64,000 nt of DNA from Yuukianura sp. NJ FZ-2021 (GCA_046563655.1 CM102286.1:3038001-3102000), one strand, 5' to 3'. Shown: positions 1-64,000, counted from the stretch's first letter. Numbers and translations are program-made. The notes: generated from the letters alone by a model not told the origin.

Positions 1-1204
1 AGTTGAGATATTTTAAAACAAAATCTTCAACTAGTTCAAAAAAGTTTCACAAATTTCAAATAGTTCAGAATGTTATGCCAGGATAAGATTGATTGAAATT
101 TCAAAATTGAAGTTGACTTTGTAAATTTCAAAATTTGCCTTTGCTTTGGATGAGATTTTGAAATCTTTGTGAATGTTAAGTGACTTTGAAGTCTTTTAGG
201 TTATCCAAACGTAGTTCTATCATTAATAACCTGCCAAAATATGAAGTCAAAGCGAAAGTGAAAGTGAACATGACGCAAGCTCCCGTGACTCTGCAATTTC
301 AAAAAACGACGTTTCGTAAGTAGTATTTGAAATGGATATGAAAATCTGATTCGGAGTTCAATTGGACACAAATCTGATTTGGCCATAGGAAATTTTGCTA
401 GAGGGGGAGACCAGCCTATAGTAGCATTCCTTAGCCTAGGCAAATCGAATGGAGAAAGTATGTCGGCCCATTTCCGTCCCTTCTGAGTATTCCATTTCCC
501 AATTCATTTCTATTAAACTCCATTTCAATTTCTTCCTGCTCTTTCTTCCTCATTTTTTGCAAAGTGGTTTCATCTTGCTCTAAGATCCGGGTATTTTGAG
601 TATTCGGAACAGACCGAAAGTGGTTGAAGTAAAAAAAAAGTGGAAGCGGGAGAAATTAAATTGTTCAGCTGAGAGGAGCGTATAGTACACTGCAAGTCTG
701 GAGGGCTTCAAGATTTGCTTTAACATTCCCGGGTTTCGTATCTTATCACTTTCCTTGGCTATGGTATATGGATCCCTTAGCATTTCGTAGTGGTTACGGA
801 CGAGTGCGGAGCACATGGATCTGGAGTCTCATGTTACCCCGTACCAGATTTCCAATAAATTCTGAACCTCCAGTTTCTGAAGCAGAACCAGAACTTCTCT
901 TAGCTTGGGAAGTTTCCCTGGGGGAAAAGCTGGAATTCTCACTTTTCTATGGTTTAGGTTACCAGAAAAAGCTTAAGGTAGAATTTGTGTTATGCCATCC
1001 AGAAGAAAACGTAGAAAGCTTCCACGGGGTAATAATTACTCCTAAAACTGCTCCCTATGCTTTCTCCAACTGTTGCATAACCAAAATAGTTCGAAATTCT
1101 TGAAGTTACGTATAGACAAAAAGTGTTTTAAAACGATTTTAAAATCCATTTCTATGCAATTCCTAATTAACTTTATTTGAGTAATAGTTCTAATTTTTTT
1201 CCAG

Positions 1205-4200
1205 GAAGTTTCACATTGACAGCAAGTGGATACTCAGAAGATGGCAGAAGCGCAGCGCGTTTTTACGATCCGTTCAATCCAACTGGGCACTCATACGATA
1301 GAGGTGAGTTTTAATTTATAATTTGTGTCAAAATTTATAATTTATTAGTTTTAATTTTGAATTTTTGCTGAAAAAAAAGTTTTTCTGGTGATATAAAAAA
1401 ATAAATAGACACAACCTTACATATATGAAGCTTCACTTTTAAAGTTGCGACGTGCCATTCGTTTTGAACTTTGTTTTGAATTTTTGGAAGGACGCCGAGA
1501 CAATTTTGGATTTCCAGAAAAGTTTGCAAAAGTTTCCGTTTTTGGTTTCAAATTTAGATGACCGTTGACCTTTGCTTAGAGCTTTTTGATCCAACGAGTA
1601 CAAGCAAAAGTTTTCAACTTTTTTGAGAATGGGACTTTGATGAGGGTGTATTTGTGGTTTGTTGAACAAAAGGGAGGAACAATTTTTGAATTTTTGGCGC
1701 GAGGCTGAGGCTATCCGGGTTTCTTTTTCTGGCGGGAGTTGAATAAAAGTTTGAAATGGATAAAGGGAAAAGTTTTGTTTGTCCCAAAAGTCCTCTTCTC
1801 CTACACAAAAACTGACCGCTGAATTATTGACAACCTAACTTAAACCTACCCTAACTTTTACAAGTTTAAGTTTCAGGCTTTCTCGCTGTCCAAATTTCTT
1901 ATCCAACGAAAAACCTTTTTGGTGTTTTGTTCTAATTAGGCTCTAACCCCAAGAGAACTTCCAGAACCAGACTGAACAGGAGATTTCCAGTATTAAAGGA
2001 GTCATGTTTACTCAAAGTTTCAAATTTTCGTAGGCCTTCGATTTTTTGAATTGGGGTAACGTGAGACTGGATTTGAGATATGTAGACGTAATCCAGGCCA
2101 TGAGACTCTCCGCTAGATCACTTCCTATCTTCCATTTTTATATTTCCAACATCCATAAAGAAATGCTGGAATGCTCTTTCGCTAGTATAAGAGGCAGAAC
2201 CTTGTAAAATGTTGGCATAAATCTGAGCGATTTTCGTATCCAAGTCTCCCGCGCTTTTCATATTGCCAAAACGGAGGACCAAAATTCTAGAACCTAGGCT
2301 ATAGAATCTGCCCCTGTGATGCTATTACAGTCTAACCACAGTCTATCCACTTGACTCTTCAAAAGATTCATATTCATAAGAGCCGCGTAGTTTCAAAAGT
2401 GAACAAGATCCAGTAGTGCCTTTTCAAAGTCAAAGAAGAAACAAAGGGAAGCCTTACAATGTCATTTACTACAATGCAGCTCATCTATCTCCACTACTGA
2501 AGGAGTGACACGCTTTGATGAGGATATTTTGTTGAAGGCTGTCCATAGCTGTTCAAAATCCAGTTTTCAAAATTACAAAAGGAAATCTTCACAACTACAC
2601 TTTTTACACTAATCTTTCTCTCTTCTAAAATTTTTTAACAATACCGCTACTCATCTCCTAAAATTTCATTGCAAGATATTAATAAAAAGAGGTTTTTCAA
2701 CAAGAGGGCTTAAAGTCAGCAGCTTTTTAGCTCAACACTGTCATTAATTTTTACAAAAATGTAATTTTCGTATACTAATTCTAAAACGCCTCTTAAATTT
2801 CAGTAGGTATTTTTTTCAAAATTGAAGTTTTTGTTAGGTTGATAAAAAAAAAGCCTCAATTCAATAACAAAATTTGATTTAAAAAAAACACCAAGCTCGA
2901 GACGCAAATTTCGAAAAATGAATTATGATTTTAGTGCACCAATAAATACAAATGAGTGTGTGAACAATTTACTGACACACAAATTTCATAGGTGTGTTGT
3001 TAAAACTAGACGGAACCCGTGATGTTTACACATCACGATGACATGAAGGAAGGATTATTTTGAACATTTTGTCAAAAATCCGCTAGCTTTTTCGTTTGAC
3101 CCGAGTATGACCTAGTGCTTAAAGGTAATTTCGTGATGTTTAAACATCACGGGTTCCGTCTAGTTGAATCGAAAATGTATTGTAAAGGCTGGGGGGCAAG
3201 CCCCCCCAGACCCCCCCCCCCCCCTGCTTTTGGTTTCTGAGTTGAGATGGAATTTGTGAAAGTCTGTGCTTGGAGAAGTAATGTAAAAGGGACACCCCAG
3301 GATCGTTCCACTCTTCCACACAGAGAGTTTTTTGCACATATAGTTTGCATTGCCATCAGTCTTGTACTGTCTTCCGTCTTCCAGTCTTCACGTCTTCCGA
3401 AGAGAAACAGCTGATTCGTCTTCCAGTCTTCCGTCTTCCGTCTTCCAGAGATTGGTTCGTCTTCCGATCTTCCGTCTTCCGTCTTCCAGAGAATTTTTTG
3501 TCTTCCGATCTTCCGTCTTCCGTCTTCCAAAGAATTTTTTGTCTTCCGGTCTTCCGGCTTCCGTCTTCCAGAGAATCTTTCGTCTTCCGGTCTTCCGGCT
3601 TCCGTCTTCCAGAAAATATTTTGTCTTCCGGTCTTCCAGCTTCCGTCTTCCAGAGAATTTTTAGTCTTCCGGTCTTCCGGCTTCCGTCTTCCAGAGAATA
3701 TTTTGTCTTCCGGTCTTCCAGACGGTGTTTTGTTCTATAGTCTTCCGACTTCCATAGGCTGTTTTGTCTTCCAGTCTTCCGTCTTCCAAAGAATTTTTCG
3801 TCTTCCGATCTTCCATCTTCCATCTTCCAAAGAATTTTTCGTCTTCCGATCTTCCATCTTCCGTCTTCCAGAGAATTTTTCGTCTTCCGATCTTCCGTCT
3901 TCCGTCTTCCAAAGGATCTTTCGTCTTCCGGTCTTCCGGCTTCCGTCTTCCAGAGAATTTTTAGTCTTCCAGTCTTCCGGCTTCCGTCTTCCAGAGAATT
4001 TTTAGTCTTCCAGTCTTCCGGCTTCCGTCTTCCAGAGAGTTTTTCGTCTTCCAGTCTTCCGTCTTCAAATCTTCCGGAAGTCGGAAGAATGAAGCCGGAA
4101 GACGTCTTCCATGGAAGAATCTTCCGGAAGACAGTACATCACTGATTGCCATGCTATTAACATTGGGACAGAGCAAGCAACACTCGTCAATTAGAGTATG

Positions 4201-7200
4201 ATTTAAATTGCATCGAAATGGAATTTTTTGTAGGAGTTCAACCGACATTGGTATACCGGTTTCTGGAGCAGACGATGAGCAGAAGTTGTACAGTTTCAAT
4301 CAAATGCATTGCCACTGGAAATCCAACTCCCACAATCAAATGGCTTATGGATGGTTTCAAACCACCAACTTCTGAGCGGCAAGTTCAAAATTTGCAAGCT
4401 TAACAAAAATGCTTTACGGAAGGCTGACTCCCTATCTTTCTAGATTCATGATCGGTCAATATGTCACTTTGAATGGAGATGTCATTTCACACTTCAATGT
4501 CAGTTCATGCTCCAGTGAAGACTCCGCAGAGATTTCATGTACTGCCAAAAATGATCTGGGAACAGCCAGTCACAAAGCTCGACTCAACATTTTCGGTAAC
4601 AATTTTTGAATCCACAAAAATATAACAAGCCTTTCACAAAAAATCACTTTTTTTTTACATTGAAGTATGAAAATATTCAACTTTGTTGAACATAAAATTT
4701 TAACTAACTTTGTTTTTGATTAAGGACCCCCATTTGTCCGAGACTTTGGTCGAGTGGATCCTGCCGTAAGTGGGAAAGACTTTTTGGTTAAGTGTCCAGT
4801 GGGAGGCTACCCAATTGACCACATCAACTGGTTCAGAGGTGAGTAATTTCAGTTTTTTGAAATGACTGCAACAAAACGTGACACGCTTGAGCTGCCGCTC
4901 CATCTAAACTCACTGGGGAGCCGAAATGTACGTTTTCGGGTTGACTTTCAGAACAGAAGCAACTTCCACTAACGAGCAGACAGTCAACCTCCCTTGACGG
5001 AACGCTCACAATCAAGAATGTCCAAAAGGCTGACAGGGGCAACTACACTTGCACAGCCAAGTACAAAGACCTCAGTCACTCCAACACTCTACAAATCAAT
5101 GTAGTTGGTAAGCAACTTTCCCTAGAGAAGCCTACAATCTCAGTCTAAAGTTTCAAGAAGAAGATTTTCAGGGAAAAAAAACGCTGATTTTTTATTTTTT
5201 TAGACTAATCCAGGTACTAACATTTTTTTAAACTTGTAATGATTCGTATCCACACGAGGTCAAAATTATATAGCGAAGGTTAAATTTTTTGCACAAGCCT
5301 TCCGGGCCCTACTTATAAAAGCTTTTTTTTTCGTTTTTTATTTGATTTTTGGGTTTTAGCTCCACCGAAACTGAATTACTTCCGTCCAGAAACTGTAGTA
5401 GAGGAGGGAGAGCGCGTTGTGAAGTACTGTGAAGCCGGAGGTGACACTCCGATAGACCTTGAGTGGCTCCAGAACGGAGTGACCCTTGACCCACAAGACA
5501 CAGCCAGTCACCCAGACATCCTCATCCAACACATAGGGGTTGACATAGCTCTTGTCCTTATCATAACACAAGTCACTCCACATTTGTCACAGACCAATTT
5601 CACGTGCGTCGCAAGGAACGAGGGTAAGAGCGCCAAAAAGTCAATGGGAGAGCAAACACATCAAAAAAATACTTGACACTTTCACCACAACTTTTACTCA
5701 ACTTCTCACTTTTTCCTTTCATAAAATCCTGTACAGTTGGCGAAGACCGACTCACCACAAAACTCATTGTCCAAGGTACTCAAAAAACTCACAAACTCAC
5801 AAAAACTACTTTAGGTTAACAAATAAAAGTAGTTAAAGTTCCAACACAGATTGGGAATTGGTACAACAGTACGGTGAGCGGGTGAGCTGTATTGAAATTT
5901 CGCGCTTAGTAGCTCGGTGGAACTGCAGTAGCGCTTATGAGCAATTGAGCATTGTCGTAGGTTCGAATCACCCTGTACCCAGAATTTTTTTTGACGTTTT
6001 GGGTTAAAATTACTGTTGTTTTAGCCTACAAAATGTTGTTGTAATATCCGAATGTCATTTTTAAAAAGTTTTGTTTAAAAACATTTTGTGGTCCCCTTAA
6101 GTGAGTCCAGTCGTGACAAAGTTCCAATTCCCAGAAGCCTTTGAGGGAATGCGTGTCTCCGTCCACTGTGCCGTTAGCAACTATGCTCAAGACGTGACTT
6201 TTGGCTGGCTCAAAGATGGGCAAGGGATTTTCGGAGGTGGTCAAGGGACACGGATCCTTCAACTGGACCCCTTCTCGTCCATTCTCTCAATTGAGAACGT
6301 GTCACTGGTGAACGCCGGTAACTACAGCTGTATAGTGTCCAATCCACATGGGAACTCATCTCATACAGCTGAACTCACTGTTTTTGGTAAAATTTTTGAG
6401 AAAATGAAAAAAAAAACGACAAAAAGTTGAAAGTTCACTCTTCTGCACAAGCACCAAAACCAGCACAGTTCCCCCGATGGTACTTATTTCAAAGTGCGGA
6501 ATAATTAATGCCACGGCCCTTCACTCCAGAATCTTCTTCCTCCACCGAAAGATACTTTCTCCCCTTCACAAAATAAGGCTTTTCTTTTCATTAGCATGAG
6601 TGCCTTCGCTTCTTCTTCTAACTTTAGCCTCTTCCTATGTCCCAGTACTAGGCATGGTCTAATTTCCATGAGAGGATTTAACGACAGACCACTTTTATGG
6701 AAGGAAAGTTCCTCGGAACGATGAAGATGCCAAGTCTGAAGGGTCCCTAGATCCTCCTAACAATTACCACGACACTACCCTTCATTTTTCTACAAGACAA
6801 GGAAATAGGCAACACGGCTACTTAACTCAGTCGAGCGTCCTGTTTCAAATCAGAGTTCATGAGCTTTTGTTAGGCAAATTTCAAAAAACAAGAGAGAAAA
6901 AGAGAAAGTTTCGAAACGCGGAATTTCTCTCGCTAAACCCAAATTTTGATTCCCTTCTCAATAGCGACTTTTTTTTTGCTGAATTAGAGCTGAATTTCAA
7001 ACTGAATTCCATTTTGGATTCGCGTAGCAATAATTTTTAATTTTCAAAAATTTTCATAATTTAACTTAATGTTTCCAGCCTAATTGACTGTAGTTAATTT
7101 CCTAATTTCCTAAGTTAATTTCCTTGATTCAAGAAATGTGTATACAATGAAAATAGGTCCAAGACATTTCTAAAATATGGTTTTGTGTCTGTGTTTTCGG

Positions 7201-10200
7201 CTGAACTTTTGTGGAAATCGTCTTTGTCTCCGTTTTCCTCTGGTTTACGGAGTGAGAGTAGTTTATGTGCCCATTTCTGTTATAATAATTACTCCATCTA
7301 AGAGGCTGGAGTTGATTTAAAGGAGGCTTAAGTTCTAATAACATTAAATTCCTCCATGTCAAATGGCTTCCACTTATTCCTAAATTATTACCATTCCAAT
7401 TCTCCCGCTCTTCTTGGACATACGATTCTGTTTCCTTAAGCTCCCAATTTCCATTTATTGTTAGTTAGTGTGCCCCTAGCTTGGAAATACTCGCTTTACG
7501 CTTAAGCACTCACTTGCAGCAGCACAATGGCAGAACGCACCGGCACGACATGCAGCACATCCTGGTTTGAAATTTCACCAATTTTTCAAATTTTTGATTT
7601 TGAAAATTTGCTAATTTTTGGCATGTACGGATTTCAGTACCGCCCAAGTGGACTGTAGAGCCGGTAGACATTGAGGGGGTCGAAGGGGAGCGTATTGTGA
7701 GTCACTGTGAGGCAGATGCCTACCCTCCCGCAACGATAAGCTGGAAGAAAGCGGTAGCCGGTAAGTGAAAGTCTTCCTTAAGGACCACTTTTGTGGTTGA
7801 AAAAGAAAACAAATTTGAAACGGTTCCCGCCGGTTTACTTTTCCTCCCGCCCTTTACTCTCTCTTTAGTAGAAGTTTTCATTTAGAAAAGTGAAACTAAA
7901 GTAGGGGGCCCTTGGAGAGTCATTGGCTAAGGCCAAAGAAATGTTTTGAGCCCTAGATTCCCCCAGAGAACATATTTCTGTGGCTTTTCTGAGGAATAAA
8001 ACCAGCATTGAAAAAAAAACTCCGGAATTTGGAAAATGGTAAAAGTGTCTCCAAGTCTTTTATTTTTCCAGCCTCCCAGTAATTCCGAATCCAAAAATAA
8101 GAGATTAATGGTCTTCGCCATTACTTCTCTTCGAGAAGCCATTCCCTACGTTAAGTTGAAGCAGGAGCCTACCGAATCCTCTGAAAAAACGGATATTGCC
8201 TCCCAAACAGAACCACTTTCCAAGTTCATTAATGAAAATCTCTACTCCCACAATCAATCCATGTCTGTCCTCAAGATTTCATCCAAAGACAATCTCCAAG
8301 GACCAATCACACGCATAGGACTTCCATAAATTAACTTTCCAAGAGAAAGTTAGACAATGTAAACTTTAGGTTAGGTCTAACCGCTAAGTCTCTGAAATAC
8401 ACAAAATTCACATTAGGTTTATTGCACCAAAGAATCCAAAAGCTTTAGACGCGTAGTGAAAGCCTAACATTTTCAAACATTTTCTACAAGTTTTTTAGGC
8501 TGTCACATTTTTGAAAAAGTGAAAGTTTCAAATATTTGGTGCGCAAATTGGAAAACTACAGAGAAAATTGGATATCTCAAATTTCCATATTTTTAAAAAT
8601 GAAAAAGACTGACAAAACAGAAGCTTCTGAAACGTAGTGACACAGTATAGGCTTGGATGTTACAAAAAAAAAGTAAGCCCACAGGATATGCTTAGCATGG
8701 CGTTCTGAATTTTAAAAAGCAAAATTTTGAAAGGTAATACTAATAGAATGCCGGGGAAAGTAAAAAGCGATTTTGCCGGGTGACTAAGTTTTTGGAAAGA
8801 TGAGCTCCTTTTCATAGTGCTTTCTTGAATAAGACGAAAACTGGCGGCTTATTGTTCACTTTAGTGTGAATTCAGTTTCTAGGAAGGTTTAATCCGATTA
8901 GCCCTACAGGAAACTGTTCCTCTTGGATTTTAATCCTAATTGTATTTTGTTTTTTATTCTTATGCCGAGAGAGTAGGTCGAACTGGAGCCTACGTTGACA
9001 TTCCAAGGCACCAAGGCAAAGGGCCCCTACCCCTTGGCTCCACTGCTCTTACTTTCTCCAATGGAACACTCCTGATCCCCTCTGCCTCGGCACTTGGAGA
9101 AGGGAAAGTAGTGAAACTTGTCTGTGAAGCAGAAAATGGAATTGGGACTGGAATAAGTAAACTAATCCGTTTGCAAATCAATGGTAAATCGCTACTTTGT
9201 TCGTTTGACTTGTTTTGAAAAAAAAAACTTAATAATTCAGGAACAAGTTGAAAAATGAAATGATAAAGTTTTTAGCCAGTTTGTAATTTAAAGAAAAGTT
9301 TTTAAAATAGGTAAAGTATTTCATAGATGAAGTTATGGTCTGGTTTGTACTATTTCAGTAGGTTCGCAATGCAAATTTAAACATTAATTTAGATAAGTGG
9401 TGAAACTCGTCATTTTTTAAATCGTTGTTGACAGCGCCAGTGAAAATGCAACAAATAGCAAAAAATTTGACCCTGAGAAGTGGAAGTTCAGGAACAATTC
9501 GCTGCGTCGTCAGTGGAGATTTGCCGATTCATCTCCATTGGTTTCATGGACAAGATGAAGTCATTCCAATAATCAATCACAGGTCATCTACAACATTCTA
9601 ACAACTTTTTTTAACTTTAAAGTTATTTTGAACTTAGGAGGTAATAAATTCGTATTTTTTGGTGCATGCATGTAGGTACCAAATCAAAAGTGTGAATACT
9701 ACTAGCGGTGTATCGTCAGAACTAACATTAAGCCATGTCCGGCGAGAAGACGCGTTACGTCCGTTCCTCTGTACTGCCAAAAACTTGTGTTCTTCTGTTT
9801 GCCGTATTGAGCAACAGGAAATGTGGATCTTCGTTTTGGGTACAAAAATTAAAAAAAAAATTAGCACAATTAACTTTTTGTAATTTCAAATTGCAATATT
9901 TTGTTTTTCAGATCCACCAGAAACTCCATTCAACCTTAGTGTTTTGCACAAAGATAGCAGATTTGTAGAGTTAGGGTGGAAACTGAGGCGTCAACATTCA
10001 GATGATGCTTTCACTCGTGTTTCTATCAAGTACAAAATGCAAGGAGGTTTGATCCGTCTTCAGAATTGACTTTACTATAAAGTCAAACTCAAAGGCCCTA
10101 AATATTTCAACTTATGTATTTTTCAATTGTAGGACCTTGGAATACAATTAGCGTGTCCGGAGAGAGGAGGGAGGTCGATGACCTCGATTCCATGTCAGCC

Positions 10201-13200
10201 GTGGTCAATGACCTCAAGCCAGCGACAACGTACCATTTCACTGTAATCGCCACCAATGTTATTGGTAGCTCTGAAAGCAAGGTAAAAATTTCATTTTCAA
10301 AAATTTGCTTCATTTGAGATTTAAAATGAAACAATTAATTTCAAAATTACATTTTCATTTTTCGTACTTAGGATGTGACTGTAGCAACAAACGAGGAGCC
10401 ACCAGACCTGCCACTTCGAAACATCATAGCCTCTGCTACTAGCTCCACCCAGGTCAAAGTTCAATGGGACGAGCTACCGTGGAGTAATGGAGAAACACAT
10501 GGGTATAACATAGGCATTCGAAAAATGGCGGATGGCGGACCATTTAAGTTTTCGGTTGCCGAGGGAACTGCAACTCAGATTTTACTTCACAACCTCCATC
10601 CATTTACACGTTATGAAGTTGTGGTGGGAGCCTACAATGGTATGGGTCAAGGGCCCTTGTCCAAACCAATTCAAGTAGTGACACTTGAAACAGTGCCTCC
10701 ACCTCCCAAGGGCCTTAGTTGTTATACACTAACTTCTCAGAAGCTGCAAATAAGCTGGAGCAGTATGGCTGCCGAGGAGAGTCGAGGGGTACTCAAAGGG
10801 TACCGAATATTTGTTCAAAGGGCCCATGTTGACTTGCTGTGTAAGAATACAGAAAATTACTGCAATTAAACTTTTTCAAAGCTCAAATGTTAAAAGTCTT
10901 AATATTTATAATATTTTAATACTTATTATGAAAGTAAACTTTTTTATGTTCCAGTACGTGATGACTTGATTGTGATAAATACGACAGCGGCTGAAACCTC
11001 AACTGTTGTAGACAACTTGTCCAAATACACAATGTACGAAATTCAGATTCTGTCACATACTAATAAAGGTAATGTAGTTAACTTTTTTCGTAGTCTGCGT
11101 ATATAAGATTTCAACAATTGGAAGTATGAGCTGTGGCTGACTTGTATTTTGTCTGGCAGGTGACGGAGACCTGAGTGCTTCTGTATATTGCCAAACAGAA
11201 GAAGATGTACCGGGAGCTCCAGAACAGATAAAACTTATCAGGGTTGACGCAGGGAAGGCCATTCTAGTATGGACTCCTCCAGCTATCAATGAAATCAATG
11301 GAGAAATTAGCCACTACACGGTCTACCTTCAGAGTGAACCAGGACGCACAGTACCGCCAAATATAACCTTCATGGAGGTATCTGTACCGACAAAACTACT
11401 TGTACCTCAAATGTAGAGCTCAACAAATGTTGCAATTTTCGACAGGTTCAACCGTCTCGTTTTCAAGCATTCCTGGCGCATGTGTCGAGCTCAACCAAAA
11501 TGGGTGAAGGAAGTAATGCAACTTTAAGCGTTCATCCGGAAAGTATGTGAAATCACAAAAAAATTTAAAAAAAACTTTGTATAAATTCAATTTGCACTGC
11601 ATACACTTTGGTTAACATTGTACAAGGTATGGGCGGCGGAATGATTTCGTTTGGAAAAGTAATTAACGTTCAAGTTAAGGCAAATTTAACACTCAACTGT
11701 ATCACTGCTGTTGGAAAACCACTCCGAACATGGTTCTTCCAGTCCAAAATCATCCAAGAAGCAGAGCGGTAAAATTTACTTTACCTAATCTACTTTAAAA
11801 AAAATTCAATTTTCTAAGATTTTAATTTCTGGCTCAGGAAATACATACAGCCCCAAGGATCAATGTTGCATATCAAACACATTCAAGAGGAAGATGGCGG
11901 GAACTACTCCTGCTTTCAACCTGGATACACTTGGGAAGGCGTGCAATTCAAACCGGAACGTATTTCGTACAGACTCATCGTTATGGGTAACGCTAATGTT
12001 AAAAGTTATGTTGCAGTAATACAACTATAGTTGTATACTACGGTAATATAAATTATAGTATATATAGTGTGATATTACATTCAATTCACGTGTTATCTAG
12101 CTCCTCCTCCTCCGCCAAAATTGCGGGAACATGAACTTACATTCAGTACCGTTTCACTGCGTTGGAGTACGAAAGAGGGCGGGCGCGGTACTGCCGTTGA
12201 AGGATACCTACTTCATATCAAAGTGTTGGATGAGTGGCTAGAAAGGAAATTTCCGCGCCGACTCAGTGCTCACGTCCTGCGTGACCTCAGCTGTGGAACC
12301 ACTTACCCGGTAACATTTAAAAATTTAACGCGTCTAATTTAAAAACGTGTTAGACAATTCTAACGCCTGTGTCATTACTAGATATATTTGACTGCCTACA
12401 ACAAAGCTGGTGTGAGTCGTCCAAGTCAATTGCTCAATATTACGACTAAGGGAGGTCGCCCAACGCTGACGGTGTCACCTGAATCATTAGTTGAAATCAA
12501 TAATACCTGGATTCGGTTGAACATGCGTCAAGCGTTCAATGATGGTGGTTGTCCAATAACGGCTTACAGGGTCTTCTTCCGTAAAAATTTAAATGAACTG
12601 CACTGGCAGAGCGGTAAATTTCACAGTTTTGGTTACGACTACGTAAAGTCATTTCATTTTGAAACTAAACTTAATTTGTTGCACTTTCTTTACCGCAGTG
12701 GAAGAAAATTTATCCAACGGAAGAAAAGTGGTGAATATAACCGGGCTACAAGAAAGTACAAACTATTTAATCAAGATTTTAGTAGAAAATGAAGCTGGTA
12801 AAACCGAAGTTACTTTTCCGGTAAAAACTATTGGTGAGTTGTCAATGTATAATTCTCAAACAAAGATTTAACTATAACTAACTTAAGTTTATTCAATATA
12901 AACTTTCTTTATAGGAATTACGGCAGAGCAGTCGAATAACGTTATCACATCCGTCTCGGAATCGTTGTATTTGAACTTCAAACTTTTCGGACCAATTCTC
13001 CTTTTTTGTATCATATTGATCGTATTCATTTCAGCAATTTTTTTAGTTTGTCGGCAACGTACGTACAATACTGATATCTAATCACAAATTACAAAACTAT
13101 GAAATATTTATAATTAAATTACAATTTATTTCAGGGACTTTCGGAGGTCAGGGTGAAGAAACTACAGGGGATGCTTTTACTTACTTTAAACAGAATGTTC

Positions 13201-14225
13201 AAAATTCTCAAGCACAACAGAATCAAGTGTACATGACGGTAAAGAAATCCACGCCGTCAAAAACTACTCCAAACAACTTCGATCTCGTACCGCGTAAACA
13301 GCCTAATTAAATTGAAATTATACTAACAAATCTATCAAATTTCCTCTAAAAACTGTTTTACTTTGTAGATTCTCCAGAGAATGTCCGTCCATACGCCACA
13401 TTTGAGTTAAAAAGCTCCGGTTCCGGTCGTAGACCACATCGACGCCGCGGTGGTGGCGGTCGACCTGTACCCCCAGAAGAGCCAAATCCGTTTTATATTT
13501 CGAAGGTGACCTAATAAAAGACAACGGTTAATACAGGTATGTATAAGAAAATATTTTGTGATACTTCATTACCTCCGTTTTCTAGGATGCCCACGTTTGC
13601 AATTCCAAACCAGCGCCTCCACGGTTATTTGATAACGATGAAGATGCAAGTGAAGGAGATGCCGAAGAAGAAGACTACGAGAGCATTCCCTCAGAATCTG
13701 ACTCATTCAGAGGACCAAGTATGTTATCATATCATCATTACCGTAAATTTTCGCATATTACGTAACGTATTTTAGCGCTAAAGGTATTCTTTGTGCAGAA
13801 AGAAGCTTGGCATTTGAGCAGCTCCATAATGGAGGCGGAAGATACGCTAACCGTTACGAACCTGCACTCAATCACAAAAGATGTAACAAAACATTAATAA
13901 AATTCAATGTTATACGTTAGGAGTAACTGTTAATTTAGTTTTCCCTGCATACATTTAATAGATGTCCAAGAGACAGAGATGTACCTAGACGATCCCAAAT
14001 GTCGCGCACCGAAAAACACAAGGTGAGTTCAACCGCCAATCAAAACTCTTGTCATTCTTGTGCAATCACCAAGCGCAAACTTTCTTACGTTTCAGAGCCG
14101 GTGACTCGTTCCATACGTCCGAAAGATGTAGAAAAGGCAGGTCAAGAAACTGTGGTGCTCTGATGCTTTGTGATGAACCTCCGCCCCCTTTCGGTGACGA
14201 AGAGTTGTGCCAAATTAAAGTTTGA
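1205..14225 (+). CDS. Dscam: Dscam-family Ig/FNIII receptor (Dscam2-like), multi-exon, 5' end outside the window
   Basis: Spliced exons follow the Dscam order: Ig5 (QPTLVYRFLEQT..KCIATGNPTP..RFMIGQYVTLNGDVISHFNV, 4233-4595), Ig6 (CPVGGYPIDHINW, 4724-5107), two Ig7-type units (5360-5775, 6102-6386), Ig8 (VPPKWTVEP, 7638-9183), Ig9 (9435-9839), four FNIII, Ig10 (~11626-11986), two FNIII, TM exon 12915-13058 (FGPILLFCIILIVFISAIFLVC), cytoplasmic PYATF motif (~13390), stop TGA 14223-14225. Assignment of exon 1205-1303 and the last cytoplasmic exons is less certain. Confidence 0.92.
3004..3165. mobile_element. ~160-bp element bounded by 35-bp inverted repeats that resemble Helitron 3' ends
   Basis: 3004-3038 (aactagacggaacccgtgatgtttacacatcacga) is the reverse complement of 3131-3165 with one mismatch. 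Each arm holds a ~20-nt palindrome (cgtgatgtttaaacatcacg) about 8 nt inside a terminal CTAG followed by T. Confidence 0.6.
3357..4144. mobile_element. Non-autonomous hAT-like DNA transposon (MITE) in a Dscam intron
   Basis: 19-bp TIRs: cagtcttgtactgtcttcc versus reverse complement cagtgatgtactgtcttcc (2 mismatches). Perfect 8-bp target-site duplication ATTGCCAT at 3349-3356 and 4145-4152. No transposase ORF. Confidence 0.88.
3369..4066. repeat. Minisatellite inside the hAT MITE: ~40-bp units built from TCTTCC(G/A) subrepeats
   Basis: Repeated unit of the form tcttccgatcttccgtcttccgtcttccagagaattttttg. It produces the overlapping repetitive ORFs at 3147-4005. Confidence 0.95.
5902..5992 (+). 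other. tRNA-derived SINE-like or pseudo-tRNA element with Pol III boxes
   Basis: A-box-like TAGCTCGGTGG at 5910-5920, B-box GGTTCGAATCA at 5960-5970, T8 run at 5985-5992. No convincing acceptor or anticodon stem. Confidence 0.45.
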
Positions 14226-14728
14226 CAAAAGGACAACATTGTTAACTAAAAGTAATTAATACTCAAATTAAATCCAGAATTGAACTTATCCAAGATATCC
14301 GAGCTGATTTAATTAACTCAATCCAGGTACTCATAAAAAGTAATCAACTTTAGTTTCCCACGATTGAAAAATATATATATCGAAGATGCTTAATTAATTG
14401 TTAACAGTTGAAGGCATTTTGACCCTGCATCGGTTACACAGAATGGCGAAGTTTAACGAAATAGAAGCTTTAAGCTGAATGATAACTACTAGCACTCCAT
14501 AGGCTTCAATATCCACCATATTGTCACTAACTAGACGTTTTTTTTAGACTTTTCGTTACCTAAAGCCCGCGTCAACCCTTCAGACAGAGGGTGAAGATCA
14601 ACTAATGAGAGATGGATAGTCATCCCCCTTACTGAATGACAACTTGACGCGGACTGTAACTAAAACTAAGGGAATACTCTAAGTTCCAGGGTCCCTTAGG
14701 CCTAATTACTGTTAGTTTTAAAGTCTTT

Positions 14729-17700
14729 TCATTTGCAAGCATCACAGAACGTCTTTCCGGAGATGTGACGAAGAGGAGACTGTTTTCCATAATACGGTTT
14801 GAGAACGGAACAGACACCGTTCACCATTTTACTGCATTTGGAACAAGCGACCTTAATCTTCTTTTCGCACTTGATCAGATTCTGACAAGGCAAGTAACAA
14901 TGGTGATTTCCAGGACACTGCAAAAAACAGGTGAAATCGTAACGACATTTTATGTAAAAATTGAATTTACAAGAATCAAAATTACCTTATGTCCTCCATT
15001 ACAAACTCGGATGCATGGTTCCAAGCATTTGTATCCTTTATGTGACGGCTTTTTGCACTTTTGATTGCAAAAATGTCCACATGTAAACTTCTTCCCGCAT
15101 CCAAGCTTCTCGTTTACACCGTTTGTCTGGTGACCTTCAGCACCCCTCGGACCAGTACTTTGGAAGCTGAGAAGAGAACTAAGGCTAGAAGCCGCGGACA
15201 GAGTACGGCTTTGTGGCAGTGATTCAGTGAAAGTAGAGTTTGTTGCAGTCAGTTGCGAGTTTTGTATAATAATACTATTTCGTAATGTAGGAGTGCTTCT
15301 TCCTTGCGCTTGCTTCAAATCACAAACGCATTTGTTCATGGTTCCATTTCGCATGAAATCTAACTGTTGGTGTGAACGACTCATTCCGACGGAAGTAATT
15401 CGACCTCCGTGAAAAACACATTTCAATCTCAATAGTGGTCCAATGTTGTTGCCTTGCATTAGGGTATTGTTAATTTCTCTCCAGGTGGGAGATCGCGTAG
15501 CAAGGCCATGCATGTTCCCCACGATGTACAATCCATGCCTATAAAAAAGAAATTGAACTTTATATGACCTAGGTCGACTAAAACAATGACAACTAAAAAT
15601 AATTCTGTACCTTGCACGTGAAAGAGCAACACAAACACGATTGTTCGTACGCAGAAAACCAATATTTCTTTCATCATTGCTTCGGACTAGTGACAGCAGG
15701 ATTATGTCATTCTCCTCACCTGTTAGTGTACAAAAAAAATCGTTTAAAATACTTCTTAGTACTGAGGTTTAAAACAACCAAGTTCTGAAAAAAAAAGTCG
15801 CCACTTGCCTTGAAAACCATCTACGCAACAGACGCGAACGTCTTTGGAATATTTGGTGCGCTTCATTCTCTGTTGTCAAAAAAAAGAGTTTCAAAATTTC
15901 GAGTTCTATCTCATCTTTGAAAAGAAACTTCTACGACACGTCACTTGGACTTACGTTTTCAATTTCAAACTTTTGTCCCAAGTAAGTAGTAATAATCGTG
16001 ATCTTTTTCGGCTCGTTTCCTTGCTCAATCAAATACAAGCACAAATTCGTCAAAAATTGTGCTTCCATAAGGTTAACGTAGCTCATCGAATCTTTCTCCT
16101 ACAAACAGAAAGAAAAAAAATTAAACCCATGAAAATTGATCTAGCTAAACAATAATGTAGTGCGTATTCGATTATGTAATAGGCTACTTGTTGGTCCCGT
16201 TCGTTGTGATACACAAAGAAAAGGTTCCTCTCCATGCCCTTCACGTCTGGAAAATGATTCACGCTTGGATCATTGTACAATTCCGTGTAAATCGTGGGAC
16301 AGATGAGTCTTGCAATTTCCGGACGCATGCGCCTTTGGACATCCAGTTGACTCCATGTTTTAAGTCCTTGTGCCTTAGCCGTTTGAACAAATCGTTCCAT
16401 AATGGACACATCCAAATGATTTGCAACGGTCAATGCATGGTCGGCAGTAGATGGACGTAGTTGCTTGTGGTCACCAATTAAAATCAAGCGTTTAGAGTAA
16501 TCCGTAAGTCCAGCGACAACTGTCGATTCTATAATATGAGCTGCTTCTTCAACAATGACCAATGCCGGTTTCACCTTGTCAAGTACTCTTGTCTTTTGCT
16601 TGGTAAATCCACAGACTGTCCCTCCAATCACTCGAGCGGCACGCATGGCTTGGACGATGTTTGTAACATCCTTCAGTTCTTCGACTTCTTTTTCCAAAAG
16701 CTTCACCTTGTCTTCGACAACTTTCATCAGCAACGGTAGTGCAGCGGTGCGTTGAAGTTTTGCACATCCCAATTGCGCTTGAACCAAATTGTTGGATCCA
16801 ATCGCACCATTAATGGACTCAGTTGCTTCAAAAAGACAAGCTCTGAGTCTGGCTTCTTTTGTCTCTGCAGAATCCGGTGCTGGCAGTACTTTTTGAACAT
16901 TTTTCACCTCAGGGTCTCTTAGGTAATCTTGCGCTCGTTTCAAGATCTTAGACGTCTCCAGAATATCCAGTTGAAGTTGAGTCTCAATGGAAATCAATTT
17001 TTGAAGCAAAATGTAATTCCGACGTGCTCGTGCTAGTGATGTCTGTAACACAAACAACATGTAATGAAAATGATAGACCTCATCTTCATCTTCAATCTGT
17101 GATTTCCGTTAATAACAATTTCCTTAAAGTACTTACTTTAGCTTCAGTTTTGCGGGTATATGCGTGTTCCTTTTCCCGCATGCTGACCCTGGTCACAATT
17201 TCGGATTTTGACCGACCCCCAATGCGGAGAACAAGGCTATCTCCTCGGCGTTGACAACCAGTCATAAGCGTAGCGTAGTTGACAACTATGGGAGGTGGAG
17301 TTCAAAGAAACTATTAGTGAATTCTCAAAGCTAACTGAAGTTTTACGTTCAATTCGTGGCAAAAGTAGTGTGTCTTGATTATTGACAAATTATTTACAAA
17401 GCTGTAAGCGAAGAAAATTGGTTTTACCTTTCTCCATGAGATGATCAAGCGAGTGATTCGTATTCGAAACGATCAAAATGGGCCTACCAGCTAGCAAGGC
17501 AGGATTATGAAGAAAAAATGTGATTATTTTCATCGCAATAAACGTTTTTCCAGTCCCTGGAGGACCTAAATAACGAAAAATATAAAAAATTTTGTTTCTT
17601 GCTCCAATGTAAAGTCAAAAGTTAAGTGTGAAGCGTAAATGAATTACCCTGAATTAATGCCAATTCTTTGGTAATCGCGGAATGGTAAGCCTCGTATTGC

Positions 17701-20009
17701 CCCTTGGAAAGGCCGAGCTGTACTGAGGAAGGAAACCCATCGTATTGATATTCCCCGTTCGAACGTGGCATCAATTGCACAATTTGCGACGAGAAATCAA
17801 CCGAACGAAACTAAAAGATGGAATGAAAAGTTAGCTATAGTCATTGTTAAAACAAAATGACATGCAAGTTTTTACATCGGATTGAACTGATCCGAAAGGA
17901 ATAGTCGGATTCAAAATGTATTTTCCTAGAGGCAGTTTAGACAAATTCAGTGTTTGTAAACTGTCCAGTGCATATCGATAGGCTTCAAAGAAAGCGACGG
18001 ACTCCAAAACTGTGAATGTTGTGCTCTCTTGTACAGTCCAACTGGGACCATCCGGAAAGAACAATACTTTCAAAATTCCTTGTTTAGCGAATCGCTTATC
18101 GTCGTCTTCATTTGCCCGCATGACAGTAGCAACCTTCGCTCCACCGCTATGATACATCGTATTTGGAATGAATAGCAGCATGGAACCGTTGACCAGAAAT
18201 CTTGATTCTTCGCTTGTGCTACTCAAATCCCAGTTCCCTTGCCTCATTGGAATAGTAATCTGTTGAACATTTTTCAACTCCAGGCTTCCTCGACCAAGAT
18301 TCACCTTCACCCCTTCGAATATTCGGACAGTTGTTGGTTTATCCTTGCTCTGTCTGGTTTGAATCCACCGCAAATACTGTTTATATCCTTCCCTCAGCGG
18401 CTTCATAAAGTCTTCTCTCAAAAGACGGAACATCGTATCTATGTAGTGTTGCTGGCAGTTATAGGGTGTGTCGACTTGAATGGGACGAACGTATTGGGCG
18501 CCGCCTTCCAAATCGTCCCGTCGTGGATAAATCGTCATGACACCAATTTTCGGTATTTTTGTTGGCATCGGATTCTCCATGTGGGTTTCGTTTTGCTTGT
18601 TCAAAGACGATTCCCAGTTCAATTCCTCTCGACTGTAGAGGAGCATTGTAACTTGAGCATCAACGATCTAGGATCCAAATCAATAGATAAACAAATATTT
18701 TTTAAACATGAGTAAGTACTTCATAACTTCATTAATAAAAATTGTTTGAAATATTATCTTACGGAACTGTGTTCTCCGCCTTGGATTTTTGTGTTGAAAT
18801 ATTTGTTGGAAAGCTGTTTCAAACTTGGGGAGGTTTTTTTGTGAAGCAGCTCTTTGTAATATCTACAATAATTGAAAGAAAATTAACGCTGAATCATATT
18901 GACGCAAAAGCAGGAACAAACGTCATGCGACAAGCATTGCAACTTCTGAAGGTTGAGCATAATGCAGCATCAGATCTTTCACATGCAAACTATCACAAAT
19001 TGGTTCGCGTGCAAGTAAGCAATTGGAACTAATCAAAATATTGTCAAATAAATCGAATCGTTAGCTCACATTGCTGTATCACGAGTCATTGCTTCTGGAT
19101 GCACAAATTCAAGGACTTCAAAGTCATTGTGAACTGAATGTCCCACAACAATCTTCTCATGAAGAATAGATCTAACTTCCTCGATTACAACGTAATGGTC
19201 AGGAGCTGGAAATCAAAATCGCAAATCACGTGATTAACATTGATTGCTTTCCTTTTAGCATCCTCACTTATTTTGCTATTCTTACCGTTGACAAGATCCT
19301 CTTCCCGGACACCGCTTTTGTTTGTGCGATAATCAGTAACAGGAAGCCTCGGTTTCACAAATCGATCGTAGATACAAAAGCCATACCGATTGACAATAGA
19401 TACTCGGGCAAGAGCACTATCACATAATTCTCCGACTCCGACCATCTCACAATCGATGGCCACCACGTTTGTTTCTTGTTTTAGATCTTCTCCCAATTCA
19501 TGCCCATCGATTAATTTTCCATAATGGTCATATTTAAACGATTTGCTCTTGTCTTTTGGAACGGATCCATTTACCCTTGCCTGCTGTTGAATCTGCTTAG
19601 TAGTTCCCTGCGTAGTAAGGATGGCCATAGCGTCCATTCTATCTGCCAAACTAATCAAATCCAGCCCTTCTGCTTTAATTTCTGCGAAACGAGACCCCTC
19701 GATAATGATAGGCTTCAGTGGAATTAATGGAGCAGGTTTTTTTTCCGGCTTGACAATTGCAATTGGCCCATTCAGGTTTGCCTCCGGTGGCAATGCTGGC
19801 AGTTTTTTATTGAAAGACTCGACGCTGCTTTCAGTCTTCGGAATTTCTTTTCGAGCGTGTGGTACTGTGGTAGTCGTGTAGTGCCCTGATATATTGGTAG
19901 TCGCTTGTGCCAGCCAGGAGTTGACTGCTTCCGTTCGCTGGTGGGTAGTCGTTTGTGCCACCCAGGAGCTGACTGCTTCGGCTCGCTGCTTGGTACTCAT
20001 TTCACTCAT
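14729..20009 (-). CDS. Fusion protein: REX4/ISG20-family DEDDh exonuclease + ZNFX1-like UPF1-family SF1 helicase + short Cys/His (NF-X1-like) tail
   Basis: Exonuclease motifs VAIDCEMVGVG, IVVGHSVHNDF, TRDTA, PSLKQLS and HSSIVDAQVTMLLY lie in exons ..19286, 19206-19070, 18862-18763 and 18667-. The 18667 exon continues without a stop into ZNFX1-like HYIDTMFRLLREDFMKPLREG. Downstream motifs: IQGPPGTGKT, SNTNHSLD, IVEEAAH, LIGDHKQLRPS, QRRMRPEI, VDGFQGEENDIILLSLVRSN, NRVCVALSRAR, then CGHFC..C..H..C repeats; stop at 14729. Start codon uncertain (20009 or 20152). Confidence 0.88.
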
Positions 20010-22387
20010 TTTTGCCACCCGGGAACTGACTTGGTAGGCGTTGTATTGGTCGTCAAAGATTTTGGAAATGGAAGTACACAAATGCCGTTGTTCGTGGGAA
20101 TCTCGGAGGGAGTGGGGACGATAGGGGTCTTCTTTGAGGAGTTTTGACCCATGATCTGAAATTAATAACATCAAAGACAACGTCGAAAATGTCGAAGTCG
20201 AAATCAAAAGCACCGCGCAGATTTAAAACCCAATGCTTTTAATCGATAGTTTCGAATAAGCCAGTCCAGTAATCTAAGTATTTCTTACGGCAATTTATTT
20301 TTTATTTATAGGTATCGGTATCACGTTCTTTCCACTCCACCTCTCGATCCATGAGCGATGGACGATGACCCAACCAGAACTATCGTTTGCTAGCACAACT
20401 CACGCAAAATGACGTCGATCAACATCGATACTGTAACGACTGAAACTGATGTTGACCGATGGAAATTAATTCTGGAATCCGGAAGTGGCAGACGACGACC
20501 ACAATCACAATACCCAAACAAAACACATCAAAATTTAGAAATCACAACATTTGGTTGGAGTAAGGTTTAACGACAATTGTTGTAGCTGCATAAAGTAACT
20601 ACTCTGACGCTGCAAATTACAGCCTGCAATGGGTGGGTGGCTACACTAATGCTGCTGCGTATTTTACCGCTTTAGATTAACTTTTCTTTAAGTACGAGCA
20701 ACTACAAATGTTGTCAGTAATTGGAGTCGCCTACCCATTATTGCTGGATATTCACTTTTTCGACATTCCATTTACGGTTGGATATCCAGCGGAAGAAATG
20801 GACGAAATGGATGAATCCAAAGTGGCGGAGCTGTGCCCGAATGGTGTGAATAATTTGAAAACAAAAAGCGCAAAGAAATCAAAAACAAAATAAAAACAAC
20901 TGCAAATCGTGCTAAAGTACTTTCTAATAAACGTAACCAATCAAGCAAAAGCAGTGTAAATAGTAAATAGTTAAAGTAGTTCATAATATTTAATTTAAAT
21001 TTATGTTAAGTTCGCATTGAATTTGTAAACTCAGCAGACTTCAATCCATTGTCCAGTAAGACCCCATTTTTTCCACTGGATATCCTATCCAGTGGAAATG
21101 GCAATTATGTCACTGGGCGTTTATGCATCCAGCAACGCTGCGCCTATCCTAGCCACAAAAATGCCCGGAGTTGCACTGGCACTGTTACATTGTTACAATG
21201 GTTGTGGTTAATCCTTAAGTTCGTCCAAAATTCCTTGTTGCGCCCGCTCTTGGCATTTAAATTTCACTGCTATCTTGCGACCAGCATTAAAATTTCGAAA
21301 CGTCGTTTCGAAAGTTAAAAAGCAACAACTTTCGCAACTTCTAAATTTTTAATTAACTAAACAATTTAACTAATAAAAAATCTTTCGCATTTACCTTACC
21401 TTCTTTAGTGCTTAATTTAAAACCAAAATACGTCAACCTGAAGTTGAATCTGATGATCAAGAGTGGACTAGAAATCACTGACTGATTAATCGTAAGGATG
21501 AAAAAATGATTATCTAGCCGCAATTCACCTGAATTGCTGTATAAAAAAAAATGTACAATTGAATATTACAAAAGCACAATATCCTGTGCACTATACAATA
21601 GTAAAACTGAAACTGATGAGTGTTTTTTCTCCGAATACAAAGTGATGTCACGCTGTGTGATGTGTAACTGGTGTATGGACATTAGACTTTCACTATGCAA
21701 CTTCGAGGTCGTCCATGTGATGACTCACTGTTGCGATCCCAGCTAAAAACCAGTTCTTGTGGTTTTTACCAACTGAAAACGTTTTACATTGGCAGCAAAA
21801 CGTTTGAGACGTTTTCTTAAACTTTCCTTAACATATTCTCTTCCAGGCAGAAATTTTTCGTATTTTTTCGTCAGTTTGAGCATAATACGAATTAAACGTA
21901 TACATCAAATCTGTATTAACGCCATTCCCCTACAAGAGCAAGCGTACTAACATACGTAATATGTATGTACTGTATTTCGAGTCAGGATTTAAATTGTCGT
22001 TATAGGTAATCCCATCCTGGTTAAAACGAATAGAGGACACTGCGGTTGAACTTCCTAAGCTACCTATTATACAACCTCGAAGTATAACTATAACGTTAAC
22101 GAAGTAAGTAGACAGGATAACTGCCGAATCCAAACTCAATTTAAGACAATTTTAGTTCCTTGTCGAATACTGAAGCCGTATAATCTTGAACAAACTTGCG
22201 TCACAAACGATAACAAATGACCTCTCAATAACCCCGAGATTATCTGTTAAAAGTCAGACTTTAGTTTTTGTATGATACAAATGATGCTACGTATTTCGTC
22301 TAGGGAAACCAATTCTTAAGTCATCAACTGAATTCCAAGGCGTTCAGTATTTTTTCATAATTTGTGCAACGTAGACAAACTTTAAAA

Positions 22388-23180
22388 ATGGCGGGAAGCA
22401 ATAGCGCAGCAGGTCAAAGGCCGTTGACAATCGGAGTACTTGGAGTACAGGGCGGATTTGCTGAACATATAAGCCACTTGGAAAAATTAAAACAAATAAT
22501 TTCCAAAAACAATAAAGTTGTTGATTCTGGAACTACAAATTTTAGTGTTGTTCAAATAAGAACTGCAGCCCAATTGGATGGAATCGATGCGCTTGTTATT
22601 CCCGGGGGAGAAACTACAACAATGAGCGTCTTTTTGAAGCAAAATAATTCGGAGTTACTTTTAGCTTTGCGGAGGTTTTGTACAGAAAAACCGGTTTTCG
22701 GAACATGCGCAGGATTGATCATGCTGGCAAATGAAGTCGAAGGTCAAATGAAAATGGGCCAAGAATTTGTAAGTTCGTAACTTTTCAATATAATAAAAAC
22801 TATGGCAAAAAGTTGCAAGCTTGTGTTTGTCTGGAAACTGCTATTTTTCAAATGTTTTTGAACAGATTGGCGGTCTGGACATCAAAGTGCGTAGAAATTA
22901 CTATGGAAGTCAGACGCAGAGTTTCCAAGGTCAATTGAGCCTTGAAGTGGACGATATTGCTGAAGATGGAAACAAAACCATATTTATCCGTGCTCCGGGC
23001 ATTCTGGATTTTGATTCTTCCCGGGTCAAAGTTTTGGCCAAATTCAACAACTTGCCTGTCGCCGTCCAGCAAAACAATTTACTTGCAACGTCTTTTCATC
23101 CCGAACTTACTGAAAGTTTAGCCTGGCATTTGTACTTTCTTAAAATGGTTTTCAATCATGCGCAGACAAAACAAAATTAG
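22388..23180 (+). CDS. PDX2: Pyridoxal 5'-phosphate synthase glutaminase subunit (PDX2/PdxT/SNO), two exons
   Basis: Exons 22388-22768 and 22866-23180 (GT-AG, phase 0). Motifs IGVLGVQGGFAEH, IPGGETTTM, FGTCAGLIMLA (catalytic Cys), VRRNYYGSQ, FIRAP, SFHPELT (His-x-Glu). Confidence 0.93.
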
Positions 23181-23455
23181 GCTAAAGTTATTTTATTATT
23201 AAATAAAAGACAATTAAAAAGTTACTCCAATTTACCTCCTCGTTTTTCACATGTCAGCTCCTGACCTGCAGGTCAATTCTTACATCACGCAACACTTTGA
23301 AAATGAATTGTTACAAACTTGCTTGATTTTTAGCTTACGCTAAGGAAATACAAAAATTTAAGAAAAAATTGCTCAAACTTTTCGGGAAAAAAATTTCTTC
23401 TTTAAACATGAAAGTTGATTAGACTCAAATTGCATCGGCATGTACTGCTCGAAAG

Positions 23456-23791
23456 TCATATTGTGATTATGTGAACTGATTCGTCAGTCCCAAACTGATT
23501 CATGCTGACGAATCTGTCTAAAAAGTGACCGGAGTCAATCCCGAACAGAAAGGCTATGCATATTCCTGCATCACAGAAGTCTTTTTCGACAAAAACGGCG
23601 GCAATGCAATACCAAGCGATTTCCTTTTCGTGAGTGGCATTTTGAAGATTCACAGAAAACGGCACTACCACTTGTAATTTTGTGGTTCTGTTTTCAGTTT
23701 GAAGTGGATTCCCTTTGTATAGTACAATTCCCGCATATAGGGAATGGCAATGGGGAACAAAAATTCGCTCAATACTGCATGGTCTATTGAT
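23456..23791 (-). other. Possible orphan terminal coding exon (111 codons), unassigned
   Basis: Open frame from a cag acceptor at 23794-23792 (INRPCSIERIFVPH...) to a stop at 23456. No recognisable domain and no upstream exon identified. Confidence 0.2.
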
Positions 23792-24832
23792 CTGTGTTAC
23801 AAATGAAGAGAAAAAATCACAAAAATCTTCATTAGTTCATCTAAAAGTTGGTGAACATTTAGTATTTACCGACAGATTTTAATTGCCGAAAAAAATTAAA
23901 CAGGACGTTTTCCAATTTTGCAAAAAGCCTGCACAAAAAAACGTCATAACAAGATTGTTACAAATTCGCAGTCACAGACAGGAAATACTACCTATTGAAT
24001 TAAGTATTTCAATGTGTTATGCATACTTTAATATATAAAGATGATGTATATAATGTATTTAAAACTAAATTACTTCTTCTGGTTTCTATCGGCTTATGGA
24101 ACTTTACAAATATTGTTTTAGTTATATTTGGATTAGCCCTCAATTAAAATAGAGATAACTAGGAAGCGGAACCGAATGTACAGCAGCGCAAGATTTATTA
24201 AGTTAAGGTGTTAACGTTTTGCTTATGTAAATGAGAAAATTGCATTTTGCATAAGCTTTTCTGCATTTTGAAAACTATGAAAACCGCCTATTCCATGTCA
24301 GAAATTATTTTGAAATTTTAATTACAATTGACTGACACTTTTAATTGCTGGGCATCGCCAAGGAAGGTGTTAGTGTTTTACTGTCGCGTGAAATCGATTT
24401 CGTATGTGTTGAAAACTCCTTGACCTTAACACGCGACTTGTGACTACTCACTTACATCTAGTCACGGAGCTCATTGACCTTGAGAAGTCAATCATTCCAT
24501 TGATACTCGGAAGATCAAGGTTATCGACAAGGCGAGAAGTTAAATGTGTTAATTACGTTTGGTAATAAAATAATTGTTTCCACGCTTCATTAAGACATAC
24601 GCTGTCCAATTCTTAAACCATTAAAAAGCAGAAAAACTGGAAATGACACAAAAGTAGAACAAGTAACAACTATTTACTGTAACATGTTAATAGATGTACA
24701 AAAATCCAGCACCACTTAATAAAATCCAGTGTCAAATTTTGTACAAATGTCAGTAGGCGTTTCGTTAATAGGCGAGTATAGATTTAAAAAAATCGTCTTT
24801 ACTTAACAATTTTAACTAAAAAGGTTTTCCAA

Positions 24833-26688
24833 ATGCCTACACCAACTTTTCTCCAATCTTTTGCCACTTGGTTTCTGATTTGTTTAAAATTCGCAATATT
24901 TTTCGTCATATTCTGGCCATTCGCAATTTACCGATTTGTAATTTCCCTCGTAGTTCCTCTTTTGTCCAAGGATATTACACACATTGTGTTTCCGTTTAGC
25001 AGTTTCTATTTCCCGGCAACATTCATTCCATATTCTCACGTGATCATTGAATTCAAACTACGCGGGAATCTTTCCGAGAACGCAAAACGCTCAATTTTGA
25101 ACAGATTCAAAGAAAAGTGCATTTTGGCCGAGAAAGGAGCCGGACGCCTTTTGTATCCCGAATTTCAGGAATTTCCTGTACTGTGTTGTGGCTACCCATT
25201 TTGGAAGCGGGACAAATCATTTCAACTGGAAAATCATGTCCGTCATGTTTATATTAAGGAAGTTGCTCAACTACAGACGCAAATCATGGCCATCCTGGAT
25301 ACTTCGTTTGCGCAGGACAGGAGTCCATGGGAATTGATTTTTGTTGAGGCCAAGGATTCTCCAAATTGTTTCTACATTTTTTTCAAATTTAGTCACATTT
25401 TGGGTGATGGGAGATCAATTTTTCATGCGTTTATGAAAGCGGCTGATGGAGACGCCAAAGTGATTGAATTTGGGTCCAACGAGACATCTTGGACGACTCA
25501 CGTCACTAGGATTTTGAATTTTGTGCCAACTTTGTTGCGCGTCTTGTATCTAATGACGGAGCTTAACTCTATTGGGCCTTGGGTGGCTCAAGGTCAAGTG
25601 GGTGTGACCTTGACGACAGTCACTGAACCTATATCGCTCATGCGCGTTAAGGAACAAAGCAGGAAATTTGGAGTTTGCGTGCCAGCGTTCATGTTGGCTA
25701 TGAATGTTGGAGCTATTCGGAGAAAAATGCTGGCCGATGGAGATCCAATTCCAAATAAGTTACAGACAAACATTGCACTCAACGTGCCACATCATTCGAA
25801 GTCGCTCACAAACGAATAGTAAGTCTTTTTAGTTCCTGACCTCCAAATTTCACAAAGTTGAAAATGCATTTTTATTTTTATTAGTATACAGAAGAGTCCC
25901 TAACTTCTGAAATTTGCAAAATACAAAACTAATGGCAATTGCACAACCGAGGGTTGGAAAGCTTTCTTAATCCAAGGTTCTATTGTCATTGCAAAATCTA
26001 AATGGGCGGATTTTGCAATGGCAATAGAATCAAAGACAGACTAATAATGGAATTTTCTAACCCCCGTTTGTGCAATTGCCATTTCATTTGTATTTTGCAC
26101 GTTTCATGAGTTACAGACTCTTCTGTATAATGTAATTTCATGTTATATTTTCGTTCAGCGCAACGTTTATTCTGGATCTGCCAGTTGATTCAGCGAAGTT
26201 GACCGATAGATTGGCCCGTCTAGAACAAGAAATCCAGAAAGAACGTATAATGCTTTCAAGCCGAACTTACTACATACTTGCGGGAGCGTTGAGCAGATTA
26301 CCCATGTGGTTCCATAGGCTGAAGCAACCATGTACGGCTACGAGCATATTTCCTGGTCCAACAAATACATTGTCCATTTGTAACCATCAAATTGAAGATG
26401 TATCGTTCGCCATCAACAGAATTTCATCAAATGATTACAGTAACACACATATAAACTCTTATTTAAAGTAATAATTATATTAATTTTAAACATTTTTTTG
26501 TATTAGCTATTGTTCTCAACGTGTTATCGTACAACGGACATATTCGATTTCGGAGTTTAGGGGACGCCAAAATTTTTGAATCCCAATCTCATGCTGACGA
26601 ATTTTCAAAATTTATTTTGGAAGAATTGGAAGAAGCTGAAAAAACTTTGGAGCCAAATTCTCAACTACCGCTTACAACAATTCTGTAA
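24833..26688 (+). CDS. Wax ester synthase/diacylglycerol O-acyltransferase (WS/DGAT)-like protein, three exons
   Basis: Exons 24833-25818, 26159-26439, 26507-26688. N-terminal hydrophobic anchor, RSPWELIFV, SHILGDG (HxxxDG active-site motif), C-terminal VLSYNGHIRF. Confidence 0.8.
25885..26129. mobile_element. Tc1/mariner-type foldback MITE in intron 1 of the acyltransferase
   Basis: ~75-bp imperfect TIRs starting tatacagaagagtc and ending gactcttctgtata (TA-flanked), plus a central hairpin ttctattgtcattgcaaaatc / gattttgcaatggcaatagaa. Confidence 0.8.
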
Positions 26689-26870
26689 AAGCAGAATGCT
26701 CAACTACTGTTTACATACTCTCTCATTTTACTATACAAAAATATAGACATTGAGCTTAATGTGAATAGAATTTTTTTTTCAAGTAATTCTCGGTGGGTTG
26801 ATTTTAGGTTCAGAATTACAGTAAAGAAAATAATTGGGAGAATTTACACTTTCCAGTTGAATTTGAATTA

Positions 26871-27016
26871 TCCAAAATTTAAAATTCTCTACGAAGATTT
26901 TGCCTTTGAGAAATTTTTTTCAAATTGTTCGGCAAAACTGAAAGTAAAAATTCAAAAGATGGATAAACGCTCACCGTCTACCTATGGTTCCATTTATTTC
27001 GAGACGCAATCGAAAT
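26871..27016 (+). repeat. ~146-bp direct repeat, copy 1 (3' side of the H2A gene)
   Basis: Aligns by eye with 28996-29144, e.g. gctcaccgtctacctatggttccatttatttcgagacgcaatcgaaat versus gctcaccgtctatctatggttccatttatctcgagacgcaatcgaaat. Confidence 0.85.
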
Positions 27017-27383
27017 TGGAAACCTACGCCGGAGGAATATTCGGCCAAACTTCTCCGGCTGAAAGTAAAGAAAGAAAAAAAATGACTGGGCGGGAGCAAG
27101 AAAACGAAAACACTGAACATTTTTGTAAGATTGCTTTGTTTGACGAAGTCAACAGGTTCCTTAAATCTAACCGTAACTTAACTAAACTTCTTCGCTAACT
27201 ACCGAAGAAAAAAACGCAATTAGTTGACTTGTTCTCCAAAGTGATTTAATACTCTTCTACCCAGCATTCAATCGAATAGAATCCTAGATTATAGCGTAAG
27301 CGAAAAGAAAAAATCGAAACTCAGAGTCCGCTTGAGAATTGTATGGGGAGAGCAGATTAGGGGATGATGCCGCTGACGAAGAA

Positions 27384-28086
27384 TTAGCAATGTTGACCCG
27401 CCTCCGCGTCGCTCACGCATTCCAGATCAACTGTAATGGGTGATGGCTTCGGTGGAGGTTCAAGTACCTCCACCTCTTCTTCTTTAACTTCAGTTTCACT
27501 TTTCACGAGCTCCGATTTCAGCTCTGCAGAATTAATTGTTCGAAAGTTGGCATCAGTAAATAATTTGACCTCCTTCATTCTAAAACGAAAACGACAGTTG
27601 ATCACATGATACTTAGCCAACCAAGCAGTATGTAATATCAACCAGTATGTCAACTTTTAAATGTTAATTTAATATTTAATTTTGAATCACTTACTCAGCT
27701 TCATTGTCATTAAGAGATCGTTTAATCGTTTTCTTGGGCAAGAGAACTGCTTGTATGTTTGGCAAGACTCCTCCCTGTGCGATGGAAACTCCAGGAAACA
27801 GCTTGTTCAACTCTTCGTCCATGCGAATGGCCAGCTGGAGATGACGAGGAATGATACGCGTGTTCCTGCTGTCACGAGCATAGTTTCCAGCCAATTCCAG
27901 AAGTTCTGCAGTAAGGTACTCCATGACAGCAGCCAAGTACACTGGAGCTCCTGCCCCAATTTTTTCAGCGTAGTTGCCTATTCTGAGGAGATGGAAGATT
28001 CTGCCTACTGGAAACTGTAGTCCTGCTCTGCTTGACCGGCACTTCGCCTTCGACTTGACCTTTCCTGCTGTTGCTAGTCCCGACAT
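27384..28086 (-). CDS. H2A: Divergent histone H2A variant: 131 aa unspliced, or 195 aa with a spliced acidic C-terminal extension
   Basis: Histone fold is unmistakable ([53 protein letters not shown]). Donor GA|GTAAGT overlaps the first stop; intron 27694-27580 joins in frame to exon 27579-27384. No canonical histone 3' stem-loop seen. Confidence 0.9.
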
Positions 28087-28995
28087 GATGTGTGGCTGTA
28101 GTGGGTAAAACGGTCGAGATTGAAACCGTCCTTCCTCTTCTCTCGAAGTGGGTTCACCGAAAAGGCAGATAACCCAAATAGGCAGATAAGTGAGATAATT
28201 AGATAAGAAAGCGGAATTGCCAGATAATCCGATAACGTAAAAATATCAAAACCATTGTAAACGCCGTACGTAAGTAGAAGTAGCGAAATGTACCCGAAGG
28301 TTTGTAACGGAGTCATTCGATCATTTGAAGCACCAGGTCGAAGTTCCAGGTCACCAGAACAAAATTTGTTTGGCTCGATGAAATGAACAACTTTTGTATA
28401 GATTTTTTTTCGTTAATATTGGAATTAGCCTGACCTATGACACGGAAGTAGTGAACTTCCGGTCAAAGCGGAAACGAATTAATCACCCCCAAACCATGTC
28501 AAGGTAATCTGAGGAGACAAATTAAAAACAATTTCAGTGGGTCTGGAGTTATAGACGTGCGGAGCACGAGCGAGGCCATTTTATAACTTCTAGCGTCTAT
28601 ATGTCCGTAACCGCGAAGGCGAAGGTGACCTACGCAGAAGTTGTTCGTGTCAATGAGGTAAACAACTTCTGAAGAGTTATACCACAACTGGCGGATATCC
28701 GAATCTAAAATACAACTTAACTCCTGAAGAGGTTATTCCTCCGATTTTCGTCACAAATTTACTTGACCTTGACCTTTGACCCAGAAGTTGTCTAATTCCG
28801 GTCAAACCGGAAACCGATTAATAATACCTGGACCATGTGAAATTCATCTGCGAAGACAGATTTAAAATTGGTACAATGGTTCCAGAGTTTCGGTGACAAG
28901 CAGACGAATAGACGGACAGACTCGGGGAAAAGATAAAGTAGCTCATATTTTCGCTGCTTAATAATTTGCACGTTCCCGTCGAGTTGGTCGAATAG

Positions 28996-29144
28996 TCCAA
29001 AATTGAAAATTCTTTACGGAGATTTTGCCTTTAAGAATTTTTTTTTCGGAAGTGTTCGGCAAATCTCAAAGTAAAAATTTCAAAAGACGAATAAAAGCTC
29101 ACCGTCTATCTATGGTTCCATTTATCTCGAGACGCAATCGAAAT
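28996..29144 (+). repeat. ~146-bp direct repeat, copy 2 (5' side of the H2A gene)
   Basis: Direct copy of 26871-27016 with scattered substitutions. Confidence 0.85.
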
Positions 29145-30031
29145 GTAGAACATAATATTTGTATGTTCCTCCACTTCATTTGGTGCCGCGTGCTCATCAA
29201 ACAAATCTTCCACTTCAAATTGAACTTCATTTTTTAAAAGTTTTTTTTTGATTATGCGTATTCTAACACACGCCCTACTCTAGCTGTTGCGCGTGCTCAG
29301 ACCACCAGCAGCTAGCACAATTTCATTTCCATTTTTAATGCAACGCATTCTGGTTTTCAACGAAAGGCTTCATAGATTTTGACCAAATTTTTGAAATGTT
29401 TGATCTAAAGTTTAAAAACGGGAAGCTTTTGATTATTAAAGTGAATTGGATAGTCCATTTCCCGCCCTGTTATTTGCTCGATTAAATTGGATTAATAGCT
29501 AGAGGACACCGAAAAGGAAATTTTGAAATTTGTAAGGGTCTCATTGAAATGCAAGGGACAGAGGGCAAAGGCCCCCTGCCCCCTAACATCTTCTGCTTTT
29601 AAGATTGTTTTCTGTCCCGCTGCTTCCAGCCACAGAAGAAGAATCTGTTGGTTTTAAAACAGAATGGCAGGGAGGCAACTAACGCTAGTCGACTGTATCA
29701 AAAGATCTCTTCTGGAAGAAAAGTTCTTTTAAAAACGAGGACCAGACACAATTTTATTTTTAGTTCTGGTGAACATCTCAGTGGGGATGGCCACACTTTT
29801 TGTCTAATCGTCAAAAAACCACAGCCAAACCACCAAGTTTAACCACAAAACCATACTTTTATTAACAAGGCGTTGACCTAAACAAATTTGACCTTTGACC
29901 TTGGCAAAACTTTGGCGTAGCAGTGTTGACCTCTAACTTTCACACTACGCTGTGAATATAATTTTAAGCGACATGCGTAGTAAGCTGCCGATTGGTTCAA
30001 ACTGGAGAGTAAAGTAAGCTGATTGGACAGA

Positions 30032-33000
30032 ATGACAAAAACTCAACTTTTAACTGTTTTCATTCTCACGCAATTCGTTTCCCTGGCAAGCGCACAAGGT
30101 AAGCCAATTTAAATTTTGGCGCGATTTCATATTGCAAATTTTTCGATTTGGACTACCACAGTATGAAAAAATCGCAATTTTTAGTTAAAACTTTTTGTTT
30201 GAATTCTAGCTCCAAATTGTTGTGACAATGTGAGCGGCTCCTGCGCAGTATCATGCAGACAGGTGAGTAAATTTTCTGTATAATGCGCTATGATTTTAAG
30301 GCTGGATTTTAAGACAAATGTTTTTAAGAAGCTTATTTTAAATTTTGTATAAGAAAAAATTAGTTTCCAGTGCACACTGCACACATTTTCTATATGAGCT
30401 TAAAGTTAATAGGATTTTCTGCTTGAGTTGAAATGAATGGAGCGGAAGGTGTTGGTAGAAATTAGAACGGACGCCTTGAGCCCTCATAATTCCCACAAAA
30501 CCAAAATGTGTCCCTCTTGTTCTAAACAGTCCCCAAAATTTTCATTTTCTAAACAAGCTTCAAAATTCAATTCCAAAAGCTCCTTTTTCAAAACCATTAT
30601 GGCCAGACGTAATCTGTTTTACAGTAAGGTGACATATCCACTTAAAGCCTTAGACTCAAAAAAACTTTTACCCCCGCTGATGAATCCCATACGCTTCTCA
30701 AAATCTTAATTTTTCTAAAGATCCAAGTTGGAAATTTGAGCTTCCACAGATGTGATACATGATTCATGGTTTTCCGTTTTTTTTTATTCTAAAAAAAACA
30801 TTTTTTTCTGAAAAACTTTTGCACTAGATTCAAAAAAAAAATGTAAAGCAAATAAAAGTTATAGTTCAAGCGGAAATAGGTTGAGCATTATTCACACTCA
30901 ATTTTTCGAAATATCTCTTTTTTCCTCGTTTTTTCGTTGTTTGTCAATTTTATTTCGTTGAGTTTGGGATTTTTTTTTTAGAACAACACTCGAATCAACT
31001 GAATGCTTTTGCAATACCAACCCACTTGGTTATACTTAAAAGTTTTTTTAAGCAAAGAAAACAAAAATCTGCAAACCGACACTTGAATTTTGAAAACCAT
31101 TTGCTCAATTGGCAGTGACAACTCCGTGTTTTTTTGAATACTAAATTGGACCGACGCCATATCCACATTTTTGCCAACCCCTTTTTTCACACCATTTACA
31201 CAGACAGAATGACTCCTCCGCCCATTTCAAATTGAAATAAATTTTGAAATTCAATTTTATACGATTTGAAAAAAATAATAATTCCAACAATGATTTTAGT
31301 TGTGACAGGCCTATCAGCATGTCACGACAGTTCTAACAAAAGGAACAATGAACCGGAAAATCCACAAAGAACAGCGTCTGAATAGACTTCTTTTGGACAA
31401 TTCTATAGATTCAATACTCTCCGTTCAATTCTTCAATGTCCATTCACAAAATTTTCTGTTCACTTTGTCGGAATGTCACAACATCTGGAAAGAATCGATT
31501 TTCAATTTCAAAATTTTTGTTAAATTTAAAATTTAAAGTGTGAGGTATTATGCGTTACTTAAGTAATTTCTAGTTTTAGAATTGATGAAAACTAAAAATT
31601 TGAATTCATTCTGTTAAAAAAATTTGAGCATCCAAGGCGTCCCACAGCGGAATGAAAAATGTTCAGCCCTTTTTGATCCCTGCTGCCTCTTGTATTTCTA
31701 TTTTCTCCAAAAGCGTTTTGTCTAAGTTGAAAACAAACAGAAATGGTTGTTTTTTGAATTGAAATCCGAGTGAACTCCTGCTTGGATTCTGTCATGAATT
31801 CATTCCCATTAATTCTACCCAAGATCAAGACCATCCAAACGATAACCTCCCAGCAGTCAAGTAAAGTCCCTTGTTGCCTCAAATGTCTCCACTTCCCGCT
31901 GAGAGACTCAAATAAGTCCGAGCAACATTTTTTAGAACGAATTCCCTGTACTTTCAACTCAATTCTTCAGTTTCTGTTGAGAATTTTCCAAATTTTATAT
32001 TGAAATTTCCGTTTAAATTTACAAATTTCATTAAATTAAATTTTTCAGGTTTCGCTTGCAACTTTGGCTGCGGTTGCTGCGGGTACTGACTCATATCCTG
32101 CCCAGCTCAGATCTCTTTCAGCTTCCTGTCCATTGGAACTGGTAAGCAAAAATAATTAACGTTACTTTAATTTACGGCATAAGTTTAGAAAACGCAAAAA
32201 ATTTCCCGCGTTTTTCTGAAATAAGCATTGAAATGCACAAGTGACAGCTCTACTAAAAGTAAACGGATATTTTGAAACTTTGGTTTTTGACCAAAAAGTT
32301 TGAACGAAGTGAGAAAGAAATATTGTGACAACTTTATTGTCGTCCATTTCGGACAACCGTAAAACGAAATGACGCGTGACAGTAACGGCAACGCCAGTTT
32401 TTCTCGGAAACTATTTTATGGGAACCAGCAGACAAATGAATTATAGTCCAACACTCTTCAGTGGACTTAAGGTTTGACACTTTACTTAAAGTTTTCTGGA
32501 AGGTGATGGAGTATCTCCGGATTGTTTGGGACAAAATTTTAGTTTATGACCTCTGAACCAACAACATTTCAAAATTTTAGTTTCTTTTTTCTGTTGGAGG
32601 TTTATGACATTTCTTCTTCTGGTTTTATCTGTCTGTCTCCCTTGTCTTCAAATACAAACTTTTGGTTTTTCTCAAACCTACAAATCTCAAGATCATCTTC
32701 TACCCTAGACTTGCTAGACGTTAACCAAAACCACTACGGTGATGAACCACCAAAACCACTTTCCTCTAAAAATCCAATCTTAAGTACTGATAACTAAAAT
32801 TTTTCAAAAATTTACACCAAATTCCTGAAAACATCTCTTACATTGCCTACTTTTGAGCGTTTGTTGACAAATTTTAGCGGCAATTTACAAAAGACAAACT
32901 TAAAAAATGAGTCGTACGATGCTTTGAACCTGAAAAGTGTTAAGAAGTGACCCCGACAATGATAACCCCAAAAACAGAGATTTCCATATAGCAGATTGTG

Positions 33001-36000
33001 AATCATAAATCCAAGAAACCATAACTTATCATTAGAGGAAAGTTTTAGCGTAAGGTGACATAAAAATCTTGAAATTTTGAAATTTACCGCCACATGGAAT
33101 GAGTAACAATGAAAGTTACTGTTCGTTTTAGAAATTGTTACAAAAGTAGCAGATTACCAAAATGAGTAAAGAACGGAAGGGGCCTTAAGTCCTCTCCTTC
33201 TGTTTCCCTTCAACTTTTTTAGTTTCTGTTTGCGCCTGCCCTTGAATAAAAACAAACAGAAAATGAACAAACGTTGTTCATCTCAAACAATTTTTGTGAC
33301 TTAAAAGAATTGAAAAGGGTTTCGAATTTTGATCTAAAAAGTTCGTAAAAGTTAACCTAAACAAACATCGTTAGATGCGAGGCCACATCTGCGGTCGATT
33401 TTAACAGTCTCCCCTTCTTCCTTGGTCGTGCGTTGGAATCACTTGCACATGAAAATTTTTGTGTAGCAAACCGTTGTAGACAAAATTTGTGTGTAGGGAA
33501 AAGATGTACAGGAAATATCTTTGCGGTCAACAAATTATAAATTTTCTAATTAATAATTTCAGATTAATTTTTGGAATTGTATGAACGATACGTTAATTGG
33601 TAAGGAAAACCATACAAAAACACAATAAAATTTTTTCGTTGAATAGTGATAAAAATGAGGTTTTTTTTAATAGCGTTGCGTGAAGGTGCAGAATGGGAAG
33701 GGAGATCATGTTGTACTAATGCGCAGACTCCACATTGCAAAAGATCGTGTTTCTTAGGCCTGGAAAGAGCTGACGTTGAGCGTGGATGTCGCCGCAGTGA
33801 TGAACCTTCACTATACCACTGCTTACAGAGACAACATGTACGATGAAATTACTGTATTACGTCTTTTTTCAAAAAATCTTAAAACAAAAAGAGGTTTTTG
33901 AAATTGTAATTTTGTAACCGTTTTAATTTGAATTAGGATCTGGAAGAATGTTGTGGGCAGAGTAATCGCCCTGACTGTGTGGCCACTTGCCATGCACTGC
34001 TCCGTCAACCTGCAATGGCAGCAAACCTTGTTTCAGATACCAGGCGCAAGTTAGTTAACGTTTGTGAACGTGAATCAAGTCTTGTTTCTTGTGTCTTAAA
34101 CATCACACAGTCCGCTACAGCTCAAGTTACAAATCCAGAAAAATGTAAATTTTTACTGAAATTCCATGATCCATCAAAAATTAAAAATTTCAACTTCACA
34201 GAATTCGTCATTTTTAAACGAATTGTGTAATTTTTAGTTTTACCGTGCTGTGCAGAAGGCAGAAATAGAGCTTGCCGAGACACTTGTCAAAATATGTTTC
34301 AGTCAAACAGAGCTTTGGAGAAAGTCGTCATTGACACTTTGATTGCCAAAGGCTGCGGACAGCCACGCCCTGATGTAACAAAACTGATGAATTTCTTAAA
34401 TGAATTTCTGAAAACTGCATTTGCTAACAAAATTAAATTTTACAAAAAAAAAATCGAACATTTTAAAATTTCCAGGACAAAATGTGGGGCTGCTTTCTGC
34501 AGCGAGTAGAACCGCAAGGAACGACGACGTCGCCGTCAAAAATACATCGTCTAGGAATGGACGCTCCAAAACTCCACTGCTGTCATCGGTACATAAATTT
34601 TTCCAAAAAATTCAAAATTGCTAAAAAAAAAAAAGAAATTCGAAATATATTTATCTCTGTCACGCAGGTCACGTGGTGAAACTTGTCGCCGACTGTGTTA
34701 CAACACGTACAGTCGAGAATGGAGCGATTCCTGGGCCGACTTTGACTCCATTTGTCTCTCGTCTCCTGACCAAGTTCACCTTCGCTCATGCGTAGAAGAA
34801 GTTGACGAACCCTGTGAACTTGGGTGTGATGGACTCAACTTCTGTACAGAATTCAACCACCGTCCAGCAGAACTGTTCCGCCGCTGTTCTTCCGCTGGTG
34901 ACTTGTCGGCTCAAGCCCAATTTCAATACTGGATGGCTTCTGGACTAATTCCGCTCTCCGATTCCCACCGACTTCCGATTCGGAATGACTCGGGATGTAG
35001 TCAAAGGTGGAAGATGGTTGCTTGTGCTCTAGAACTAAAGCCGTGTCACCTCAGAAACCATGCTACACAAATATGTCTCTCCGACTGTGTGTCGCTTCTA
35101 CATGACTGCTTAGACTTTGATCAGTTTCTGGACGAAGGTCAAGAGGTCGAATCCATTTGTGAGCTACTGTCTCCCCCTTCTGGAAAACCATGCATCTCAC
35201 TCTCCAAATACTCACCAGTAACCGATGTTGTCAAGTCACAGGTAGGTCAAAGGTCACAAAACATATCATAATCTAACTAACTATATATATAAATATAATA
35301 TTTTATTACTTTGTCTTTTTACTTGTTGTAGGTGACTAGACCCTGTCAGAGTCTCCCGTGCAACAATAGTCAAATGTGTTCAGTATCTCAAAGTGGATGT
35401 CCCAAGGGTGGAGACTGTCCTCCCTACACATGCGTAGATGGATGTCGCCTGGGAGAAGTGTCCAAGGTCGTTGCAGAAGTTGGAGCTCTAGTGCGAGTTC
35501 CAATTCCGACTCCAGGATGCCATAGACTGTGTCGCTGTTCTGCGCAAGGTCAAGTGAATGGCTGTCTCCCACCCAAATGCGACTCACCTTCTCCATGTTG
35601 GGTGCAACGACGACGAATCGGTAGAACTTGGAAAAAAATTTTCAAAAGTAAACCAGAAGCAAAAGCCTGAAAAAACTTACATTTTTTTTTATTGTAGATC
35701 ACGGAACTACGTTCACGGTGGACTGCAACCTATGTTCCTGTCGTTCCGGTGAAATTGCTTGTACAAAGCAGAATTGCTTTCCAACAACAGTTCAAGCTGG
35801 ACAGAAAGAACAAAAAATGACGCCATGCGCATGTGCACCGATACTCTCTCCTGTTTGCGGTTCCAATGGAAAGACGTATTTTTCTCATTGTATTGCAAGG
35901 TAAGGAAATTTCATAATTGATACCAAAATTACAATTTGCGGCTAAAAAGTTGTTTAATTCTAACAAAATGAATTTTTAGGTGTAGTGGATTGAGTGATGC

Positions 36001-37086
36001 AGAAATTGAGCCCGGTGACTGCAAGGACAAAAATGTTTGTGAAGGTGTATACTGTGGAAGTGACCATCGATGTATTCCTTACCATCGTGTCTGTCTTCAT
36101 CCGTACCGTCGCAAGTGCCACCAGTATCAATGTGGTATGAATCAAAATTTTCAAATTGAAATTTTCAAAGTTTTTCAAAATTAAATGATGTTACTTTTTT
36201 CAGTTCCTTCAACTTGCAGTAGTCGAGGAATTGTCTGTGATACATCAGGAAATCAACACGAAAATTTGTGTTCACTGCTTGCAGTAGGTCAGCGTCTAAG
36301 TCATAACGGACAATGTACCAGACAATGCGACAATACAACACCCGTTTGCGGCATAGATGGAATGACATATACTTCTGAATGTGCTGCCGAAGGAGCTGGG
36401 ATTCCCAAAGACTATGAAGGAAAATGTCGCTTTTTGGCCATTAATGGCCGTGGTGTGAATTGTCCCAATGCCAACTGCCCATCACTGCCAGTACATTGTA
36501 GCGGCGTAGTTCCGCCTGGAGCGTGTTGTCCCCTCTGCGCAGGCGTTGCCAGACTTACGTTCAGTCCTGCTCTGACACTTCGCTTAGCTGAAGAGACTGA
36601 TTCACAACTTGTCACTGTAGATGTCATGCGTCGAAAACTGGAGTCACTTGTTCAAACAGCAGAATGTCGCTTAGGAGCTTACCTTGGACAGGGAGCAGAG
36701 TTAGTTGTTATTGTACGGCCACGGTGGACTCCTTACACAAAAGTGCATCTCTACGCATGCGCTGCAGAGGCACACCGAATCTCAGTTCTGGTCAACCGAA
36801 AAAGTTCAATTTTACAAGTGAGTTGTCAAATGTAGCTAATTCTTGTCTGAATTTTAATTCAACTGTAGAAAAAAGACAATACTACTGGTTTCGAAAATTG
36901 ATTTTGATGAAAAAAGTTTTGTCTGAAGAGTTGCTTTTTGAATTGCAGATAGACGCCGTGTTAAATTTGCTTAGCGGCGCCGTTTCTTACGAACTTGGAA
37001 GTGCCGGCAGTGTGTCAAAGGTCAACTGGATATTGACATGGACTTGCGTTGCTATATTGCCAGTCTTCAAAATTTTTTACTATTGA
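30032..37086 (+). CDS. RECK: RECK (reversion-inducing cysteine-rich protein with Kazal motifs)
   Basis: Signal peptide exon 30032-30098 ([22 protein letters not shown]). CC-domain repeats (NCCD, SCCT, ECCG, PCCA, LHCC), [30 protein letters not shown], Kazal motifs [10 protein letters not shown] and [27 protein letters not shown], hydrophobic GPI-type C-terminus; stop 37084-37086. Confidence 0.93.
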
Positions 37087-37542
37087 CGGTGGTGGTTAGT
37101 AAAAATGGGCTCCTAAACTGTGATATTTAACGGCAGACAACGAAGATGGCACGCGTTGAGTACAGATCTTAGAAAATTAATTGCTCGAAGCAACAACTAC
37201 CAATAATTTTGAGTACAACTAAAATTCTGACAAAAAAAGTTAAATAAATTTTATTTTAATAAAAGTGAATGTAGGTCAAGGTTTTGTTTTGAGCTCTTTT
37301 ACATATCAATTATTTTTTATGATTTTTATTTTATATCTACAAACAGGTTTGTCTAGTAACCCAACATGATTTTGACGCAATTTTGATTGCTGAACACAAG
37401 AAATGACATGGACGATAAAAAGTTTATTTTGTGAAAGATTTTACGCTAAGACAGAATTTGCAAGTTGTAGCGACTGCATACCGTCCGATTCAAAGTTTAT
37501 TTCAAGTTGTCAAAGCTGAATTTGAGTAGATTTAAATTCAAA

Positions 37543-40456
37543 ATGGCCGACGCTCCTGCTACAATTTCTCAGTATTTACTGATGAGCGGTTTCGCACTGT
37601 TACCGATTATAGTTAACCAGTTTGTCCTTTTGGACCAAACGAGAGAAGGAGGAAAGCGGAGAAGCTTGGATAATACTAGGACGCATCCAGAATTTGACTT
37701 CATAGTAGGTCTGCAAGTTCATAAAGAAAGTTTCAAAAAGTTCTATAAAGAAAGTTTTCAAATTGTTAAAACTTTTCAAAAATTTGGTTTCAAAGTGGGA
37801 GCTGGAACTTCTGGAAGCGTTGTGGCCAATCGGCTGGCAGAAAATTACTCTGTATTGCTACTAGAGGGTAAAGAATTCCCCCATAAGCGACAAGTGGTGT
37901 ACAAGGTTGTTTAAATCCAAATTTTGTATGTTTTTTAACAGGTTATGTCATAACTCCTGTTTTTGAAAAATTATTTGTTTTAAATTTTTTTCTGCGATTT
38001 GTAGGCCTCGCGCCACGTAAAGTAAATGGGATTGGTCCAGATTATTTTTTTTCAATTTTTTTTTAAATTCGTGTTATGGAATAACTTGTTACGGCATGTG
38101 TACAAATGGCCGCTACAGCAACCTTGGTCGTGTATGTTAAATTTCTGAACATTGACAAATTTATTAGCCAACTTTTTCTTGAAATTGGTTAGCTGGAGGT
38201 ACGCCATTTCCATTGATGGACATGCCGGGTTTAGCATCTCTTTTTCCAACAAATCATCACTACGACTGGAGTCACAAAACAGTTCCTCAAACAAAGTCCT
38301 GCAAATCTCATATAAATCGGGTGAAAAATTTGCTCACTATACTAGTAAAAGCCAAATTGATTTTTATAAATACCCTTTTGATACGAATTTCAGGAAAGTT
38401 TGTGGATTCATGGCAAGGCGCTTGGTAAAAAATGGCATTTAAATTGTTAAATACGTTAAAACCTTCGATTTTTAAGTACAAACTACAATTAACTGGCTGC
38501 GCTGCGTGTGAAGGTGGGTCAACTAATCTCAACTACATGGCTTACATACGAGGTCACCATTTGGATTATGACAACTGGGCCAACATTACGGGCGATGATC
38601 GGTGGAGTTACAAAAACTTCGTGAAATATTTCAAAAAAGTGGAAAATTATCATGTTAAAACAAAAGGAAAAGTTTTCGGTAAGAGAAATCAGAAATTCAA
38701 AAACAAATCTTGGGAGTGTTTTGCAAATTTTTTGAATCTTTAGACAAGTATTTTGGAAAACATGGAGAAGTACACGTTGACTCGATTCCATTTGGACCAA
38801 TCGCCAGATACTTCTTTGAAGCAGCATCTGAACTTGGATACAAAATTGTAGAGGATATAAATCTACCATTTGATGAAGGTATCTCATACTTTGAATTTTT
38901 ATAAATTCCTTCACCTAAAAAGTTCAAAATTTTTCAACAGCTTTTGGAAATTATTCTTTCACTGTCAAGCATGGAAGAAGATGGGGGACGTATGCTGCGT
39001 TTCTAAAAGAAAGTAATCCTAATTTGACCATTTACAAGTATTCCACCGCAACTAAAGTGAGTGAAAAATTTACATAAACTTTCCCTTAGGTTTTTTTTTC
39101 AGTTTTTTTTTCTTAACACAGGTAATACTGAACAAAGACAACGTAGCTGATGGCGTGGAATTTGAATTTGAAGGAAAACTTTTTACCGCCAAAGCTCGTA
39201 AAGAAATTATTTTAAGCGCCGGAACAGTGGCAAGTCCTAAACTGCTAATGTTATCCGGTATCGGACCAAGAAAACATTTGGAGTCTCTCGGGGTACTAAA
39301 TTTTATCACCAGTACACGAAACTTTCATATTAAAAATTTGAATTTCCCGCTAAATTTCGTGGTTCTTTTTATTCAGATTCCTGCCAAATTCGACCTACCC
39401 TCCGTAGGTCAAAATTTGCAAGACCACATAATGGCCTTCATTGGTCCGTTCATAACAAAAAGCAAATTAACGTACGTGGCCGACCGTGATACGCAACTCC
39501 AGCATGTCTTGGACTTTTTCCAAGATGGCACTGGACCATTAACTGCAACTGGAATCGAAGCTACCGGTCTGATCCGATCAAGTTTTGCAAAAGCCGGTCA
39601 AAATGGTTCCCAAATTTGGCCAGACAACCAGCTGATTTTGGCGGTATTTCCCATGCCACACGACGGTCCAAAAATAGTATCACGAATATTTCATCTCCGT
39701 CCAGAAGTTTCTGAAGAGTACTATCGATCTGCTGCTGGAAAAGATTCGTTTCACATAATGTCGGTCCTAAGCCGGCCCATGTCACGTGGTTACATTAGGC
39801 TAGCCAGTGCTGACTACAAAGTACCGCCACTCATCGACCCGAAATACTTGCACCATGACCTGGACTCCAAAGTTATTCTGGAAGGTAGAAGTCATAGTCA
39901 ACCTAAAAGTTTCTACACATTACCGTCGATCGTCCTAAAGAACGGCGGTAAAAATATGAAAAGGAGATGGCGCGCAAAACATCCCGTATGCGGTGGGAGA
40001 TTTTTGTTGCCTGCGATCTCTTTTTCAATTTTTTTATTGTCGTTCTTTGTCTTTAGGACGTCCGACGTACGACAGTAGTTAAAAAATTTATTGTTTTTAG
40101 GGGTTCAAAAAATTTTGAAAATGGAGGAAACACAAGGATTCCACAAAATTGGCGCCAAACTATCGGGAGTACCGTTTCCCAGCTGTCGGCATTTGAAATA
40201 TAGGAGCAGCGCTTACTGGAGATGTTACTTGGAAAATTTTACGGCCACAGTGTACCATCCTACCGGTACTTGCGCAATGGGAAGAGTAGGCAGTAGTACA
40301 GCAGTTGTTGATTCTAGCCTAAGAGTCATCGGTGTCAAAAACTTACGAGTGGTCGATGCCTCAATTATGCCAGAAATCGTTAGTACGAATCCACAAGCAG
40401 CGTGTATGGCCATTGGCCAAATTGGAGCAGAATTTATTAAGGAAACCTGGAAGTAA
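37543..40456 (+). CDS. GMC oxidoreductase (glucose dehydrogenase [FAD]-like), multi-exon
   Basis: FDFIVVGAGTSGSVVANRLAE (FAD-binding), GGSTNLNYMAYIRGH, EIILSAGTVASPKLLMLSGIGP, VGQNLQDH, YHPTGTCAMG, LRVVDASIMP. Confidence 0.92.
39913..40078. mobile_element. Degenerate foldback/MITE-like palindrome in the last GMC intron
   Basis: Arms cgtcgatcgtcctaaagaacggcggtaaaaatatgaaaaggagat and atctctttttcaattttttattgtcgttctttgtctttaggacgtccgacg are imperfect reverse complements. No clear TSD. Confidence 0.55.
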
Positions 40457-40525
40457 CTAATGTAAATCGGACACTAAGGTACTTTAAGGTATGAAAGAGC
40501 ATAAATGGCTATAGATAAAGAATGT

Positions 40526-43105
40526 TTAAAACGATGAAGGCAGTTCGACGTTCTTCTCTTCTCCGGAATCGCGGGAAACACAAATACTTGGATCATATCG
40601 TGGAGGATTCGCAGAAGGTTTCCTGCGTTTCGGTACTCGTTCCTTGTTGAGTCCGCGTTTCCTGCTGTTCGGGTTGTCATGCGTCGTCATATGGTACTTA
40701 AGGTGTCTTTTTTCTTTAAACGCCTTGTCACATTGGTTGCAAGGGTAAGGTCGTTCATTGTTATGAACATTGCGTATATGCTTGTTCAAAGTGGGAGTTC
40801 CTTTGAAGAATTCACCACAAAGGTTACACTGTTGCATCAATTGAACAGCATTATGCATGGTTCTGAAATGTTTCTCAAATCCATGCGACTGTCTCGCCGT
40901 ATAAGGACAAAGGTTGCATTTGAACTTTCTTTCTTCAGTATGCAGCAGCATGTGGGATCTAAGCAATCGACTTTGCTTAGTTCTGTATCCGCAGAAAGAG
41001 CACAAAAGGAATGTTGTAGGGTGATGGACATTCCGAATGTGGCCGTTCAAGTACGTTTGCTTCACTACTTTGCCACAAATATGACAAGTTGTAGTACTTT
41101 CATCTTCTTCAGCCGGATCGACGGTAAACTCTCCGGAATTGACTTTCTCTTGAAATAGGGTTGGGTGAATACTTTTGATATGATACCGGTACGACCGGAA
41201 CTGCGAAAACTCACGACGGCATATTGGGCAAGGAGGATGGTCCTTCTTGATCTTCCTGCTCTTTTCGTTGGTACGGCTCCTGATTCTAGTCGTCTTTGAT
41301 TCATTGTGTTTCACAGTTTTCTTTGATTCTTTGTGTTTCACAGTCTTCCAAGAATCCACCAAATTCTGGAAAGTTTCGGGTGTGGCTTGGTCTGGGTGGT
41401 TTTTCCCAATATGCACCAGTACATACTTTCGTACATACGGCACTTGACAAATTGGACAGTCCACCAGCATACCCGTTGGCTGAAAATGTTGAATTAACGA
41501 ATACAGTTTAACTGGCGAAGTTTTCATGAGCGTAAATTACTAACCTCTTTCGAAGATTTCCGTTTTGTGCATGAGCGAGGTCGTTTGCGGCGCCTAATTT
41601 TCGAATCCTTCAACACAGTAGATGTAGAGGCAACTTCCTGCACAGACGAATTCGGTTCATCCGAATCTTTATTTTGACTGGATTCATCTAGGTTGATCCT
41701 GGTACCGAGGTTGTAAGTTTTAATCAAATTCCGTAAAATGTCTGGAGTGCATTTATCTGGGTGGAGTCTCTGAATATGGTAAATATAATGATGACGAACA
41801 TAGTGCTTCTCGCAAAATGGACACGGAATAGATGACTTGTTCGGTACTCCTCGTAACTACAATTAAAAAATATATAGGTAATCCAGCATTCCATTACGGT
41901 ACGACAAACTTGATCCTTGATACCTTCATCTTCCTCTTTTCGAAAGTCGACAGTGTTTTCATTTTCTCAGCTGTTTCCATAGTCGTCACATCGCGAAGCA
42001 CAGGTTCGTTCGTTCCAGCGACAGGATTCTCCGAATCCTGTCTTAAGATCTGTGTTGGTCCACATGGTTTGATCATCGTCTGGAGGTTGTAAGATTCCTT
42101 CAAAGCCTGAAACGTCTCTGGAGTGGCATCAGCATGTGTTTTCATAATATGAGCAACAATAAAATGTCGTACGTAATGCTTCTTGCAAAATGGACACGGA
42201 ATCGATGAACTCGTTGCTTTTCCGCGCGACTGCAAATCATGAAGAATTCATACATAACTTTGTTTTGAACAAGTTGAGTTAGCTCGAGTAACAATTTTCG
42301 TATTTTCAAATTACGAAAAACTCAAGGGACATAGTAGTTTACCTTTCTGTTCTTTACGATTTGTAAGTCTTCAGGGTTTTCAGTCTTTTCATCAGCTGCT
42401 ATCCCGATCTCACTCGGCAGTGACAGTGGATCTTCCAAATCCCCGTCCAAGTTCGGTTCCCATATTTCCATTTCGTCCGCATTAAATAAGTCACCGTCGG
42501 CATAGTCATCTTCTTCAACTTTTGTTCTTTCCTCAGCCGTTTCGATTTCCGATCCTACAGAACCGGCTACGTCTTGAGACTTTAAACGTTCCAGTTGGAT
42601 GACACAGGGTTTCAAATCGAATTCTGCATTTTGTTCAGCAGTGGCTGTGGCTGCAAGAAACGAAAATTAAAACACTAATAAGTTACTAAAGACTTTTAGT
42701 TTGACGTAGTTATAGGCCTTAAGGTATTCTACACACTGGCTGGATCTGGTCTGACTCTGAAGACTTGTTTACGTCTGCGTGATAGCGATTTTGGTGTCGT
42801 AATTTTGATTTTCCTCTGACCACCCTCGGAAGCATCCCAAGTTCCACTTCCAAGGTTGTTTGTGCTTAAGTCGAGGTCATCTGCGGTTGTGGTGTCGGCG
42901 ACATCGGATTCATGTGCTAGGTCAAGCGATCTCGGGAATGTAGGATCTTCAGCTGCGTGTAATGTAAACAATTTACTTTAGAAATTGATTCAAATTAAAC
43001 ATAATTATTTTAGTTAAGGAACTTACGGAACTTAGTTTGAAGCCAAGCAGAAAGCAAGTTAAACTTCCTGTGAATTGTGTAAACTTGATTCTCCAGTTTT
43101 TCCAT
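40526..43105 (-). CDS. C2H2 zinc-finger protein, cluster gene A
   Basis: Exon 1 MEKLENQVYTIHRKFNLLSAWLQTKF (43105-43027), acidic linker exons, three CP[FI]C..Y.R...HI...H units, then a C2H2 array ending HDNPNSRKRGLNKER; stop 40526. Confidence 0.85.
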
Positions 43106-43448
43106 GTTTTTCATCACTACAACAAGTGACAAGGGATACAACATCGAATCCATTACCGATTCTTACACCGAAAAACAGAATTACATTTAACGTTAATTTA
43201 AAAAAACTAAATCGAAAACGAAATGAACAACACAGAAATGAAAACACATCGGATCTGATGAGCTGAACTGAACTGAATTAATAAACAAAAGAATCTTCTA
43301 CACCCGCCTTACCGAGGGTACGAATTCTCTAAACCGAGAGGTACGGAGACGTAGACGACATGCATTTCGTAGAGCAATAAAGTCATCTCGACGACCACAT
43401 ATCTGATTTAATTCTAAAAGTATAATTTATTATTACAATATAATTTGT

Positions 43449-45316
43449 TTAGTCGTTAGTCTGTGATGTCTTTGTATTGACAGTAGTTACTTCCAGTGAC
43501 AACGGATCCACGGAAACGGAAGTGGATGGCTTTAAGGATTCCCGCCTGCGCTTCGGTGGTCGTTCTTTATTCAGCCCGCGTTTCCGTCCGTTCGGATTAT
43601 CGTGCGTTTTGACGTGATATTTGAGCTGATAAGCCGCTTTAAAGGCCTTGTCACACAATGGACAAGGATATCGTCGCTCGTTGTTGTGGACATGCGAAAT
43701 ATGCTTCTTCAAATTTGTCAAGCCTTTGTATAATTCCCCACAGAGGAAACACTGTTGCATCATTTCAGCTGCATTATGCGCCCTGTAGACATGTAGCTTG
43801 AGTCCCTGGCGTTGCTTGGCTGCAAATGGACACTGGTCACATTTGTATTTTTTTTCATCTGAATGTCTCTCCATGTGACTGAGCATATTACGCTTGATCT
43901 TCGTTTCGTATCCACATTGTGAACAAAGGAGCGACTCTTTATGTCCATGCGCATTTTGAATATGACTTTCCAAGTTCATTTGCATAACTCCTCTGGTACA
44001 CAAGGGACACTTAACAACTTCAGCCTCACTTCCTAAATTCCTTTGACGAATGTCCCTGGGATTGAATTCACCAGATTCTATTTTCTCTTCATAAATTTCT
44101 GGGTGAAGATTCTTGATGTGTGATTGGTAATTTGCATATATTTGAAAGATCCTGGTGCACCCTGGGCAGGGATATTTCTTGACACCACCAATAACGACAT
44201 ATTTTGAACGAGCGGTTCCCGTTCCGGCTTTGGGAAAAGTCTCTGTCTGTTCAAGTGGTAATGTGATTTTGTTTCCCGTTTTTAGAGACTCCCTTATAGC
44301 CCGAAGTAGTTCTTTCGTTGCTTTTTCGTGGTGGAATGTTCGAATGTGTGGGTAAATACAGTGCCTTACGAAACTGTACGCACAGAATGGACAACGTACG
44401 GAAAAACGGCTTGGATTCTGCAAATCATTGGAATACAAACATTAAGGTAAATACTCCTAATCAGCAGACTTTTATTAATAATTCGATATTTCAATGAAAA
44501 TTCATTTTGACCGGGTACAATTTACCTCGTGAACGTTCTTGACGTATGATTCGGCGTCAGACTGACTTTGGCTCTGACTGTCCTCGGAATCAGCGAGACG
44601 GGGAGCAGTAGACCCAAATTCGTTCTCCGGTGTAACTGTGTCTTCAAAATCCGCTTGAAACGAATTGGAATTCATATCATGTTCGAAGTTGTCCAAACTA
44701 TTACCATCGTCACCACAGGCGATGTTATCTTGTTCACTTTCCTCGGCAGGAGAATCCCCCAAAGGATCGGCTTTGTCTTCCTTCAGTCGTAATCGTTCTA
44801 GGTTAATAGAGCATGGTGTCAACTTGAACTTCGTCTCTCGTGGAATACAGTGGGTGCCTGTAGCATGAAAATAATAAAAATGCTTAATGGACAACGACAG
44901 AGTTTATGCTAGAAAAAATTGTACCGCTGCTCTGATTTACCACGGTTAGATCTAGTAACTGCGCCTAATTCAGATACATTCCATATTTCTGCCTCAGTTT
45001 CTCGGAATTCTTGTCCAGGTATGAACGAAAATGGCATTGTAGCTTGTTCTATATTTGTAGCCTCAAATTCGTTTTTACAATAAGCCTCAGTCTCAGTCAT
45101 ATCCGATTTTGACGAGAGCGATCGAGGAAACGTAACGTCATCATCTGAAATCGATAAAGAAATTCTTATTAAAACTTATGATGAGTTGATGAGCTATTAA
45201 TGTGCGCACGTAAGTATTAACCTGAACTAACCAAATTTTATTTGCAGCCAATTACAAAGTATGTTGAATTTCCTTTGAAATCTATTGATCCGTCGTTCTA
45301 GAGCTTCCAATTCCAT
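43449..45316 (-). CDS. C2H2 zinc-finger protein, cluster gene B
   Basis: Exon 1 MELEALERRINRFQRKFNILCNWLQIKF, exon 2 DDVTFPRSL, PCSINLERL exon, C2H2 array exon ~44418-43449. Confidence 0.87.
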
Positions 45317-45711
45317 TTTCAAGTCTTCAGTGGTTTTGTAACCTTTTAAAATACCAAACGAATTTAACAGCTAATCAACCAATTCAAGTAAGTGAATCGT
45401 AGTTTGTTTTATTTACCAGTTGCAGTCAGTTGTACAAAACAATTTATAATTAATTTACAAGCGCACAATTCGGAAGAAAGAAAACAAAAAAACAGAGAAA
45501 TCCAAAGTAAAACCGAGAACTTTTCATTCGTCGCCCCGCCACTTCGCAGAGCTCGGCACTTTTCCTCCGTCTGCTTCCGTTCTTCTTCTTTTATACAATC
45601 CCGGAAAAAACGAGAGCCAAACGACGGCATGATGAAAAGCATATAATGAAGAAACTTACTTATCTTTTTAGTAATGAAGTATCTGTTTAAATTTCTTAAC
45701 ACTTAATAAGT

Positions 45712-47564
45712 TTAGCATTTATCAGCCTCCGCCATTTCCGAATTTACGTTAGCTTCAGTACTAACTCCGGAAGGCGGACTGATACTAGTAGGTATAGAAT
45801 GCTTCCGCCGCAGTGGTGGCCTTTCCCTGTTCAGGCCGCGTTTCCTTCCGTTCGGATTATCATGCGTTTTGATGTGGTATTTGAGGTGTGATGCCTGTTT
45901 AAAAGCCTTGTCGCACAGTGAACATTGGTATTTGCGTACGTTGGTGTGGACATTTGCAATGTGATTCTTCAAATTATGTGAGCCCTTGAATAATTCACCG
46001 CAAAGAGAGCACTGCATCGTAATTTTAGCTGGATCGTGCTTCCTGAGTACATGCATTCGGAGTCCCTCGTATTGTCTCGCTGCATATGGACACTGCTTGC
46101 ATTTGTATTTTCGTTCCTCCGAGTGTGTCTCCATGTGAGTGGCAAGTGTGTGCTTATTGTTCGTTTTGTGTCCGCACTGTGAGCAAAGAAATGACTCCTT
46201 ATCTCCATGCTTTTTCTGTATGTGACTTTCCAAATTCACTTGTCGAAATACTTGGGCACACACGGGGCACTTCCCATAAATGTTTCTGCCGTCATCTTTT
46301 GAATGGGTATCGTCAAGAGTGAATTCTCCAGATTCGATTTTTTCATCATAAATTTCTGGGTGACGATTTTTGATGTGTGATTGGTAGTTTGCAATTTTTT
46401 GATAAATCAAATGACATCCAGGGCAGGGATACTTCTTGACATGGGCAGCCATAATATATCTGGAACGAACGGGTTGACGTTCGAGTTTGACCTTGGCAGG
46501 AATCTGAAGGTCCGAAGAACCTTGAGCCAATTTATGCTTGAATGGTATTGTGATTTTGTGTCCGAGTTTTAAAGACTCCCTTACACTCCGAAGTATTTCT
46601 TTGGTAGCTCGTTCTTGGTGGTATGTTCGAATGTGAGCGTAAATATACCGGCGTGTATAACAGAAGTCACAGAATGGACAACGTACAGTATATGATCCTA
46701 GAGTCTGCAATCATAATAGCAATTAATATGTGCATAGGAATATGAAATCACCAAGACCCAAGACAAAGTAAATTACATGAGTTTACCTTCTTGGCCTGTC
46801 TTTGGTCGATCTGACTTTTAGTCTGAGAGTAGCAGTCAGGAACAATCGGGGCGGGAGATGCAGATCCGTTTTCCCGTGTCTCGTGTTCCGTCCAATCGTC
46901 TGGATTCGAATTGGTGTCATAGTCCAAATCGTCCAAACGACCATCGTCATCGTCAGCATTGGCGATCTCATCTTGTGCACCCCGTCCAGTTACCTCAGCA
47001 GGAAGGTCAACTGATTCTGAAGGATCGACTCCTCTGCACTCCTTCAACCGCAATCGTTCCAAGTTGATGAAACATGGTGCCAGCTTGAATTTTGTTTGTT
47101 CTGTGATGCGACGGCTGCCTGGAATTCAGTAATTCATGAACTAATTAATACCTACTTTTCATTAGTTTTGGGAAATACTTTAGTCGTTACCTAACTCCGT
47201 AGCTTTACTTGGCCCCAACACAAATTCGTCTGGTCTCACAGCATCCTTCGTATCATGTTCATGATACGCTTCCTCATTCTCAGTCTTGAACGTAATTGGC
47301 ATACTTGTCTCCTCAAATTTGTGTTTAAAATCATCTGCATCAACAGCCAGTGATCGAGGAAACGTAACATCCTCGGCTATACATTTACATTGCCGAAATT
47401 GTTTTAGTATTAAACGTGGTTAACGTATCGATATTATACGTTAAAAGAGAAACATTTAGGAAATGGAAAACGGATTTACGGAATTTGATTTGCAGCCAGT
47501 TACAAAGCAAATTGAATTTGCGTTGAAGTTTGCTGATCCGTCGTTCCAGTACTTCCGGTTCCAT
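45712..47564 (-). CDS. C2H2 zinc-finger protein, cluster gene C
   Basis: Exon 1 MEPEVLERRISKLQRKFNLLCNWLQIKF, exon 2 EDVTFPRSL, PCFINLERL exon, C2H2 array exon ~46704-45712. Confidence 0.87.
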
Positions 47565-50500
47565 TCTACTGTCAGTAGTTTAGTGAACCCTGTAAAAAAA
47601 AATGAAGGACCAGTTAGTTGAAGCTATCACCACAATTTTTAAAAGGGTATTTCTACCAATTACAATTCAAAATTAAAGACTAAACTGAATGTCCAATTCC
47701 CGAGTCCCAACTTCCCTTAACCCAGTTTGGGAATGCCAGAGGAAGTCTTCTTATCGATTTTCAAAATCCGCGCGCTTAGTATACGTTTGGTTTTCTGTTT
47801 TTATCTTTGACACTGGATTTAACATTTTATTAAAGTATTATTGTAAATAATTTTCTTCCCGCCATACGTTGTAATGAAAAAGTAGCCGATGAAAATTCTT
47901 CCAAACTCGGTCTCCTCCACAATAGTAATAGTCCGTACCATTTCTATTGTTTAAAGAAATATTTCAAAAATACGGCTGCTGCGTTACATACTAATCAGCG
48001 GTAGGATGGATGGTAGAATTTTAATATGAATTGAATGATTTTGTTCATTAATTTATTTATACACATTCAAAATGAGTTACCTACTCAAAACGGTTCTTGA
48101 TTTATATAAATTCTCATTTATATAAATACCATTGATCATCGTCAAAAAATCGGGCGACAAAACTTTTCTAAATAGTTTTTCTTGGATGACTCCCTCCCAA
48201 AGATAATCGCAATAAAAACCGAATTGAGATCGTGATCCTTGATCGTGACATTCCAACCGAAGAGTGCAGTTTGGTGGAGGCGTCGTCGATTAGTCAGATT
48301 TAATAAAGACGACATGCATTTCATACGAGCAATTAGTAATCAATCATTTTAATTAACACATATCTGATTTTATTATAAAACTACAGATTTAATCTATTTT
48401 GTTTATAGTCGTTAATCTCTGATGTGTCTGTATTGACATTGACATTAGTTACTTCCGGTAACAGCGGATCGGCCGAGACGGGAGTGGATGGCTTTGAGGA
48501 TTCCCGCCTGCGCTTCGGTGGCCGTTCTTTATTCAGCCCGCGTTTCCTTCCGTTCGGATTATCGTGTGTTTTGACGTGATATTTGAGCTGAGCAGCCGAT
48601 TTAAAGGCCTTGTCACACAATGGACAAGGATATCGCCGCTCGTTGTTGTGGACATGCGAAATATGTCTCTTCAAACTATGTAAGCCCTGGAATAATTCAC
48701 CGCAAAGAGAGCACTGCATCGTTATTTTAGCTGGATCGTGCTTCCTGAGTACATGCATTCGGAGTCCCTCGTACTGTTTCGCTGCATAGGGACACTGCTT
48801 GCATTTGTATTTTCGTTCCTCCGAGTGTGTCTCCATGTGAGCGAGCAGTGCCTGCTTATTGTTCGTTTTGTGTCCGCAGTGTGAGCAAAGAAATGACTGT
48901 TTTTCTCCATGCTTTCTCTGTATGTGACTTTCCAAGTTGATTTGTTTAAATACTTTGGCACACACGGGGCACGTGACATCGATGTTTCTGCTTTCATCTT
49001 TTGGATGAGTATCGGGAAGAGGGAATTCCCCTGATTTGATTTTTTCTTCATAAATTTCTGGGTGACGATTCTTTATGTGTGATTGGTAGTTTGCAAATTT
49101 TTGATAGATCAAATGACACCCAGGGCAGGGATACTTCTTGACATGGGCAACCATAATATATCTGGAACGAACGGGTTGACGTTCGAGTTTGACCTTGGAA
49201 GGAATCTGAAGATCCGAAGAATCTTGAGCCAGTTTATGCTTGAATGGTATTGTGATGTTGTGTCCGACTTTTAAAGACTCCCTTACACTCCGAAGTATTT
49301 CTTTGGTAGCTTTCTCTTGGTGGTGTGTTCGAATGTGAGCGTAAATATACCGGCGTGTATAACAGAAGTCACAGAATGGACAACGTACAGTATATGATCC
49401 TCGAGTCTACAATCACAACAGCAATTGATATGTGGATAGGAAATTGAAATCATCAAGACAAAGTAAATTGCATGAGTTTACCTTCTTAGCCTGTCTTTGG
49501 TCGATCTGACTTTTAGTCTGAGAGTAGCAGTCAGGAACAATCGGGGCGGGAGATGCAGATCCGTTTTCCCGGGTCTCCTGTTCCGTCCAATCGCCTGGAT
49601 TCGAATTGGTGTCATAGTCCAAATCTTCCAAACGACCATCGTCAGCATTGGCGTTGGCGATCTCATCTTGTTCACCCCGTCCACTTACCTCAGCAGGAAG
49701 GTCAACTGATTCTGAAGAATCGATTCCTCTGCACTCCTTCAACCGCAATCGTTCCAAGTTGATGAAACATGGTGCCAGCTTGAATTTTGTTTGTTCTGTG
49801 ATGCGATGGCTGCCTGGAATTTAGTAATTCATGGACTAATTAATACCTACTTTTTATTAATTTTAGGATAGGAAATACTTTAGTCGTTCGTAATTTACCT
49901 AACTCCGCAGCTTTACATGGCCCCAACACAAACTCGTCTTGTCTCACTGCATCCTGCGTATCATGTTCATGATACGCTTCCTCATCCTCAGTCTTGAACG
50001 TAATTGGCATACTTGTATCCTCAAATTTGTGTTTAAAATCATCTGCATCAACAGCCAGTGATCGAGGAAACGTAACATCCTCGGCTACACATTTACATTG
50101 CCGAAATTGTTTTAGTATTACTATTAAATGTGATTAACGTATAGATGTATATGTAAAAGAGAAAAAAGGGAAATGTTTAGGAAATGGAAAACGGATTTAC
50201 GGAATTTGATTTGCAGCCAGTTACAAAGCAAATTGAATTTGCGTTGAAGTTTGCTGATCCGTCGTTCCAGTACTTCCGGTTCCATTCTACGGTCAGCAGT
50301 TTAGTGAACCCTGTAAAAATGAAGGACCAGTTGAAGCTACTAATAACACCATAATTTATAAAAGAGTGTTATTTCTTCCAATTAAAATTCAAAATTAAAG
50401 ACTGACTAAACTGAATGTCCAAATCCCGAGTCCTAACTTGCCTAGCCCTTAACCCAGTTAGGGAATTCCGGAGAAAGTCTTCTTATCGATTTTCGAAATC

Positions 50501-51485
50501 GGCGCGCTTAGTACGTTTGGTTTTAGCGATGTTTTATACTACTTACTTGACAATTGACATTGGATTTAACTTTATTTAAGTATGTTGTTGCAAATTTTCT
50601 TCCCGCTATACGTTGCAATGAACGTACCCGATGAAAATTCTTCCAAAATATCCTCCACAATAGTCCGTACCACTTCCTATTGTTTAAAAAAATACTGCTG
50701 CTACTGCGATACACGATCAGCGTTAGGACGGTAAAATTTTAGTATGAGTTGAATGATTTTGTTCATTAATTTATTTATAAACATTCAACAAGAGTTACCT
50801 ACTCAAAACGGTACTTGATTTATACAAACAAACAAATTTATACAAATTTGTATAAACATCATTAATCATCGCATCGTCAAAAAATCGGGGCGACAGAAGC
50901 TTTCTAAATAGTTTTTCTTGGATGACTCCCAAAGATCATCGCAATAAAAACCGAGTTGAGATATTTGCTACACGTGTGAAAATTAACATAAATTCGGATT
51001 TCAAGATCCGCCAAGAATGAAACGAAAAATTCTTTAGGTTTAGAAAATTTGGTACATTAATCGTACATTCAATCTTTTCACTTACAAAAAGAGAAAACCA
51101 CAATCAAGTGCTGAAATTCGAAATAATCAAATCATAGTCTAAAAAATGTTTTGCTTTGGAATAACAAATTTTTAAAACCTGTTTGAATTCTTCTAAAGGA
51201 ATCAAAGTGGTTTGACAATTGGTTGTATAATTGTGCATTTATGGAAATAAAACATGACTTTTGACCTTGATTCCTGCTAATATTAGCTTGTCTTGCACTT
51301 TCAGGTGTGTCACATTAGTCTAACATCCTTCCACAAAAAGTTTTATGCCTTGTCCATCGTTTCATTCCGTTTTAGATTAGGGCAGAACACTATCAAACAC
51401 TTTACTACTTAAAACTCGTCTAAATACAGATCATTGATCTTGACATTCCAACCGAAGCGTGCAGTTGGTGGAGGCGTCGATTACT
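45960..51485. repeat. Recent tandem segmental duplication covering ZF genes C and D and their upstream DNA
   Basis: ~45990-48230 aligns closely with ~48690-50962, introns and intergenic DNA included. 48234-48295 matches 51429-51485 after a ~465-bp indel. Confidence 0.85.
48381..50285 (-). CDS. C2H2 zinc-finger protein, cluster gene D (C-like 5' part, B-like 3' end)
   Basis: Same exon structure as gene C. Last exon is open from acceptor ~49406 (TRGSYTVRCPFC) to the stop at 48381. Confidence 0.87.
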
Positions 51486-51838
51486 CACAATCGCGTTCTG
51501 GTTCAAGAAATTTCTAAAAACCACTTTTAAAACATTTTGAATTTTGAAATCTGTGGGTTAGTAAGCCGCTCATTCAGTTTTAATCAAATATTTAATTTGT
51601 GTTGTCCAAGAGCAATATGTTTGGTCTTCATTGCGGTTACTTTAATTACTTAGCTATTTAGTTTAGCAGAATTGCGTTCTGTAATTCAGGTGATAACAAA
51701 GATTTAATGTGGTTAGTTTAACTGTAAACCATAAGACGATATTTTTAGACGCAAGTGAAAGATGGCCAAATTAGAAGCGTCTTAAACTTCTTACGATTAG
51801 TTTCAGCTTTTTGATCGCTGTCAATCCCACTCTGGACA

Positions 51839-53853
51839 ATGCGTAAACCAACGTAAGAAAAAACTTGTACATTATTTCCTCAGAATTTTCAAAAAATCTA
51901 AGCCTACTACATTACGTGTACAAATTGATTTTTTTTATAGAGATCTGGAACTTCGTGTCCAAAACAAAAGATATAAACGTAGTGCTACTAATAGCTTTAG
52001 TTCAGACGAAGATGAATTGCAAGCTGCCACTAGAGGAAGGGCATCAGATGAACATTCCCAAACCTCTATTGACATTCCACAGCATGCAGAGCATCCAGAA
52101 GTGGCATGCGCAGATGACCTCACGCAGTTCGCAGCACTACCGCAGGAACTGTCCATGTTTACCAATCCCAGCAGCGTTCTGGACATGTTCTGGCTCTACA
52201 TCAACTTCTGCTTTTTCCTGTGCCTCTTCCCTTTTCGAACAGTTCGAGACAAGCGATGGCGCTGCACAATGCAGCAATTCAAATATCAGCAGGTAAGTTG
52301 ATTTCGAGGCCAAGCAAGGTCATATGTCAAGTGGTATTGCATTTACGACACTGTTTGGAAAAGCCAGGGATTCAACTGTTCGAAAATTTTTCAAATCTTG
52401 CAGATTTTTTGCGCAGTACTTCATGTGTTGCTTATACTGTTTTGGGTGAAGAAATGGCGAACCAATCCAGCAGTCATTATGACTCTGCATGGAGGTCTGC
52501 CTGGACAACGCACTTCGACCAAAGACTACTTCAACCTACTGCTGGCCATTGCCGAAGTCAGCTACGTTCTGGCACTACTGTTTACAGCCTGGACAAAAGC
52601 ACTGGTCTTCCAGCACATTTCAAATTCATATCATCAATTGGCCAAATTCGAAGAAGAGGAACATGCTTCTTCAGTCAATGACAATTTGCCTTTGCGTCGA
52701 CTACTGATGTCCTACGCAATTCGGATTGTTTTGACTCTTTTGGCCAAACGCTACGTCGCTGGAATTGTTCTCATTTCAGTTTGTACGCTCCTTGGAGTCA
52801 AGGATTGGTGGGATGAATTTGATGAAGAAATAAGAGATGATAATCCACTGTTCGGTATCGATGGTTACGTTGTCACTGCAACCAAAGAGTTTTTCTATAT
52901 CGATGCCGTTGACGTTCCATTGCCTATTGGGTACATGTTGTCCCTGATCTACGTTTACGTGTCACTCCTGTATTCGCTGCTCATCAACCTTGGAAATTTG
53001 TTCTTCGGAATTCTGGCGCTAATGCTGGCAAACCTGGGTAACAACTTTGAAAATTTGTTGGCCCTTCCAGACGTCACTGGAAAGCAGGTAAGCTTATGAA
53101 TTGTTTCGATTTACGACCTTCGTCAGTAAAAATTCGAGAAATTTTGAAATTCAAGTTCAAAATTTTAGATTATCGGGGAGTACAACCAGGCCAAGGACTT
53201 TGTCAAGTACATCAACGATGAACTGGGCGTACTCACTCTGTTTATGGTTCTTTCAGCCGTACCGTACTACGCTACTGTCCTTCCTCATGCGCTGAACAAC
53301 GAGTTGGACACATTGGACCGAATTATTTATGGACTCAATCTTGTTTTCTATGGTTTGGTTCTCTATCTGGCATCAACCTTACAAGAGAAAGTAAATTATA
53401 ACAAAACGAAAGTTTTTTTTTTTGAATTTGAAATGTTTCAAATTTTTTATTTTAATAATGAAATTTGAAATGTTCGTTTGTGATAGTTGAGGGCAATGCA
53501 TTCATGGTTTGCTCATCGAGAATCAACTGACACAGGAGTGACCAGTGAACAACAGCGAATCGTCATGGAAGAAATAGCGCAGGATTCCGTATCCTTAAGT
53601 GCTTTTGGCTTCTTTTCAGTTTCGTATGCTACAATTGGAAAAGTTAGAGTCGGACAATGCAAAATCGGAAAAATGAAAAACTCAATTTTATATTTTCAAA
53701 ATTTTAAATTTTTCGATTTTAATGCAGATTCTACAACTCCTAGTAACCTATGGATTCATCAAAGGAGAAGGACTTTCTGGAAGCTTGGCGAACATGACAA
53801 GCTCAATTGAAGCCTTTACAGGTCAAGGGCTGCCTGGATTCGGACTTCCATAA
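51839..53853 (+). CDS. Gustatory receptor family (7tm_7-like) chemoreceptor
   Basis: Exons 51839-51852, 51941-52292, 52404-53087, 53169-53390, 53487-53643, 53728-53853. Multiple TM segments, three phase-0 introns near the C-terminus, and SLSAFGFFSVSYATIGKILQLLVTY matching the GR TM7 region. Confidence 0.78.
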
Positions 53854-54855
53854 AAGCTGTTTTAAAACGCTTACGACATATTTTTGGACAACATTTTCAA
53901 CAACTCCTCATCAAAATTTAAATTTTGAACCACAAGAGACAGTATAAGAATGACTGACTTTTCTTTTGAAGTCACAATTCTACTTGCATGTTATTATTAT
54001 TATTGAACAGTATAACTGATACAAATGGTTCAATAGTAAATAAAATATTTAAGAATAAAAATAAATATAACGTAAGAACCCAGAAAATTGAAAAATTTTG
54101 AAAAATTGTCGCCTGGAACAAAAAATACTCATAAGGTGGTCGTATGAACGTTCTTGCAGCAGCGTCAGACTTATTGAAGAGATCTTCAGTTTAATTTCAT
54201 CTGAGTCCTTATTCAATTATTCTTTTTTGATACGATCAATTTCTCCTGAGCAGCAGGAAAGTGGATTGGCAGTTAAAAATGTTAAAAGTTCTAACGTTTT
54301 CTAATTTTGAGGCTTTGCTACATAAAATTAAGGAGTTTAGTATACATTTCACAGCTAAACGTGTCAACTAAAGCAACAAAGTGAAAAAAATTATATTTAA
54401 AAAAATGCGTTTTGTCGACTTCTACCTAAATTCTTTTTTTTTGCTTCTGGCGCTTATTGCTTGTTAATCAAAGTTTTCAAGGTGCTTTTCTGATTGCGCA
54501 AAAGAAGGATTTCACATCAGGTCAATGGATATTTTATACCATTGGGATTGTTTTGCGTAGTTTTGCTTAGTTAGTTGGAGTTGGCAGCTGCAAAGAATGA
54601 AATGCCGCGTAGGCAATTTTTTAAGTATCTTGCAGAAAATGGATTTGCTTTATTACAGTAATTACGCATTTCCAAGTTCAAGTCCGCTTTTTTACAACGC
54701 CTCAACGCATTGTCTTAATTAGTTTAATTTCTGAACATTAATCACTACATAATACATGGTTATGATCTATTCTTCAATATTCAAGTATTCTATTTACCTT
54801 GGGTTATGATTAAGTTATTGATCAGTTTCCGATTTGGAAATGCCTCCAAGGTAAC

Positions 54856-55510
54856 TTGGCGGTGCTTTCAGTCGTGCCGTACAACTGTCTTTCCGCATGC
54901 GCTGAACAACGAACTAGACAAAACGGCCCGCTTTATTTATGCAGTGAATTTAGATTTCTATGGCCTGTGGTTTATCTTGCATCAACCTTACAAGAAAAAG
55001 TAAATACTCCTCATTTGATTTTTTTTTCAAAAATTAGAATTTTTGAAATATGTTCGGTTGTTATAGTTGAGAACAATATATACAATTCAGTTCCGTATGC
55101 GACAATTGGAAAGCCACTTGTTAGAGCCACTTAATGCAAAATCGGAAAAATTAAAAATCAAGCTTCATGTTTTCAAAATTCTACAAAATTTGAACGTTTG
55201 GATTTTTATGAGATTCTACAACTCCTAGTAACCGATAGCGAATATGCTTTTACTAGTCAAAGCCTATCTGTATTTCTACTTCCATAAAAACAGTTTTAGA
55301 AAGCTTAAGCATAGTTTTGGACAACATTTTTCAAAACTGACGGCAATGAGCAAAATCTTCATCAGAATTGAAATTTTGAACCACACGCAAGAGTAAAGTA
55401 ATTCTAAAAGTTAGAACCTTCCTTTTAATATCGCAATAATGCAATTTGAATGTATTACTTTTAGTATCATTGAACTGTAAAACTGGTTCAATAGAATAAA
55501 CTATTTAAAT
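54856..55510 (+). pseudogene. Partial degraded duplicate of the 3' end of the gustatory receptor gene
   Basis: Homologous to ~53240-54050 (PHALNNELD, YLASTLQEK, SVPYATIGK, attctacaactcctagtaacc and 3' flank) with frameshifts, internal deletions and no 5' exons. Confidence 0.8.
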
Positions 55511-55564
55511 ATATTTAACAGTTTTCATTTGTTAAATTAATACTTATTGTTGTAATTGACTGAC

Positions 55565-56624
55565 TTACTGTTGGAGTCTAAATTGTTCCGACTTAATATT
55601 AATAAAGCACGTTTCCCAGAAAATAAACCGATTAATTCCTTCATTTAGCAGATTCGGTTCGGAAAAGTACGGACGAAGGCCGCGAGCTTCCAATTTTTGC
55701 CAAAACGTCATCAAATGTTTTGGCCACTCATCAGGTTGAACCGCATGCAAATGGAATTCAATTTGCAATTGACTAAATGGCAAAGTGTCTGGAAAATCCT
55801 TCAGGATTTGTTCCACCGAAGCCCATTCTGCTCCCTCCACGTCCATTTTGAGTATGTCCAGTGACTTCAGTCCATCTTCGTTCATGAACTTCTTCAAAGT
55901 GCTCATATCTCCTGCTTCGGTTCCAGAAATTCCTTTGGCCTTGAACTTTGACCTATCCGGGTAAGTTTTGGTAATTGGAGGCCCCTCTTTTGAAATTGTT
56001 GGATCAAACATGACAACTTTGCAATTTCGAGTCCTCTCCAGAACTTCGTTTTCAAATGAAGTGTCATCTTTGACTCCAAAGGAATAGACGACACAATCTG
56101 GCTTGTTAATGAGTTCACTAAATCCACAAATCCATTTCCCACCATCACCTACGCGTCCAATCCGTTCTTTGGTATACGGACAGTCGAATGTTGGATAGAA
56201 AAAGTCCCAGAGCATTTGATATTTGCTGAAATCCAATCCATTTTTGAGATTCACTGACTGAAATGCAGTCATCCGGCGCTCAACGCTTCGTTTCCAGATA
56301 ATTTCTGACTCTTTCAAGCGATTTGCAATTGTAAATGTTTGTTGAGGTCCACAATTTGTACATTCTTGCCCGTAAGTTACAGTTTGAGATTCACCTAAAA
56401 ATCACAAAGGAAATCACATGAGTTGAAATTGCAAGGTCACTGGAAATGTTCCCAATGAGGAAAAAAATGAAGAGCGCGACCTTCCTTTTAGAAAATTTTG
56501 AATTACCTTTTGGAACTGAAATTTCATTAGAGGAGAATGAAAATACAAAAATGCAGAATACGACAACAACGATAACAACGAACAAGTAATGAAACTGACT
56601 TTTGATGCGACTGCTCGTCGTCAT
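55565..56624 (-). CDS. METTL24-like (Methyltransf_22/FkbM-related) methyltransferase with N-terminal signal anchor
   Basis: Exons 56624-56507 and 56394-55565 (phase 1). Motifs ERIGRVGDGGKWICG, CVVYSFGV, SFE, DILKMDVEGAEW, QLQIEFH. Confidence 0.85.
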
Positions 56625-57551
56625 TTTGGAACAATTTTTACCAAGAAACTAAAACTGGAAACGTCAAATTTTAAACGGGAACTTTTTTTAAACCGCAACT
56701 GAAGTGTCTATGTTGATGATGTGATGATGGATATCCGATGATTCGTGAAAAGCGTGAGAAAATGTGTTAACAAAAATTTCAACAAAACAAGTTGCCATGG
56801 AAATGTTACAAACCAGAAATATTAAACTGAATGAGCAAATTAATCTTGAGCAAACGAATTATTATTGATGTCGCTTTATAATAAAAACACAGCTTCAAGG
56901 TGAATTATTTTCAACGACCTTGAATTGCAATTAATTTTTATTATTAGCAGCCAATCATTATTGTTAAAACTATAAGAATGAAAACGTTATGTTTCATGGG
57001 ACTGCCAAACTTCAACAGAAAAAGAAAAGTAACGTTATAACGCCTATACTAGGGAAAAGGTCGGCAATGCTCCAAAAATTCGTGTCTCGGTTTTTTTTAA
57101 ATGGTTTTTAATCTTGGTGAAAGCTTTTTTTTTAACCAAGTTCTGTTCTAAGTTCAAAACGAAATGAAAAAGGGAAGTTGAGTGCGGTATATACTTATAA
57201 GAAAAACGAGAAGAAGCTTTACTTGAGCAGTACTTTTGCACACTTTCACAAAAAACTGAAGATCGATTCAAAAATAACCTTCTGCATGCCCTTGATGGCT
57301 TACTAGCACGCAAGCTGCTACAAATGCAATGCTTACAACTCCGTTGCCTATAGCAACCCCACGCTAACAGACAAAAAACTTGCGCATGAAGCTTAGACTT
57401 TAGAACCATGGGTTGCGATGTGAATTCTAAAAAACTATTCCACATTTGTGGCGCTTGATATTTGGCAAAATTTGTTTTTAGTTTACGTTATGCTGAATTA
57501 ATTAGAATTTTCACAATTTTTTTTATTGTAATGTACTATTTTGAATATTAC

Positions 57552-57651
57552 CTTTTAGATTCAGTACAGGGATAACCAATGAAAATACGTAAAATGCAGC
57601 AGCAACAATCATAATACCAACAAGAAAAGATGGGAGTCGTCGCAATGTCAT
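57552..57651 (-). other. Duplicate or alternative first exon for the methyltransferase
   Basis: ATG-initiated MTLRRLPSFLVGIMIVAAAFYVFSLVIPVLNLK ending aaa g|gtaata, the same phase and donor context as exon 56624-56507. Shares ctgcattttacgtattttcatt / ctgcatttttgtattttcatt with it. Confidence 0.55.
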
Positions 57652-59209
57652 TTCAACTACAATTGTACCACTACTGGACTGTTACAAGAACTCGTGTGAA
57701 ATTTTACCTTTGACGGTTTATTTCTCGATTGAACTAGTTTTTTTTTAACAGAAATGAATTTCCGCTTGTGATGCAAAATGATTTTGGCAAAAAGAACAAG
57801 CTGACATGCCATATAATATTTGTGGTGGATGATCAGATCACGTTCCTTGCGGAAATGGTTTCGTATAGTTAAAATTTTGAGTTTAGAGTACTTTATGGAC
57901 CATTCAATCATAAAAATATCCCGTTATTGTGAAATGCTGCTCCACAACGTTATGGCATGCTACAAGTAATTCTCAAAATTAGGGCTTTTTGACAATATAT
58001 TTTCATTAGCCTTTGAATTAATATAATTAACATAAAGAATTTAGTCACCAGTAGTTGAAGGCAATGACTACAAAAAAAGTAAGTACTAATCTGCCTTGTT
58101 CAATTTTCGATTGCATATCGATATAAAACTTTTGGCTTCTAAAAATACTGTGGTTCAACTCCAAGAGATGACGCTCAATGTCAAAACAAAACGAAGTTAC
58201 AACATAAAACCAATAATAGTATTCTGCGCACTACTGCAAACACAAAGGTCAAAGGTTGAAGGCATTTGCAGTTCATGTACCACTAATACCAATGTATTTA
58301 CTTTCTAGACAAAAATTTATCTGATACTAACCGACGGTTTGATAAACTGAACGCGAAATAGTAATCAAAAACAATTAGCCATGCCAAAACTGAGTTTAAA
58401 AGAAACCAAAAATTTAGGGGTTGAAATATTCTTCCAGAAATTCGTATATGTATCTCCGAATGCTTGAGTGGTTTTTCTTTAAAAAACAAAGTTTTTTATT
58501 TAACATAACAGAACTGAAAAAACTTACACCTGCCAGAGGCAGGTTGAGGTATTTAAAGACGTATTGAAAAAACGTTTTTCTTTAATATTATTGAGCCAAA
58601 TCAGCCTGAGACACTTTTTAGCCTGGTCTCAGATTAACTTTATCACTTAATGGTGTAGACTCTCGTTGTAAATGACTCATGCTAAATACTAGGAATTAAG
58701 ATGGTTTCGATTTTCAAAATGGTTTCAAATCAATTTGCAAGACAAAAAATAAACATCATGCCATTAAAACCATCATTGCTTATCGACAGAAGATTATAGT
58801 TTGTGTTGAACTTTTATAACAATGCATTTGCCCAATGTTTAATACCGTCGGCATTTGATTAAACAAAATCAACAACAAGGGCAGAAATTCTAGAAAATCG
58901 TACATAAAAACTTCACAAGACGAGATTGCAGGAGTAAACACATCCCAGCTAACATTGGGTTTTGAATTTTAGAAGTGCAATTGATTCCGTGTCTCCAAAG
59001 TTCTCAATATTCAGCGTTTACTCTTTTCCAAAGTTTACTTATCGTTTCAGTTTGAAATTTTTTTTTGACTGATTTTCCTTAAATGTGTTGTGTTAAGTTA
59101 CCGGTGAAGCAGTACATCACAGAAGACGCAATCTCACGTATCCCTACCCAAATCTTAACCATTTAGCAAACTGGAACCAAATAGTAAGGTTGACACTTTA
59201 AATCTGAAA

Positions 59210-61906
59210 ATGAGTACGGACATGCTGACTCCAAAACAAACTAAACTTGGAGACATTGGCAAAGTCACTGCAATTACCATAGGTTGCGATAATGGTGAAA
59301 GTATGTCTATATTTTTCAAAAATTGTTTTGCTATAATTTTTTTAACGAGTATTTTGAAAGTGAATTTTATAATCTTAAAAGATGGACAAGAAGCAACACC
59401 ATTAATTCAACTCACAGCAGAGATGACATACATGTTCAGCGCAGCAGCGTCTGGTGACATTCAAAGGTTACAACAATTTTTAATTCTAAATACGCCAGAA
59501 AACACAGAGGCCGGAATTACACAAACTTTGGACCAAATTCTCTGCTGTGACAAAACTAGAAAAAACCGAAATATTCTGCACCTAGCAGCTGCTTACCAAG
59601 GTAAAATTTATTAAATTCTAAAAAATTAAGCATTACTTTTTACAAATTTTAATTTTCCGTTACATTTGTTAAGGGAACCAAGAAAGCTCCAAAGACTGTG
59701 CCAACCTTATATTGGAATTTGCTCGTACGAATATACCGCGAACGGAATATCAAGCATTCGTTGACGCTGGAGATGACGACGGAGCGACTCCTTTGTATCT
59801 AGCAGCCAAATACGAAAATGTTGAAGCATGTAAATCACTCGTTTTTGGTGGATGTGATTTCGACAAATCGTATGAAATTTCAACAAAAACATAAAATTGT
59901 AAGAAGAAATAAATAGTTTCTGCATATTTTTTGTATCATAGAAATAACCGCGGCAAAACTCCAATCATGCAAATGTTCAAGAAAATGCCACACGTCATTG
60001 CTGAATTCTTTTCTGGAAGTGGAAGTGAGAGTCACTATGTTGACAGTGAACGGCAAATCATAAATCTTCATTTTCGGTATTAAAATAATTCTTTAAAGAC
60101 TTTTAATTTTTCGCGTACTTTTCAAAATATTTCATGTTTCGCTTTATGTAGGGCGTTGATCTCAGTTCCAATGGAAGCAGACGTTGTGAGCAAATCCCGT
60201 GGCCGTTACCGTGAAATGGACTTGCTTTCTAATTTGTCATTTACACCAATCAAAGAGCGGGAGCAAATTTTAGAAAATGTGCATGTCAAAGCCTTAGTTT
60301 GGATCAAGTGGCAGAGGTACAAATGGATACTTTGGATCGCAAGAACTTTTCAGGTAAGCAAAAAAATTCAATCGCTGTACAAAAAATTGGAACAGAAATT
60401 ATTGTTTTAGATTTCATGGTTTCTGCTGTACATTGCATACTTGCTTTCACTGTTTCGCCTGCATTGTCCATTTCCTGGAGCAAAAGTTTACAATTTCAGT
60501 TGGGTGCCACTGGAAGCGTCGTCGGACTTTTTCAACTACTCGGATGCCAATACACTATCCAGTAAAAAAACTTACTTAAAACTTTTTAAAAATTTAACTA
60601 TCAAACTGTATTTTCTGTTTTAAGTTTCAGAACGAAACTGCGCAACAGCGGATTTACATATAATGGCGTGGCTGCTCATGATTAGCGCTGTGTTGGACGT
60701 TTTGCTAATTGAAGGATATCCTACCATTGTGCGATTTTCACGAAAATGGTATCCAATCAAAACGTGGGGTTTGAAAAAATGTTGGAGACAAATTGGCACG
60801 TTATTTGAAATACTTCACGCGGAAAAGTGGGCACTATTATTCTCCATAATCATAACAACGATGCCACTCAACTTCAACACGCACGTTGTCAGTGCCGAAG
60901 GGCAATACATTTTTGCATCGGTAACAGAAAATGTCCTAGCAAAAATTAACTGAAATTCTACTTTAAAAAACTTTTTTATCTAAAGGGCGAAATTTTTTAA
61001 AATTTTCAGCTTGGAATGTTTCTTGCCTGGTTTCATATTTTCCTCCAATTGGGCAAATTTCCACTACTTAAAGGATACATCAAAGTTTTTACAAATGTAT
61101 GCTGACTTAAACACACATTCTATACTTTAAAAAATTTTATTTTTTGACGTTGATTTTTTTTAATTTTTTTTTGTCGTTTTCAGACACTTTCAACTCTTTG
61201 CGTGGTTTTTCTCCTTTATGGATCCTTAATTTTTGCTTTTGCAATGGTTTTCTGTATTCTCCTCCCTGGGGTAACATTTATTTGAATTTTTTTTTAAAAA
61301 AATTTGCTTTTTGGAAAATCAAAATTTTTCTGTTTGTTTAGGAAGTTACGTACTCATCTCCATTTGAATCTTTAATTCGCGTATTTACATTTACTATTGG
61401 AGAAGTGGATTTTGAAGACACATTTTACGGAGACGAGGCATCTCCACCAGCATCTTTTGTTGTCACAACTGTATTTTTTGGCATTGCAATTCTAGTTTTA
61501 CACGTTGCATTGTTGAATTATCTGATTGGTCTTACTATTCATGAAATCCAGGTAACGTGTCTCTTTTTCGAATTACTTCGTTTTTAGAATTTTCCGTTGA
61601 ATTGGAATTTTTTAATTTCAGGAAGTATGGAAGCAAGCAAACGTGTGGAAAACTTACACTTACATGTGGCAAATCTTCCTTTGTGAAACGTTTCTTTCCA
61701 GTTTCCCGTTTTCATTTTGTCAAAACCTTTTGTACAACAGAATGGTTTTACAGTGTAAATATGAAGGACCTGGTGACGTTCGGAGAGGCGGCAAAATATT
61801 ATTCCATCAAATGAAGATGGACGAGTTACCAAAACACATTCAGCGGGAAATTAGGCAACTGAATCTCGATTGGAAAGAAGAAGATGCATGGAATGGCAGT
61901 GAATAA
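59210..61906 (+). CDS. TRPA-like ion channel with few ankyrin repeats, copy 1
   Basis: About 11 exons. Ankyrin motifs RNILHLAA and DDDGATPLYLAAKYENVEACKSL, HVKALVWIKW pre-S1, TM segments, pore TIGEVDF, S6 LLNYLIGLTIHEIQEVWKQA; stop 61906. Confidence 0.8.
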
Positions 61907-62548
61907 GTAGGAAGCAGGTTCAAAACTTTGTTTACAAATCAAACAATAGAATTTACTTATAGTTGTCTAACCCAATTTGTCCAGAAAAAAACGAAAAAAG
62001 CATTTTTTGTATAATGACTAATGTTAATGCTTTTTAGCTAACTTCCAAAAATAAGAGTCATTTTGTGTTTGAAGGCTAACTGTACTGCTACGTCTAAAGT
62101 TGAATACTTAATGGATTCATTGACACACTTCCTAATGGCTCGTCCTAAGTGATGGAGGTGGCTTTGGAGCCTTGTGAATTGAATTTGTTTTCATCAGTTT
62201 CCAAAATTTCTATAGACAAAGTGTTGTCCCACAAGCACCTATTGCCTATCACCAGTAGATAGCTTTTTAACACAATTTAATCATATTTGTAGCACCCACA
62301 TTTTCAATAAATTCCACAGTTCACCACACATCTGATCAACTTTTAGCCTAAAATGTAAATAAAAACATATCTCACGAACCTTGAAGATTTACAATAGAAA
62401 GTTGCAGAATAAACGCCTACTGCCTAAAATTTTGTGACCAAAGTTTTGTCCATACAGACTGAGAGTGATTTTGGATCAAGTTAGTTTTTCAACAACTATA
62501 AAAAAAAAGTAGTGAAAAAAGAGCAACAAACTTCCCAAATTGAAAACA

Positions 62549-64000
62549 ATGAGTTCGACTAAATTAGAACCAAGGCGAAAGGCTCGGATGCTATTGGTAA
62601 CTAAAAATACTGCCGCCATTGACATCCCTAATAGTAGCTACAGTAGTAGCGACGGTAAGTAGCCGGATTTTATTCATCACTCATTAATTATCTTAATTCA
62701 TTTGTGGAATAATTTTTTTTTTGTGTTGTATGCAAAGATGAAGAGGATTCAGTAGAAATGATCCCAGCGACAGAGGAGATGTACTTGTTCAATGTGGCTG
62801 CTTCTGGTGACATTGAAAAGTTAAAACAAATTTTAAATACGGACGGAATGCCGCCTTCAGGAATTAGCAATTTAGTGGCTCAAGTGCTGTCAAATGACAA
62901 AACCAGGAAGAACAGAAATGTTCTGCATCTGGCCGCTGGATTTCAAGGTAAAACTAATTTAACTCACACTTAAAGTGAAATTTGAAAGATAAAAAGTGTA
63001 TTCTCTTTTGCAACACTTTTTTTTAGTTTTGTGCAAAATCTTTTTCAGGGGAACCGTCATGCGCAGAAGAATGCGTCACCCTGATATTGCAGTTTCTTAA
63101 AAGCCAAAATACGTTGGAATCAGAATTTGAAACTTTCATTAATGCGGCTGATGACGATGGAGCAACTCCTTTGTACTTAGCCGCCAAATATGAAAATATG
63201 GGAGCCTGTAAAGTGCTTTTAGGTGGCGGAAGCGATTTAGACAAACCGTATGACTTATGACATTTCGAAACAACTTACGATTAGTTAGCAAAATTCAAAA
63301 TTTCAAAATACTAAATTTGGATACCCACCTTTAGAAACAAACAAGGAAAAACTCCGATTATGAAACTGTTTAAGAAAATGCCAAGCGTCATTGCAGATCT
63401 AATCAGTGAAAGAGGTGGGCTGAGTTATTATGTTGACGGAGAGCGGCAAATTGTAAATCTTCATTTTCGGTATAAAACAAAGAAAAATTTTGCCAAATTT
63501 TAAAATTTACTGCAGAAGTTTTTAAAGAAAAAGTTATTTGCAGGTCGATGATCTCCATTCCAATGGAAGCGGACATTTTGAAAAAGTCTCCTGGACTGTA
63601 CCGCGAAATGGACTTACTTTCAAATTTGTCATATACACCAATTGAACAACGCTACAAAATTTTAGAGATCACGCATGTCAAAGCATTAGTTTGGATCAAA
63701 TGGCAACACTACAAGTGGTTGTTTTGGTTGGCAAGAGCGTTTCAGGTCAGATATGAAACTTATTAAATTTAATTTCCTAAATAAAAAATTTGAGAATTTT
63801 CAAATTCGCATTTTTTACAACTCCGCAAAATTTTCTTCTCTTTTTAGATCTCATGGTTTCTACTGTACATTACATACCTCCTAACATTGTACCGAGTACA
63901 ATGTCCGTTTCCTGGAAGCAGAGTTTACAATTTTAGTTGGATTGCTTTGGAACCGTCTTCTTCCTATTTCAATTACTCCGCAGCTCATACTCAATCAAGT
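62549..64000 (+). CDS. TRPA-like ion channel, tandem paralog copy 2 (runs off the window end)
   Basis: Same exon structure and motifs as copy 1 (KTRKNRNVLHLAA, DDDGATPLYLAAKYEN, YREMDLLSNLS, HVKALVWIKW). Confidence 0.8.

Follow-up and report, generated by a model that had tools for sequence, protein, structure and literature searches.

The locus between positions 20009 and 14729, on the minus strand of the 64,000-nt stretch of DNA analysed here (the window), raises the question of whether a DEDDh exonuclease and a ZNFX1-type RNA helicase are joined in a single protein, as an initial annotation had proposed, and what such a protein would do. That the two form one real, fused gene is in our judgement nearly certain. 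A hand-built model contains 13 exons and one open frame of 4113 nt with a stop only at its terminus, giving a protein of 1370 amino acids, while its 12 introns are of the GT-AG type in 11 cases and GC-AG in one. The protein opens with a complete DEDDh exonuclease of the REXO4/ISG20 type, followed by the ZNFX1 N-domain and a full Upf1-like SF1 helicase, and closes with a short NFX1-finger tail. Every motif and coordinate given in the initial annotation was recovered in this model, with DCEM at residue 186, HND at 267, HSS|IVD at 318, GPPGTGKT at 639, EEAA at 899 and FQG at 1086.

Exon structure and the fusion junction

All exons lie on the minus strand, and junctions in contigs of sequencing run X2 are given as X2 joints. 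Exon 1 (19286–20009, with the coding start ATG at 20009 in the window haplotype) encodes an N-terminal region of low complexity, which includes a 14-residue repeat, followed by exonuclease motif I, AIDCEMVG (D186/E188), its donor being confirmed by X2 joint 19205/19286. Exon 2 (19070–19205; same joint and 18862/19070) carries motif II, GHSVHNDFEVL (D269). Exon 3 (18763–18862; X2 joints 18862/19070 and 18667/18763) ends in GGEHSS, which supplies the motif III His. Intron 3 splits this motif (HSS | IVD) between S320 and I321, and the fusion exon, exon 4 (17876–18667), opens with IVDAQVTMLLY, comprising the motif III Asp and the last exonuclease helix. A linker of approximately 20 residues follows, and then the ZNFX1 N-domain (MTIYP...HYIDTMFRLLREDF...) up to the exon end. 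The catalytic Asp and the ZNFX1-type region are thus encoded in a single open frame of one exon, with no stop before the helicase.

The helicase core is distributed over the exons that follow. Exon 5 (17648–17810; X2 joint 17809->17898, in variant form) is a segment preceding the core and ends in ...ELALIQG. Walker A, GPPGTGKT, and motif Ia are found in exon 6 (17428–17565; AAA_11 E 8.4e-06; X2 joint 17285/17428), while exon 7 (17137–17285; X2 joints 17285/17428 and, in variant form, 17042->17140) encodes part of helicase domain 1 (LRIGGRSKSE). Exon 8 (16188–17042) continues domain 1 with a long insert, motif II (VIVEEAAH) and motif III (LILIGDHKQLRP), and matches AAA_11 with E 3e-11. Helicase domain 2 begins in exon 9 (15955–16098; AAA_12 E 9.3e-07; X2 joints 16097/16187 and 15869/15955). 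Exon 10 (15809–15869) ends in VDGFQ(G) and is followed by the sole GC-AG intron (X2 joint 15718->15808, ambiguity 3), with motifs V and VI (EENDIILLSLVRSN...NRVCVALSRAR) in exon 11 (15611–15719; X2 joint 15537/15611). Exon 12 (14986–15538) holds the helicase end, a low-complexity spacer of approximately 90 residues and, from about 15105, the first NFX1-type zinc finger, matching residues 1314–1367 and 1377–1418 of the solved ZNFX1 chain 9q9z. The Cys/His-rich protein end is encoded by exon 13 (14729–14917; X2 joint 14917/14986) and closes with a TGA stop at 14731–14729. A probable 3' untranslated region extends over 14488–14728 (minus strand), where X2 record 8 spans 14488–14902 and X2 depth is zero in 14000–14467.

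Among the joints listed, at least nine of the 12 introns are skipped at their exact predicted borders in X2 contigs; introns 4 and 7 appear in variant form, with letters replaced, and intron 5 has no X2 joint among those listed. This skipping is absent from X1 and X3, which are runs on the same sample. X2 record 11 (698 nt) joins exons 1-2-3-4 at the predicted borders and reaches 386 nt into exon 4, where eight of the 386 positions are mismatched to the window, so that the record may derive from another allele or paralogue. The library type of X2 is only guessed ('DNA?') and RNA status is absent from its record, hence the spliced contigs are either cDNA or an intron-less copy. Under either origin, a fused mRNA existed at some time. 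Together with the junction lying inside the exon 4 frame, the contig spanning exons 1–4 upholds the earlier statement that this is one gene rather than two merged models. Misassembly near 18600, which had been named as a possible refutation, finds no echo in X5, a data set from a separate study of a different organism, where one gapless 719-nt contig covers 17958–18676 and where the exonuclease exons are found next to it.

The exonuclease, helicase and zinc-finger regions

All five DEDDh residues (D, E, D, H, D) are present in motifs I–III of the window protein, and these motifs align with those of ISG20 and of the fused sciarid proteins described below. The last 78 amino acids of exon 1 match ISG20 (1wlj) with E 8.7e-16. 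Residues 158–346 of the model align to residues 210–398 of Orchesella dallaii 'RNA exonuclease 4' (P0143) at 51% identity over 193 columns (E 2e-60), a range which covers the entire Pfam RNase_T stretch (236–383) of that protein. The initial annotation had expected RNase_T plus AAA_11/AAA_12 in a domain scan. The helicase families were matched on the window exons, but a Pfam scan of exon 1 alone returned no family; the exonuclease domain is divided among four exons, and the window pieces were scanned unjoined. In P0015, the fused orthologue from Bradysia, RNase_T (PF00929) is detected at 66.7 bits, the cut-off being 24. Among solved structures, the exonuclease is closest to ISG20 and ISG20L2, with Arabidopsis Small RNA degrading nuclease 1 (5z9x) matched at E 3.2e-11 by the window piece and 2.6e-20 by P0015. 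Identity is 50–55% to ordinary arthropod REXO4 versus 48–49% to the sciarid fused domains. In the exonuclease tree the window domain groups with springtail REXO4 (SH-aLRT 85, unstarred) and the wider group including the sciarid domains reaches 87, also unstarred, leaving the mutual closest kinship of the fused domains unsupported.

Exon 4 aligns to residues 395–623 of 9q9z (E 2.7e-14), while Pfam ZNFX1 (PF25396) scores 17.3 bits on this exon (E 0.0048), under its cut-off of 27. Motifs I, II, III, V and VI of the Upf1-like SF1 core are present in the window protein and in that of Bradysia. AAA_11/AAA_12 matches fall on exons 6, 8 and 9, exon 8 is again closest to 9q9z among solved structures (E 2.6e-29), and helicase trees place the window protein within insect ZNFX1. 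Since the 9q9z alignment starts at chain residue 395 and the exonuclease lies upstream of that point, the alignment bears out the proposal that the nuclease stands in place of the usual ZNFX1 N-terminus (approximately 390 residues).

At the other end of the protein, the zinc-finger tail is shortened, as had been described: it holds one CGH motif versus 15 in Bradysia P0015, and its alignment to ZNFX1 takes in just the first NFX1-type finger (9q9z 1377–1418; E 4.7 alone, 8.7e-08 for the whole query). The last 195 residues contain 18 Cys and 8 His. A Pfam search of exons 12 and 13, up to E 10, matched no family, including the RZ-type zinc finger (PF20173), and exon 13 had no PDB match. The same library detects the RZ finger in the ZNFX1 of Periplaneta (E 4e-23) and of the sawfly Neodiprion (E 8e-24); it is also not among the Pfam domains of the sciarid proteins P0015 or P0133. 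In human ZNFX1, the RZ finger bears the catalytic Cys of the E3 ligase (10.1101/2025.09.05.674436). With no RZ finger found and a much shorter zinc-finger region, the E3 ligase output of human ZNFX1 is probably absent from the window protein.

Other carriers of the fusion and related systems

The fusion also occurs in public annotation of two fungus gnats, Bradysia coprophila (XP_037032223.1) and Pseudolycoriella hygida (KAJ6646662.1). The Bradysia entries XP_037032223.1 and XP_037032222.1 are annotated as isoforms X2 and X1 of 'NFX1-type zinc finger-containing protein 1-like', and KAJ6646662.1 as 'Helicase required for RNAi-mediated heterochromatin assembly 1, partial'. Residues 167–1333 of the model align unbroken to residues 47–1253 of Bradysia P0015 (35% identity, 631 bits), in which Pfam identifies RNase_T, ZNFX1, AAA_11 and AAA_12. 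Two metagenome contigs carry the fusion as well. L001 has exons 1–5 as in the window, with introns 1–4 at identical positions and the identical HSS|IVDAQ split. In L006 the exonuclease is followed by a complete helicase; an extra intron within its linker means that the junction there is not inside a single exon. The exon frames of both contigs show DCEM/LDCEM, HND/HYD and HSS-I.D. DEDDh residues are complete in two of the three aligned full-length fused proteins (window and Bradysia P0015), while in Pseudolycoriella P0133 the Asp of motif II is replaced by Asn, so that nuclease activity is not kept by all members.

The initial annotation had asked for separate trees of the two halves. The exonuclease kinship has the unstarred values given above. 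For the helicase, the sequences of the window, L001, L006 and the sciarids group in one clade beside other insect ZNFX1 (SH-aLRT 99, starred), with branches that are long relative to those of other insect ZNFX1. On sequence evidence, the fusion constitutes a small conserved subfamily of ZNFX1-type helicases. The earlier view that its architecture was undescribed stands for the literature, in which our search found no paper describing an exonuclease-ZNFX1 helicase; it does not stand for the databases, given the two sciarid entries.

Compared with the window protein, the sciarid proteins share the domain order RNase_T, ZNFX1, AAA_11/AAA_12, the helicase clade and a linker homologous in length and sequence. 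They differ in overall sequence (approximately 35% identity), in their long CGH zinc-finger array and in the absence of an MGQxSSK start; they are predicted proteins for which no study was found in the literature. Canonical ZNFX1 (human, as in 9q9z; C. elegans ZNFX-1; S. pombe Hrr1) aligns through the N-domain, SF1 core and first NFX1 finger, but has its first 390 or so residues where the window protein has the exonuclease; in the window protein, moreover, no RZ finger was detected and the zinc-finger region is much shorter. REXO4, ISG20 and ISG20L2 (PF00929) have the five catalytic residues in common with the window domain; these proteins are small and stand-alone, or tandem repeats of the same domain, whereas in the 1370-residue helicase described here it forms the N-terminal module. 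Nuclease and helicase also share one chain in Dna2, WRN and Staphylococcus aureus DinG. WRN combines a DEDD exonuclease with RecQ, and Dna2 a nuclease with an Upf1-like SF1B helicase that is a detectable relative (E 6.7e-23 to P0015). DinG of S. aureus joins an N-terminal 3'-5' exonuclease to a 5'-3' helicase (PMC12345164). These enzymes work on DNA during replication and repair and are unlike the window protein in nuclease fold or helicase superfamily, and none is a ZNFX1 relative carrying a REXO4-type domain.

Proposed function and the N-terminal start

On balance, and with modest confidence, we favour an intact single gene of a ZNFX1-type subfamily in which a nuclease has taken the place of the N-terminus and the RZ finger is missing, encoding a putative RNA unwind-and-degrade enzyme that may act in foreign-RNA surveillance. 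Both enzymes are likely to be active. That they couple RNA unwinding to decay in defence or silencing is a plausible but tentative proposal. The SF1 motor would bind one RNA strand and translocate along that strand. Upf1-like relatives of the helicase move 5' to 3', and by analogy this polarity may apply here. The motor would then expose single-stranded 3' ends for the attached exonuclease to digest 3' to 5', a geometry that would place motor and nuclease on opposite strands of the duplex, travelling in the same spatial direction. The protein would most likely survey foreign or repetitive RNA, of viral or transposon origin, and its nuclease would substitute for the ubiquitin-ligase output of canonical ZNFX1.

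REXO4 is elsewhere a housekeeping rRNA-processing enzyme, and the exonuclease domain alone therefore implies no defence role. It is conceivable, though unlikely, that this lineage's REXO4, trimming the 3' ends of pre-rRNA or stable RNAs, captured the helicase as a built-in cofactor with no part in defence or silencing; the helicase would strip structure or protein from substrates, much as the separate helicases of the exosome do. Such an origin would suit an exonuclease that is about as near to arthropod REXO4 as to the sciarid fused domains and that groups with springtail REXO4. It sits poorly with a helicase half belonging to the ZNFX1 family, whose studied members serve antiviral sensing (10.1101/2025.09.05.674436) and small-RNA inheritance (PMC9276528). 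The long branches of the fused clade suit fast evolution better than a core enzyme, and the missing catalytic Asp of P0133 also argues against a housekeeping role.

A function in a small-RNA pathway appears quite improbable; here the exonuclease would trim small RNAs or cleaved target fragments at their 3' ends while the ZNFX1-type motor held or remodelled target RNA in a germ-granule-like setting. SDN1, ERI-1 and QIP are DEDDh enzymes that trim such 3' ends in other organisms. The exonuclease has Arabidopsis SDN1 (5z9x) among its closest solved relatives, and C. elegans ZNFX-1 acts in small-RNA amplification and inheritance (PMC9276528). The Pseudolycoriella protein was moreover named by its annotator after S. 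pombe Hrr1. Nevertheless, ISG20 and ISG20L2 are nearer solved relatives than SDN1, and the described ZNFX-1/Hrr1 roles need RNA-dependent RNA polymerases, which flies are not known to possess. The Asn in P0133 would fit an exonuclease turned into a non-catalytic RNA-end-binding module, with the protein acting as helicase or sensor only, but the intact residues in the window protein and P0015, and the motifs retained in the L001 and L006 frames, make this very improbable. An artefact, whether a misassembly or adjacent REXO4 and ZNFX1-like genes misread as one, is the most far-fetched: no support for it was found, the sole irregularity being a 41-nt difference distant from the junction, and it would have to account for a catalytic motif interrupted by the junction intron, a reading frame that stays open as far as the helicase, the spliced X2 contig, the independent X5 contig and the same domain order in L001, L006, Bradysia and Pseudolycoriella.

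Returning to the proposed unwind-and-degrade enzyme, a speculative and rather unlikely extension is that the fusion represents an effector swap, in which the RZ/Z-RING ligase output of the ZNFX1 motor was exchanged for a built-in nuclease and the window's branch was also anchored to membranes. The motor would recognise foreign or aberrant RNA, to which most animals would respond through the RZ/Z-RING ubiquitin ligase and the fused insect clade by direct RNA destruction with its ISG20/REXO4-type nuclease. The N-terminal MGQxSSK, a conserved myristoylation-type start, would hold the enzyme of the window's branch at membrane-bound RNA replication sites. If true, the fusion would be a 'Rosetta stone', suggesting that ZNFX1 and ISG20/REXO4-type exonucleases cooperate as separate proteins elsewhere.

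This start is tied to a haplotype difference at the 5' end of the gene. A 41-nt segment within a diverged repeat (19989–20029, minus strand; placement ambiguous by 7 nt) is present in the window and missing from the X1, X2 and X3 contigs (joint 19988->20030), and its presence shifts the N-terminal frame. The start codon at 20009 is valid for the window haplotype only. With the 41 nt missing, an upstream ATG at 20152 (MGQNSSKK...) falls in frame and would give a protein of approximately 1404 amino acids. The resulting 5' coding extension (20010–20152, minus strand), out of frame in the window, is probably the true one, and in the homologous contig L001 the exon 1 frame begins MGQDSSKY.

Structure and domain content of the fused gene

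The minus-strand gene at 14729-20009, as delineated by sequence reading and scripted splicing, comprises 13 exons and 12 introns. Eleven of the introns are of the GT-AG type, whereas the intron after exon 10 is GC-AG and carries its usual GCAAGT donor. Splicing yields one 4113-nt frame with a lone terminal stop, encoding a protein of 1370 residues. The motifs named in the initial annotation are located in this model at DCEM (186), HND (267) and HSS/IVD (318-323) for the exonuclease, and at GPPGTGKT (639), EEAA (899) and FQG (1086) for the helicase. Intron 3 sits between HSS at the end of exon 3 (18763) and IVD at the start of exon 4 (18667), and exon 4 is unbroken from the Asp of exonuclease motif III into the ZNFX1-type IYP...HYIDTMFRLLREDF region, placing the junction inside one exon, as had been proposed. 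The ZNFX1-type region therefore shares an exon with the final catalytic Asp and the final helix of the exonuclease. An internal Met at aa 363, where several fragment proteins begin, was considered as a helicase-only start and rejected, since it is a conserved residue belonging to the M-x-I-Y-P of the solved ZNFX1 structure (9q9z).

The identity of both halves is apparent from individual exons. At the end of exon 1, the best match is human ISG20 (1wlj, E 8.7e-16), ahead of ISG20L2 and plant SDN1. Against 9q9z, exon 4 matches residues 395-623 (E 2.7e-14), exon 8 matches with E 2.6e-29, and exon 12 covers the helicase end (1314-1367) together with the first NFX1-type finger (1377-1418). The Pfam families anticipated for the helicase half are recovered exon by exon, AAA_11 on exons 6 and 8 and AAA_12 on exon 9, while the Pfam ZNFX1 domain on exon 4 is sub-threshold (17.3 bits vs a cut-off of 27). 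No Pfam family was found on exons 12-13, up to E 10. The RZ finger, the C-terminal zinc finger carrying the E3 cysteine of canonical ZNFX1, was not found in the window protein with a library that scores the cockroach and sawfly ZNFX1 at E 4e-23 and 8e-24, respectively. The zinc-finger tail is indeed shortened. It has a single CGH motif, and the last 195 residues include 18 Cys and 8 His; the tail of the fused Bradysia coprophila protein P0015 (XP_037032223.1), on the other hand, is long and contains 15 CGH motifs.

Spliced contigs and continuity of the locus

None of the sequencing runs is listed on record as RNA, and the transcript evidence comes from contigs of X2, a run of guessed kind ('DNA?') that shares its sample with X1 and X3, both DNA-like. 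Among the joints listed, X2 contigs skip at least 9 of the 12 introns exactly at the predicted borders, within the stated ambiguity. For introns 4 and 7 the joints are variant, a few letters being replaced, and that of intron 5 is not among the X2 joints listed. None of these joints is seen in the X1 and X3 contigs. In X2 record 11 (698 nt), 76 nt of exon 1 are followed by exons 2 and 3 in full and by 386 nt of exon 4, so that the contig extends to 18282, beyond the HYIDTMFRLLREDF codons. Sequence spanning the junction, to which the initial annotation had looked, is thus at hand in a run of guessed kind, with the exonuclease exons joined to exon 4. If X2 is a cDNA library, record 11 is direct transcript evidence for the fusion; if X2 is DNA, the joined form is an intron-less copy, for which a fused mRNA is still needed as the source. 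Record 11 differs from exon 4 of the window at 8 of 386 positions, and so possibly represents another allele or copy.

In X5, which derives from another organism in another study and is about 92% alike in sequence, 17958-18676 lies in one ungapped contig of 719 nt, and the exonuclease exons adjoin this stretch. The arrangement being the same, the fusion in the window is no assembly accident. A tblastn search of the model against the 64-kb window matched the gene itself alone. At 16494-17936, X1 and X3 contigs occur that are only 85-92% like the helicase exons, those of records 1-4 being 85-90% alike, with depths similar to those of the perfectly matching contigs. Paralogues or strongly diverged haplotypes would account for these contigs, as would a mixed sample.

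Distribution and origin of the fusion

The architecture had not been recognised as a described one, which agrees with the literature searched (most subscription journals lie outside it). There, among the papers listed, no description of a ZNFX1-type helicase fused to an exonuclease was found, nor any work joining ZNFX1 and REXO4, nor any on insect or dipteran ZNFX1, ZNFX-1 or Hrr1 with such a fusion. The architecture is not unseen, however, as it already stands in public protein records of two sciarid species. Searched against longer proteins, exon 8 had 445 matches; among the 120 listed, RNase_T stands beside helicase families in one, P0015. The model aligns to P0015 as a single segment (aa 167-1333 to 47-1253, 35% identity, 631 bits), and Pfam assigns to the latter RNase_T (64-211), ZNFX1 (328-411), AAA_11 (493-852) and AAA_12 (862-1051). 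Two Bradysia isoforms differ near the C-terminus only. From 703 candidates, four long proteins (864-2750 aa) match the exonuclease part of P0015, two of them fused, namely P0015 and, from Pseudolycoriella hygida, P0133 (KAJ6646662.1), in which Pfam confirms the fusion. The public names of the pair, 'NFX1-type zinc finger-containing protein 1-like' for Bradysia and 'Helicase required for RNAi-mediated heterochromatin assembly 1, partial' for Pseudolycoriella, illustrate how automatic names of the former kind conceal the extra enzyme. Upstream of its exonuclease, P0133 carries C2H2 fingers (residues 133-167), and these fingers of a 'partial' model may reflect a merged neighbouring gene.

In a search with exon 4, 13 matches were obtained among 1106 longer candidates, none of the 13 with RNase_T. 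An exhaustive HMMER search with P0015 residues 1-468 returned 7906 matches at E <= 0.001; 16 of the best 150, chosen as multi-stretch, long or of the kind of the two top hits, were scanned with Pfam, and none of these 16 combined RNase_T and helicase in one chain, the multi-stretch matches being tandem exonuclease repeats. Since fragments frequently stand as cluster representatives, that protein set does not reveal how widely the fusion occurs. Among look-alikes of P0015 residues 1-1100 in the ESM Atlas (30 hits; clusters of at least 50 members only), RNase_T occurs with helicase families in none of the 10 clusters listed. Tandem arrangements, a further unusual architecture of this exonuclease domain, were encountered in REXO4-like proteins, with four exonuclease domains in P0139, P0141, P0142 and P0183 (733-804 aa) and two in the tapeworm REXO4 proteins P0138 and P0140.

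When metagenome contigs were scanned with aligned exon-4 homologues, 22 loci emerged. An exonuclease lies upstream of the ZNFX1-like match in two of these, both among the 10 loci whose upstream sequence extends to 2 kb or more; a scan with protein P0146 alone found no relative. One of the two, L001, ranks closest among the relatives found, with 48-63% identity per exon. This contig matches exons 1-5 of the window with identical positions of introns 1-4, and shares both the GEHSS/IVDAQ split and the continuous fusion exon. The other, L006, has the exonuclease and a complete helicase in the order seen in the window, its linker containing an extra intron with a GTAAGT donor. The carriers found are thus two annotated species, two metagenome contigs, the window and its relative in X5.

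Separate trees were obtained for each half, as the initial annotation had envisaged, and the helicase tree groups the fused forms. In its 29-row version, the window and L001 (support 100) and L006 with five sciarid-type sequences (support 96) make up one clade (SH-aLRT 99), which was also recovered at 99 in an earlier 41-row tree. The canonical ZNFX1 proteins, here from cockroach, stick insect, aphid, sawfly, lacewing and moths, fall outside this clade. The clade's sister (SH-aLRT 92) is L013 (Ga0194135_10005566, match 6229-7712), which shares its metagenome project with L001 and L006 and has no exonuclease match within 6.2 kb upstream of its ZNFX1-like gene. The exonuclease is present in all five clade members with known upstream sequence (the window, L001, L006, P0015 and P0133); the others, P0014, P0016 and P0136, are fragments beginning after the exonuclease. 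Window and sciarid proteins can also be aligned across the linker that joins the halves, in both its length and its sequence. The simplest reading of these comparisons is that a single fusion took place in the ancestor of the helicase clade. The exonuclease-domain tree, for which 78 of 151 extracted rows were used, neither supports nor contradicts such a single origin or monophyly of the fused exonuclease domains.

Single chains combining nuclease and helicase are known, namely Dna2, WRN and DinG. In addition, precomputed Pfam assignments place a cold-shock domain on the ZNFX1-type helicases P0033 (1356 aa) and P0098 (1386 aa), the latter also with a CCCH finger, so that swapping of N-terminal modules recurs in this helicase family. 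Given these precedents and the architecture already on record, the fusion is no new category.

Predicted function and genomic surroundings

The established core of the interpretation is a predicted single chain, conserved as a unit, in which a REXO4/ISG20-type nuclease and a ZNFX1-type motor are both motif-complete. ZNFX1-type helicases have conserved roles in antiviral immunity and heritable RNA silencing, while where the motor passes its RNA is, to our knowledge, still being worked out. ISG20 is an interferon-induced antiviral factor in vertebrates, and the fusion suggests a functional link between the ZNFX1 and ISG20 families, both of which are interferon-induced and antiviral in that group. 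The related helicases Upf1, IGHMBP2 and Sen1 translocate 5'->3'. In the proposed mechanism, the motor would bind RNA and supply the nuclease with single-stranded 3' ends. Should the motor run 5'->3', the 3'-5' exonuclease would digest the displaced strand, moving in the same spatial direction. Staphylococcus aureus DinG combines a 3'-5' exonuclease with a 5'-3' helicase (PMC12345164) and pairs the same polarities as proposed for the window protein, whose polarity is taken from relatives.

For human ZNFX1, a 2025 preprint reports RNA-stimulated ATPase activity, with translocation or unwinding proposed, and places the ubiquitin-accepting cysteine in the RZ finger; E3 ligase activity, too, was reported only as late as in that preprint (10.1101/2025.09.05.674436). 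With the ligase end gone and a motif-complete 3'-5' exoribonuclease in front, the window protein would offer a simple one-chain model of 'sense, unwind and degrade'. Among the carriers, Bradysia coprophila is a laboratory fly. The most likely setting, though at less than even odds, is one in which the protein destroys viral, transposon or other aberrant RNA, its nuclease output replacing ubiquitin ligation.

Three main rivals are to be weighed against this setting. The protein may be a housekeeping REXO4 that captured a helicase; its spliced exonuclease domain (aa 158-346) shares 51% identity with 'RNA exonuclease 4' of the springtail Orchesella, and the exonuclease tree places it with springtail REXO4 (85), beside the sciarid pair (87). 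It may instead be a small-RNA trimming enzyme, a role that would likewise employ both the nuclease and the motor. Alternatively, the nuclease may be dead. Here the sequences diverge, as exonuclease motif II of P0133 reads HSIDKNLEVL vs HS(V/I)HNDxxVL in the others, exchanging the catalytic Asp for Asn; all five DEDDh residues and helicase motifs I, II, III, V and VI are intact in the window and Bradysia proteins, and motif residues are also visible in the exon frames of L001 and L006.

Near the N-terminus, the window carries 41 extra nt (19989-20029) relative to X1, X2 and X3 contigs, within a diverged 42-nt-type repeat. When these are left out, the ORF begins at the ATG at 20152 with MGQNSSKK (20010-20152); the corresponding start of L001 is MGQDSSKY. 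X5 has 16 extra letters near this site, which by arithmetic on the gap count would likewise restore the frame. MGQxSSK-type starts match the N-myristoylation pattern, and the two starts hint at a membrane-anchored protein.

Directly upstream of the gene, 20552-21000 is a very high-copy repeat, where summed contig depth climbs from about 100-300 to 10,000-52,000 in X1 and 4,000-21,000 in X3, rising also in X5, and many loose contig ends fall at 20741-20839. Elsewhere on the minus strand, four similar C2H2 zinc-finger ORFs of 330-341 aa (40526-41536, 43449-44441, 45712-46710 and 48381-49406) make up a tandem zinc-finger gene array spanning 40526-49406. Exon-sized ORFs in the neighbourhood encode fibronectin type III (10372-10869), WS/DGAT-like acyltransferase (24788-25819), histone H2A (27691-28245), RECK with frizzled-like and Kazal domains (34597-36835), GMC oxidoreductase (39065-40078) and FkbM-type methyltransferase (55565-56401), all six being ordinary animal domains unrelated to the fusion gene.
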